Source: Ginglymostoma cirratum (taxonomy: Eukaryota). Taken from it: a stretch of DNA of 64,000 nucleotides. Position numbers and translations under genes: made by a program. How positions within the stretch are numbered: position 1 is the first letter of the stretch; every line of letters begins with the position of its first letter. Under the pieces are notes generated by a model that made no database searches, was not told the DNA's origin, and saw only the letters and a program-made list of their open reading frames with translations. Shown piece by piece: positions 1 through 64,000 of the stretch. Location of the stretch: positions 3,721,463-3,785,462 of the forward strand of contig JAHRHZ010000085.1 in the NCBI GenBank assembly GCA_024137785.1, in the 5' to 3' direction.

Positions 1-1063
1 GGACCGCAACTTCCCCCCCCACAGTGGTCGAGAACGCCCTCGACCGTGTCTCCCGCATTTCCCGGAACACATCCCTCACGCCCCGTCCCCGCAACAATAA
101 CCAAAAAAGAATCCCCCTCGTCCTCACATACCACCCCACCAACCTCCGGATCCAACGCATCATCCTCCGACACTTCCGCCATCTGCAATGAGACCCCACC
201 ACCAAAGACATTTTTCCCTCCCCACCCTTATCTGCCTTCCAGAGGGACCACTCCCTCCGTGACTCCCTTGTCCGCTCCACACTCCCCTCCAGCCCCACCA
301 CACCCGGCACTTTTCCTTGTAACCGCAGGAAGTGCTACACCTGCCCCCACACCTCCTCCCTCACCCCAATCCCAGGCCCCAAGAAGACTTTCCACATCAG
401 GCAGAGGTTCACCTGCACATCTGCCAATGTGGTATACTGCATCCACTGTACCCGTTGTGGCTTCCTCTACATCGAGGAAACCAAGCGGAGGCTTGGGGAA
501 CGCTTTGCAGGACACCTGCGCTCAGTTCGCAACAAAAAACTGCACCTCCCAGTCGCGAACCATTTCAACTCCCCCTCCCATTCCTCAGATGACATGTCCA
601 TCCTTGGCCTCCTGCAATGCCACAGTGATGCCACCCAAAGGCTGCAGGAACAGCAAATCATATTCAGCCTGGGAACCCTGCAGCCCAATGGCATCAATGT
701 GGATTTCACAAGCTTCAAAATCTCCCCTCCCCCAACCGCATCCCAAAACCAGCCCAGCTCATCTCCACCTCCCTAACCTGTTTTTCCTCTCACCTCAAGC
801 CTCACCCCCATCTCCTATCTACTAACATCATCCCGCCCCCTTGACCTGTCCGTCCTCCCTGGACTGACCTATTTCCTCCCTACCCCCCTACCTACACTCA
901 CCTTTACTGGCTCCATCCCCGCCTCTTCGACTTGTCTGCCTCCTCTCCACCTATCCTCTCCTCTATCCATCCCCTATCCACCTCCCCCTCTCTCCATATT
1001 TATTTCAGAACCCTCTTCCCCTCCCCCATTTCTGATGAAGGGTTTAGGCCCGAAACGTCAAGT
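1..1063 (+). mobile_element. Penelope-like retroelement, 3' part (GIY-YIG region + pseudo-LTR), defective copy running off the window start
   Basis: Near-identical to 59467-60530. Encodes VVYCIHCTRCGFLYIEETKRRL...HFN. In-frame TGA at 189-191 (TCA in the other copy) and YIG->YIE. Confidence 0.93.
1032..1059 (+). ncRNA. Minimal hammerhead ribozyme motif in PLE pseudo-LTR
   Basis: CTGATGA-A-GGGT ttag GCCC-GAAACGTC: core boxes, stem II, palindromic ACGT stem III, GUC cleavage triplet. Confidence 0.8.
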
Positions 1064-1339
1064 TTCTCTGGTATTTCCTGTTTTATCTCAATTCACCAGC
1101 ATTCTGTAGTATTTTTCTTTTATTTGATTATTTGCTTGGGGCAGATTCAGTCTTTTTGCATCACCGTGCAAAGAACAAAAAAATGAATTCAGTTTGTGGA
1201 CAGTAAGTGAATTGAAATTGTATTTGGTGGAAAATTCCTCACTCTTACTGTTGTGTAGTTACGTGGGTTAAGATGGAAGTGATGAATAATTGTGTTTGGG
1301 TTGTTGAAGGTCAGTCATTTCAGCTCTAGTTCATTTTTA

Positions 1340-1700
1340 CAGGAGCGTATTGTCCAAGGCCCAATTATCCTCAGCTTTTTCAGCAATAACCTTCCCTCCA
1401 ATATCAGGGCTGAAGTGGGGATGTTTTCTGATGATTGCACAATGTTCAGCACCAACCCTTCGTTACTGAAGGAGCCCTTATTCAAATTCAAAAAGATCTT
1501 GTCAATATTCAGGTTTGGGCTGACAAGTAGCAAGTATACTGCTTCAGTACCTGAGTTGTCGTTAAAGTTGCTGAACATTGAAACAATCATCAGTGAACTT
1601 CCTCACTTCTACTATTATGATGAAGAGAAGGTCATAGATGAAGCAGCTGAAGATGGTTGGGACTGGGACATTATCCTGAGGAACTATATGGAAGGCTATT
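1340..1700. mobile_element. Two oppositely oriented fragments of the same LINE RT-core segment
   Basis: 1340-1535 (+) encodes NNLPSNIRAEVGMFSDDCTMFST. 1535-1700 matches the same region in reverse (compare 37525-37675). Confidence 0.65.
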
Positions 1701-2027
1701 TCATGGACATTCTGGGACCATACACAGTTTTTGAGATCATTTTGCACAATATTTCACATCATGCTGCCAGGGTCAATTCAGTTTATTTTTGTTATCTTTT
1801 CTCCTCTGTGCCCTCTGTCCATGGTCTCCTAAGTGCTCCAGTCGATTGCATAATGAAGTCAACTCTTCACTTCCCAAGCACTTTGCTGCCCTTTGAAATC
1901 CCCTGGTGAAGGAGCAGTGCACCAAAATCTTCTGATTTTAATTAAACCTGTTGGAGTATGACCTTGTGCCATGTGACATCTGACTTTGTCTATCCCAGTG
2001 CAACACCGGCAGCTCCACAGACTTCAT

Positions 2028-2056
2028 CTGATGAAGGAGTAACGATCCGAAAGCTA
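2028..2056 (+). ncRNA. Hammerhead-like motif, second repeat family (second unit of a degenerate tandem pair, ~1903-2105)
   Basis: CTGATGA-A-GGA gtaacga TCC-GAAAGCTA, with palindromic AGCT stem III. Decayed first copy at ~1903. Confidence 0.65.
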
Positions 2057-4199
2057 GTGATTTCAAATAAACTGGTCAGACTGTAACCTGTTGTCATGTG
2101 ACTCTTAAAATCCTGATTGAATTCTGCAAAATAAACCACATTATGCTTTCTTTTGACAGTTGCTGTTGATTATGCAGCATATAAAGCAGAACAATTCCAA
2201 TCCAGCTGATTGCTAGCCATCAGTCCACTCTGCAGCATAAGCAAGAAAACGGAGTTGTAGCTAACAGAAGTACTTACATAACAACTAACTGCACACTCAC
2301 AGTCAGTTTGTATTTCTGGACCATTTGACCCCCCTGATTAAAACTTTCATCAAAGCTTCTAGAAATGAACTAAGCACATGATGAGGTATGATACGGCAAG
2401 CAATTTCTTGGTAGCCAAAATAGAGCCAGAGGTCCACTCTGAGAAGAGAAAAGTCTGCATTTGTGCAGCACCTCTTCTGACCTTAACATTTCCTAAAGCG
2501 CTTTATAGGTAATGAAGTGCTTTTGGAGTAGTCACTGTTGTAAGCTAGGAAACACAAGTCAATTTGCATACAATGAATCCCACAAACAAGAAGTTGATAA
2601 TGACAGCAACTGTTTTAGTTCAATCATAAAACAAAGAACTGTGGATGCTGAAGATGTAATCAAAGGGCTCTTGAAATAAATAGACATTTCTTCACCCAAA
2701 GAGTGGTGAGCCTGTGGAAATCATTATCACCAGTATGTAATGGATGCCAAAGTATTGAATGTATTCAACAGGTGGCTAGATATAGCACTTGGGGTGAATG
2801 GGATCAAAGTCTATGGGGGAAAAGCAGGATTAGGCTATTGAGTTGGATGATCAGCCATAATGGCTACAAACGGCGAAACACGCTTGAAGGACTGAATTTC
2901 CTCCTCCTGCTCCTCTCTTCTATGTTCTTTGTTCTATGTCATACATACTTGAGCAATTGCCCATCATTTTGAAGAGTGTTGCTGTTGTATGAGATCAGCT
3001 TTACCCTCTAGGCTAGACTGCATGTCATCTACACTAAAAGGATGATGCAGTCGGGACTTAGTTTCTACACCATACACAGCTATTTCATTGGTTTCTGAGT
3101 ATCACTTGGAATGAAATGAATATGTCGCAAATTGGCATTTGTGATTGCGGAAACTTGATTGGAGGACGAGATGTGTTGTCAAATTTGAATGTTGAACTGA
3201 AAATGCTGGCAAATGCTTCATCCATTGTAATTTATGGACAAGTATTGTGCTCCCTCAGCCCTTTGCCACCAAATTCCCAAACCATGCCATTGATTCCTGA
3301 TATAATCTAGAACCTCCATCTCTGGTTAGTTGTTTAGAAGGCCACAAACAACATCAAAATATATGAATTTAGACAGCAGAGATCTAATCTGAGCTGTTAG
3401 TCGGGTGATCATGTAGATCTGTCAGTTGCCTGTTGATACCATTGTTTGCACACAGACTTGTTCTGCAGTTTCATTGGAACGGGAGTTCATGTTGGTCGTA
3501 GTTGGTGCTGCTTCTGGCATTCACTCCTGCAATCTGCAATGACCTAGGGCTGATCGCCAAGCCTGATGCTAGTATTCGAATATAACAAAACGTGAATTAC
3601 AGATTGCGGCTGAGTTTAATTTTGTTGTCGTTAAGGATTCACGTCACGCCACGGACATCAGCTCAAATTGTGTTCTGAATATTTAGTAGGTTGCATTGCT
3701 GTTTAGCATACCAGTGAGAATTCTCAGTGTGATTATTAGATATTGTCTTCATAAAATTCTTCGTTTTATGATTGAACTAAAAAAGATGGTTTCCGTCATT
3801 AATGATTTTTTGTTGGTGGGATTTATTGCGTTTATTGTGTAATGACTAACCTAATAAATATTGACTTGGGCCGGTACATCCGTGACAATTATGTTGATAT
3901 TAGTGAGGTTTTCTTTTCCTGTTTGAAGCTTTACCGGCACTAACCACATGCACAAATATCCTTCGGGACCAGGTCTGTTTGTTAACATTTCTGTGCTACC
4001 ATATCACTCTGGAAGCTGGCGTGAATGATTGACACCCAGATTGGTTTCTGTGCGATTGATATCCTCAGTGTTACTTCCAGGTGGTGATCAAGATAGCAGA
4101 GCACTGCTTCATCCATTGATGGAATGCGCTTGATGATAATCAACAGGAAATATTCTGTTGACTGAGCACCATTACAGCGCATGAGCCCCAGAGGCAATG

Positions 4200-6800
4200 T
4201 AAATCATACAAACATAAACGTAGGAGAAGTAGGTCATTCACCATCGAGTCTACTCTGCCATCAATGAAATCATGCCTGACCTGATAAGCCTCAGCTCCAC
4301 TTTCTTGCTTTTCCCCATATTCCTTATTTCCTTAATATACACAATTCTGTATGTCTCAGTCTTGAAACATATAAGAACCTATCCTCAACAGTTGCCTGAG
4401 GTAAAGAACCCCACAGATTCACGACCATATGAGACAGAAAAAAGTCCTCCACATCTTTGTTTTAAATGTGTGATTGCTTACTCAGATATATCTGATCTTA
4501 GACTCTCCTGCTGGAACAAACAAGTTCTCAGCATCTACCCCATCATGCCCATAAGAATCTTTCGCATTTCGACAATATAGCCTTTCATTCTTCTAAATTT
4601 CAGTGAGGAGGCCAACCTGGTCAAACTCCCCTCATAACAAAATCCATCCATACCAGGAATCAACCCTTTGAACTTTCTCAAGGCTGCCAGTATGTTTTCC
4701 TTAGGTGAGGAACCAAAACTGTCTATAGTTTTCTAGGTGTGGTCTGGCTAGTGCCTTATGTATGTAGGCAGGATCTCCCTATTTATCTTCCACTTCCTTT
4801 GCAGTACAATTAAATAGCATGTATGTCCTATTACCGGCTGAAATTTGATACCAGTCTTTATGAATCATGTATGAGAACAACAAAATTACTCTGTGTTGCA
4901 GCTTTCTGCATTATTCCCCCATTTTAGTAATATTCAGCTCTTCTATACTTCCTGCCAAAGTGCATAGCCTCACGTTTTCCCATATTATACTCATCTGGCA
5001 AGTTATTGCCCAGTCACTTAACCTGTGCTAATCTTATATAGACTCATTGTGTCATCCTCACTCTTTGCCTTTCTATATATTTTTGTGTCATTCACCAACT
5101 TTGTGAGAGTGCGATCACTTCCTGCAACCAAGCCATCAACGTATTTGTTGAAAGTAAATGGGGGCCCAGTACATTTTGACATTCCAATAGTTGTAGGTTG
5201 CCACTATGCAAATCCCCCATTACCCCAACTCTCTGTCTTATATTAGTTAGCCAATGCTCTATAAATGCAAGTACACTATCTTCAACACCGTGGGCTCTTG
5301 ACTTATTAAGTAGCCTTATGTGTGATGTTGCTTCATCAAATACTTTGTGGAAATCAAAATATATTGCATTCACTACTTCCCCTTCATTCACCTTGTTGGT
5401 CACCTCCTCAAGTATCTTGAATAAAATTTCATAAATGATTTCCCGTTAATGAACCCATGTTGACTCTGCTTGATTATATTATGCATTATTAAATGTTCTT
5501 CTATTCTATACTTTATAACACGATCTAACATCTTCCCAATGACATATTTTCAGCTAAGTGGAGTTAACTGTCCATGTATTTGTTATTTGTTTTGTGGAAA
5601 CATAGCACATAGGAACAGGAGTATGCTATTTGGCCCTTTGAGACTGCTCTAACATTCGTTATTATCATGGATATCATCCAACTCGGTAACCTGTTCCCGC
5701 TTTCTTCCCACACAATTTGATCCCTACATCTAACACCTGCTTGAAAACATTGAACATGTTTGTCTCAACCACTTTCATTGACAGAGAATTCCAAGGATCC
5801 ACGACTCTCTGATTGAGGAAATTTCTCCTCATCTCAGTCGCGCATGTCTTTGACCACTAGTTCTGGACTCCCTGGTTGTCAGGAAAATCTTTCCTGTGTT
5901 TAAACGATCTAGTCTGGGAATTTTATAGGTTTGTATGAGCCCTCCTCATTCCTCTAAACTCCAGTGCAAACAGACCTAACCAATCCAGTCTTTCTTCATA
6001 CAGAAGTCTTATATGACCATGAATCTTTGTTGCATTCCCTCCATCGTCGACCAAAACTGCACATAATTCTCTAGGTATGGTCTCAGTAAGACCCTCTCCA
6101 TTGCAGCAAGACATCCTTGGTCCTGTACATGAATCCTTTCACCATGAAGCCCCAGAAGACCATATGCCTTCTTCACCGCCTACTGCATCTGCATGCTTAA
6201 TTTCACTGACTGGTGTATAAGGACACACAGGTCTCATTGCACCTCCCCTTTTCAATCTGTTGCCGTGCAGATAATAACCTGTCAGCCTTTTCCTTTATTT
6301 TCCTACCAAAACAGATAACATCACATTTATTCACATTGTACTGCATTTGCTATGTACTTTCTGATTCAATCAATTGTCCAAATCACGCTGAATCATCACT
6401 ACATTCTCCTCACAGTTCAGCCACCCGCACTGCTTCACAAACTTGGTGATATCACTTTTAGATCCTTCACAAAAATCATTAATACATTTTGTGAATAGCT
6501 GGAGACCAAACATTGATCCCTTTGGCACACCACTGGTCACTATCTGCTACTCAGAAATCGACCTGTTTATTCATTTTTTTTTGTTTCTTGTCTGCCTACC
6601 AAATCTGTCAATGTCAGTTCATGACTCCCAATCCCTTGTGTTCAATTTCATATGATAATTATGCATGTCCCCTCTATTCTCCTTTTTGTTTTGAAATATT
6701 AGAGTTACATGAGCTATTCTCAATCCATTGGAGCTATTCCAGAGTCTATATATTCTTGAAGGATGACCAGCAATGCATCCACGTTGTCTTCTTTAAGGTC
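4200..6800 (-). mobile_element. Old CR1-type LINE fragments
   Basis: Minus-strand peptides VNAIYFDFHKVFD...RLLNKSRAHGV...WLTNIRQRV and LLYEERLDWLGLFALEFRGMR; many stops and frameshifts. Confidence 0.75.
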
Positions 6801-7749
6801 CACTTCTTTAAATTCAACTATTCAGACCTATGTATTAATCAGCATTTAATTCCAACAATTTCCCTAACACCATTTACTTATTAATACTGAGTTCATTTAG
6901 TTTCTCCCTCCCACTAGACCATATGTCCTGCAGAAATTTGGGACGCACATTTGACTTCATGAATCGTTTTCTCTTTACATATGTAAGAAGCTTTTGCAGT
7001 CAGCTTGTATGTTTCCCACCATTTTACTCTGGCAGATTCCCACCTCCTAATCAATTCCTTTGTCCTCCTTCATCGAAATCTACAGAATGAACAAGTGTTG
7101 TTGCTCATCACTGCACTTTTTTATGATTGTCATTGTCATCCCTTTGAGTAGCATTCCCTAATTATCACCGTCAGCTCATGCCTCAAACAATCATAGTGTC
7201 CTTCATTTAGATTCAGTACCCTCATCTCAGAATCAACTTCATCACTCTCCATCTAATGAAAAATACTATCATATTACGATCACTCTTCCGAAAAGGCCTC
7301 GCTCAATTGCAAAATAATTTCTCATACCCCTGCAGTTTGAATAATGTTCCTACATTGAAAGTTTTCTAATGATCTAGAATTTTTTTCCAGAATCTCACAA
7401 ATTTTGGAAGATTACTACAGATGCAGTCATTGTCTCTGCATCTATTTGTTGATGCACTGGTCGCACCCAGTCTCCAGCAGCTATATTAATCAGTCACCAG
7501 CAATGGCAATGCCCAGATCCAGTGCCAGATTCCCCACGAAGACCATAGTTCAGTCATGTGGAATAATACTGTCCAAGCATCACCAGTGGCATGACTGAAT
7601 CACTAATCCATAATGAACCAGCCCTCAGGTTTACATGTCTCACTCAACCAGTTACCTGCAGTGGAACATTTATGCATCAGAAAATATATCAATCAATTAC
7701 CAGAAATACAATTATCTAACGATCATGATCAGTGCAATCTCGGGGGAAT

Positions 7750-8475
7750 TACCAAGTAAATGGCAGAAACAGGAGCGTTGTCGAAAAAAAAGGATCTTGG
7801 AGTGGAGGCTCATAATTCCTTTAAAGTGGAATCGCTGGGGGATAGGGTAATGAAGAAGGCATTTAGTGTGCTTGCCTTTATTGTTCAATGTATTGAGTAT
7901 AGGAGTTGGGAGGTCATGTTACAGCTGTACAGAACATGGTTCGGCCATTTTTGGAATACTGCGTTCAATTCTAGTCTCCCTGCCAAAGGGAAGAGTGAGA
8001 CTTGGAAGGGTTCAGAAAAGATTTACAAAGGTTGGAGGGCTTGAGCCAAAGGGAGAGGTTGAACAAACTAGTTCTATTTTCACTGATATGTCAGAGGATG
8101 AGACATAACTTTATGGAAGTTTATAAAATCATGAGGGGCATGGATAGGGTGCATACACAAGGTCTGTTCCCTTGGATAGGGAAGTCCAAAACTGAAGGGC
8201 ATAGGCTTAAAGTGATATAAGAATGATTTAAAAGGGCCCTAAGGGACAACTTTTACATGCAGACAGTGGTGTGTATATAGAATGAACTGCCATAGGGAGT
8301 GGTTGAGGCTGGTATAATTAGAACATTTAAAAAGCATCTGGGTGGGTATATGGATAGGAAATGTTTAGAGGGATATGAGTCAAATGCTGGCAAATGGGAC
8401 TAGATTAATTTTGTATATGGTCACCATGGTCAAGTTGGAACAAAGGGTCTGTTTCTGTACATCACTATGACTTTA
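7750..8475 (+). mobile_element. CR1 LINE 3' fragment
   Basis: CIEYRSWEVMLQLYRT / RVQKRFT / EVYKIMRGMDRV, followed by a CR1-type 3' tail. Confidence 0.85.
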
Positions 8476-8968
8476 TAAGTATTGAGAATCATTTACAACC
8501 GGTCACCAGCACAGACACAATTCAGTTATCCCAAGACTTTGGCAGGAAAGAGCTAATCCATACATTCATTTGAATTAGCATCATCCAGTCACCACCGTTA
8601 GCATTCATGAGTAGAACCCACCAGCACTTACGCTCATTCAGAATTCCCAGTAACTTCAGAAGATTGTCGAGGAGTATCAGCAGCAAGAAAGGGAGGTATC
8701 TCTGAATGATCACCAGCAGTATCGAGTCTCAAGAGCAAACACTCGGTCACCAGTATACTGAGCAGTCATCACGAACACCATAACCCAAATGCATATCGCC
8801 ATCAAAAGTAAGCAGTCACCAGGGGAACAACATAAACAACTGTTCACCACCAGCATCGCTTCATCAACGTCCAAAACTCAATGCTCACCAGAAAATATTG
8901 AATTAGCAGCACAACCATCCCCTAGAGATAGAAACAGAAGTATCTCCATTTCGCTTCATTTCTGACAG

Positions 8969-9286
8969 CTACTGAAGTGAACTGTCAGTGCATCAGGCCC
9001 CCGACCGTATGACTGCTCTGAAAGGTGCTAATGCATCCATGAATTGCTCAGCGATACTTTTCCTTCTCAGAGTAAAGGTAGATCTTTCTTGGTGGAGAAA
9101 TGGCCCGGACACAGCTTTGGCTCCTTCTAAAGACAAAAGGAAAGTAATAATGTGGCGCAATCAAGGCACTTCCGAGTTCTTTCTCATGAATGTGACAATG
9201 CAAGATTCAGGCGTCTATTACTGCAGCGTTAAAAAAAGGGACAGGAAAGATTTCCAATGGCAGTGGGACCAAGCTTATTGTTCACG
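8969..9286 (+). pseudogene. Gene A: VJ-type Ig V exon (disabled)
   Basis: Acceptor tttctgacag; SMNC...WWRNG...DSGVYYC. One frameshift near the start and a +1 in A7 (9231-9237) that hides KISNGSGTKLIVH. Donor is ATGAGT instead of GTGAGT. Confidence 0.9.
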
Positions 9287-9349
9287 ATGAGTGACACTGT
9301 GGAAAGAATGGGCTCGCTAAAATTAGGTACGCAAATTTCAGCTACTAAA

Positions 9350-10145
9350 ACCATAGAGTCATAGAGTTGTACAGCATAGAAACAGACGATTCGGTCCAAC
9401 TTGTCCGTACCAACCAGATATCCTAAATTAACCTAGTCACATTTAACAGCATTTGGCCCATATCCCTCTAAACTCTTCTTCTTCACATACCCATCCAGAT
9501 GTTTTTTAAATGTTGCAATTGTACCAGCCTCCATTTCTTCCTCTGGCAGTTCATTCCACACACGCGCCACCTTCTGTTTGAAAAAGCTGCCCCTTAGGTC
9601 TCTTTTAAATTATTTTCCTTTCACTTTAAACCTACGCCCTCTAGTTTTGGACTTCGCTAGCCTGGGGAAAAGACCTTGGCTATTTACCCTATCCGTGCCC
9701 CACATGATTTTGTACAAGCTTTATAATGTCACCTCTCAGCCTCCGACGCTCCAGGGAACATAGCCTCAGCCTATTCAGCCTTTCCCAATCGCTCAAACCC
9801 TCCAACAAGGAAACATCCTTGTAAATCTTTTCTGCACCCTTTCAAGTTTCACAACATCCTTCCTATAGCAGGACGACCAGAAATGCACGCAGTATTCCAC
9901 AAGTGGCCTAACCAGTGTCTTGTGCAGTGGCAACATGACCTCCCAACTCCTATGCCCAATGCACTGACCAATAGAGGCAAGCGTACCAAACACCATCTTC
10001 ACTGTCCTGTCTACCTGGGACTCCACCTTCAAGGAACTATGAACCTGCACTCCAAGATCTCTTTGTTCAGCAACACACCCAAGGACCTTACCAGTAAGTA
10101 CCTAAGTCCTGCACTGATTTGCCTTTCCAACATGCAGCGCCTCAT
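9350..10145 (-). mobile_element. CR1 LINE 3' fragment in gene A intron
   Basis: TLVRPLVEYCVHFWSSCYRKDVVKLERVQKRFTRM on the minus strand. Confidence 0.88.
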
Positions 10146-10662
10146 ATTCGACTGAGATTTACTGACGAGAAGTTTTCTTCCGATTCTGCTTTACGTGCTT
10201 ATTTTCACCTATTTGGCAGCGTCTCTTGTCTACGCAGAGCCGATCTGTTTACCGCACTATATCCAAACGCTAGACATTAAGTAAATGTTAACAGCAAAAA
10301 TAGAAGTTGCTGGAAAAGCTCGGACCTGCTGAGCTTTTCCATCAGCTTCTGTTTTTGTTCCTGATTTACAGCATCCGCAGTTTTTTCGGTTTTAATTTTT
10401 TTTCTATGAACTATCGCAATGTTGTATATGCCTACTTTTTATCATGAATTATCTGTCATCAGCGTCATTGACGCTGTCGGCATTATGTGCTTACCCTTTT
10501 TTTTGCTGAAGAAGATGTTTGATCCGTCCCCCGCGCCCCCTCCCTTTCCCATCCGCCATTCTTTGAATTGAGGATATAGAATGTGCGAACACCGGGCTTT
10601 CAAGTTTGAATTTCAAGAGTTCTGATCTTGTGGGAATGAAAGGACGCTGAGATATTTCCGAG

Positions 10663-10859
10663 ATAGTAGTAGGAACTGCCGATGCTGGAGAATCTGAGAA
10701 AACAAGTTGTAGAGCTGGATGAACACAGCAGACCACGCAGCTTGAGGAGCAGGAAAGCTGACGTTTCGGGTCTGGACCCTTCAGAAAAAAAAAGCTTTCC
10801 TGCTCCTCTGATGCTGCCTGTCCTGCTGTGTTCATCCAGCTCTACACCTTGTCATATGG
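10663..10859. mobile_element. Foldback insertion made of two inverted PLE pseudo-LTR pieces
   Basis: Inverted arms around an A-run; flanking direct repeat GATATTTCCGAG at 10651-10662 and 10860-10871. Confidence 0.75.
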
Positions 10860-13166
10860 GATATTTCCGAGTCGGGATAATTCCCGGTTTGAAACGATGT
10901 GACAGCTGCATTTCAAAACTGCCGGATTTCACTTCTGATACATGAAACATAATGTCTACTGGGTGTAGGTTTTGTAGACGATATTGACTGAAACTGCGTG
11001 CAAATAAAGTGAAGGGAGTCGCTGTCCACGGTAGTGTTGGGCGAATGTTTTTTTCTCTTTGCAAGCATGTTAGGAGTTGCGTCATCTTTTCTTATCTAGA
11101 AAACTGGAGAGTGTTCTATCAGATTCCTGGCTTGTAGGTGGTAGGGAGAGTCCTACTACAAAACAGCTTCATCACTCGCCGTGGAACATCCAGCATCTGG
11201 TCCGCTGGACTGAACCTCGGCACTTGTATAGTCATTGATATCCCAGAGTTGCAAATAGACAGTTTGCCGTAGCTGCCTTTGCAGTATTTTTCAACATTTG
11301 GATAATTAGGATAAAAGAAAATACATATTTATTTTCTGAATAAAACCCGTTTGCCTGTCGCTTCATTCGAGCGATGAACCTGAGCTGCTCACTCAGAAAA
11401 TCAATATCATGTTTCCCAACTTCTCGCCGAATCAAACCTTGGAAATTACAATGACATTGTTAATAACTTACAGAAAATGAAAAAAAAAGAGAAATTGATA
11501 GCTTCGGAGATGGGGAAGTGATGATTGGAATGAACACTAGCTAATACATTGCAGTATTATTAATATCATGAAAGGATCCGTATATTTACTGATAACGGAT
11601 TTTATTGATGCTTACAGACGTTAATGATAATTCATTTGCTTCCATTATCTGTAGCGCTTGTACAGTATCACTTTATTCACCAGAAAAACAGTCTGTACTT
11701 GTAATCATAAATTTAGGGGCTTGCAGATATTAATGTTAACGGGAGCATTGGATTTACAATTGATGGATTTATTTACGGAGGTGGGACTGTTTTCCGTTTT
11801 CACATTTATTTAGACATACTGCAAGGGTCGATATTATATCGGGAAGATTTGTTTTTCAAATACAGGATGCTGAGACCTTTCAATCTAACAGAACCCAGTC
11901 TCAGACGGTGGAAACCATGGGGTGGTTATTTGCTGTTTCAATTCAGCCTGAGACTTTCGCGGTTGTACAGATGCAGCCTTTTTCCATCCTATAGAAGCCG
12001 GAGCCAGGCAACAGGTCGTCAGGGATAGAACGGATGGTATACAAGATGGTGGAGCAGGGCCATGAGGAGAACACAAGCGAACGTAGTCAGCCCAGGGACC
12101 GGGAGGATAACATGTTCATTGGGAGATGGTGAATATAATACGTTAATGAGTCAATGACTAACTAACAGACGGAGGGACCGCCAGAGCAGGAGTGGATCCA
12201 TTGGCATGATCTTGGGAAATAAATTACATATTGAAATCACAAATAATATATTCCTGATAAACAGCCAGTAGTGATCTTGTAGTTTTGGCAAAACAGCATG
12301 GGAGATGAACAGCTCTTATTTGAATTGAAAGTGGGGATAGTAAAATTCGGAAGTGGAGTAGTCATGGATCAGGGAAGTAAAATAAAATTCATACTCGCTC
12401 GCCTGTAGGATGAGTCTATTCATTCCGTGATTGTGTTGGGGATGCCTGAGAAACATAATTGCGAGTATCTTTAAAGAATATAAATCACAGAGTTCATAGG
12501 TGAATTAGTTTCAAAGTTTACTGAAAATTATAAAAAAAAATTAACTGAGATTTCAATTTGTTTCAATACAGAAATGACCTCTCCGAGGTCAAAGTTAGTT
12601 CAAGGCAATAACAAATAGATCATTGCATTTTCTGTTTCAAGTTAATCAAGCTGATTATGACAATGCCATAATGTACACATACTATTATTCTTTGTTTATT
12701 TAAATAGGTTCTTTCATTTTCATGTAGTAGGGAATGCAGATATTAATGCTAATGAGAGATTCGAAAGTGAATGTATCTCAATGTATAGTTAAGCGACTTA
12801 TTTAAAGAGGCAGAGTGGTTTCCGTTTTAAGATTTATAGATGAACCGCGGAGATCTAAACCGCTGTGAGATTTTTTTTAAACATTAGATGCGGACACCCT
12901 TCAGTCTAAAACTATTATGTTGAACATTGTGAAAACTGTGCATAATGTTCTATTTAATATTTCTCGTTAGAGACCCCTGTAATTAATCAAGTTGGATTCT
13001 ATCTGTTCCTTCTGTAACACGAATGATGTTTGACTGTAGCTGCTATCAGATAGAAATACTACATAATGAACATGGCAGCTGTTAAAATGTTCAACTCCTT
13101 AGATAGCCATTCTTCTTTTTCTCTAACATAACGAATAATGACTTATTTCCATAATCTAATTCACAG

Positions 13167-13448
13167 TGCCACCGACTCCGGTGATGATTACTCCGCAATT
13201 CTCTCCAATCCTCACAGTCCTCTGTAAAACAATTGGCTTCTTCCCTGAAGACTTTAACCTCACTAGGTATAAAAATGGCAGTGAGATTACATCTGGAATA
13301 AACACTACGACAAAACAAAATGGAGAGGGACTATTTGAAGTTTCCAGCATCCAGAACCCTTTGGAGAGTTGGTCAACTTACACCTGCCAGGTTTCTCATG
13401 TATCACTTGAAGCCCCAGCCAGAGATAATTGCACAGTTCTGCATCAAG
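13167..13448 (+). pseudogene. Gene A: Ig C1-set exon
   Basis: ttcacag acceptor; LTVLCKTIGFFPEDFNLTRYKNG...GLFEVSS...YTCQVSHVSL. C-strand Trp->Arg (AGG 13265-13267). No GT at the expected donor. Confidence 0.88.
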
Positions 13449-15840
13449 GATGCCAAGAATCCCAAACTTTCAACAAGCCATTGAACTGTACCAAGCACAA
13501 TGGTGTGATACGTCGTATTTTTCATCTTCTATAACATGCAAGCGGAATGCCTTAACACATGTATATGATGAAATACGTAACAGTGGTCATTGCTTTGCCA
13601 AAAAAATCTTTGACGAACTCTGCACAAATGTATTGAATATTCCGAGAAAAGGTAATCAGTGTTAGATTGCCACGTCACTCCTACTTTTTGTTTTCCATTA
13701 AGAAAACTCTCCGCATTTCGGCGGAAGGTTTTGATCACGTTTCCTGCAGAAATATGGAGTCTACGTTCAATCTGACCTCATAATTGAGGATAGTTGTGCG
13801 AAGACAAATCACACATCCTTTACATGGCAGTTGTTGTTCAATTCTGTTAGCTAAATAGTTAGCAGCACAGACAGTCACTTTGGCAGATCTGCTGATTGCA
13901 ATTAGCTATGGGCAATAAGTATAAGATTAGGATACGGAGTGGGATGGGCACCAAGTGCATAGGAAGTCAAGTGCATTCACACGCCAGTATGCCAATTGGA
14001 TACGATGCCAGAGTGCAAGATAAGACAGCTGCAAGATAAGTAGAGTCGGAAGTAATTCGAGTTCCAGACAAATAGGATAATGAGACTGCCATGTGGTAAG
14101 GGTGCCAAGTAAGTGATGGACGCTTTAGGACAGACTGCAACGAGCAGAGAGTCAGGTTCAGACGGGAGGGCAGCATCCTGCCTGGCAAGGAGGGCGGGCA
14201 TGTCAAAATGGGCAGCAGGGGGAGGGGTTGTGTCAGTTACTAGTGAGAGTGAGTAGTCAGTTCCAGCAGCGTGGGAAAGATATTGCAGCCCAGCATATGA
14301 GGAGAAAGGTGTCGGATCTCTGAAATATCCGGGTGCCTGGTCCCAAGGGTTGTGCGCATGCTGAGTCACAAGGAGAGAGAAGCCATCTAGTGTGGTGAAG
14401 TTACAGGGTACAGCAGCTGATGAGGAGGGAGCTGTGTTTCGATGGAGGAGAGAAGTTTCAGGACCTCGGAAGAGAAGGCTTTGTTGGTTCCAATCCTGGG
14501 TTTGGGGAGGGAGTGGAGTACAAAAAAAAAAGGGGCACCTGTATCGTTAGTCCCAGGAGGGAGGATGGTGATAACGTTGTTTGGTCATTTAGTGTAAGGC
14601 GTGATTCTGTGAGTATGGCTATGTCAAGCCTTTCCTTCACTAGTCTATGATAAAGTTCTCCCAATTTTGGCAGAAACTCAGCGGTTTGTAAGTAGGACTT
14701 TGGAACATGGACATGCCTGTGTTTACTTTGTTACTTCTGTTGCATTATTGTATTCCAGGTAATCAACCAAATATATAGGTTAACGGATGTGCTTCTGTTC
14801 TGTTCCAGCCCTGTGAGGTGCAAAGCGATCTAGTTTGACTATTCACAGAACCGAGAACACCGACTTCATTAGTCCTCTCATAACCTGCAGAGTTTGAGTG
14901 AGACCCTCCTGGACTGATGTTGATGATGCAGTTTATCTGACGAGAATTTTGCCGGAACTAATTGCCCCTTCAGCTGGGCGCAAACGATCTAGGTCACCAT
15001 TTGGCAGAAGAACAAGTACGTCATGAACAAATACTTTTTCCTGCTAATCCGCATCATAGAACCAGATGATCTGATCACTATCACATTTGCTGTTTCTGGA
15101 ACAGTGTTTAAAATGGATTCCAGGTGTCACATATTTCAGCAGCTGCTACACTTCCAAAAAGAATAGAGATTGGCAATAAATTCTGCCCCAGCCAGCGATA
15201 TCCACATCCCGTGCACAAATAAGAAAAAAAACTGCATTCTCCAACATTCTGACACCACTCCGAAAACCAGAGTTGTAAAAAAGAAGAGATGCCTTACCGA
15301 AAAGATTTCTCCCAGTTTTTCGCTCAGTGCAAATAAACAGATGGGGCCATACTGATATGTAAAATACAGTTTCCTTCCACTGAAACTTGTTTCCCACCTC
15401 TGTCGAGTAATTCTCCGGAATTCGTTTTCCCTAATGGGCACAGGATGAGTTCTTTATTCTGGTTTAATAACATCGGAACGAGGTAGAGATCTTTACACCT
15501 GCTGAGTTTAGCAAGCACATATTCGTGCGGTGATCATAAACAGAGCTGCATACTCATTACAAAAAATGTAATCATTCATCTGAATAAAACCTACTGCTTT
15601 TGAAAAAGGATAGATCGTATATAGTTTAATTCGGTTCACACATTAATTGACCCATAAAATAGGAGGGTCGCGTTCAATAATAATTGGGATCAATATGAGT
15701 AGCTGCGTGAGAGAGACGGTTTTGAAATGTCAGTGCAACCCGTGATCTAGCGTTGCCAACGAGGTAGAGTCATCTGCTTTTTGGGAAATCAACACTGTAA
15801 AATCTGTCCACTTTAGGTCATCAACTCTATGCTTTCCCAG

Positions 15841-16029
15841 ATATGACAAAGTGTGGAGCTGGAGCAACACAGCAAGCCAAGCAGCATCAGAGGAACAAGA
15901 AAGTTGACGTTTCGGGTCGAGACCCTCCAGGAAAATATCTTCCCACATACTTTATCGCTTTGATGTGCTGTGGGGGGTTTATAACTTTAATTCTGGCAAT
16001 TCTCGTCAAACAGTGAAAAAGATCTACTG
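15841..16029 (+). pseudogene. Gene A: degenerate TM exon interrupted by a PLE pseudo-LTR fragment (~15846-15934)
   Basis: Homologous to 42518-42611. Residual CAVGGL..TLILAILVKQ*KRST with stops and a frameshift; donor GGAGA. Confidence 0.6.
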
Positions 16030-16312
16030 GGAGAAATGGCATTGTCTTGACTCTGAACAAGGTTTTCATTTCTTGTTACATCTCCCTGCTGCAGCCAGAG
16101 GGGATGTAGGAGGAGTAAAGTTAAATAGGGCAAACTGGTGTGAAATTTTCCATAACAGTGTGTATAACCTGGAGATTGCCTCATCCCGAAGTAGAGCAGA
16201 ATGTTAATGTTCGGCGAGTCTGCTCACTTTGCTTCAATTGTAGCTAATTTCTGGCGGACGTGTGACACATGGTGAAATTGATCATGAGCAATGTCATTTC
16301 TTTCTCCGATAG

Positions 16313-16355
16313 GCAGCGCTGTTGCTAACGCTAAGAGGTGTCAATTGTGGAACAG
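16313..16355 (+). pseudogene. Gene A: short cytoplasmic exon (dead donor)
   Basis: Homologous to 42887-42930; 1 nt shorter, and donor ATCAG versus GTCAG. Confidence 0.65.
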
Positions 16356-17057
16356 ATCAGCTTCGATTTGTTATAGTGAGAAATAAAACTACGTTGTGTA
16401 CTCACGGACGATTTATATCGATATTCCTGGAACCTCAAAAGTGCTCATTTTACAGGAATTCATGGTATACAAACATGCCGCGTTCATGATGACTCCAGTG
16501 CGCTCCTCTAGTCGGAGCAGTGATCCACTGGGACAATGATATGGGGGCCCAGAGAAACCTGCAGCTCTCTGAGACATAGTTTAGGAAGTTTGTATTTTGT
16601 CAGTGTCAGTTAAGCTGCTCTTTAACCACAAGGAGAGCCGCACATCAATTCTGCGATTTACACGATAATTCCCATCAACGAGTCCCTGACCGGTTCTCCG
16701 AATGATGACTGTCGCTGCCGCTGAGGGTGATTCAGCCTCACTCCTGTATCCCGACTAACAAGAAAAATAGGCATAATCCGAAGTATGCAAACTCAGAACT
16801 TGCGTTAACTGTTCAGTCGCACATGACCCAGTTCGAGGTCTATTCAGCCAGAACAAGTTCTATTAACTGGGGTTGTGAATGATTATTCCAATGAACACGT
16901 GGCGATCAAGAGCGACTGTCCTTGGCACCTGTTATCACATCGCCGTTGTCACTTGTAGCTCTGATCTGCACTAACTGGTCAATATCATTTGTTATTGTCT
17001 TCAATCTATATTTTTTAACTTCGTAAGTATGTAATATTTGATCAAAACTCTCCTCAG

Positions 17058-17176
17058 ATCAACCACACAGAGAGGCAGTTACTCCGATTTACGCAGCTGT
17101 TAATTTCAGTAAACAGAGGGAAGATGGGATCCAAGTAACCAAGGGAGAGAGCGTTGACTATGCGCAGGTATTCTAG
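17058..17176 (+). pseudogene. Gene A: terminal cytoplasmic exon with ITIM
   Basis: ctcctcag acceptor; QPHREAVTPIYAAVNFSKQREDGIQVTKGESVDYAQVF*. VDYAQV fits V-x-Y-x-x-V. Confidence 0.78.
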
Positions 17177-19857
17177 GTTCCAACTGGGGTCGCTCTGACA
17201 CAAATCTGATCACAGTAATGATCACCGACAACCTGAATGATTTTATGAAGCAAAGTAAGAAGAGCTAGTCACATTTCACTATTGTTTACACAAACTAAGC
17301 GCCAGAGAAATGGGGAACAGAAATCGCACTGCTTGCGAGAAAACGGCAAGAAGAAAATAGAGTGAGGAGTAGGTGGAATATGTAGAGGTCAAGACAAACA
17401 AGGGAAGCGGAAACTACAGGACTCCATGAACACGAACAATGCTCAGTAATGTTAAATTTACATAGGGTGGTTGTTTTATTGCTTATTTGGATACTAAAGC
17501 TAACTGTATGTGTTAGTTTGCTTGTGAGCCACACTGTCATTGAATGGAGTTGGAGGAAAGACCAGGAGTTGTAACGGTAGCTAGACTCTGGAAAATGAAC
17601 CTTTGTTTCGTTTCAAATCTCCCAATTCCTAGAACAACAACAAGGAAATAAGTGTATCGCTGTCACAATTTTTAAATGGCAGTGAAAAACATTGAAGCTC
17701 CTTGTTTAGTCACATTGAAATCGATTGGGCTGTTTACTTGGATCATTCATGTCATACAGTATTGCTTAGAATTTTATCTTGATGTTTACAGCACTGGAAG
17801 TGAACAGGCCTATCCCACAGTACACACCCTACAGAAACTTCCTCCTGCCCTGCTACACAAATCACAAAGCAATATCCTTCTAATAATTTTTATCTAATGA
17901 ATTTGTCCAGATTCCCCTTCAATCCATCCTCGACACCATCCATTCTTTATGATGGCAAAGCGCACTTTTCTAAACCTTCATTGGGTTTTACAGTTTCTCC
18001 TGAACATTTTTTTTGTCTAGCGACTGTCTTTTGTTTATTGTTTCTACCTCCAACACCACCGATAAGTTCAAATAGCTCCTTTATGCCACTCCATTAATAA
18101 TATTGCTTTAATATAGTAGCATTTATCAAAAGGAAGAAGAACAGGAGTATGAAATTCATTACGATTTTGAACACATTAGCTTCAATTCACCTTTTGATTA
18201 TCTCCAATAGCCCATGATTCGCATAATATCTTTAAACTATATCCATATATTACTTAGATGGCTAAAACTTAATTGCAATCAACAGGGAATTTTCATGATA
18301 ACCAAATTTCTAAAACACTTTTCATACAAACAAAGATATTTGGCAAGATGGTGGGTATTGCAATATAGCAATAGCTTCCATGCTGAGATAGTCGCATTCT
18401 TCTTAGGTCGGGAATTCAAACAATATGCACACCTTGAGGGAAAGGCCTTCTTGGTCCTGAATGAACAGCACTTTTTTGAGATCAAGTTCTGTGCTCTTTA
18501 GCTAAGGGCAACAACTGCCAAAAGCAACTCCACGAGCCTATGAACCAATTTCTTTTCCACATTCCAATGGTTTGCCTCAGATTATACTTATTTCCAGGGA
18601 ATATTAACTTATGAACAATAAATTGCTCCATGAAATAATGTTCTAACATTATGAGCGAAACTATGGAGAATTCAGTGCACGATCTTCAAACCAAGAACGC
18701 CCCTTTTTTCAGTAAAGAAATCAAAAATGAATGTCATACAACAAGTATTGTCCTACTCGGGCAGGATAAAATTCTATAAAATTTATTCAATTGTGTGTTA
18801 TAATTACTGTCTAAAAGAGTGAACGCCTAACTAGATTTCTTGATTAATGTGTTGGAATTTTTGTTTATTGTGGCTCGTCTTCAAGACTCGCAAATTATAA
18901 TGAAGCACAATGTTCCCATTCTCTCGCCATTTAGTAGATGTTTGTAATTCATTCCTATGTATTTCGAAGACTTTAACTTCACAGGCCTCGAACTGTGCTC
19001 TAGTTGTCACTTTTTCCCACAGTTATTCAAGCTGTCGTCATCTTCCACCTAAATGCATCCTGTTAATAGCTTAATTGCTCATGCAGTTTTCTATGAACTG
19101 CTAATGTGGAAATATCATCAGTGGTCACTTCATATTGATCACTGAAATTGATTGCAAACGACTCAGACTTTGAATCAGACTCAAATCCATGCACTTAAAA
19201 TAAAATACTTGAGTCTCCTGATGCGAAAATGGAAATAGTTCCGCCTTATTTTATTTCCAACGGTGTGGTCCCTACATTTATGATGGTTTTCGTTTTAATT
19301 CTGGTGACCACTCCCTTTTGTCCTCTTTGTCCTTGGCCTTTTAATGTGGTCTGATGAATTAAAACATAAGCTTGTGAATGGAACTTTACATAGCAGGGTC
19401 TTTCCAGTTGGCTGTACTCAGAATTGAGTGTAACAAATTCAGGTGATTCTCCCAAATCACTTTTATTCTTTTTTCTTGGTTTTGTTTTCATCTGACAGAT
19501 GGACAGTCAATTATCTCCATCCAGCCCAATCGTAACTATCAACATTGCAATCTTAAGTGTCATCTTCAGTAACATGAAAGGAGACATACACAGCAACAAA
19601 CAGATCAGTGATCTTCAGATTAGATTTCAACAGGGTGATTTGACTCGTCCCTTCATTGAATCCTCGGTCCAATCCTCGATCAACTTATGAGGTGTGACTT
19701 GAAGCAGGCCTGCAAAATGTGAAGTAAATGGTGCATGCCAGTACATTTCCACATTTTGGGAAAAATCAGTGTATGTGTATTGAACAGTTTTATTCACAGT
19801 TCTTTTCCCTGACAAGGTGATTTTAAGGTATCCCTCATGATATTCCTCATAAAATGT

Positions 19858-20165
19858 AGGGCGGCTTGGTGGCTCAGTGGTCAGCACTGCTGCCTTACAG
19901 CGCCAGGGTTCAATTCCAACATTGGTGACTCATTGTGTGGATTTTGCATGCTGTCTGCGTGGTTTTCAGCCAGGGGCTCCAGTTTCTTCCCACAGTCTGA
20001 AGATGTGCAGGCTAGGTGGATTGGCCGTGGTGTCCAGGAATGTAGAGTTTAGGTATGTTCACCATGGGAAATGTAGGGTTACAGGGAGGGTGGGGTGCCC
20101 TTCAGAGGCCAGTGTGTACGTGTTGGGCTGAAGGACCTGCTCCCACACTGTAGGGATTCTGTGAA
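19858..20165 (+). mobile_element. HE1-like tRNA-derived V-SINE
   Basis: A box TGGCTCAGTGG, B box GGTTCAATTCC, V-domain-like core, CR1-type tail. Confidence 0.8.
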
Positions 20166-21309
20166 TACTTTGACACGTTATTTCATATATCTTAATCAAT
20201 TTTAAAGATGCTTAATGTTCTCTAAAGTGTGTTGTTTCGCATACTTTATTTTTCAATGATCTGTACATCTGTAAACCAGAGTTTGTTTTGAAAAATGTTT
20301 GTTCTTACATTTTGAATGCTCAATGAACAAAAAAACTAGGAGTAGGGATAGGTCATTCAACAGTTCGAGCTTGTTCAATGTGAGCAAGGCTGATCATCTA
20401 ACTCAATGTCATCGTCCTACTTTCTCTTCATATCCATTGATGCTTTCATTAACTAAATATTTATTGATCCCTTTCTTAAGTATATTTAATGATCCACACC
20501 ATTCTGTGGTAGCGAGTTCCACAGATTGACCACCCTCTAGGTGAATAAATGTTTCCTCACTGCATATCCTGCACCTGTGACCTCTAGCTCTCGACTCCCC
20601 TCGCAGGGAACTCACCCTCCCTGCATCTAATCCGGACAGGCCTGTTAGAATTTTAAACGTTTCAATCTGACCACTCCCCCTACGGAGAAGGAAAGAAATG
20701 CTCACAATACTCCATTCATGATCTTGTAACTGCAGTGAGACACCCACAACTCTGATTTCAAATTCGCTCGCAATGAGCACATCATTTCCTTTCTTGATTG
20801 CTGCACCTTCCCCCTTTGATTGACTGAGGCACATGGCTACCCAGATTTTTTTGCACATCTATATATCCCAATATATTCAAATCCTAATCTTCACTTTTTT
20901 TAAAACGCACCAAAATGTATGACCTCGCAGTTATCCACGTTGTACTACATTTGGAACAAAAGCAGAAATTGCTGAAGAAACTCAGTAGGTCTGGCAGCAT
21001 CCGTGGAGACAAAGCAGAATTAAGTTCTCACGTAATCCTTCGTCAAACCCTTCCTCTACTCTGGTCGTCACACATCCCCTTTCTGCATGTTCATAATTTA
21101 CTTACAGTGTGGCCTCCTCATTAAACGTGCTATCCACGATCATTTGCCGGTTGCAGATATGCAATCGCTCATGGGCACTTAACACAAATACAAGTAAATG
21201 CACGTTTCATGCATTAGAACATGGAGAGACACAAGCTGACAGAAGCGCCTGACAAGTCACCAATAGAAAAGCGACCACATTTAAGTGAAACCCACAGAGA
21301 GAAGACAAC

Positions 21310-21565
21310 CGTAGGATGTTCTTAATGTGTCTGCGTGGGTTTCCTCTGGTTGCTCTGGCTTCGTCCCACAGTCCAAAGGTGTGCAGGCTAGGTGGATTGG
21401 ATATGCTAAATTTCCCATAGTTTTCAGGGATTTGTAGATTAGGTGGGTTACAGGGGGATGGGTCTGGGTGGGATGCTCTGAGGGTCGGAGTGGACTTGTT
21501 GGGCTGAAGGGCTGTTGGGCTGTTTCCACATAGTAGGGATTCTATGAAATCTACGAAATCTATGA
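21310..21565 (+). mobile_element. 5'-truncated HE1-like SINE
   Basis: Similar to 19940-20165; ends in (TCTATGAAA)-type repeats. Confidence 0.75.
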
Positions 21566-22086
21566 AAACAAAACAGATAACCCGAAGACGTAACATGCTT
21601 CGTGTTTGGTGAATGTCTGACAGACTGTCTTCAGTTGGTATCGTGTGGTCTTGACAGCAAAAGACACGCAGAGAAACAACACCATGTTGTACAGCTCCAC
21701 TGTCAAGGTTCATCACACAGGGCCGAACAGTCTGACACCAGTTGACACAGGAAATGAGAGCCACTGCGCCGCAACTACACGGAGAAATCTCTAAGCACTT
21801 GTCCAAAAATGAAATAATTAACGATAAGCAACAAGCCGAAATAGTAGGGCAACGCAGAAATATTCCATATTGTCCTGGAAATTCATGAGACGGGTCTGAT
21901 ATCAACTTCTTTTGAGTGTCGCCAGGTCCGAAGTAAAACTGTAAACAGGACAGTATAGTTGTGACTTCCACTATTACTTAGCGCTTCGTAATTAAACACG
22001 CCCAGTTCCTTGTCATTCTCAAATCTTTCTATTCCCTCACCCTTCAGTATCACCCTGCTATGACCGGGTCCGTCGGCTTTGCGAGA

Positions 22087-22142
22087 ATCGTTGTCTTCGC
22101 TGTATTCTCGGTGCCTCTCAACCCTCGGCATTACTTACATAG
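22087..22142 (+). pseudogene. Gene B: leader exon remnant
   Basis: Aligns with the leaders at 32013 and 51686. ATG->ATC and 56 nt instead of 55; ends CLSTLGITYI g|gtatat. Confidence 0.6.
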
Positions 22143-22325
22143 GTATATGTAGACACGTCTGCTGGAAAGCAACAGAGTAAGAAATAGGTGCACGACACTT
22201 CTGTTCAACGCTTAACGCTGTTTTCAATTATTTCCCATTGCGTTGAGTACGTATTATTTCTTACTTTATCATTCAGTCCGTCACTATCTCTGCTGATAAT
22301 CCCGGTTAATCTTTATTTCTGAGAG

Positions 22326-22613
22326 CTGCTGACGGGGCGGTAGTCTCAGCGAGTCAGGTCCCCGCTCGTACCACTCGGCCGAAAGGCTCAAATGTATTCA
22401 TTAATTGTTCTGTGCCGTTTTTCCTTCCCAGCGTATTGGTGGATGGTTATTGGCGGAGTGGCCGCAAACGTACGAGGCCTGAATCGACCTCAGACAAAGG
22501 GGAAACAAAGAAGGTTTTCAAACAAGGATCTGTCCAGTTCCACCTGCTCAATGCGAATTTCCAAGGGACGGGGAAGTTTCCCAATGGTAGTGGAAATGAG
22601 CTCATTGTAGACG
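22326..22613 (+). pseudogene. Gene B: VJ-type V exon with in-frame F-strand deletion
   Basis: Open 288-nt exon: SQVPA...NVFINCSVP...YWRSG...HLLNANFQ^GTGKFPNGSGNELIVD. DSGxYYC is missing; GC donor (gcgagt). Confidence 0.85.
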
Positions 22614-23839
22614 GCGAGTGATACTGAGGGGGGATTGGGCTCCTTGAAATTAATCAAGTACATATATGAGAAATATTGCTGCTTTCAACTATTGGATGTG
22701 AATGCTGTCCGTTCTCACAGAGAGTCAAGCTACTGAATGGCACTTGAAAACCATACTGCTGTTCCTCAACAAATCCGGTCTGAAGAAGGGTCAAATCGGA
22801 TTCCAACCATTAATGTCGCCTGCCGCTCCACAAATGCTTCCAGATCTGATGAGTGACTTCAGTACTTTTTTTTTAATTTCATGGAACATTGCCAACATCC
22901 GCTACATTTGAACTAATACTGAATTAATCATTACTTTGTTATTCCGCATCATCTGGTTTCGTTCCTTACTTTTTCTACTAATTAACATAACATCACGGGA
23001 CACTAGCACTTCTCACGATCCCCACATTGATAGCGTCTGTCTCTTTGTCCATGAGAAGCTGACGGTCCTTTAATGTTACTCAGGTCACGGCAGTCGGTGT
23101 GTTGAATGCATTAGTTCAGCATTCTGAAGTCTGAACCTTCCACGTTTAGATGCTTTGGAAAGCAATCGAAATGATTTGTATAAAATAGAATAATGCGTGA
23201 ATTTACGGGACGATGGAAGCCATGGCTGTCCCATGTGGCTGTAAGACTTGAGTTTCCACTTGGTACAGCTCAGAGCTTTTACAGGGGAGATACAAGAAGC
23301 CCTGACGAGTGTTAGGATGCACCTTGGACGTGACATAGGCTGCAACGGTGGGCAAAGTTTGATGGTGTTGATGATCAAGGTGCTGGTGTGAATACAGCTT
23401 TGAATCACTTTGAATCAGAAGAGCAAAGCTGCGTCCAAATTTACACGAAACAGTGCAATATATCTTTTCCTTTCTTCGAATTTCTTGAAATTCCTTGAAT
23501 TAAACATGGGAGATTGGAATTAGATTGTCACTACATTGAATTCAGTAATGAATGTAGGACAACATGAGCAGAGCAGCAACGTGCATACATAAAATGAAGA
23601 GGCAACTTACTAAAGATGTAAAGGTTAAAAAAAAGGTAAGAAGGGTCCCTATCTGAAACTTCAACTTTTCTGCTCCTCTGGGGCTGCCTGGCCTCCTGTG
23701 TTCCTTCAGGTCCACACTGTTGTCTCGGACTCTAGCATCTGCATTTCTTGCTATCTTTCAAGGTAAAAACTACTTGCATACCAAATACCAAATGTAGCAA
23801 GTGATAGACACGTCTAAGAGATTTCACAACCAAATAAGC

Positions 23840-24460
23840 AGATATGTGGTTCTGGTTCACCCAGGTTGATTCCATGGTCAAGAAAGCTCAAGCCCGCCTC
23901 TATTTTCTCATGATGATAAGGAAACGCGGCATGAATATAGAGACTCTTACTATTTTTATAGGTGCACCGTAGAAAGCTTTCTATTCGGCTGTACCACCGC
24001 TTGGTACTGCAACTGCTCTGTCCAGGACTGTAAGAGACTGCAGAAAGTTGTGAACACAGCACAGTCCATCACGCATGTCAAGCTACCATCCATTGGCTCC
24101 ACCTATACTACACGATGTCTCATGAAGGCAGCCAACATAATGAAATTCCCTTTCCACCCGATTATAATCTCTTCCAAACTATTCCAACGGGCAGAAGATA
24201 TAAAAATTTAAACACACGTCCCAACAGATCCAAAGACAGTTTCTGCGCCACAGCAATTAGACGTATGAATGGATGTCTCAAATTTCAAACGTAATATTGA
24301 TCTTGCTCTTTGTGCACTTTCTCTGCAGCCGTAACATTGTATTCTTTTCTCTGTCCTATTACCCTAATCCACTTTGCACGGTATAATCTGCCTGTACAGC
24401 AAGCAAAACAAAACTTTTCACTGTACCTAGGTACATGTGACAATAATAAATCAAATCGAA
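23840..24460 (+). mobile_element. Rex1/Babar-type LINE 3' fragment
   Basis: KKAQARLYFL...FYRCTVES...AWY.NCSVQDCKRLQKVVNTAQSIT; 3' end ...TTTTCACTGTACCTAGGTACATGTGACAATAATAAA. Confidence 0.75.
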
Positions 24461-24589
24461 TATGTGATATGGGCCAAATGCTGGCAAATCGGACGAGATT
24501 TGTTTGGGATATCTGGTGGCGTGGGCGAGTTGGACCAAAGGGCCAGTTTCCATGCAGTAAATCTTTATGACTTTATGACTGTAAAACAA

Positions 24590-26270
24590 ATAAATGTAAG
24601 CTCTACCCTCCAGCCACATTCATCTGTGAATGGTGGTAGGCAACTAGCCAATTCACTGGACAAGGATATATCACTATCCTCAATGATATATCAGCCAAGC
24701 ATCTCAACGCAAAATATTTGGTGAAGCACTCGCAACCATCTTCAGCCTGGACTGCTGAGTGGATGGTCCATTTCGACGTCTCGTGACGTCTCCCCGATCA
24801 TACATGCCCAGCTTAAGACGATTTGATTCAGTCTATGTGACATCAAAGATGGCTGAATGCACTGGAAATTCACAGGGCTCTGGAACCTTCGGCATTCCAG
24901 AAATGGCACTGAGGTTGTGTGCTTCAGAGCCTACGTGCCCTTAACCACTCTGCTCCAGTATGCTGCGACAATGGAATATACCTGACAGCATCGAAAACAG
25001 TGATCAGGTTTTCGTCTGGGCAGAAAAATCGTGGCAAATCCATCACTGCCAGATACTACCCCATCCTCTACACTCCATATCCATAAAGTAATGGAAGTGT
25101 CATCAATATTTCCAAGAAGCAGTATTTTATTAACAATAACTTGATTTTTATGTTTGGTTTTTGCCGAGTCACTCAGTTCCCGACCTCCATACAATTTTTG
25201 TCCATGCACGGACACAAGAGCTGATCTCCTGAGAGCTAGTGAGAGTGACTGCCATTTACATTGAAGTGGCAGTTTGCCGAGTGTGGTATCAAGGAGTCCG
25301 AGCAAATCTCGAGTCAAAAATTATCAGTGTGGCAACTTTTCCCCGTTTGGAGTTATAGCCGCCACAAAGGCTGTGGTTGTTAGTAGTCAGTCATCTCAGC
25401 TCAAGAACAGCTGCGCTGGAGTTCCTCCACCCAATATTGTTCGGCTGTTTCGTCGACTTTCACTACATCATAACGTCGGAAGTGGTATGTAGACTGATAA
25501 GTGCACCACTTGCAATTCATCAGAGCAGTCCACAACTAATATCTCGCCTGGGCTGATAAGTGGTAAGAAACATTCACGGTCCCACGGGAGACAATCAATA
25601 GCCGTCACAGGTCGAAAGCATCGCCATTTCACATTCAATAGCATCACTATGGTTGATTTCTCTAATGTCAACTTCCTGGTAGTGACCATTGAACAGAAAC
25701 TGAACTGGAAAAAAAAAGGAGTATTGTCGCTACAAGTGCACATCGGGAACTAGGAATCCTGCAGCAGGCAAGTCACCCCCTGACTCCACAAAGTCAGGTG
25801 GTAAGGTGGAACTCAGGAGTGTGATGAAATGCTTCCTACCTGCCTGAATAAATGGAGCTCCAGCAACAAACAAACCTTGACAACCTGCCAACATAAAGCA
25901 ACCCATTCAATCTACAAGATGCACTCCAGAAATTAACCAACTTTCTATGCACAGCAGCTTCCAAACACAAAAACACTACCATCTAGAAGGACAAGGGTAG
26001 CGAGTGCGTGGGAGCACTACTATCTTTAATACTTCTCCAAGCCACTCAACATCCTGGCTTGAAAATACACCATTGTTTCTTCAATACAGCTAGGTTAAAA
26101 TCATTGAACTTCCGCCACAGTGGTATTGTTGATAATGCCCACACCAAATGACTGTAACTGTTTGTGAAGGCAGTTCATCGCGAGTTCCTCAATAGTTACT
26201 AGGGATGGGAAATAAACACTAGCCCAGACAGCGAATCCCATAAACCCATGAACGAGTAAAAATGGTCAGT
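24590..26270 (+). mobile_element. Decayed, internally deleted copy of the CR1/L2-group LINE family seen at 36683-39967
   Basis: AVVVSSQSSQL...AGVP; tail ...AGGGATGGGAAATAAACACTAGCCCAGACAGCGA. Confidence 0.65.
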
Positions 26271-27317
26271 AAATATTTACAACAATTAGGCACTGGACTT
26301 TGAGGCTCTGGGATGGTGTTGTAAATGTTGACTGCAAAGGGACAGTGGTGACTGAAAACATTGGGTATTAGTTCAGTGATGAATTAACACAATTACGTTC
26401 GAAAGCATTTATTAGCAAAGATTGTATTCCAGCTCAGTAATATTACATGATGTGCCTTCTTCTATTATCAATTGCATGTGTCTGCTTAGATTTACTTCAC
26501 AATCTAAACAGAGTGCATTTCTATTCATAAGAGTTTCGTGAGGGTGACACATAGAGCACTGTGTTGATTTAATAGCAACAGGATGTTAGCGTTAGACAGT
26601 GATGAGAAAGAATTTCATCTTTCACAGGGCAGTGAATCTGTGGGAACTTTGTCCGAGAAGGGCATAGAAGTTGGGTCATCAAGTATATTCAAGACTGAAA
26701 CAAAAAAATTTCTAATCAGTAAGGGTTTCAAGGGGTATGGGGCAACGGCAGGAAGGTGAGGTTGAGATTATCAGATCAACCATGAGCTTATTAATGACGT
26801 AACAGACGAGCTGCGTTAAATAGCTTTTTGCTCTTATTTGTTACGATCTTATGGTCGCCCAGCCCAAAGGTTGGTCACAAATCGATCTCTCAGAAATATT
26901 CCAAATTACAACAGCAAGGCTTTTAGTGAGAAAGAAGAGTGAGGGTTTTAATTCATTCTTCAGAAATCATGGTCACCCATCCTCCTGAAGACACCTGTCG
27001 TACTGACAGGTTTATTGACACTTTGGTTTGTCTGATTTTATATTCGTGGTATTTGAACGCTGGCGAAACTTCTCCCGGATGTGTTCAGATGCTGCACAAT
27101 TGATGCCAGAACAAGGGAGACGGCACCTTCCTGCTGGACACTGCGTGAAAGAAATATTGCACTCACTGCGTTGGACAAATCGAGCTTAATCGAGCTTAGA
27201 ATCATTCGACCTAAAGAATATTACAACTGATCAGTTTTCTCTTGGGGATTTTTCGTTGTTTACGATGTTGTAATGTAATGCACAAATAACAAATCATTTT
27301 CTTTAAATTATTCACCG

Positions 27318-27596
27318 TGTCCCGAAGCTAGTGAAAATTACTCAGGTGTCCTCTCCGTCCCTCACACCCCTCTGGACAACAGCTGGCTTCTTCACAGGAG
27401 ACTTGAACCTTGGTTGGTGTAAAAATGACAGCGAGACTGCATCTGGAATAAACGCAAGTCGAAGACAAAGAGAAGAGGGACTATATAAAGTTTCCATCTT
27501 CCTCAGCCCTGTGGAGATCGGGTCTGTTTATATGTGCCAGGCTTCTCATGTTTCTCTCGCTGTCTCAGCAAACGACAGTTACGTGGTTTTCGTGAG
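27318..27596 (+). pseudogene. Gene B: Ig C1-set exon (disabled)
   Basis: Acceptor CAG->CCG; B-strand Cys->Trp (27373-27375); GFF..DLNLGWCKND...GLYKVS...YMCQASHVSL. Confidence 0.85.
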
Positions 27597-27849
27597 GTAA
27601 GGGTCTCAAATTCTCAATGCACATCTGCTCGGTAGTGGCTTGGGATCCCCTCTTCCTGCTTTCGCTGATGTGAAATTAAACACTCTGAAAGGAAGTAGCT
27701 AATGGGCATATAGTTATGCAAATGAGGTCTTTTTCTGAGGTCCCAGGTAAATGTTACAATGTTTAAACACGTGGGGTGTCAGTCGAGGACAGACCAGAGT
27801 CAGAATAGTTAGGTTTGTGACAGTTGGGAAAGAAGTGAGAGGGAAAAAG

Positions 27850-29470
27850 GGGAAAAACTGATATCATCTTCAGCAATCTGACCGTCGCAGATACAACTGA
27901 CCATCACTGTATCTGTACGAATGACCACTGACTGTCCTTGCGAAAATGAATTCAAGTCTTTGCAGTGAGCATCCACACCATCGTGTTGTTTGGCACTACA
28001 ATCGTGTTAAATGGGGCAGATTTGGAACAGTTAGAATAACTCAAGACCCAGCATCACTGAGGTGCTCTGGGCCATCAACAGGAACAGAATTGTACTCAAA
28101 CCAATCTGCAAAGCATGTCACATCAATTTCACCACTCTATCATTACCATCAAACGGGTGATCAATCCTAGTTTCAAAGAACAGTGCAGCAGGAAATGCCA
28201 AGAGGAGCACCAGGAACACCAGAACATGTGGTAAAAACATGGCAAACTTGAAAAACAGAGTTAATTGCATTCCAAACAGCACAAACGACAATTAGTAGAA
28301 AGGACTCAGGGTTGCCAAAACAAATGCATCACATCAAAGCTCTGCAATCCTGTCACATCCAGTCTAGAATGATGGTTGACATCAAATAAGTCATTGGAGC
28401 AGGAAGCTCCAGGAATACCCCCACCCGCAATTAATGGATGCTCGGTAGATCAGTGCAGAAAAAAAGGCTTAGATATTTACAAAATCTTCAGCCAGAAGAG
28501 CCAAGTCGATGATCCAGCTTGGTCTCCTCGTTTGGTCACCAGCATCACCAATGGCAATCACAAATACCACCCGACGTGATGTTAAGATACATTTGGAGGG
28601 ACTGGATATTACAAAGGCTATGGTGGTTGATACTATTCCGGCAATAGCATTGAAGAGTTGTGTTCCAGAGCTTGTCGCAACCCTTGCCAAATTGATCTAA
28701 GATAATTGCAACACTGGTATCTACGTGAAAATTTGAAAAAGAACCTGGGGTATGCCCATGTGTGGAAAAAGTATGACAAATCCATTTTGTTCCAAATGCC
28801 ATTCCATCAGTCAGCTGTCCAACATCAACAAAATGATTGGATGTGTCATCTCCAATGCTATCAAGTAGCACTTGCTCAGCAATAACCTGCTCAATGACGC
28901 CCACTTAAGGCTCCGCCAGAGCCATTCAGCTCCTAATCGCATTACAGCATTCGTTTCAAACACAGAAAGAAGAACTGAACTTCGGAGCGGAGGTAAAAGT
29001 GACTACTCTCCGGAATAGGTCAGTACTGGCCCAGTGTAAAGAGTCCCAGCAAAATTAGAGCCAATGGAAATCAGGTGAAAACTTTCCTCTCATTGAAGTC
29101 TTCCCTCGCACATAGAAAGATCGTGAAGATTATTGGGAGTCAGTCATCTCTGCATTCCACCATCTTGATATCGGAATAGTGAAGATCGCTGATACTTGTC
29201 CAAAGTTCAGCTCCACGGACCACTTCCCAGATATTGAATCGGTCCATGTCAAAATGTAACAAAACATGAATGGTATCCAGTCTTAGACTAACATGTGGAA
29301 AGTAGCAAACACGCCAATCAACTGACAGAAAATGACCATTTCCAATAAGACAGAACCTAACAACTGGCCTTTGGAATACAATGCATTACCATCGCCGTGT
29401 CCCTTCAATAGCTTTCTGAAGGTAATTGTTAAACTCAATGTGAAACGGACAGTTTTAAAAAATCCTTCAT
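27850..29470 (+). mobile_element. Decayed LINE fragment (paralogous copy at ~48300-49680)
   Basis: LEGLDITKAM...IPAIALKSCVPELVATLAKL; same family as 36683-39967. Confidence 0.75.
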
Positions 29471-32012
29471 GCAGCACGTATCACCAGAGTTAGATATAGA
29501 AGGCAGCATACCACCCGGTACTCCTGAAACTTACACCATCAGCCTCCAGTTCTAATACGGTTCCAGCATCACTGCACATGGCCAGGAATAGCCTTATCAC
29601 TCTATGTTCCTGCCCCGGTCGTCTTTAGTTTGCGTTCATCCAGAAATGCACCTCATCACCCGACTTGCCAATCGCAGAATTGTGGCAGCATAGAAGGGGA
29701 CCATGTAGAAATGACAGAACTGGACCTTATATTCCTGATGTGACACCTTTACTTTAAATTTTGGAAATGAGTTCCCACTACACTTTAATCCCCGCTTTGC
29801 TGTTGTACTGTACACTCGTCCAAATGGGCATCTATCTCTATAAATAGGGGGAAAAAATCAATACCAACACCCTGGATGTGCAACATCGCATCACATCACG
29901 TTACATTCAGGCATAGGTCACCCAGAGCTATACATTCCTAACATGGCCATATCAATCTGCACTGATGATATGATCCCATCACCATAGGTTCTAGAATGAA
30001 TATCGACCATTCTTCATGGAGACCATTGTTCATCATTCTTTAAACATACAAAACATCAAGAATGAATAAATAAATGTGCGAGACAACTTGAATCAGAGTA
30101 CATAAGGTAGAAGTCGTTGCTGAGACATGGCAAAAACAGCACTGGTAACAAATGCTACCATGTTAAAAGGTTTTCGGGAAAGGTAGGATAACTTTTGGTA
30201 GAAAAGCGTACTTAATATGTAACACTGAAATCGCCTCTGCAGTGCTAGAGAACATACGGAGAGGCAGTCAAGTAGTGCAGAATTGTGAACGTGATGAACA
30301 AAACAGGAAAGAATCTTGGGTTGCACTGGAGGTTGCGCGTAGGTCCCTAGCTCTTGTGAAGTAATGTTGCATTTCATGTTAACAACAATCGGCAGCGTTG
30401 CAGGTTTATCAGTATGTCAGCCTTTCTACTCCAACTGTTGTTTTGCATTGATTAGAAAAGTGATTTTCACGTGGCTTTTAGCATTCACATATCTTGGTAA
30501 AAGCAAGCAGGTGTATTAACAAGAAGGTAGCGAACAGCATCAGCTATGAGTTTGAATTGATCTGTTGCATTTAAATTAAGTATTTTGCTTGTACTCCTTC
30601 AGTCTTTGCACTGAGAGAGTTTAAGATCGGGCGGCAATGCCGTCATGATGTGTTATGGGGCTAGGATCTGAGCACGTTGCTTTACTGTTGGCAGGACACG
30701 GGATCACTTACACCTCGACAGACGGTGAAACTGAAGTTCAATTTTTAAAAACAATTGGAAAAGAAAGGCTGGTGCTTTGATGATCTTATAACTATTGTTG
30801 TCAAACATATACAAAGTCTTATTCAATGATATCCTCAGGGAAAGGATTTCATACATGCTGCAGTGTCCTCAATGTCTCTCCAATCTGGATTAGTCACTGG
30901 ATTCTCTCATGTCTTTACCTCTACCAGCGCCTCCACATTCCACATGGTCTACGCAAAATCAATTCCATCGATCTGTTTTCTATTGTGTCAACCCTCATAA
31001 CCATAAATAACCCATTATTCAATTTTCATTGCTAGGGCCATTTTGCTTTGCATTATATCCTCCTCACTGACCTCTGCACACCAAACACACCTCCCTCTCC
31101 CAAGTTCAAAACTTGTCTCAAAACCTTTTCATTGACTCTTCTGTACTAGAAAATATCTCTAAACACCACATTCTTGTCAACCCTTATGAATTCATTATTA
31201 ATTTCCCAAAACTGAACATGTTCGTCATAATTTTATGCTGAAAGTTCATTAATCAGACATGAGTTAGAATAAATCAAGAATAAATTTTGAATTTTGAATA
31301 AATCAAAGTAAATAAATTAATAAATGTGATGATGATCATTGAATCTATTACATCCAGGCTCCCATTTTGGGACGTTAAAAGAGAACGCCACTAACCTTTC
31401 TTCTTTACCTGTCCTCCCCCCTGCAGCTGAAATCGATAGGCCCCATCTATTTTCCTCCACCATATGCAGTCATTGTATCACTTTGTCCCGGACTGGCTTG
31501 ATTTCCTGCCCCCTCAGGGCTCTACGGTGTAATAAACTCCCTCAGCAAATGGCCATTGACAGCTCCTTTCTCCGTTTTATCTCAACAAAGTCGTTCAAGG
31601 ATATGTCATCGGGCCCAACTGTATGATGAGGGCATGAATTTCTATTTCATCAGCACCTCTGTCAAAATCCACACTGCCGCTGTGCTACATTCCCACCGCG
31701 CTCCCAATTCGCCCGTCACTGCCACCAGTCGGACAACACTGAACTCAATCAAGGGCCGTTGCAACTAGGAATTTTTCACGTAATGCAAAAATATTTCATC
31801 TTCTCTTGGTCGCCAATCAGCCCTGAGCCACTGTAATCTTCCAACACCTACTCTCATTAATCCGCCTTCAAAAGAACCAATTCACTGAGGTTGCCTCAGA
31901 CACCAAGTGGAGTGCCTGAACGCACCAGCAAATCCCAGATGGTCATAATTTTTCCGTCAATTTTCGCTGGATCGTGCAGTCTTCCTGCTCGACAACATTG
32001 TCCCAGCCCAGA

Positions 32013-32067
32013 ATGTCTGTGCTCCATGTGCTGTGCTATCTCGCGGTCCTGTGAATAACTAATGCAG
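32013..32067 (+). pseudogene. Gene C: leader exon with in-frame stop
   Basis: MSVLHVLCYLAVL*ITNA g|gtctat; TGA at 32052-32054 where gene D has GGA. Confidence 0.78.
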
Positions 32068-32260
32068 GTCTATAAATATTTACAACCATTTGGCGAATTG
32101 GAAGATGAATGGAAATAACAGGAACTCGAAAGAGGCCACTTCGTTTTCATGATTAATTATTGGGTTTTTTTTCGTTATGTTTCTTACCCATTATTTCACC
32201 CCTTTTTATATTTCAGACCACGAAACTTAAACAACTAATTTTTGTGTATGTTTCTGACAG

Positions 32261-32581
32261 GTACTGACGAAACCCCTCTCTCTGTGACTCAAATCCCCGC
32301 ACACCTGACTGCACTGGAAGGTACAAGTGTATCCATGTATTGCTCCATCCCGCTTTTCGGTCTCAAAATATTTGTGAATGTGCGCTGGTGGAGAGACGGA
32401 CAGGGCGTAACTTTGGATCCAACAGAAGATCAAAGGAAAATAATGTTACCCTTCAAGCAAGTAGTTTCTGTGTTCCATCTGTTGAATGTGAGCTTCTGGG
32501 ACTCCGGAATCTATTACTGCAACGTCAGCGTCTTGGGCAGGAAGACTTCTAATGGAAATGGAACTCACCTTATTGTACACG
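32261..32581 (+). pseudogene. Gene C: intact VJ-type Ig V exon (NKp30/SIRP-like) of a disabled gene
   Basis: AG/GT bounded, 321 nt, phase 1/1. SVTQIPAHLTALEGTSVSMYC...WWRDG...DSGIYYCNVSVLGRKTSNGNGTHLIVH. Confidence 0.92.
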
Positions 32582-35500
32582 GTGAGTGTCACAGATCAGG
32601 AATGGGCGAAGCTAAATTAGGCAGGTACTGCGTACATCGATAATAGATGACAACAGCAGCAAGGGGTCTGCTTGCACTTTGGTACTGTTAAGCAGGCTTT
32701 ATGTTTTAGTTCAAGGGGACCGAGACCCAACACGTAACAGTGTACATCAGACTTGCCGTCCGTCGTCAATCAAAGCTTGCCGGGCAGTATGATGCATTCA
32801 ATCCTGTTTTACGCCGACCATTTAAAAAAAAACGGATACCATATCCTCTATAATACTTCAGTTGATTTAGGTAGCTTTCGGGAAAATCTATTCCCAACAC
32901 GACTTGGCAGGCAGTCCAGTGTGGAAAGGTTTTTTTTTCCTAAAGGGGTAAAAGTCAGGTTCTCAAAATGAATTACCAAATAGATGCGACTCGAAAATGA
33001 GGTTTGGAAGCATAGCACAAAGAATCAACGAGAAAATGATTAAACGTAAAAATAATTAAACGGACACAGCTACAGCACGGTGTGAGTAATGCAAAAACGA
33101 GAGCAAATTATAAGTTCTCCAAAGGAGGAACTGGCTTTTGGAAAACATCCAAACATAGGCTGCCATAGAACGAAGTATGAAATGCTGTCTCAGAAATGTT
33201 GGGCTTCCTCACGCTGACGGATTGGATTATTAAGGACTTACAAACGCTCACTGAACATTTAATTGAGAACTAGGGAGTGTTATTTAGAGTGCTTCTAGCG
33301 TAAACTTATAACAGGAAATACAATTACGCTGCTTCCAAATATGATTTTGAGGAGACGTTTACTCACTACATCAGAATTAAATTTACAAGGAAATGTTTAT
33401 TTCTGTTACTTGCAACTTTCGATAATTATTTGCATTCCTAGCAGATTGAGTCTCACCTTAAATCGTGATTTTAGGAAGTCAGTAAAGTTTTCTGAGCACA
33501 TTACCTCGTTATGTTGATGCAATCAGTCTACGGACATGAAATCGCATAATGGAAATAATTTTGAACTCTGCAGTTTATCTGAATCGTGGATAGGTCCTGG
33601 AGGCACTTGCTCAAGACTGTGCACCAGGTTCAAATGTGACTGGGCCGTTTTGCAAAGAAACTGCCTTCGAAATGGATAATGGCTTCATCCATACCAGATA
33701 TTAAGGTGAGAATGCAACAGGATATTGTTACATGAAAATGAGGTTTGGAAGCATAGAACAAAGAATCAACAAGAAAATGATTAAACATAATCCTGACAAG
33801 TGTATGCAAAGATCTCTTGTTGTTTCAGTTCACTTTGTGTAAATCCTGTGAGCTCGACTGGGAAACTAAAATATTTCCCAGTATCAGTCGGGAACTAATG
33901 ATTGCGAAGGAGAATGGACAAAAGAGGGCAAGTTCATTACGTGCAATCAACTGAACGATATAGGGTTTTAAATTCTCAAAAAAGTGCAAATTAATTTCGC
34001 TTATAAATTTAACAGTCAAGAGAAGTATTTCGTGAAAATCTTCAATCGTTGAAGTTCTATTTGGAATTCAGCCGATGGCATGCTTAATGGGTGACTTGGA
34101 TGGCTATCATTTATAGATGAAGACTGTTTGCAACTCTAGTGAAATATTTCCGAGAAAATGACTTTTCGTTTATCTGACAAAACATTAACATCCTGGGGGG
34201 GGGGGGGGGTTGTCCAGGCCCTGAACTGCAGATACAATACCTGCAAGATTAGGTGGAAGGCTAGGAATCCTACAATGTGTAATCCACCTCCTGACTCCTC
34301 AAATCTTATCCACCATTCATAAAACACAAGACGTCAGTGTGATGGAATAGTTCCCACTTGCTAGATAAAGTGTAACTGCAACAACGCACAAGAAGCTTGA
34401 TGATGCATTCAGGCAGTGCAGCCCACTCTGCTGGCATCACATCCATCACCATTCCCTGCGTGACCAACGCTCTGTGATGATCCTGGATGCCATTTTGCAT
34501 ACGAACATGTCCTATCGCATCAGAATGTGCCATCTGCAAGATGAGGTGTAGAAATTCGCCCAAAATTTGTCGACAGCACCTTCAAAACCCATGGCAGTAG
34601 ATACGTGGCAATACGACCACCTATACATTCTCTTCTAAGACTTTCACTATCTTGACTTGGAAATATATCGCCGCTTCAATAGTGTCGCTGGGTCAAAAAC
34701 CTGAAACTCCTTTCTTTGTAACATTATGGCTGCAGACACTCTCGGTAGATTGCTGTGGTTCAAGGACGCTGCTCATTACCATCTTCGCAAGTGCAACTCG
34801 GAATAGGGAATGAATGGTGGTCAAGATAAAATAAAAATACTGTTAGTTATTTGGCGTCAGTTGAGGGGCAGGGCGAGGCAAATATAGGAATTCATGAACT
34901 TAGGATCCTGATTTTTATTGCAGTTTTTAAGAGATGTGGATGGAGGTTAGACGCAAAAGTGTCCGCGGACAGATGAGTCAAGGGTTAAAAGTTACATCTT
35001 CATTTTGGAGCTCAATAATCGAAACGAGAAGGAAAATAAAAAGGAAGTGAAAGACAAACTGGATTAATCTTGTGTTTGTGATAGTGTCAAACTAGTGATA
35101 GAAACTGACGCTCCAGTTTTATCCCTCTTGAATCTTCATTCATTGTATCCAAAATACATAAAGGCGACCAGTCCTGGACTCGGGTTTAGGCTTTTGATGG
35201 GACCGCTTATAATTCAATATAAACTGTGGATTGAGAATATCTGATATAACCAGTGAGTATTCGATAGACTCTGCGTCCGATCGAACCAGTTGTTGATGAA
35301 TGGGCTCCAGATTGAGAATGTATGATAAAACCAATGATTATTCATTATAGACTCCGACTGACTGTATCCGATTGGGCCACAATTATTCCAAAATAGACTC
35401 TAACCTGCTTGCGCAGAGTATGTGCTTCTTCCAACATATTCAGTAGCTGCCTGTTTTGACACGGTTATGTCCACTCCGTTCATCTCCACGGTCTATCCGA

Positions 35501-35710
35501 ATACAAAGGAAAGGGCGGGTATACAAGCATACGCTGATTCTGAGTTTCAGGATGGGAACTTTATTTGTTAGCAATGATAGGATGATAAAAACAAATGGAA
35601 TTTCCTCTAAAATTCAAAAAGTGCGAATGCCCTTTTACACGCGGTTTAATCCTCTCTCCATCCCACACACTTGTTCCGTTATTGACTCATTGAATGTTAT
35701 TGTGTTTCAG

Positions 35711-35992
35711 TGCTGCCAACACCGCTGACGATAACCCGCCTGCACTCGTCCTTCCTCGCTCTCCTCTGCACAACAGCTGGCTTCTTCCCGGGGAGGTTTG
35801 AACTCGTGTAGTATAAGGATTACTCCGAAATCACGTCCGGCATCAACATTAGGAAAATCTTGAACAATCAGGGTTTATTTCAAGTTTCCAGCGAGCTCAG
35901 TCTTCCTGAGAGTGGATCAATCTATACCTGCCAGGTTTCTCATATGGCACTCAACGTCCCGGCAAATGTCAGCTGCACGGTTCCGAACCGCG
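35711..35992 (+). pseudogene. Gene C: Ig C1-set exon with nonsense codon
   Basis: AG/GT bounded, 282 nt. LALLCTTAGFFPGRFELV*YKD...YTCQVSHMAL; TGG->TAG at 35809-35811. Absent from the ORF track. Confidence 0.9.
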
Positions 35993-36682
35993 GTAAGGCT
36001 CGTGAGTTTTCAGTATTGACTTAACCAGTGTGTTTGTTACATACAGGAACCTAACATGGGATTTCTGCCCGCACTAATCCTCAACATTGAAAATACAAGG
36101 GTCTGATCCATTCTCGCAAAATTGGCACTGCAGCCAAAGTTAAAATTAACGCCTATAATTTGCAATGTTACTACGCAGTCAGCTCAAAATTTACCACAAA
36201 CAGCAACCGATCTGCATTGCATCCGCACCATACCCAGTTCCCTTGTCTGACACACGGTTTCATCCACAAAACTGCTTGTAATCATTCCTTTCTCTATCGC
36301 TCGCGCTCTCTTTCTCGTTCGTTCTCCCTGTCACTACGTTTTCGCTGCTACATTCACCTCTTCCCAATCCCCGTTTCTCAAAAATTCCAGTCATTCCATC
36401 TCAATGACCCCTTGGTTTCAGTAGAGATCTTCTTCCCCTCTGTGTATTCACCTCCTTCACGACCCGACATTTCTTTATCTCTGCCTCTAATCAGTCCAAT
36501 ATCTGCCCCCGTCCAATGTGAACTGCTTTACTGTAGCACATATCAGTCTCCAATCACCGTCCAGTTACTTCCTGTGGACTCCATGGTTACTGTTTCGGTC
36601 CGTTCCTCCGTTGGTATGGTTCCTCGTTTCTGGTTTAAGGCAGTGGTTTCAGTTCTCTTCCTAGTCGAGTGCCCGATGGACT

Positions 36683-39600
36683 TCTTTTTCTATTCACTTT
36701 GTGGGATGTGGGCGTCGCTGGCTGGTCAGCATTTCTTGCCCATCCCTAGTTGCCCTTGACAAGGTAGTGGTGAGCTGCCTTCTTGAACCGCTGCATTCTT
36801 CCTGCTGTGGGTTGACCCATAATGCTATTAAGGAGGGAGGATTTCCAGGATTTTGTTCCAGCGACAGTGAAGGAACGGCGATATATTTCCAAGTCAGGAT
36901 GGTGAGTGACTTGGAGGGGAACTTGGAGGTGGTGGTGTTCCCATATATCTGCTGTCTTTGTCTTTCTAGAGGGAAGTCGTCGTGGGTTTGGAAGGTGCTG
37001 TCTGAAGATCTTTGGTGAATTTCTGCAGTGCATCTTGTAGATGGTACACACTGCTGCTACTGAGTGTCGGTGGTAGAGGGAGTGGATGCTTGCGGATGTA
37101 GCGCCAATCAAGCCGGGTCTGCTTTGTCCTGGATGGTGTCAAGCTTCTTGAGTGTTGTTGGGGCTGCACTCATCCAGGCAAGTGGGGAGTATTCCATCAC
37201 ACTCCTGACTTGTGCCTTGTAGATGGTGGACAGGCTTTGAGGAGTCAGGAGATGATACTTGCTGCAATATTCCCAGCTTCTGGCCTGCTCTTGTAACCAC
37301 TGTGTTAATGTGATGAGTCCAGTTGAGCTTCTGGTCAATGCTAAGCCCCAGGATGTTATAGTGGGGGATTGAGTGATGGTTACTCAATTGAATGTCAAGG
37401 GACTGTGGTTAGATTGCCTCTTATTGGTGATGGTCATAGCCTGGAAGTTGTGTGGTGTGAATGTCATTTGTCACTTGTCAGCCCAATCCTGGATATTATC
37501 CAGATTTTGTTGCATGTGAACATGGACTACTTCAGTCCCTGAGGAGTCACGAATGTTGCTGAATATTGTGCAATCATCGGCCAACATCCCCACTTCTGGC
37601 CTTATGATGAAGGGAAGGTCATTGATGAAGCAGCTGAAGATGGTTGGTCCTAGGACACTGCCCTGAGGAACTCCTGCAGAGATGTCCTGGAGCTGAGATG
37701 ATTGACCTCCCACAACCACGACCATCTTCTTATGTGTCAGGTATGACTCCAACCACCAGAGCGTTTGCCCCCTGATACCCATGATTCCAGTTTTGCTCGG
37801 GCTCCTTGATGCCATACCCGGTCGAATGCAGCCTTGATATCAAAGGTTGTCACTCTGAATTCATCTCTGGAATTCAGCTCTTTTGTCTATGGTTGAACCA
37901 AGGCTGTAATGAGGTCAGGCGTGGAGTGGCCCTGGCAGAACCCAAACTGGACGTCACCGAACAACTTATTTCTTAGCAGGTGCTGCTTGATAGCACTGTT
38001 GATGACACCTTCCATCACTTTACTGATGATCGAGAGGAGACTGATGGGACATAATTGGCCGGGATGGATTTGTCCTGCTTTTTGTGTACAGGACATACTT
38101 GGGCAATTTTCCATATTGCCAGGTAGATACCAGTGTTGTAACTGTACTGGAACAGCTTGGCTAGGGGAGTGGCAAGTTCTGGAGCACATGTCTTCAGTTC
38201 TATTGCTGGAATGTTGTCAGGGCCCATAGCCTTTGCAATATCCAGTGCCTCCAGCCGTTTCTTGATATCACTTGGAGTGAATCGAATCGGCTGAAGACTG
38301 GTATCTGTAATGCTGGGGACCGCTGGAGGAGGCCGAGATGGATCATCCGCTCGGCACTTATGGCTGAAGATTGCTGTGAATGTTTCAGTCTTATCTTTTG
38401 CATTGATGTTCTGGGCTCTTCCATCATTGAGGATGGTGATATTTGTGGAGTTTCCTCCTCCAGTGAGTTGTTTAATTGTCCACCACCATTCACGACTGGA
38501 TGTGGCAGAACTGCAGAGCTTAGATCTGATCCGTTGGTTTTGGGATTGCTTAGCTCTGTCTATCACTTGCTGCTTTCGCTATTTGGCGTGCAAGTAGTCC
38601 CGTGTGGTGGCTTCGCCAGGTTGACATCTCATCTTCAGGTATGCCTGGCGCTGCTCCTGGCATGCCCGCCTGCACTCACCATTGAATCAGGGTAGATCGC
38701 CTGGCTTGATGGTATTGGTTGAGTGGGGGATATGCCAGGCCATGAGGTTACAGATTGTGTTGGAATACAGTTTTGCTGCTGTTGATGGCCCACAGCACCT
38801 CATGGATGCCCATTCTTGAGTTGCTAGATCTGTGCGAAGTCTATCCCATTTAGCACGCTGATAGTGCCACGCAACACGATAGAGGTTGTTCTCAAAGTGA
38901 AGGTGGGACTTAGTCTCCACAAGAACTGTGCGATGGTCACTCTTACCGATACTGTCATGGGCAGATACAACTGCGGCTGGCAGATTAGTAATGACGAGGT
39001 CAATTATGTTTTTCCCTCTTGTTGGTTCCCTCACCACCTGCCGCAGACCCAGTCTAGCAGCTATGTCCTTTAGGACCTGACCAGCTCGATCAGTAGTACT
39101 GCTGCTGAGCCATTCTTGTTGTGTGGACATTGAAATCCCCCACCCAGAGTATATTTTGTGCCCTTGCCATACTCAGTGCTTGTTCTAAGTGTTGTTCAAC
39201 ATTGATGAATACTGATTCATCAGCTGAGGGAGGACAGTATGTGGTAATCAGCAAGACGTTTTCTTGTCCATGTTTAACTTGAAGCCATGAGACTTCATGG
39301 GGTACAGAGTCAATGTTGAGGACTCCTAGAGCAACTCTCTCCCTCAGTATACCACTGTGCCACCCCCTCTGTTGGATCTGTACTGCCACGTGAGACAGGG
39401 CATATCCAGGGATGGTGATGGTGGTGTCTGGGACTTTGTCAGTAAGGTATGATTTTGTGAGTATGACTATGTCAGGCTGTTGCTTGACTAGTCTGTGAGA
39501 CAGCTCTCCCAATTTTAGCACTAACCCCCAGATGTTAGTGAGGAGGACTTTGCATGGTCGACAGGACAGTTTCTGCCATTGTCTTTTCCAATGCCTAGGT

Positions 39601-39967
39601 CGATACTAGGTGATCCGTCCAGTTTTATTTCTTTGAGTCTTTGTAGCGATTGATACAACTGAGTGGCTTGCTCGCCCATTTCAGAGGGCAGTTGAGAGTC
39701 AACCACATTGTTGTGTGTCTGGAATCACATGTAGGCCAGGCCAGGTTGCAGCTTTCCTCCCTTGAAGGACATTAGTGAACCAGATGGGTTTTTTCCCACA
39801 ATCGGCAATGATTTCATGGTGATCAGTAGATTCTTAATTCCACACTATTTTTCTTTTGAATTCCAATTCCACCATCTGCCGCGGTGGGATGCGAATCCGG
39901 TTCCCCAGAACATGGGCTGGGTTTCTGCATTAATAGTCTATTGGTATATACCACGAGGCCATCGCCG
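36683..39967 (-). mobile_element. Near full-length, frameshifted CR1/L2-group LINE (APE endonuclease + RT) with tRNA-like 5' head
   Basis: APE motifs NIWGL, GDFNVH, DLVITN, SDH. RT motifs KAMGPDNIP, GVPQGSVLGP, ADD. A/B-box-like motifs at 39951-39961 and 39887-39897. Confidence 0.88.
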
Positions 39968-39969
39968 AC

Positions 39970-40250
39970 CCTGACACAGCCACGCAGAGCTCAGGCAGTA
40001 CTGTACAGTTGAAGGTGCTGTCTTTCGGATGAAAATTATGCCTAAACTAATAGTTCCTTCACGTGCACGCAAGCGATCCGGGTCGCCACTTTGCAGAAGG
40101 ATAATTAAGTCCTGAGTGAATATTTTACCTTCCAATCCATACCGCAACGTCAAATGGTCTGATCACTGTCACATTGGTCTTTCGAGAACAGGGTTTACAA
40201 TAGATGCCACATTTCCTATATTACGGCAGCGACACTATTTCAAAAATAGA
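39970..40250 (+). mobile_element. DeuSINE-like remnant (related segments at ~14860-15160 and ~55170-55430)
   Basis: GGTGCTGTCTTTCGGATGA...GATCACTGTCACATTG...CACATTTCCTATATTAC, recognised by eye as Deu-domain-like. Confidence 0.5.
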
Positions 40251-40339
40251 GATTGGCAATATATGCTGCCTTGACCACCAACACCCACATCCCATGAAAC
40301 AATATTGAAATACGATGCACTCCTCCAATCTTCGGACAC

Positions 40340-42170
40340 AAGGTTCCTTCGACAAGGTGCCAAATGGTAGACTTGTCAGTTGAGTTGGATCACATACTAT
40401 TCAGTGAGAGCTAGCCAATTGGATACAAAATTGGCTTGACGGAAGGAGACAGAGGGCGGTGGCAGAATGCTGTTTTTTGGAACGGAGTCCTGCAACCAGC
40501 TGTCTTCTGCAGATCTGCTTGGCCCACTGTTTGTTATTTAAAGAAATGATTTGGATGAGAATATAGGAAGCATGATTAGTAAATTTGCGGATGATACCTA
40601 AGTTTGTGGCCTATTGGGCAGCGATGATCTTTATCGAAGCGGATCTGATTCAGCTGGGCCAATGCGTCCAGGAATGGTAGGCAGAGTGTAAGTTACATAA
40701 ATGTGAAGTGTTGCGTTTTGATAACACGAATCACGGCAGTACTTACAAAGTTAATTGTAGAGCCCTGGGGAGTGTTCTCGAAGAAGAGGCCTAGGGGTAA
40801 AAATACATAGTTCCATGAAAGTGGCTTCACAGTCCAAGTTAGTGAAGAAGGCTTTTCGCAGGCTTGCCTTCTTTGCTCAGATCAATGAAGATAGGAATTG
40901 AGACGTCATGTTGCGGCTCGACTGGACAGTGGTGAGGCCACTTTTGGAGTACTGTGCAGAGTTCTGATCGCTCTGCTATATGAAGAATGTTTTAAAAAAT
41001 TGGAAAAAGGTGCATAAAAGCTTCAAAAGGATTGTAACGAAACGAGACGGCTCCAGTTATGGGGAGAACCTGGACAGGCTGGGACATTTTTCTCTGGAGC
41101 ATAGGAGGTTGAAGGGTGATCTTTTGGAGGTGTATATAATCATGAGAGGCATGAGTAAGGTGAATACCAAAGGTCTTTTCCCAAGGGTAGGGGAGTTCAA
41201 AACTAGAGAGCATAGTTTGACGGCAAGTGAATGAGTGAGTGAATGAGTGGATGGACGTGTGTGTGTGAGCGGGTGGGTGTACTGGGTGCGTGGATGGATG
41301 CGTGTGTGTGATTGGGTGTTTGGGTGAGTGGGTTTTTAAATGGATGAGTTGGTGAGTGGGTGGGAGGGTGGGTGGGTGAGTTAGCGGCTGCTTGAGTATT
41401 GGGTGTTTGGCTGAGTGGGAGAGTGAGCAGGTGAGTGAGTGGGTGTGTGAATGAGTGGGTAGTTTGGTGTTTGGGTGAGTGGGTGCATGGCTAGGTGAGT
41501 GTATGAGTCAGTGAATGAGTGGGTGAGTGAGTGAGTGCGTGGATGGGTGGACGAATGGCCAGTGAATTGAGTATAGGAGTTGTGAGGTCATGTTATTGAT
41601 GTACAGGGCATTGGTTGGGACAACGTTTGGAATACTTTGTGCAGTTCTCGTCTCTCTGCTGTAGGAAGGATGTTGTAAAACTTGAAAGCATTCAGAAAAG
41701 CTTGACAAGGATGTTGCCAGGATTGGAGGGTTTGAGCTATCGGGAAAGTCTGAACAGACCGGGGCCATTTAACCTGGAGAGTCTGAGGTTGCGGAGTGAC
41801 CTTACAGAGGTTTATAAAATCATGAGGGGCGTGGATAAGGTAAATAGGCAAGGCCTTTTACCCTGGGTGGGGGAGTTTAAACCCAGAGGGCATAGGTTTA
41901 CGATGAGAGAGGATAGATTCAAAAGAGATTTTAGGGGCACTTTTTACACGCAGAAGGTGGTGCATGTATGGAATTAGCTTCCAGAAGAAGTGGTGGAGGC
42001 TGGTTATATTACAACATTTAAAAGGCATCTGGATAGGTATACCCATAGGGAGGAATTGGAGGGATATGAGCCAAATGCTGGCAAATAGGTACCGATTCAT
42101 TTGGCATATCTGAGTGGCATAGTCGAGTTGGACTGTAGGGTTTGTTAACATGATGCACATCTCTGACTCT
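40340..42170 (+). mobile_element. Two overlapping CR1 3' fragments separated by a microsatellite
   Basis: FADD at ~40585. The LEYCxxFxS...RLxxDLxEVYxIMRG segment occurs both at 40880-41225 and at 41560-41900. Confidence 0.85.
41226..41560 (+). repeat. Degenerate (GTGA/GTGG)n microsatellite
   Basis: Runs of gagt/gggt/ggat tetramers. Confidence 0.9.
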
Positions 42171-42517
42171 TTGGAACGAGGTAGAGATTTTCACACTTAC
42201 GAAGTTCAGCACATACTTATTCGCGCAGTGTTGATAAACAGAGCAGCATTCTCTTCAAGTAAAATGAGACAATTAATCTGGATAATTAGTGATTTCGTAA
42301 ATTGATCGTTCGTTTGTGTTTAATTTGGTAAACGCAGTAATTGGCCAATCCAACTACAATAGGGACACGGGTTCAATGATCAGTGACAGAAATATGAGCA
42401 GTTTCGAAGCAGAGATGTTTCTCATGAGTGACTGCATCTGTTAACCTGGAGTTGTCAATTATGCAATGTCATCTGCTTTTTTAAGGGCTTATTTTTCACT
42501 TTCTTTTTCCCCTCCAG

Positions 42518-42611
42518 ATAATCAAAACCGTACTTTGTCCTATGCCTTAGCGCTTGGTTGTGCAGCACGTGCTAATTCTTGTCAAGCAGTGCAAATTAGA
42601 CAGAACTACTG
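42518..42611 (+). pseudogene. Gene C: uncharged TM exon with frameshifting deletion
   Basis: Polypyrimidine + CAG acceptor, GTGAGA donor. DNQNRTLSYALALGCAA^VLILVKQCKLDRTT; 94 nt, not a multiple of 3. Confidence 0.72.
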
Positions 42612-42886
42612 GTGAGACACGATTCTAAACTGGGTTTTCATCACGCGTTACAGTTCACTGGTGCAGCAGGATGGGGTTTGGGAGGGGTAAAGTGAAATTG
42701 CGCAGGCACGAATGAAATTTTCGGGACCCGTCTGTATAACATATATCCTATCTCATACCCATGTAGAGCACAATTTTAATGCACGGCGAGTCTGCTCACT
42801 TTGCTTCAATGGTGGGTAATTCCTCATGGACATGTAGTACATGGTGAAAATGATCATGGGTGTAATGTCGTTTCGTTCTCTGACAG

Positions 42887-42930
42887 GCAGCGCGGTTGCT
42901 GAGGGCATGAATAGCCAATTTGAGGAACAG
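42887..42930 (+). pseudogene. Gene C: short cytoplasmic exon
   Basis: tctgacag|GSAVAEGMNSQFEEQ|gtcagt; phase 1 to 0, matching both neighbouring exons. Confidence 0.72.
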
Positions 42931-43657
42931 GTCAGTTTATATTTGTCATAATGAGAACTAAACTGGGATTGGAGTAGACGCATACGCGTAACTTATATCC
43001 ATATTCCAGTAGCCACTGACGTGCTCCTTCGACAGCAAAACACGGCAAGCATGTGAGTTCATTATGTCCCCAGTGCACTCTTCTAATATGAATTCGTCAC
43101 AATGATCCATTGGGACAATGATATCCGAACACAGACAGGCCCCCAGCTCCCTGAGACGCAGTTTTGGATGTTTACGTTTTTTCAGTGTCAGTTGGCCTGC
43201 TCTTCAGCCACTATTAGAGGCGCAGCTCGATTTTTGATTACCCGATATTCCCATCCACATATTTCTGAGTGTTGACTGAGTCTGCCCTGAGGGAGACTCA
43301 GGCCTGCTGCTGGCTTTAGACTCCAAGCAAAAACAGGGATAATCTGAAACAAGCAAAGTCAGAAAGTAAAGCAGCTATTCAGCAATGCAAGTGCCAGGTC
43401 GAGTGCATTCGGCTGGAATAATTTCTGTGTACTTGCGTTGTGAATGAGTAGTCCAATGAACGGGTGGGAATCAGTGCTGCTGTCCTTGATACCGGGTATC
43501 ACTTCGCCGTTATTTACAGCTCTAATCTGCACAAACTGATCAAACCCAATCTGTTCAGAGATAGTAGGAACTGCCGATGCTGGAGAATCTGTTCTGTTAT
43601 TCAACATTTTTTTTCCAACTTGGCACATAGTTAGTATTTCTGCGAAACTTTCCACAG

Positions 43658-43780
43658 ATCAAACAGGACAGAGAGACAGCGAGTCCGATTTACGCTGCTC
43701 TCAACTTCAGCGGCGACAGGAAAGCGAGGAAACCGCTAATGGAGGAACAGAGCGTTGTCAATGCATACGTACTGTTGTGA
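43658..43780 (+). pseudogene. Gene C: terminal cytoplasmic exon
   Basis: ttccacag|IKQDRETASPIYAALNFSGDRKARKPLMEEQSVVNAYVLL*; homologous to 17058-17176. Confidence 0.75.
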
Positions 43781-44292
43781 AAATGAACTGTCTGTTCCAA
43801 CCGAGCCCTCTCTGACGCAGATCTGATCACAGCAATGTACACCGACAACCTGAATGATTTTACTAAACTGAGTAACAAGACCGACTCATATTTCATTGTT
43901 TTTTACGCAGACTAGGCACCGGACAGATGGTGAACTCACTTATGCGTCTTTGAATCTCACCATTCCTGAGAAAACCGGAAAAAGAAAACAGAGGAACGAG
44001 CAGGCGGAGTACGCGGAGGTCAAGATAAACAAGGACAGCGGAAACTCTCGGATTCCATGAACTCCAACAATGTTCAGTGATACTACAGTTACATCGGGGT
44101 TGCATTTTTTTTTTGGTTTATTTACGTACCACAATAAACCGTATATGTGGGTTGATTGTGAACTATATCGTAACAGAGAGTAGACTCGAGCTGCTGAACC
44201 TTTGCTTATCTTTCGATTCTCTCTATTCCTGTGAAGCAATTGAATAAATGCATTATTGTCATTGTTGTTAAATGTGAGTAAAAAAACTTTTG

Positions 44293-45111
44293 AATCATAG
44301 AAGCTTTACAGCATGGAAGGAGGCCATTTGGCTCATCGAGTCCACACTGGCCCTCCTTCGTGCATCACTCCCAGACCCATCCTATCCCTGTAACCCTGCA
44401 TTTCTCATGGCCAATCCACCTAAACTGCACATATTTGAACCGGGAGGAAACTGGAGCACCCGGTGGAAATCAATGGAGACACGGATAGGAAAAGTAAGAT
44501 GGTGGTAGAGGAAGACCCTCCAGTCGGAGCTCCTCTGCTCGCCAGTTCCTTTTCCTTATTTTTCACCACCAACCGCAGCACCCACCCCCACCCCCTCCTC
44601 CCCACAATACCTGCAGGATACATAAAAGTTGAAGGGAGACGAGATGCGGCCACAGCCCGGGTGGGAGCAGAGCGCGTGTCCTGTCCCGGAACAGGAGCAG
44701 ACCTAGTCATGGATGGTGGCCAGACAGTGGAAGCACAGTGGCCTCGTGTTCTGAAGCCAGAAGGGCAATGCCTCCTGTTAGAAAGCAAAATCACATGAGT
44801 ACTTTATAGACACTTTCTATTCTCATTCTGGACTTTTAAACTGTGCATTCCCGTGCTATTTTTAAAATCTATTTCAATTTTGTGACAACACTTAAACAAT
44901 CTGTGCCTAGTCACCCTAAACCTAAGATGGCACTGAGAGTCGGCATTACAAACTTTTCACTGCACTCATTCAAATGTACATGACAATAAAGGATATTCCA
45001 TTTTATTCTAATGTGCAAATTCCACGCAGACAGTAGCCTGAGAGTGGAATCAAACCCGGGTTCCTGGCGCTGTGAGGCAGCAGTGCTAAGCACCGAGGAA
45101 CCGTGCTCCCC
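44293..45111 (-). mobile_element. HE1-like SINE split by a ~520-bp plus-strand insert (~44491-45010)
   Basis: SINE head at 45010-45111 and body/tail at 44293-44490 join seamlessly once the insert is removed. Confidence 0.72.
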
Positions 45112-46444
45112 CGTGTTTAATCAAATGGTAGTCTATCAGACTACTTACTTGGATCACTTACATCACCTAGTGTAAGTTAGGTGGGTAACTTAATGTCCAC
45201 AGCAGGAACTCAAAAGGTCTAGGCCGCACGTTATATTCGAGACGAATTTCCTCCATCTTACCCTACTTCACAAAGTCCAATGCAATAGCCTTCCACTAAT
45301 TTCTACCTCCTGAAATTGTCCAGTTTGCTGTTAATTCCATTATCAAGTCCATCCATTCCTTGCGATGGTGAAGAACACATTCTAAGTATTCCCCGGGCGT
45401 TGTCCTTCCTCCGAACATATTTTCTTTTCTTTAAATTAGAGAATCTTTTGTTTCTAACTTCTAATTCCTAACAACTCATAAGTGCAAAAACCTCCTTCAT
45501 ACCCATTCTGTTAATATATTGTACAGACGTAAAGCATCTATTATAAAGAATAATAGGAGGGCGCCATTCATCCTGATCTTTGACGTTAATTACCTCATCC
45601 TCCGTATAACCCGTGGACCCCTTAAAGCCCAAGCATGTATGCATATCTGTCTTGAATAGACAAAACAACATCACACTCATGGGGCACTTTTCAAAATAAC
45701 CAGATGTGTCAGACGATTTTCAAACAAAGATACTTGGCAGGTTGGTCTATGTTGTATTACAGGAGTAAATTCCATGCTGAACTACACACATTCCACTCAG
45801 GTCGAGGAGTCCAAAGATCTGCAACACTTTAGAGAAGAAACTTCGCCTCATCTCGATCCTGAGTGAACAGTCCCATTTTGAGATGAAGTGCTATCCTCCT
45901 TAGCCAAAGGCAACAACTTCCAAAATCAGCTCCACTACGATCATGAAGTGATTCTTTTTACATCTTCCAATGAGTTGGATTCTGGTAAAATTGATTTCAT
46001 AGAGTTGTGGACTAAATCCTGCTCCATGCAATAATACTCTACAGCCACAATTGAATCTAAGGAGCATTTGTTTTATAATCTTCAGAACAAGGAAATCCTT
46101 TAGTAAAGCAATCAAAATTGTACCTAATTCATTGAGTGTTATCTTACTGTATAAAATCTCTTGAGGTGTGATTTCTTGTCTAATCAAAGCTGACATGATC
46201 GGATGTCTTGATAACTTACTGTACGGGAATAATCATATGTTGTGGTTCCTCCTTAAGCTTCACAAATGATCATGAAGCAAATTTTCCCAGATCTTCAGCC
46301 TTAACTAAATTTCCGTGATCTTTAAACACGTCAAAAGATATAACTTCATACTTCACTAACTGTGCTCCGTTTATTCCGAGTTTCCCTAATCACTCGACCT
46401 GTATCTTGTTTGAAAACATTGATTTATTACCAGTGGTCACGTAG

Positions 46445-47230
46445 AGCCATAGAGTCATGGAGCCGTGCAGCATGGAAACAGACCCTTCTTCCAACTGGTC
46501 CATGTCGACTAGATATCCTAAATTAATCTAGTCCTATTTGCCAGCAATTGAGCCATTTCCCTCTAAATTGTTCCTCTTTTTATATCCATCCAGATGCCTT
46601 TTAAACATTGTTATTGTACCAGCCTCCACCATTTCCTCTGGCAGCACATTCCACACATGAACCACACTCAACGTGCTCCTTAGGCCCCTTTTAAATCCTT
46701 CCTCTCTCAGCTTAAACCTATGCCCTCCAGTTTTGGGCTCCCCCACCCTGGGGAAAAGACCTTGGCTATTCACCCTATCCATGTCCCTCATGATTTTATA
46801 AACCTCTATAAGGTCACCTCTCAACCTCCGACACTCCAAGGAAAATAGCCACAGCCTATTCACCCTCTCCTGATAGCTGGAAAGTCCAACTCTGGCAAGA
46901 TCCATGTAAACCTTTTCTGAACCCTTTCAAGTTTCACAACACCCTTCTTATAGCAGGATGACCAGAAATGAACGCAGTATTGCAAAAAGTGGCCTAACCA
47001 ATGTCCACATGACCTCCCAACCCATATACTCAATGCACTGACCAATAAAGGTCCGCATATCAACCGCATTCTTCGTACCCTGTCTACCAGCAACTCCACT
47101 TTGAAAGAACTGTGAACCTGTTCTCCAAGGTCAGTTTGTTCAGCAAAACGCCCCAGGACTTTACCATTAAGTGTCCAAGTTCTGCCATGATTTGCTTTCA
47201 AAAATGCAGGACCTCACATTTTTCTAATCT
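46445..47230 (-). mobile_element. CR1 LINE 3' fragment
   Basis: YCVHFWSSCYKKGVVKLERVQKRFT; RRLRGDLIEVYKIMRDMDRV. Confidence 0.88.
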
Positions 47231-47922
47231 ACGGGTTGTAAATTGCTGTTTCATGGCACAAATCCCTGTCACGGTGGACTGATAAAAGCCAGACCCTCCC
47301 AATCTATAAAATTAAAATGAATCTTCTTTCCAATTTCTATCTGATAACCAACATTCAATCCTTGGTAATATTTTACGTCAAATCTCATAAGTCAAATTAT
47401 TTCTAAGAACCTTTCCCGCCAATCCTTACCGAATTCTTTTTTTGTTTATAAATGTTACCTCCCATCTATCCCTTGTATTGTCAAGAAACGTCGAGGGATT
47501 GCCAACTTTAATTTTTGACTTAACAATCGCCTTTGACTCTGCTTAATCGCATTATGTTTTTCCAAACGCCCAGTTAAAATAACCTCAGAATGCTCAGATG
47601 GTGGAAACCTAAAATAAAATCGGAAACTGCTGAAGAAATGCAAAGAGTCTAGTCGTCTCTCTAATGAAGTCGGATGCTGAGTGGCAAAATTGGATGAAGG
47701 AGAGTAGACTGATGAGGCAGTACTTGGAATAAGTGGTTTTATCATACCTCTTGCGCACATGGGCATACTCAGACTCTTTTCTGCATTTTTGCACTGATGC
47801 TTGTGTTGTGCCAGGGGTGTGGTAAGATCTGAAGCACAGATATCAGGGCGCGGAGTTTTTGTAGCCTTCAGTCTCTCCAAATGATTCTTGAATACACGTG
47901 AAGTGAATTGGACTGACTAAAG

Positions 47923-48055
47923 CATTTCTGATGAAGGGTCGAGGCCCGAAACGTCAAGCTTTCCTGCTCCTATGATGCTGCTTGGCCTGCTGTGTTCATC
48001 CAGCTCCACACCTTGTTATCTCGGATTCTCCATCATCTGCAGTACCTGTTATCTC
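47923..48055 (+). mobile_element. Solo PLE pseudo-LTR with intact hammerhead motif (47928-47955)
   Basis: CTGATGAAGGGTCGAGGCCCGAAACGTC; imperfect flanking repeat TGGACTGACTAAAG / TGGATTGACTGAAG. Confidence 0.78.
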
Positions 48056-51000
48056 TGGATTGACTGAAGACTGGTTTTTGTCATTCTGACGATCATTGGA
48101 GGAGATCAAAATAAAGCATACACTCAGCTCTTCTGGCTGAAGCTTGTTGCAAATATCTAAGCTTTTTCTTTCACATCGATTATGGTTTTGTTGACATGGC
48201 TGCAGAATATACTATGGCTGAGGAACTTCAGTATCCGTCAATAAAAATGATAGCAGCACAACTACTCTCCAGGCAGGTCGAATAATACAGGTATTGGGTG
48301 ATTGACTAGGTTTGTCGCAAGTGTTCAAAGGAATGATGAAGAGGCAAAACTTGATCTCAGACACAGCAATCTGCACATGAAAGATACAACTGTCCATTAT
48401 AATTTCGGTAGGAGTGACCATTGTACTGTTGTTGAGAATATGAAGTCATGTCTTCACAGTGAGCATCTACACCATAGTGTTGTGTGTCATTGCTATGGTG
48501 TTAAATGGTGTAGATTTGTAATAGGTCTAACAAATCAAGGCTTACTATCTACGAGGTGCTATGCGTCATCAACAGCAACATAATTGTACTCAAAGCAATC
48601 TGCAGGTCGTCGCCCAGAGCATTGACCACAATCATTTACCATCAAGCCAAGGGAAAAACAGATCAGGACAAAATGCTGGGAACAGTGCCGAGGATACCTA
48701 AAAATGTGATAACAATATGACAAAGCTACACAACAGGGCTACCTGCCTGTCAGACAGCATAAACCAATTAGTGGAGAGGACTAAGATTTTCCAAAACAAG
48801 TGCATCAAATCTAACACCTGCAATTCTATCACATTCAGTCTTGAAAAATGGTTGCAATTAAATAAATCAATAGAGTGGGGAGGTCCACAAATACCACCAT
48901 CCTCAATGAATTGGAAGCCCAGCAGATCAGTTCAAACATAAATACCTGGATATTTACAACAATCTTCTGCCATAAGAGCTCAAAGAATGATTCGATTTGG
49001 TCTCCTCCAGTGGTCCCTCGATTCAGCCAATCCAATTTACTTCACATGATATCAAGAAAAGTTTGGAGGGGCTAGATGCTGCAAAGATGACGGGCCCTGA
49101 CAACGTTCAGGAAATACCATTGATGACTTATTCACCAGGAAATGCCGCATCCCATCAAGACAGTCCTTCAAACATAGACAGTAGATTTGAACTCTAGAGA
49201 TGAGGGGAGAGAGGTTGCTCTTGAAAATGAGGCAGCACTTGACCCAATGTAAGGAGATTGGCAAACTTTGTGTCAACAGGAATTGGGGGAATTCGCCGCT
49301 CATTAGAGTCTTTTGTAGCACAACGAAAGAATTTAGAGCTCACTGGAAGCCAGGCATTTCTGCCTTCCTGGATCCTGATGTCAGGAACGTGGATATTTGT
49401 TGATCGTTGGACAATGTTCAGCGCCACTGATGACTTCTCGGACACTGAAGCAGTCCATGTCTAAATACAACAAGGTATGGACGTTCTCCAGTTGTGGACT
49501 GACAATTGGCAAGTAACAGGCACACCACTCACTTGACCGAAAATGACCACTTCCAATAAGACAGAATTTATCAATCATTCTTTCAAATTTAATCAATTAC
49601 CATCGCTGAATTCCCCACTAAAGCGTACTGAGTATCATCGTTGACATCAACCTGAAATGGCTAAAACAGCAAAGAATCTCCTTAAAACAAAACGTAGAAG
49701 CAGAGTTAGTTTTAGAGGGTAGCTTGTCACAATGTGCGACCGAAATTTGCTCCATCACCTTCCAGTCCTGGCATGGTGCCAGCATCACTGCACATGGCAG
49801 AGAAGGTTGCATCTCTCCCCGTTCCTGACCTGATCCTCTTCAGTCTGTCATCATCCAGAAATGCACCTTAGCACACTGTATGACCAATAACAAGATTGTG
49901 ACAGCAAAGACATTGGTAATATGGATCTGACACAATTGTTCATTACATTCCTGAAGTGATGCTTTTAGCCTATTTAATTTTGTAATAGCTTCCCAGCATA
50001 TCGCTAACCCCATTTCAGTGTTGTAACGGTCCACTCATCCATACGGGAATCCGTCTCTATGATTAGCGGAAAAAGGTTAGCCCCATCATCCTGTACGTGT
50101 TACATTGATCCACAAAGTAAAGATTCTTGATGTCGACCTGATCACCTTGGATTCCAGGCATGGGTCACCCAGGACCGTACATTCCTGAGATGGCAACATC
50201 AATCCGCCCTGATCCATCACCCAAGATTCCTTGCAGGAATCACAATCATTCCTTTTCATTCTTTAATCATACAGTTCGTGAAGGAATGAATAAATAAATG
50301 TCTGAGTGAACTTGAATTACAGTCTATAATTGGAAGTGTTTTCTGGGACTAGTAATTATGCCTGCGGCATTCGTTCTGGTAAGAAGTTGGTTCAATTTAC
50401 ATCACGACTAAAAGTGACACTGAAGTCAAATACGTATTTGAAATAGAAAGGCTGATGATATTCAAATGACTGTTGATTGTCGGAAATAAAATAAAAATTC
50501 TTGTTCACTGATGTCCTCTGAGAAAGCAATTCTGACATTCGGCTTTCTCCTGATGTGTCTTCAATTCCAAAATCCAATCTGCGTTTGTCATTGGTTTATC
50601 CCCCACCTTTACCTCACCACCACTACCCCATACAGCCTTTTCAAACTCATTTTGTCGATCTGTTTTCCGCTCTGTGAAACCTGATAACCATAAGTCACTC
50701 ATTACTCAATTTCCATTCCTGCGGCCATTTTGGGTTACATTGTGTCCTCCTCACTGCCCTCTGCACCCAAACACAGCTCCGTCCCATAACTTTCAAAACT
50801 TCTTCCAAACTTCTCAATGACTCTTCTGTATATAGAAATAACTCCGAGCACGAATAGCTTGTCAATGATTATTAAATTCTTCTTGAATTTCCAAATCTGT
50901 GAAAGCTTTAGCCGCAATCCTGCGCTGAAATCTTATTAATCAAGTTTCCGCCTCTCCCATAGGACTAAAATTACGAAAGAAATTCACACGTTATGGTGAC

Positions 51001-51685
51001 CAGCGAATCCCTTCCATTCAAGCACCCATCAGCCCCTTGGGACTTTCTCAGAGAAGAACACCACAGCTTTTTTCCCCACCTATCCTCCCGTGCGCAGCTG
51101 AAATCGATAGGCCCTACCCATTTTCCTCCACCTTATTAGTCGTTGTATCAAATTCTCCTGAACTGGTTTCTTTTACTGCACACTCAGAGCTCTACAGATC
51201 CATGAACTCACCCAACCGTTGGCCATTGACCACTCATTTCTCCCCATTTTACCTCAACAAAGTCATTCAATGACATGGCATCGAATTCCAGTGTACCAAC
51301 AAAACACTCATTTCTACCTCATCACCAGCTCTGTCAAAGTCCACACTGCTATTGATCCAGATCCCCTTCGCGCTCCCAACTCCCGCACAACTGCCACAGG
51401 TCGGACAACACCGAAATCCATCAGCACCGTCAGAACCACAAACCTATCAGGTCACGAAAAAAAAGTCTCATCATATCTTGGTCACCACCAGACCTGACGC
51501 AATGTAATTTTGCAACACCGAGGCCCATCGATCCGCCTTAAACAGGACCAATTCATTGAAGATGCCTCGGACACCAAGTGGTGTGTCTCAACGTAGCAGG
51601 AGGTCTCAGATAGTCATTAGATTTTACCATCAAATTTAAGTGGATCTCGGTATCTCCTTGTCCGAGAATATCGTCCCAGCGCAGA

Positions 51686-51740
51686 ATGCCTGTGCTCCAT
51701 GCGCTGTGGTACCTCTCTTCCCTGGGATGTATTTGTGCAG
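51686..51740 (+). pseudogene. Gene D: intact leader exon
   Basis: MPVLHALWYLSSLGCICA g|gtcagt; phase 1; 195-nt intron to the V exon. Confidence 0.8.
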
Positions 51741-51935
51741 GTCAGTAAATACATACACCCATCTGTCGAACAGGAAAATGAATGGAAATACCGCGAATTT
51801 CATGAACGCCGCTTCCTGATCATTATTAGTTGTTATTGATTTTCTTTCATTAATTTTCTAACTCATCATTTTGCCCATTTTTATTTGACTGATCATGAAG
51901 AGCTTTCAACCAATGATTGTGCATGTTTCTGACAG

Positions 51936-52256
51936 ATACTGAGAAAACCTCGTTGCCTGTGACTCGAGTCCCTGCATGTCTGACTGCGCAGCAAGGTAAA
52001 AATGTGTCCATGTATTTTTCCATCCCACTTTTCAATCGTGATATATCCGTGAATGTTTCCTGGCGGAGAGACGGGCAGAACAATGCTTTGAATCCCACAG
52101 AAGACAAAAGGAAAATAATCTTGCCGTTGAAACTTGCATCTATTGAGTTCCATCTGCCGAAAGTGAACCTCCGGGACTCCGGAATCTATTACTGTCGCAC
52201 CAGCGTCTCAGGCTGGAAGACTTCAAATGTGAATGGGACTAAGCTTATTGCATACG
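51936..52256 (+). pseudogene. Gene D: open VJ-type V exon lacking the B-strand Cys
   Basis: 321 nt, AG/GT bounded. NVSMYFSIP (TTT 52016-52018)...WRRDG...DSGIYYC...SNVNGTKLIAY. Confidence 0.9.
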
Positions 52257-54661
52257 GTGAGTGTCGGGGGAATGGGGAAGATTAAGTAAGGCAGGTGTAC
52301 ATCCGAAAACGGACAAGAAGAGCAGCAAGGAGTCTTCTCACAGGTGGGAGCCTTGAAATGCATTTCTTCTGCTCTAAGTTCACGGAAAACTAATCTCAAC
52401 ATATGTACCCCAGATTTTCCGTCTGTGCTCGATCAATGCTTGTTAGGCTGTATGACCTGTTTAAACCTGTTTTACATCGAGTAGTTATGATCGGGCAACA
52501 TATCTCCGATAATGCTTCATTTGATTTAGACAGCTGTCGCGAATTGAAGTGCATTACATTTGCCGTGGAAAGTCATCCTTCAATCATCCAACCACCAAAA
52601 ATCTACTCCCAACTCCATGTTGGCAGACAATCCAGAGACGAATCGTTATTTTAAAGGTGTGTTTCCATCTACGGTTCTCAAAAACGGTGATCAAATCCAT
52701 GCAAGCAATTAGAAATGGAAACGGCTTCAGGAGGTGAAAAGCAGACCCTAAAGCGAGAGCAAATAATTAATTCGCCAAAAAGTGCAACGTGTTTCAGGAA
52801 AACATTCCAAAGCACGCTGCCTAAGCGTGAATTATTTAATGTTGTTTCAGAACTGTTGGGTTTCCATCATTTGATTCCTGGGAATTTTTAGGTGCTGACT
52901 CAACATTCAACTGATGAACAATGGGTGTTATTTATACTGCTTCTAGTTTAAACTTATAACGAAAAGTGCATTTACACTGCTTTTAGATATTTTTCAAGGA
53001 TGTAAGTATTTACTGTATCTCGATTAAATTTACAGCGAAGCATTTGTTTCCGCTCCTCCCCAATTTTACTGACAACTTTCGATAATTATGTACACCTCTC
53101 ATCGATGCAGTCTCGCTTCGAGCTCTGATTCCAAAAAGTGAGCGAAGTTTTCTGAGCATTTTACTCCTTTAATTTAGTGCAGCCAATCTTCGCGCTAGAA
53201 GTAGCCTGAGGGAAGTATTTTTGAACACTGCAGTTTTTAATGGATAATAGATAAATCCTGGAGGCACATGTTCAAGGAATTCAGCCAATGGCATTGCTCC
53301 TGGAGCTTTGTCTGATGATCATCGTTGGGAACATTTATAGATGAAGACTGTTTGCAACTGTAGCCAGGTATTATCAGGAAAAATAAAATCTGTTACTTGT
53401 CCTCTTATTTCTCATAAAAATAAACTAACATCCTAGCGGTTGCCCAGGCACTGAACTGGACCAACCAGATACATGCAGTGCCTACAAGTGCAGGTCAGAA
53501 ACTAAGACCACTCCAGTGAGTGTCTCAACTCCTTAGTCCCCAGAATCTATCCAGCATTTACAAGTGATAAATGGAGAGTGCCATGGGATTAATAATCGAC
53601 TGCAGAAGCTGGCGATCTGAAACAAAAAGAGAAATAGCTGGAGAAACTCAGCAGGTGCGGCGCATTCAGTGGAACAAAACAGAGTTAATGTTTCAAGTAC
53701 TGTGACTCTTCATCAACACGGATGATGATGAGGACTCTCTGGACTCGAAACATTAACTCTGCTTTCTTCTCACAGATGCTGCCAAACCTGCTGAGTTTGT
53801 CCATCCGTTTCTAGGTATTCTTTTTCCTTTCTTGTATTTAGGGTCCTGATTCTATTCGGTAAACTTAACCGATGTGAATAGAGATTGGATTGATCTCAAA
53901 TGCAAAATTATCTTCGAACACAGCGTTAAAAGTCATTTCTTAAATTTCAAGCTCAATCATAGAAACAGGAAAGAAACTCGAAAGGAAATGAAAGAGGAAT
54001 TGGATTAATCTTGCTTCCACGATACTGTGAAACTGATGACAGTAACTGGATAATCCTTTCATCATCTTTCTCGAATGATCATTCATTCCAAACAACATAG
54101 GAAAAAGAGAACAGTTTTGGATTTGAGATTGAGGCTTTTGATGGAGCGATGTTATAATTCAATGCCCCATTGACTGTGGATTGAGGCGGTCTGGTGCACC
54201 CAATGAATAATTAATAGACTGTGCATTAAGTGTGCTTGATTCAACCAGTGATTGAGAATATCTGATGGGATCAGCAATTGTTCAGTCGGGACTCTGGTTG
54301 AGTGTGTCTCATGGGACCAGAGTTAATCCCATGCAGACTCTGAGTTGGTTGCGTCGGATATGTGCCTCTTACAACGTAATTTTAGCTGCCTCTATTGACG
54401 TGGTTTTGTCCCCTCAATTTATCCATTTATCTCCAACCTTTACCCAAACACAAAGGAAGGGGCAGTTTAACAGGCATAGATGATTCTAAGTTTCAATATT
54501 GGAACTTTATTTGTTAACATTAATAGGGTTAACACTAATTTTATAAGAGGATTCCCTCCAAAATACAAAAAGTGCCTATTCCTTTAGAATGGTTCTTCAA
54601 TCCTCTCTCCATCCCACACCCTAGTTCCGTTATTGACTCATTGAATGTTACTGTGTTTCAG

Positions 54662-54944
54662 TGCCGCCAACACCGCTGAAGATAACCCGCCTGCCCTCAC
54701 CCTTCCTCGCTCTCGTCTGCACAACAGCTGCCTTTTATCCGGGGGAATTTAAACTCGTTTGGTATAAAAATTACTCCGAAATTACATCCGGGATAAGCAT
54801 CACAAAAACGTCGAACGCTCAGGGTTTATTTCAAGTTCCCAGCGAGATCAGTCTTCCAGAGTGTGGGGTCAGTCTATACCTGCCAGGTTTCTCATATATC
54901 GCTCAGCGTCCCAGCAAATGTCAGCTACAAGGTTCCGAACCACA
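54662..54944 (+). pseudogene. Gene D: Ig C1-set exon with +1 frameshift
   Basis: LALVCTTAAFYPGEFKLVWYKN... 283 nt versus 282 in gene C. Removing one G from 54865-54868 restores SVYTCQVSHISL. Confidence 0.9.
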
Positions 54945-55807
54945 GTAAGGCTCACCAGTTTTCTGTGTTGATTTAACCAGTAATGTACAGGAACCTAACA
55001 CGGGATTTCTGTCCGCACTAATCCTCAACAGTGAAAATGCAAGGGTCTGATCCGTTCTCGCATACTTGGCACTGCAACCGAAGTTAAACTTAATGCCTAT
55101 GTGCTGAAGTATTGCTAATCGTCAGCTCAAAAATTTCCACAAGTTGCATTGCTTCCGCGCCATGCCCAGGGACTAGAGGATCCCTCGTGTGACGAGCGGT
55201 TTCCTCCCTAATGATAATAAGTCAGTCCTGAGCAAATATTTATCCTGTTAATCCACATCACAGAATCAGATGATGTGATCACTATCACATTGTTTTGTGG
55301 GGAAGCGCATACAAAATGGTTACCACATTTCCTACAATATAACGACGTGTACACTTCAAGTTGTTCCTTAGCTTTAAAGCGCTTTAAAGCGACCTGAACA
55401 GCGCTGTGTAATGCCCGCTTTCTCTTTTCCGTTAACTGGGTATTGTTAACATTAAGCACTCCATTTGAAATTAACCCAAGGACTAGAATTAGCTTTAGCT
55501 TCCCCTTAGCAGTGTCAGGCACTAAACCAATAAAAATGCAAGGGTTGAACATTCGCGGGGATCTCTGATATCCTCATGTTTAGTGCTATCTCCGCGAAAC
55601 CCGTGGAGAAAAGACTTGAACATTTTTTTAATTCTACCGCTCAGGTGCATTGAAGTAAACCCTGAGGCACGCAGTCCTGCGCCCAACACATTGATTGTCT
55701 CCAGTTCCCTCTCAAGTTGTTCTCCCTCCCTATATGTAAATTTTTGTTTCGAGTTGTTTCTCTGCCGTTCCTCATTAGGTCTCTGCGACTCTGTAACTAT
55801 CCTTCAG

Positions 55808-55899
55808 CTGACAGTTTCCACACCATTAACGTCGTCCGTTTGTTTTTGGGGGTCGTGGTGACGATATCGGGGACCGCCTTCACCGGAGATCATTTAAAG
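55808..55899 (+). pseudogene. Gene D: candidate activating-type TM exon (NxxR)
   Basis: ccttcag|(T)DSFHTINVVRLFLGVVVTISGTAFTGDHLK|gtaaga; phase-1 start matches the C1 donor. Confidence 0.65.
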
Positions 55900-57419
55900 G
55901 TAAGATGGTCATTTGTTGCTTCCATCATTGCCAGGAGATTAAAGGAATCGAAAAACATGCAGGAAACAAATACATCATCCCTTATTTGTGATATTCGTGT
56001 CTGGATGGATAAATGCGCTAGACATTAACTCGTCATTCTTTGTTTCCTTATCAACTGAGTACACACTGTAAAAAAAATGAATCCTATCACTGAACGCTAA
56101 GGTGTCGTTCAGTGTTAACATCCACCTCACACTCACTGTTACCTAGCCAGAAGTCACACGATTATAGTCCAATAGGCTTATTTGATGTCACAAGCTTTTC
56201 CGGCGCTGGGCCTTCGACAGCTGAATCCTGTCCAGGTGAATTGCAGCGCTCCGAAAATTTGTGATTTCAAGTAAACCTGCTGGTCTGTAATCTGGTGTCG
56301 TGTCATTTCTGTCCTTGTTCTCCCCACCCCCCACCCCCCAAACCAGACACGTTCATCTCGCATTCTTGTCTCACACATGCAGCACTCACTCACATTATCA
56401 TCATTCAGAAAGTGTCGTTATCGCAATCATTTTGCACTCGTTATTCAGTGTGCATGAATCTCACTTACCCAGCAGATATATGTTAATTAGTGTCGTGTTT
56501 AACAAGCGTCTCTCTTTCTGCCATTCGCCCAACCACTGTTCACTCACGTGCACCCTAATCTTTCATTGCCTGTATCTCACACAGGGATCTGTCACCCACT
56601 ATGTCTCACGTTGCCACCTCTCTCCGTAAACTGAATAAATAGTTCAGATGTTGGAGTTCTGAGAAAGAGTCACTGGACCCGAAACTTTAACTCTGATTTT
56701 TCTCTGCAGATGCTGCCAGACCTGCTGAGCTATCTCAGCAATTTCTTGCTTCTGATTAGCAACAACAGCAGTTGTAAATAGTTCAGATGTACCGTGCATC
56801 ACAAAGTCAAATCTCACATCCAGTTACCCCTTCAGAAAATCGGTCTCGGCCCGAAACGTCAGCCTTCCGGCTTCTCTGATGCTCTGCTTGGCCTGCTGTG
56901 TTCATCCAGCTCTACACCTTGTTGTCTCAGATTCTCCAGCATCTGCAGTTCCTACTATCTCTCTCACACAACGTTCAACTTGTGCAATGATCGGAACTGG
57001 TTCACAGTCCAACGACAGTTTCATTTGGAATTCAGCTAAATGAAACTGGTACTTGAGCATCACATCTTATCAACAATTTGCATTCTGACAAGTTGAAATT
57101 ACCCAGATTTTGGTTTCGAGTTTCGGGCATATTATTCATCTAAACAGACATAATAGTAAATATGGAGATAACACAGAATTTTGTCTGAGCCGGTTTGGTC
57201 CATTCCTCTTTACAGAGGCTTAAATTCATAACTTGACAATTCATCATCAATTATGAACGCACGGGCTGAAAGGAAAATGTTGCACTGTTAGAACCGACCT
57301 CCACAGCTGAAGGGGTAAAGGAGATAAAAGGTACTGCAGATGCTGGAGAATCCGAGATAACAAGCATGGGGCTGGATGAACACAGCAGGTCAAGCAGCAT
57401 CATAGGAGCAGGAAAACTC

Positions 57420-57447
57420 GACGTTTCGGGCCTAAACCCTTCATCAG
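57420..57447 (-). ncRNA. Hammerhead ribozyme motif in inverted pseudo-LTR
   Basis: Reverse complement of CTGATGAAGGGTTTAGGCCCGAAACGTC. Confidence 0.8.
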
Positions 57448-57736
57448 AAATGGGGGAGGGGAAGAGGGTTCTGAAATAAATAGGGAGAGAGGGGGAGGCG
57501 GATAGAAGATGGATAGAGGAGAGGATAGGTGGAGAGGAGGCAGACAAGTCGAAGAGGCGGGGATGGAGCCAGTAAAGGTGAGTGTAGGTAGGGGGGTAGG
57601 GAGGAGATAGGTCAGTCCAGGGAGGACGGACAGGTCAAGGGGGCGGGATGATGTTAGGAGATAGGAGATGGGGGTGTGGCTTGGGGTGAGAGGAAAAACC
57701 GGTTAGGGAGGTGGAGATGAGCTGGGCTGGTTTTGG

Positions 57737-60241
57737 GATGTCACATCCGCCACCGCCGGGCACCCCACTTCCGGGACAGCGAACGCCTCCGCTGCTGAAA
57801 TCACCGCCTCCATCACCGAAACCAACACCGTCATCGCTGCTGCCGCCGCCGACGCCGCTCCGCCCACCGCCGAAGCCGACACAACACCCGCCGCAGACGT
57901 AACTCCGCCCACAGCCGACGCAGACGTAACCCCGCCCACAGCCGACGCAGACGTACCTCCGCCCACAGCCTCCGGAGGAGACAGCAGCACTGAGCCCTGC
58001 CGAGTCTTCACCATCCCCCCAGACCTCCCCCTCACTGAGGACGAACGGTCAGTCCTCAGTAAAGGGCTCACCTTTGTCCCCCTCCTCTCACATATCAATG
58101 AATACCGCTCACGCTTGGACATTGAGCAGTTTTTCCGCCGCCTGCGCCTACACGCTGACTTTTCCAACCGCGAAACGAACCCTCCCTCTACTGACCCCTT
58201 CTCCCGCCTCCAACACAAGCCCTCCTCCTGGACACCACCCCAAGGCCTCCTACCCTCCCTCGACCTCTTCATCGCCAACTGCCGTCGAGACATCAATCGC
58301 CTCAACCTCTCTACCCCTCTCAAACACTCCAACCTCTCCCCCGCAGAACGTGCAGCCCTCCACTCCCTCCGCTCCAATCCCAACCTCACCATAAAACCCG
58401 CGGACAAGGGAGGCGCAGTCGTAGTATGGCGCACTGACCTCTACATTGCTGAGGCCAGGCGCCAACTCTCTGACGCCTCTTCCTACCGCCCCCTGGATCA
58501 TGACCCCACCCCTGAGCACCAAACCATCATTTCCCAAACCATGCACAACTTCATCACCTCAGGTGACCTCCCACCCACCGCCTCCAACCTCATCGTTCCC
58601 CAACCCCGCACCGCCCGCTTCTATCTCTTCCCCAAAATCCACAACCCTGAATGCCCTGGTCGACCAATTGTCTCCGCCTGCTCCTGCCCCACCGAACTCA
58701 TCTCCACCTACCGAGACTCAATTTTCACCCCCTTGGTCCAGGAACTCCCTACCTACGTCCGTGATACCACCCACGCCCTCCACCTCCTCCAGAAGTTCCA
58801 ATTCCCAGGTCCCCAACACCTCATTTTTACTATGGACGTCCAGTCCCTATATACCTGTATTCCCCATGCTGATGGCCTAAAGGCCCTCCGCTTCTTCCTG
58901 TCCCGCAGAACAGACCAATCCCCCTCCACCGACACCCTCATCCGCCTAGCCGAACTCGTCCTCACCCTCAACAACTTTTCTTTCAATTCCTCCCACTTCC
59001 TACAGACAAAGGGGGTGGCCATGGGTACCCACATGGGCCCAAGCTATGCCTGCCTCTTTGTAGGTTATGTGGAACAATCCCTCTTCCAGACCTACACTGG
59101 CCCTAAACCACACCTCTTCCTCCGTTACATTGATGACTGCATCGGCGCCGCCTGGTCCTCCCACGAGGAGCTCGAACAGTTCATCCAATTCACCAACACT
59201 TTCCACCCCAACCTGAAGTTCACCTGGACCATCTCCAACACTTCTCTCTCCTTCCTGGACCTCTCTGTCTCCATCTCGGGCAACCACCTAGAGACAGATG
59301 TCCATTTCAAGCCCACTGACTCCCACAGCTACCTGGAATACACCTCCTCCCACCCACCCTCCTGCAAAAATGCCATCCCCTATTCCCAATTCCTTCGCCT
59401 CCGCCGCATCTGCTCCCAGGATGAGACATTCCAATCCCGCACATCTCAAATGTCCTCATTCTTCAAGGACTGCAACTTCCCCCCCACAGTGGTCGAGAAC
59501 GCCCTCGACCGTGTCTCCCGCATTTCCCGGAACACATCCCTCACGCCCCGTTCCCGCAACAATAACCAAAAAAGAATCCCCCTCGTCCTCACATACCATC
59601 CCACCAACCTCCGGATCCAACGCATCATCCTCCGACACATCCGCCATCTGCAGTCAGACCCCACCACCAAAGACATCTTTCCCTCCCCACCCTTATCTGC
59701 CTTCCGGAGGGACCACTCCCTCCGCGACTCCCTTGTCCGCTCCACACTCCCCATCAGCCCCACCACACCCGGCACTTTTCCTTGTAACCGCAGGAAGTGC
59801 TACACCTGCCCCCACACCTCCTCCCTCACCCCAATCCCAGGCCCCAAGAAGACTTTCCACATCAGGCAGAGGTTCACCTGCACATCTGCCAATGTGGTAT
59901 ACTGCATCCGCTGTACCCGTTGTGGCTTCCTCTACATCGGGGAAACCAAGCGGAGGCTTGGGGACCGCTTTGCAGAACACCTGCGCTCAGTTCGCAACAA
60001 ACAACTGCACCTCCCAGTCGCGAACCATTTCAACTCCCCCTCCCATTCCTCAGATGACATGTCCATCCTTGGCCTCCTACAATGCCACAGTGATGCCACC
60101 CGAAGGCTGCAGGAACAGCAAATCATATTCAGCCTGGGAACCCTGCAGCCCAATGGCATCAATGTGGATTTCACAAGCTTCAAAATCTCCCCTCCCCCAA
60201 CCGCATCCCAAAACCAGCCCAGCTCATCTCCACCTCCCTAA
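57737..60241 (+). CDS. PLE polyprotein: reverse transcriptase + GIY-YIG endonuclease (open frame, native start lost)
   Basis: LSKGLTFVP, KPADKG, PGRPIVS, MDVQSLYT, GVAMG, YIDD, VVYCIRC...YIGETKR...EH...HFN. No stops from the truncation junction to TAA. Confidence 0.92.
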   Translation, partial: DVTSATAGHPTSGTANASAAEITASITETNTVIAAAAADAAPPTAEADTTPAADVTPPTADADVTPPTADADVPPPTASGGDSSTEPCRVFTIPPDLPLTEDERSVLSKGLTFVPLLSHINEYRSRLDIEQFFRRLRLHADFSNRETNPPSTDPFSRLQHKPSSWTPPQGLLPSLDLFIANCRRDINRLNLSTPLKHSNLSPAERAALHSLRSNPNLTIKPADKGGAVVVWRTDLYIAEARRQLSDASSYRPLDHDPTPEHQTIISQTMHNFITSGDLPPTASNLIVPQPRTARFYLFPKIHNPECPGRPIVSACSCPTELISTYRDSIFTPLVQELPTYVRDTTHALHLLQKFQFPGPQHLIFTMDVQSLYTCIPHADGLKALRFFLSRRTDQSPSTDTLIRLAELVLTLNNFSFNSSHFLQTKGVAMGTHMGPSYACLFVGYVEQSLFQTYTGPKPHLFLRYIDDCIGAAWSSHEELEQFIQFTNTFHPNLKFTWTISNTSLSFLDLSVSISGNHLETDVHFKPTDSHSYLEYTSSHPPSCKNAIPYSQFLRLRRICSQDETFQSRTSQMSSFFKDCNFPPTVVENALDRVSRISRNTSLTPRSRNNNQKRIPLVLTYHPTNLRIQRIILRHIRHLQSDPTTKDIFPSPPLSAFRRDHSLRDSLVRSTLPISPTTPGTFPCNRRKCYTCPHTSSLTPIPGPKKTFHIRQRFTCTSANVVYCIRCTRCGFLYIGETKRRLGDRFAEHLRSVRNKQLHLPVANHFNSPSHSSDDMSILGLLQCHSDATRRLQEQQIIFSLGTLQPNGINVDFTSFKISPPPTASQNQPSSSPPP
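57893..57970 (+). repeat. 27-nt coding minisatellite (ADVTPPTAD) x ~3
   Basis: GCAGACGTAACTCCGCCCACAGCCGAC tandem units. Confidence 0.85.
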
Positions 60242-60496
60242 CCGGTTTTTCCTCTCACCCCAAGCCACACCCCCATCTCCTATCTCCTAACATCATCCCG
60301 CCCCCTTGACCTGTCCGTCCTCCCTGGACTGACCTATCTCCTCCCTACCCCCCTACCTACACTCACCTTTACTGGCTCCATCCCCGCCTCTTCGACTTGT
60401 CTGCCTCCTCTCCACCTATCCTCTCCTCTATCCATCTTCTGCCCGCCTCCCCCTCTCTCCCTATTTATTTCAGAACCCTCTTCCCCTCCCCCATTT

Positions 60497-60524
60497 CTGA
60501 TGAAGGGTTTAGGCCCGAAACGTC
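60497..60524 (+). ncRNA. Hammerhead ribozyme motif in 3' pseudo-LTR
   Basis: CTGATGAAGGGTTTAGGCCCGAAACGTC. Confidence 0.8.
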
Positions 60525-61599
60525 GAGTTTTCCTGCTCCTATGATGCTGCTTGACCTGCTGTGTTCATCCAGCCCCATGCTTGTTGCACAGCTGAAGGTT
60601 CAGTTTAAGGTTACGGCACCTAAGTCTGTTCTGATATAACTCCAAGTATTTTGCATGGTGTGCTTCATGTTTTCTACGTACCAGATTTAAACCGGAGACT
60701 TTAACTCAATAACTTCTATCCAGTACACTATCCAATGTCCCCCATTCTTTACCCCTAGTGTCATACCCTTATCCTAACACCATTCTCGGGAGACAGAAAT
60801 ATTCCTGTCTGCCGTATCATAATATCCGCAGGTTCTTTTCGAGGAAATAATATGATTTCTTCATTTATTATCCCTGTTCAAACAAATTGATCCGATGACT
60901 GTATATGTCATCCAGTCTAGTTTGTACCACATTCATCAGAAATGCCTTACGCAGCTTAGACACCACACTTTTAGTAAAGAATTTTAGTAAAGACTCTTTT
61001 AATACAGATTCTGGTAAGTGTCGTTGATGTTCTGTATTACTAATTTTTTTTTTGCCCTGGGTCTCTTTAGGCTCTCATCAATTTGTTTATCGAAAATTGA
61101 GTATTTAGCTTCCTGGTATTAATAGCCCTCCCTGACTCTGATTTATAAATAATCCTTTTCAATTGACCTTTCTTTCTGGTTTTCGTGTACTTTTGAGATC
61201 TAATTTGGGTTATCCTGTTGTCAAATTTCATTGACTTGGCATATTAATATGATTCATTGCATATTCCCTTTCTTCTCCATTCCTTGCTCCTACTTTCCTG
61301 TTCTTCGCTAAGAATTCTGTCAAATAAAGTTTCCTATCACTGTTCATTCCTTCCCGAGGTGATGGATTCAAGTTTATTTTTGACATAACCGGTGCTGTAT
61401 GAAAAGGCTGTTATGTAATGCATTTCCTGTCTGGAATATTTCTGGTCGGTTTTCTTTGCTGCACCGCTCAGTGCTGAACTCTTGTGTGGTTGCCATTTAT
61501 TGGTTTCAGATGAGCTAGGCAGGAAAGGTCAAACCACCACTGAAGAATCTTATCATTTCTAGGGAGAAAAAAGAAACTTCCTGAAATCATCTGTAAATT

Positions 61600-62135
61600 G
61601 TAGAGTCGTAGAGTCACACAGCATGGAAACAGACCTTTCGGTTTAACCTGTCCATGCCGAACATAAACCCAGACTAAGGGTAGCCACACCTGCCTGCTCC
61701 TGGCCCATATCCCTCCAAACCTTTCCTATTCATGTACTTATGAAGTGTCTTTACACATTCTAACTGTGCCCGCACCCTTCACTTCCCCAGGAAGTTCATT
61801 CCACACACGAACCTGCTGTTAACTCTATCAATGCCCACATGATTTTATAAATCACCTCTCAAACTCAAATTCGTTCTTGTTCTTGGTGCACCTATCTCCA
61901 ATACCAGTTAGTCATATGCTGTAGTGTGGTCCCAAAACAGCTACCCCTAATATTCCTGCTGTTAACACTGAGTGTATTTAAGACAAAGATAGATAGTTTT
62001 TTTGATTAGTAAGTGAATCAAAGGTTATGGAGAGAAGGCAGAAGAATGGGGCTAAGAAACATATCAGCCGTGTTCGAATGGGGGAGCAGACTTGATGGGC
62101 TGAATAGCCTAAATCCGTTCCTATGATCTTATGGT
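61600..62135. mobile_element. Two short CR1 3'-end fragments (- at ~61600-61870, + at ~61970-62135)
   Basis: Tails resemble 9350-9600 and 2700-2940. Confidence 0.7.
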
Positions 62136-64000
62136 TACAGAATCTTACCCGCCTTTCAGATGCAATTAACTAGATTTAACCTCGGGCTAAAATCGGGTGA
62201 CAGCCAATCAGTTTTCGGTTTTGTTGAAGCGACTTCACCAAATCATCATTGTTAGGAGTAACAGAAAAATTGTTCTTGCATACCAACCCTCTGGAAATTA
62301 ATATTAACATTGTGTTTGCCCTCCTCACTGCCCATTGCTCCTCGTTCGATTCCACATACTCAGAAGTCAATTTTACACTTAATTGAGGATTGATCATTCC
62401 TTTCTGAACAGTACCTTGATTTAGTGCAGTGTCAGAGCTATCATTTGTCAGTTTCTAAATTGAAACTGGCATAAAATGGAATAACTTGCGAGGTTTGCAG
62501 CAATACCGTAAGCAAGACTTAGAAGTCGCACACTGTTTAAACTGCCCAGGTGTAGATTCCGACAATAAATCAAAAGCTCAAAACCTATGGCGCAATTTTT
62601 AAGAATTAAGTTTGAACGTCAAATTTTAAAAAAAGCTAAAGTTCAAGTTAACCCAGAAGCTTCAGGGGATTTGTTGAACTGTAGATGCACACAACATTTC
62701 CGCTTCATCTTCAATCTGTTTCTTGTTAACGGTCGCATACCTCATGACAATGTGTGATCAACTGCTCGCAAATTCAGACTCCAAAAGCCAGTGAATTAAC
62801 GTGGACGATTTCGTTCAGAGGCTGAGGAAATGGAAAACGACAAGTTGAATTGTACGCAATTTTTTTGTATTAATTAAAGGTTAATTGAAACGAACAAGCA
62901 TTTTCGATTGTTCAGCGTTGATCCATAACACGGATTTAATTTAATAATAAAAAAATCATGTCACGTGTATGCTATTGACATAGTTCTCACTCTGAGTGTT
63001 ATACACTACCTGGAATGCTTTGGAACAACGGCCCAGTCCGAGCCCAAAACAGAAAATGCCAGAAAATCTCAGCAGATCTGGTAGCATCTGTGGAGAGAAA
63101 TCAGAGATAACGTTTAAGCCCAGTGGCACTTCCAAGTAACCCGGAAAAAGTTGGTTTTATGTAGCAGGTGAATCGGGTGATGAGGGGAGATTAAGCCGTA
63201 AACGATAGGTGGAAATAGAATCCAAAGAGAGAAAAGAACAGGCGGACAAATAAAGGAGTGGGCAGCGATCAGTCCAGGAGAATGATAGGTGGGACAATTA
63301 GTGGCTAACAATGGGTTAAGGGCAATAGCAGACCATGTGATAACAAGGGCTGGTGGGTGGGTGTTGGGGCAAAGACATGGGAAAGGGTGCCTAAAAGCCT
63401 AAAATTGTTGAACTCAATATCGAGTCCAAGAAGCTATAGAATCAAGCTGTGTACTAACATGTACTCCACAATCTCCAGTAACCTGCCTCTCACCGTCTCG
63501 GATTCTGCCCATCAAGGTGTTGTATTTCATATCAAATCAGTACTGCAGTTTGTGAAGGGACTCACAATCTCCACTGGACCTTTTACTGTTAGATCAGTAA
63601 AATGCATCTCTTGTACACAATCATGTTGCAGCATTACAGCATTTATTATCACATTGTCTTGTTAAACCTGTTTTCTTTTTGGTGTGCAGTTTGCTCCTCT
63701 TTTCCCACCTTTCCCATTAGCTATCAGACCACTTCAGACAATTGCCACATAGCTTCTCATTCAGCTATGCAATCGAATCCAGGAAACTGCCCATTAACTG
63801 ACGGAGTTTCCAAAATCCATCTCAATTGAAATATTCCTAACCAGTTAGAAAATGTTCCAAACAGGAGGAGGGCTGAATGTAAGATGTTCCATTCAAGGAT
63901 ATCTAAGTCCATTTCTGGACACAGCACTTTTTCAGGTAAGCATGGATAATGTGATCTTTGGGTTCTGTGTTGGAGTGTGGTTAGTCAAATGCTTCTAGTC

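Follow-up and report, generated by a model that had tools for sequence, protein, structure and literature searches.

The NxxR-type transmembrane (TM) module, through which receptors couple to FcR-gamma, is described in the activating LILR, NKp46, GPVI, FcalphaRI, OSCAR and TARM1, as well as in the Xenopus XFL TM1, ILR and SLAM-like receptors, and excerpts of these reports place it in mammals, birds and amphibians (PMC6557307, PMC2413239, PMC4536121). In Xenopus transfections, anchors of this type associate with FcR-gamma (excerpt of PMC2413239). The words "shark" and "cartilaginous" have no occurrences in the available text of PMC6557307 and PMC4536121. Human NKp30 has one Ig domain and a membrane Arg for CD3-zeta/FcR-gamma (excerpt of PMC6514059). 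Merohomogenization is described for the paired opposing receptors KLRC, Ly49 and PIR (excerpt of PMC3210942), and likewise for Siglec-11/16. In cartilaginous fish, the activating and inhibitory receptors of innate immunity remain poorly defined, and genes of the family considered here are wrongly labelled in databases as tapasin, MHC, SIRP or B7-H6-like. A shark NCR3 family of eight subtypes was reportedly set out by Kinlein et al. in 2021. A literature search found neither this pair of shark V-C1 receptors nor any shark NxxR anchor described; prior description is possible, for example in Kinlein 2021, Flajnik 2012, Ohta and Flajnik 2015 or Ohta 2019.

The window, a 64,000-nucleotide stretch of Ginglymostoma cirratum DNA, contains two genes, C and D, which the sequence-only reading took for an inhibitory and an activating receptor with closely related ectodomains. 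They are probably broken copies of a likely inhibitory/activating pair that belongs to a large family of NKp30-like V-C1 receptors in sharks, and the anchor exon of D an old module common to other sharks. Homologues and a D transcript link C1 to the NxxR exon, as the paired reading expects, but both genes are broken here. Judged by an open frame, canonical Ig cysteines and a full anchor, neither is intact. Gene C is composed of the following features.

32013..32067, forward strand: leader exon, with a premature TGA at 32052-32054
32261..32581, forward strand: V exon, open; NKp30-like VJ-type domain
35711..35992, forward strand: C1 exon, with a TAG at 35809-35811, where D has a Trp codon at the equivalent site
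42518..42611, forward strand: uncharged anchor exon, a frameshifted remnant of 94 nt
42887..42930, forward strand: predicted short cytoplasmic exon, AG/GT bounded
43658..43768, forward strand: cytoplasmic exon with a YxxL motif
43911..44060, forward strand: last exon, with an ITIM (LTYASL), a second Tyr motif and a stop

The tyrosine-motif tail ascribed to C is thus present, with a canonical ITIM. The uncharged TM ascribed to it also has its exon, but most of the hydrophobic core is gone, and both premature stops lie upstream. Gene D is arranged as follows.

51686..51740, forward strand: open leader exon, joined to V by splicing in the RNA contigs from runs X1 and X2
51936..52256, forward strand: V exon; the B-strand Cys codon is TTT (Phe) at 52016-52018, also in the X1 contig
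54662..54944, forward strand: C1 exon, 283 nt, with one extra G in the run 54865-54868
after 54761, forward strand: cryptic donor in the C1 exon, a loose end in X4
55779..55899, forward strand: anchor exon in the form that RNA shows, from acceptor 55779 to donor 55899
55808..55899, forward strand: conserved NxxR anchor exon proper, with a phase-1 acceptor as in homologous gene models; use not seen here
56710..56912, forward strand: terminal exon derived from a repeat, spliced in by X1, X3 and X4; contributes 23 residues before a stop

The colinearity claimed for the leader, V and C1 exons and the introns of the two genes holds, in blocks of 62-73% identity. The paralogs are less close than had been stated, at 65% amino-acid identity and a dS of 0.36; their dN/dS of 0.59 (95% interval 0.40-0.95) fits past selection and does not date its end. 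Three further features mark where the resemblance stops.

48339..55207, forward strand: D ectodomain block colinear with C 27847-36265, including flanks and introns
40008..40339, forward strand: SINE-like repeat in the C1-TM intron of C; also in gene A at 14919-15255, and in part in D
55216..55357, forward strand: 3' part of the shared SINE-like repeat in D, the last sequence that D has in common with A and C

A breakpoint had been placed near or within a putative DeuSINE-like repeat at about 55170-55430, which is roughly right: homology to C ends at 55207-55357, in the repeat common to A, C and D. Only these three genes carry long copies in the 264 kb examined, Rfam gave no matches in the window, and there is no evidence that the shared repeat caused recombination. 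A search of about 48 kb downstream of D returned no remnant of an inhibitory tail (best E 0.4). The introns flanking C1 are 81% identical between C and D (275/338) versus 73% elsewhere (2090/2881; Fisher p 4e-4), the pattern expected of a late conversion tract, which could instead reflect constraint on splice elements.

The exon at 55808-55899 is bounded by AG and GT, and its phase-1 frame encodes NxxR and a hydrophobic run, with Asp-His 17 residues beyond the Arg. In 454 kb of six-frame sequence, a profile built from eight homologues outside the window recovers it at E 1e-6, and the sole other match under E 0.1 is another family member; the exon is real and not a product of chance. A search for other genes using it found C1 linked to such an exon in P0005, P0088, P0006/7 and P0023, these homologues being automatic NCBI gene models. 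The D-type exon occurs on V-C1 receptors of Chiloscyllium, Hemiscyllium and Heptranchias, and a related Arg...Asp/Glu-His anchor in three further shark genera; the arrangement Arg-x16-Asp/Glu-His follows C1 in 13 of 183 collected proteins (about 8 genes, 5 genera). Identity to the D exon is 63% for P0005 (Chiloscyllium plagiosum), 47% for P0006 (Heptranchias) and 23-33% for six other activating-type exons. NxxR stands at the N-terminus of the anchor in D, P0005, P0006, P0023 and P0088, while six exons from more distant family members lack the Asn, five of them with Arg and one with Gln; the Asn is found at -3 in only 3/9 homologues. The Asp/Glu lies 17 residues past the Arg/Gln in D and all eight other aligned exons, and is lost in P0088. 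The D exon is unrelated to the C anchor, as had been said, but is related to exons of other family members. Carpet sharks and Heptranchias carry this anchor subtype on one and the same ectodomain subfamily, so the anchor predates D. Creation of D by exon shuffling is therefore not supported as a recent event, but a shuffle may underlie the deep origin of the activating gene. Elsewhere in this genome, contig C85 carries, at 1.91 Mb, another activating gene whose V, C1 and anchor exons are all open, and an FcR-gamma/zeta-type anchor exon with its Asp is present. A match to the P0005 tail 23 kb downstream of D (E 8e-7) was rejected as synteny, since the sequence belongs to a repeat for which 40 matches were scored.

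Partners with an uncharged anchor exist in Chiloscyllium and Heptranchias, the same-species examples being P0001 (partial), P0008 and P0009, the latter two with Tyr tails. Ectodomain identity between activating receptor and partner within a species is 88% in C. plagiosum and 82-93% in Heptranchias, as opposed to 60-61% between the activating receptors of these two sharks. The ectodomains cluster by lineage and not by back end, and an AU test rejects a single clade for the five activating ectodomains among 19 rows (p 3.3e-80). On a tree of 47 rows, hand-picked from the 108 proteins that carry a C1 motif and do not exceed 560 residues, and excluding isoforms and most anchorless rows, the activating label needs 14 changes, a number reached or undercut in 370 of 500 shuffles; there is no extra clustering. 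Placement of D relative to C within the carpet-shark clade has weak support (86/62). The activating P0023 of Heptranchias keeps a Tyr-less remnant of an inhibitory last exon (local score 30-53 against five tails, reached by 0-8 of 1000 shuffles), which suggests that activating genes were once built on an inhibitory chassis.

Transcripts of D come from four runs, X1 to X4, all from one study and possibly from the genome's own animal, which are taken to be RNA because spliced joints are present. The proposed junction 54944/55808 was not borne out: a joint at 55808 is seen in none of the four RNA runs, the contigs use the acceptor at 55779, and, given the extra G in C1, the proposed joint would meet a TGA immediately. 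One transcript contig joins C1 to the anchor exon (54944-55779), and this joint together with the C1 frameshift opens the NxxR frame again, as does the cryptic donor at 54761. Three different donors splice into 55779. An assembly error as the source of the frameshift was rejected for these samples, the three covering contigs (X1, X2 and X3) all matching without a gap; run X5 and the raw-read run X6 showed no coverage of C1 and give no evidence either way. The weak anchor core (hydrophobicity 1.75 versus 2.71-3.42 in nine homologues), the lost Cys, the frameshift, the several donors and the repeat-derived last exon, which is without C-type tyrosine signalling motifs, make D most likely a transcribed pseudogene with shifted splicing. 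As a decayed copy, the D locus is itself of little importance, and it illustrates how two lesions can jointly leave a misleading open frame.

That frame, of possibly 283 residues, is the starting point for a different account, in which D still functions in remodelled form, either with its V domain held on the NxxR anchor by a disordered stalk or as a secreted V-only decoy made by intron read-through. The frameshift and the 29-nt shift of acceptor do cancel, and a leader-V read-through contig exists that would yield a secreted form of 134 residues. This account is nonetheless improbable: the canonical V Cys is absent, the F and G strands of C1 are lost, the anchor has gained polar residues, V-to-55779 splicing in X3 is out of frame, and a V-to-C1 joint was not directly sighted in the RNA contigs. 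One in three random frameshifts would restore the frame, and open forms would be expected to be favoured in the surviving RNA by nonsense-mediated decay. The same disordered splicing, along with a merely moderate 19-residue Kyte-Doolittle value of 1.79, could be taken to mean that the D exon has nothing to do with signalling and is a cryptic exon arisen by chance or a piece of a repeat, but the genome holds a single copy of the exon, its frame and position are conserved in other sharks, and the homologues leave this idea almost no probability.

A stronger competitor, although still unlikely, concerns the origin of the pair and not the state of D. Under repeated grafting, each shark lineage would on its own have fused a duplicate of an inhibitory ectodomain, through unequal crossover, to an activating back end already present; this is the exon shuffling first proposed for D, in a recurrent form and with an old exon as its target. 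The same tree discordance is predicted, such that the trees cannot tell grafting from conversion within a persistent pair, and both the P0023 remnant and the abrupt end of homology between D and C, at a repeat that they share but of which D is missing the 5' part, would follow naturally. The repeat is, however, common to A, C and D, so it may merely be the last intron sequence they share. The NxxR subtype is moreover found with only one ectodomain subfamily, and its similarity tracks species relatedness, for which one persistent locus is the simpler explanation.

A persistent pair that later decayed in this genome remains the preferred reading. In intact homologues, both receptor types would bind the same or a similar ligand via their near-identical V-C1 ectodomains. 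The C type would deliver an off signal through its ITIM tyrosines, and the short-tailed D type would deliver an on signal, its membrane Arg pairing with the Asp of an FcR-gamma or CD3-zeta dimer; FcR-gamma coupling of the D-type anchor is predicted from its sequence. The pair would be older than the divergence of Heptranchias from the carpet sharks. Gene conversion or unequal crossover may keep copying the ectodomain between partners, in tracts ending in the C1-TM intron. Both genes would have decayed afterwards in this genome, D persisting as a transcribed pseudogene with shifted splicing. More broadly, and at just short of an even chance, the NxxR exon of mammalian LRC and Xenopus FCRL/SLAM receptors may be one portable module as old as jawed vertebrates, which sharks combine with a fourth type of ectodomain. 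This would be the ectodomain of a VJ-C1 family resembling antigen receptors, in which conversion of ectodomains has kept activating/inhibitory pairs matched from a time before the living shark orders diverged. The family offers a direct test of whether the module predates bony vertebrates, and its size, its FcR-gamma-type anchors and its ITIM partners make its members candidate NK/myeloid receptors.

Like the described NxxR module, the shark D-type anchor has a separate exon, Asn-x-x-Arg at its start, an acidic C-terminal end (a criterion in the excerpted PMC6557307) and a short tail, and coexists with uncharged-anchor, Tyr-tailed partners; this likeness to tetrapod exons is one of motif and exon features. 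A profile of the activating anchors had no matches in the PDB at E 10, and atlas matches scored at most 0.81. Unlike known NxxR receptors, the shark ectodomain is a VJ-type V plus C1 and not LRC, FCRL or SLAM domains, and the Asn is kept only in the D-type subtype. In place of the contiguous N-terminal DYT consensus (excerpt of PMC6557307), D has an Asp, an aromatic residue and a Thr before the Asn.

The single-exon VJ-type V domain is most similar to NKp30/NCR3, which provides the best four of 13 PDB matches (E 3e-6), but the shark family has an extra C1 domain and ITIM-tailed partners that human NKp30 lacks. Linkage to the MHC and binding of B7-H6 are further traits of NKp30/NCR3. None of 28 MHC class I matches falls on C84 or C85, the contigs (not chromosomes) holding the V-C1 cluster, and a class II search gave no match on any contig searched; two V-only NKp30-like genes with uncharged candidate anchors do lie on an MHC-bearing contig, C2. 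The V plus C1-set ectodomain and multi-Tyr tail also recall the SIRP family, which has V-C1-C1 ectodomains and comprises the inhibitory SIRP-alpha and the activating SIRP-beta. For P0008, SIRP-alpha ranks third among the PDB matches, and many members of the shark family are named "SIRP-like" by NCBI. SIRP-beta1 employs a mid-membrane Lys and DAP12; the shark receptors differ from SIRP in having one C1 domain, an NKp30-like V and an Arg near the anchor start. Finally, the pairs differ from known merohomogenized ones in belonging to cartilaginous fish and in being V-C1 Ig receptors, with opposing signals predicted from motifs. As in those systems, the ligand-binding parts group by species and opposite back ends are kept on similar ectodomains, with 65% identity for C and D.

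Four tandem V-C1 immunoglobulin (Ig) genes, A to D, lie in the window of the 4.36 Gb genome of Ginglymostoma cirratum. Pfam calls V-set and C1-set domains, the best PDB matches of the V domain are to NKp30, and all named close homologues recovered by homologue searches come from sharks and rays. With the V exon of C as query, 53 of 56 genome matches fall on contigs C84 and C85, the latter carrying the window at positions 3721463-3785462. Similar gene pairs are present at both G000:C84:52000-112000 and C85:2736000-2820000, several with stops in the C1 or anchor (transmembrane, TM) exons; their recurrence on C84 and C85 suggests segmental duplication. All four window genes are broken, A and B as follows.

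Gene A, window 8970-17430: broken V-C1 paralogue; V frameshift, C1 Trp to Arg, repeat inserted at the anchor exon, stops in the tail.
Gene B, window 22320-27600: broken V-C1 paralogue; V deletion, first C1 Cys to Trp.

As the sequence-only reading had it, C (inhibitory type) and D (activating type) are colinear, D matching C from 48339 to 55207. Their ectodomains share 65% residue identity, and dS (0.36) is near the intron divergence (0.31-0.37), with a dN/dS of 0.59. Both genes are broken. C carries a TGA in the leader, a TAG in C1 and, in place of the uncharged TM claimed for its back end, a frameshifted anchor remnant of 94 nt. In D, the B-strand Cys of V is replaced by Phe and C1 holds one additional G. 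The D exon at 55808-55899 has the expected AG/GT ends, reads NxxR and a hydrophobic run in phase 1, and is single-copy in the genome by both DNA and protein search. The hydrophobicity of its anchor core is 1.75, versus 2.71-3.42 in nine homologues, in keeping with decay of D.

The breakpoint lies near the position originally estimated. Past D 55207 (C 36265), D runs straight into a repeat, of which it has the 3' portion (55216-55357). A and C carry this repeat in their C1-TM introns, oriented as in D, and the 264 kb examined contain no long copy beyond these three. Since D and C have only scattered repeats in common downstream of 55357, the boundary is placed between about 55357 and 55779. The repeat looks inherited; it would mark where shared sequence stops, without necessarily being the cause of the junction. 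Just downstream of D, at 57707-60530, is a retroelement, possibly Penelope-like, with a second copy, 97% identical, at 1-1065. In the copy next to D, an open frame of 844 codons (57707-60238) includes motifs resembling those of reverse transcriptases.

Four runs of a single study yielded contigs (X1-X4) that may derive from the genome's own animal and indicate presence rather than levels; aligned to D, they are recognized as RNA by their spliced GT-AG joints. The leader-V splice is found in X1 and X2, and the additional G in C1 is carried, gap-free, by all three covering contigs (X1, X2, X3). C1 is spliced to an acceptor at 55779 (X1). Loose ends show the same acceptor being joined by the V exon in X3 and, in X4, by a cryptic donor within C1 at 54761. 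The proposed 54944/55808 junction is not upheld, as it would meet an immediate stop and no contig of the four runs has a break or joint at 55808. Donor 55899 has two partners: in X1, X3 and X4 an acceptor of repeat origin at 56710, and in X2 an exon at C85:3787410. One X1 contig (window 51583-53029) passes from leader-V into intron 2, with a predicted secreted V-only product of 134 residues. Entry at 55779 from an intact C1 or from the V exon falls in another frame, where a stop follows at 55859. The NxxR frame is reached from the frameshifted C1 or from the cryptic donor, giving up to 283 residues if V and C1 are joined, a joint not directly seen. By that route D could still function as a remodelled receptor; set beside its lost V Cys and weakened anchor core, this seems quite improbable.

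A fresh origin of D by exon shuffling is not supported: the same exon ends the V-C1 proteins P0005 (Chiloscyllium plagiosum), P0088 (Hemiscyllium), and P0006/7 and P0023 (Heptranchias), so that, on sequence comparison, D's anchor exon is old. The expected link of C1 to an NxxR exon is thereby found in homologues, which enter it in the frame that acceptor 55808 would set. An Arg with Asp/Glu-His 17 residues on occurs in 13 of the 183 proteins collected (about eight genes), more distant members coming from Heterodontus, Carcharodon, Scyliorhinus, C. punctatum and Heptranchias. Identity to the D exon is 63% in P0005, 47% in P0006 and 23-33% in six others; similarity among the anchor exons tracks relatedness. 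Arg-bearing anchors of another pattern occur on related Ig proteins of the lungfish Protopterus (P0101), the skate Leucoraja (P0086) and the ray Mobula (P0046). A second activating-type gene of G. cirratum (G000:C85:1906845-1917979, minus strand; L023-L025) has open V, C1 and Arg-anchor exons, its anchor 87% identical to that of P0050, which makes it the leading choice for functional work.

In Heptranchias, two activating and two inhibitory proteins have ectodomains 82-93% identical within a single clade (100/99), and the activating gene of C. plagiosum is 88% identical to its uncharged-anchor partner; between these species, activating ectodomains are 60-61% identical. One clade for the five activating ectodomains is rejected (p-AU 3.3e-80), and in a tree of 47 selected rows the activating label shows no clustering beyond that of shuffled labels. 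C/D intron identity is 81% flanking C1 versus 73% elsewhere (p 4e-4), a difference compatible with a late conversion tract and with splice constraint alike. A further activating/inhibitory pair of Heptranchias, P0092/P0155, comprises separate gene models, P0092 having zero branch length in the ectodomain tree. P0023 retains a tyrosine-less trace of an inhibitory last exon, and hence the activating type may owe its deep origin to an anchor-exon swap. Repeated grafting overlaps with a persistent pair and differs from it in history only; weighed between the rejected activating clade and an anchor similarity that follows species relatedness, it is the less likely account. We consider it likely that C and D represent an activating/inhibitory pair with ectodomains matched by conversion, both copies having decayed here. 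The original observation is confirmed in part, and its interpretation gains partial support.

Intact D-type receptors would activate via an FcR-gamma/zeta-type adaptor and C-type receptors would inhibit via ITIMs, with conversion keeping their binding ends matched. An FcR-gamma/zeta-family anchor exon, Asp included, is present in this genome. NxxR anchors promote FcR-gamma association (PMC2413239, PMC6557307, PMC4536121), and the membrane Arg of NKp30 and NKp46 pairs with the adaptor's Asp (PMC6514059).

The shark genes are set apart from NCR3 proper by their additional C1. None of 28 MHC-I matches lies on C84 or C85, and the MHC class I-bearing contig C2 holds two V-only NKp30-like genes (L046/L048), whose candidate anchors are uncharged and which have no neighbouring C1.

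G000:C2:19167121-19167447, minus strand: V-only NKp30-like gene.
G000:C2:19255787-19256095, plus strand: V-only NKp30-like gene.

For these reasons the V-C1 family is not filed as NCR3 proper. The accessible sections of PMC12227049 and PMC10751288 describe non-rearranging VJ and VJ-C1 genes (UrIg, NKp30, PRARP) and contain no C/D-type pair. A literature search, with the shark NCR3 paper outside its reach, returned no account of a shark V-C1 pair; the pair is apparently not previously described, and that paper may hold an earlier account. The ectodomain pattern is the same as that termed merohomogenization in mammalian paired receptors (PMC3210942), and by analogy the C-type/D-type pair may work like the LILR/PIR, XFL and SIRP pairs.
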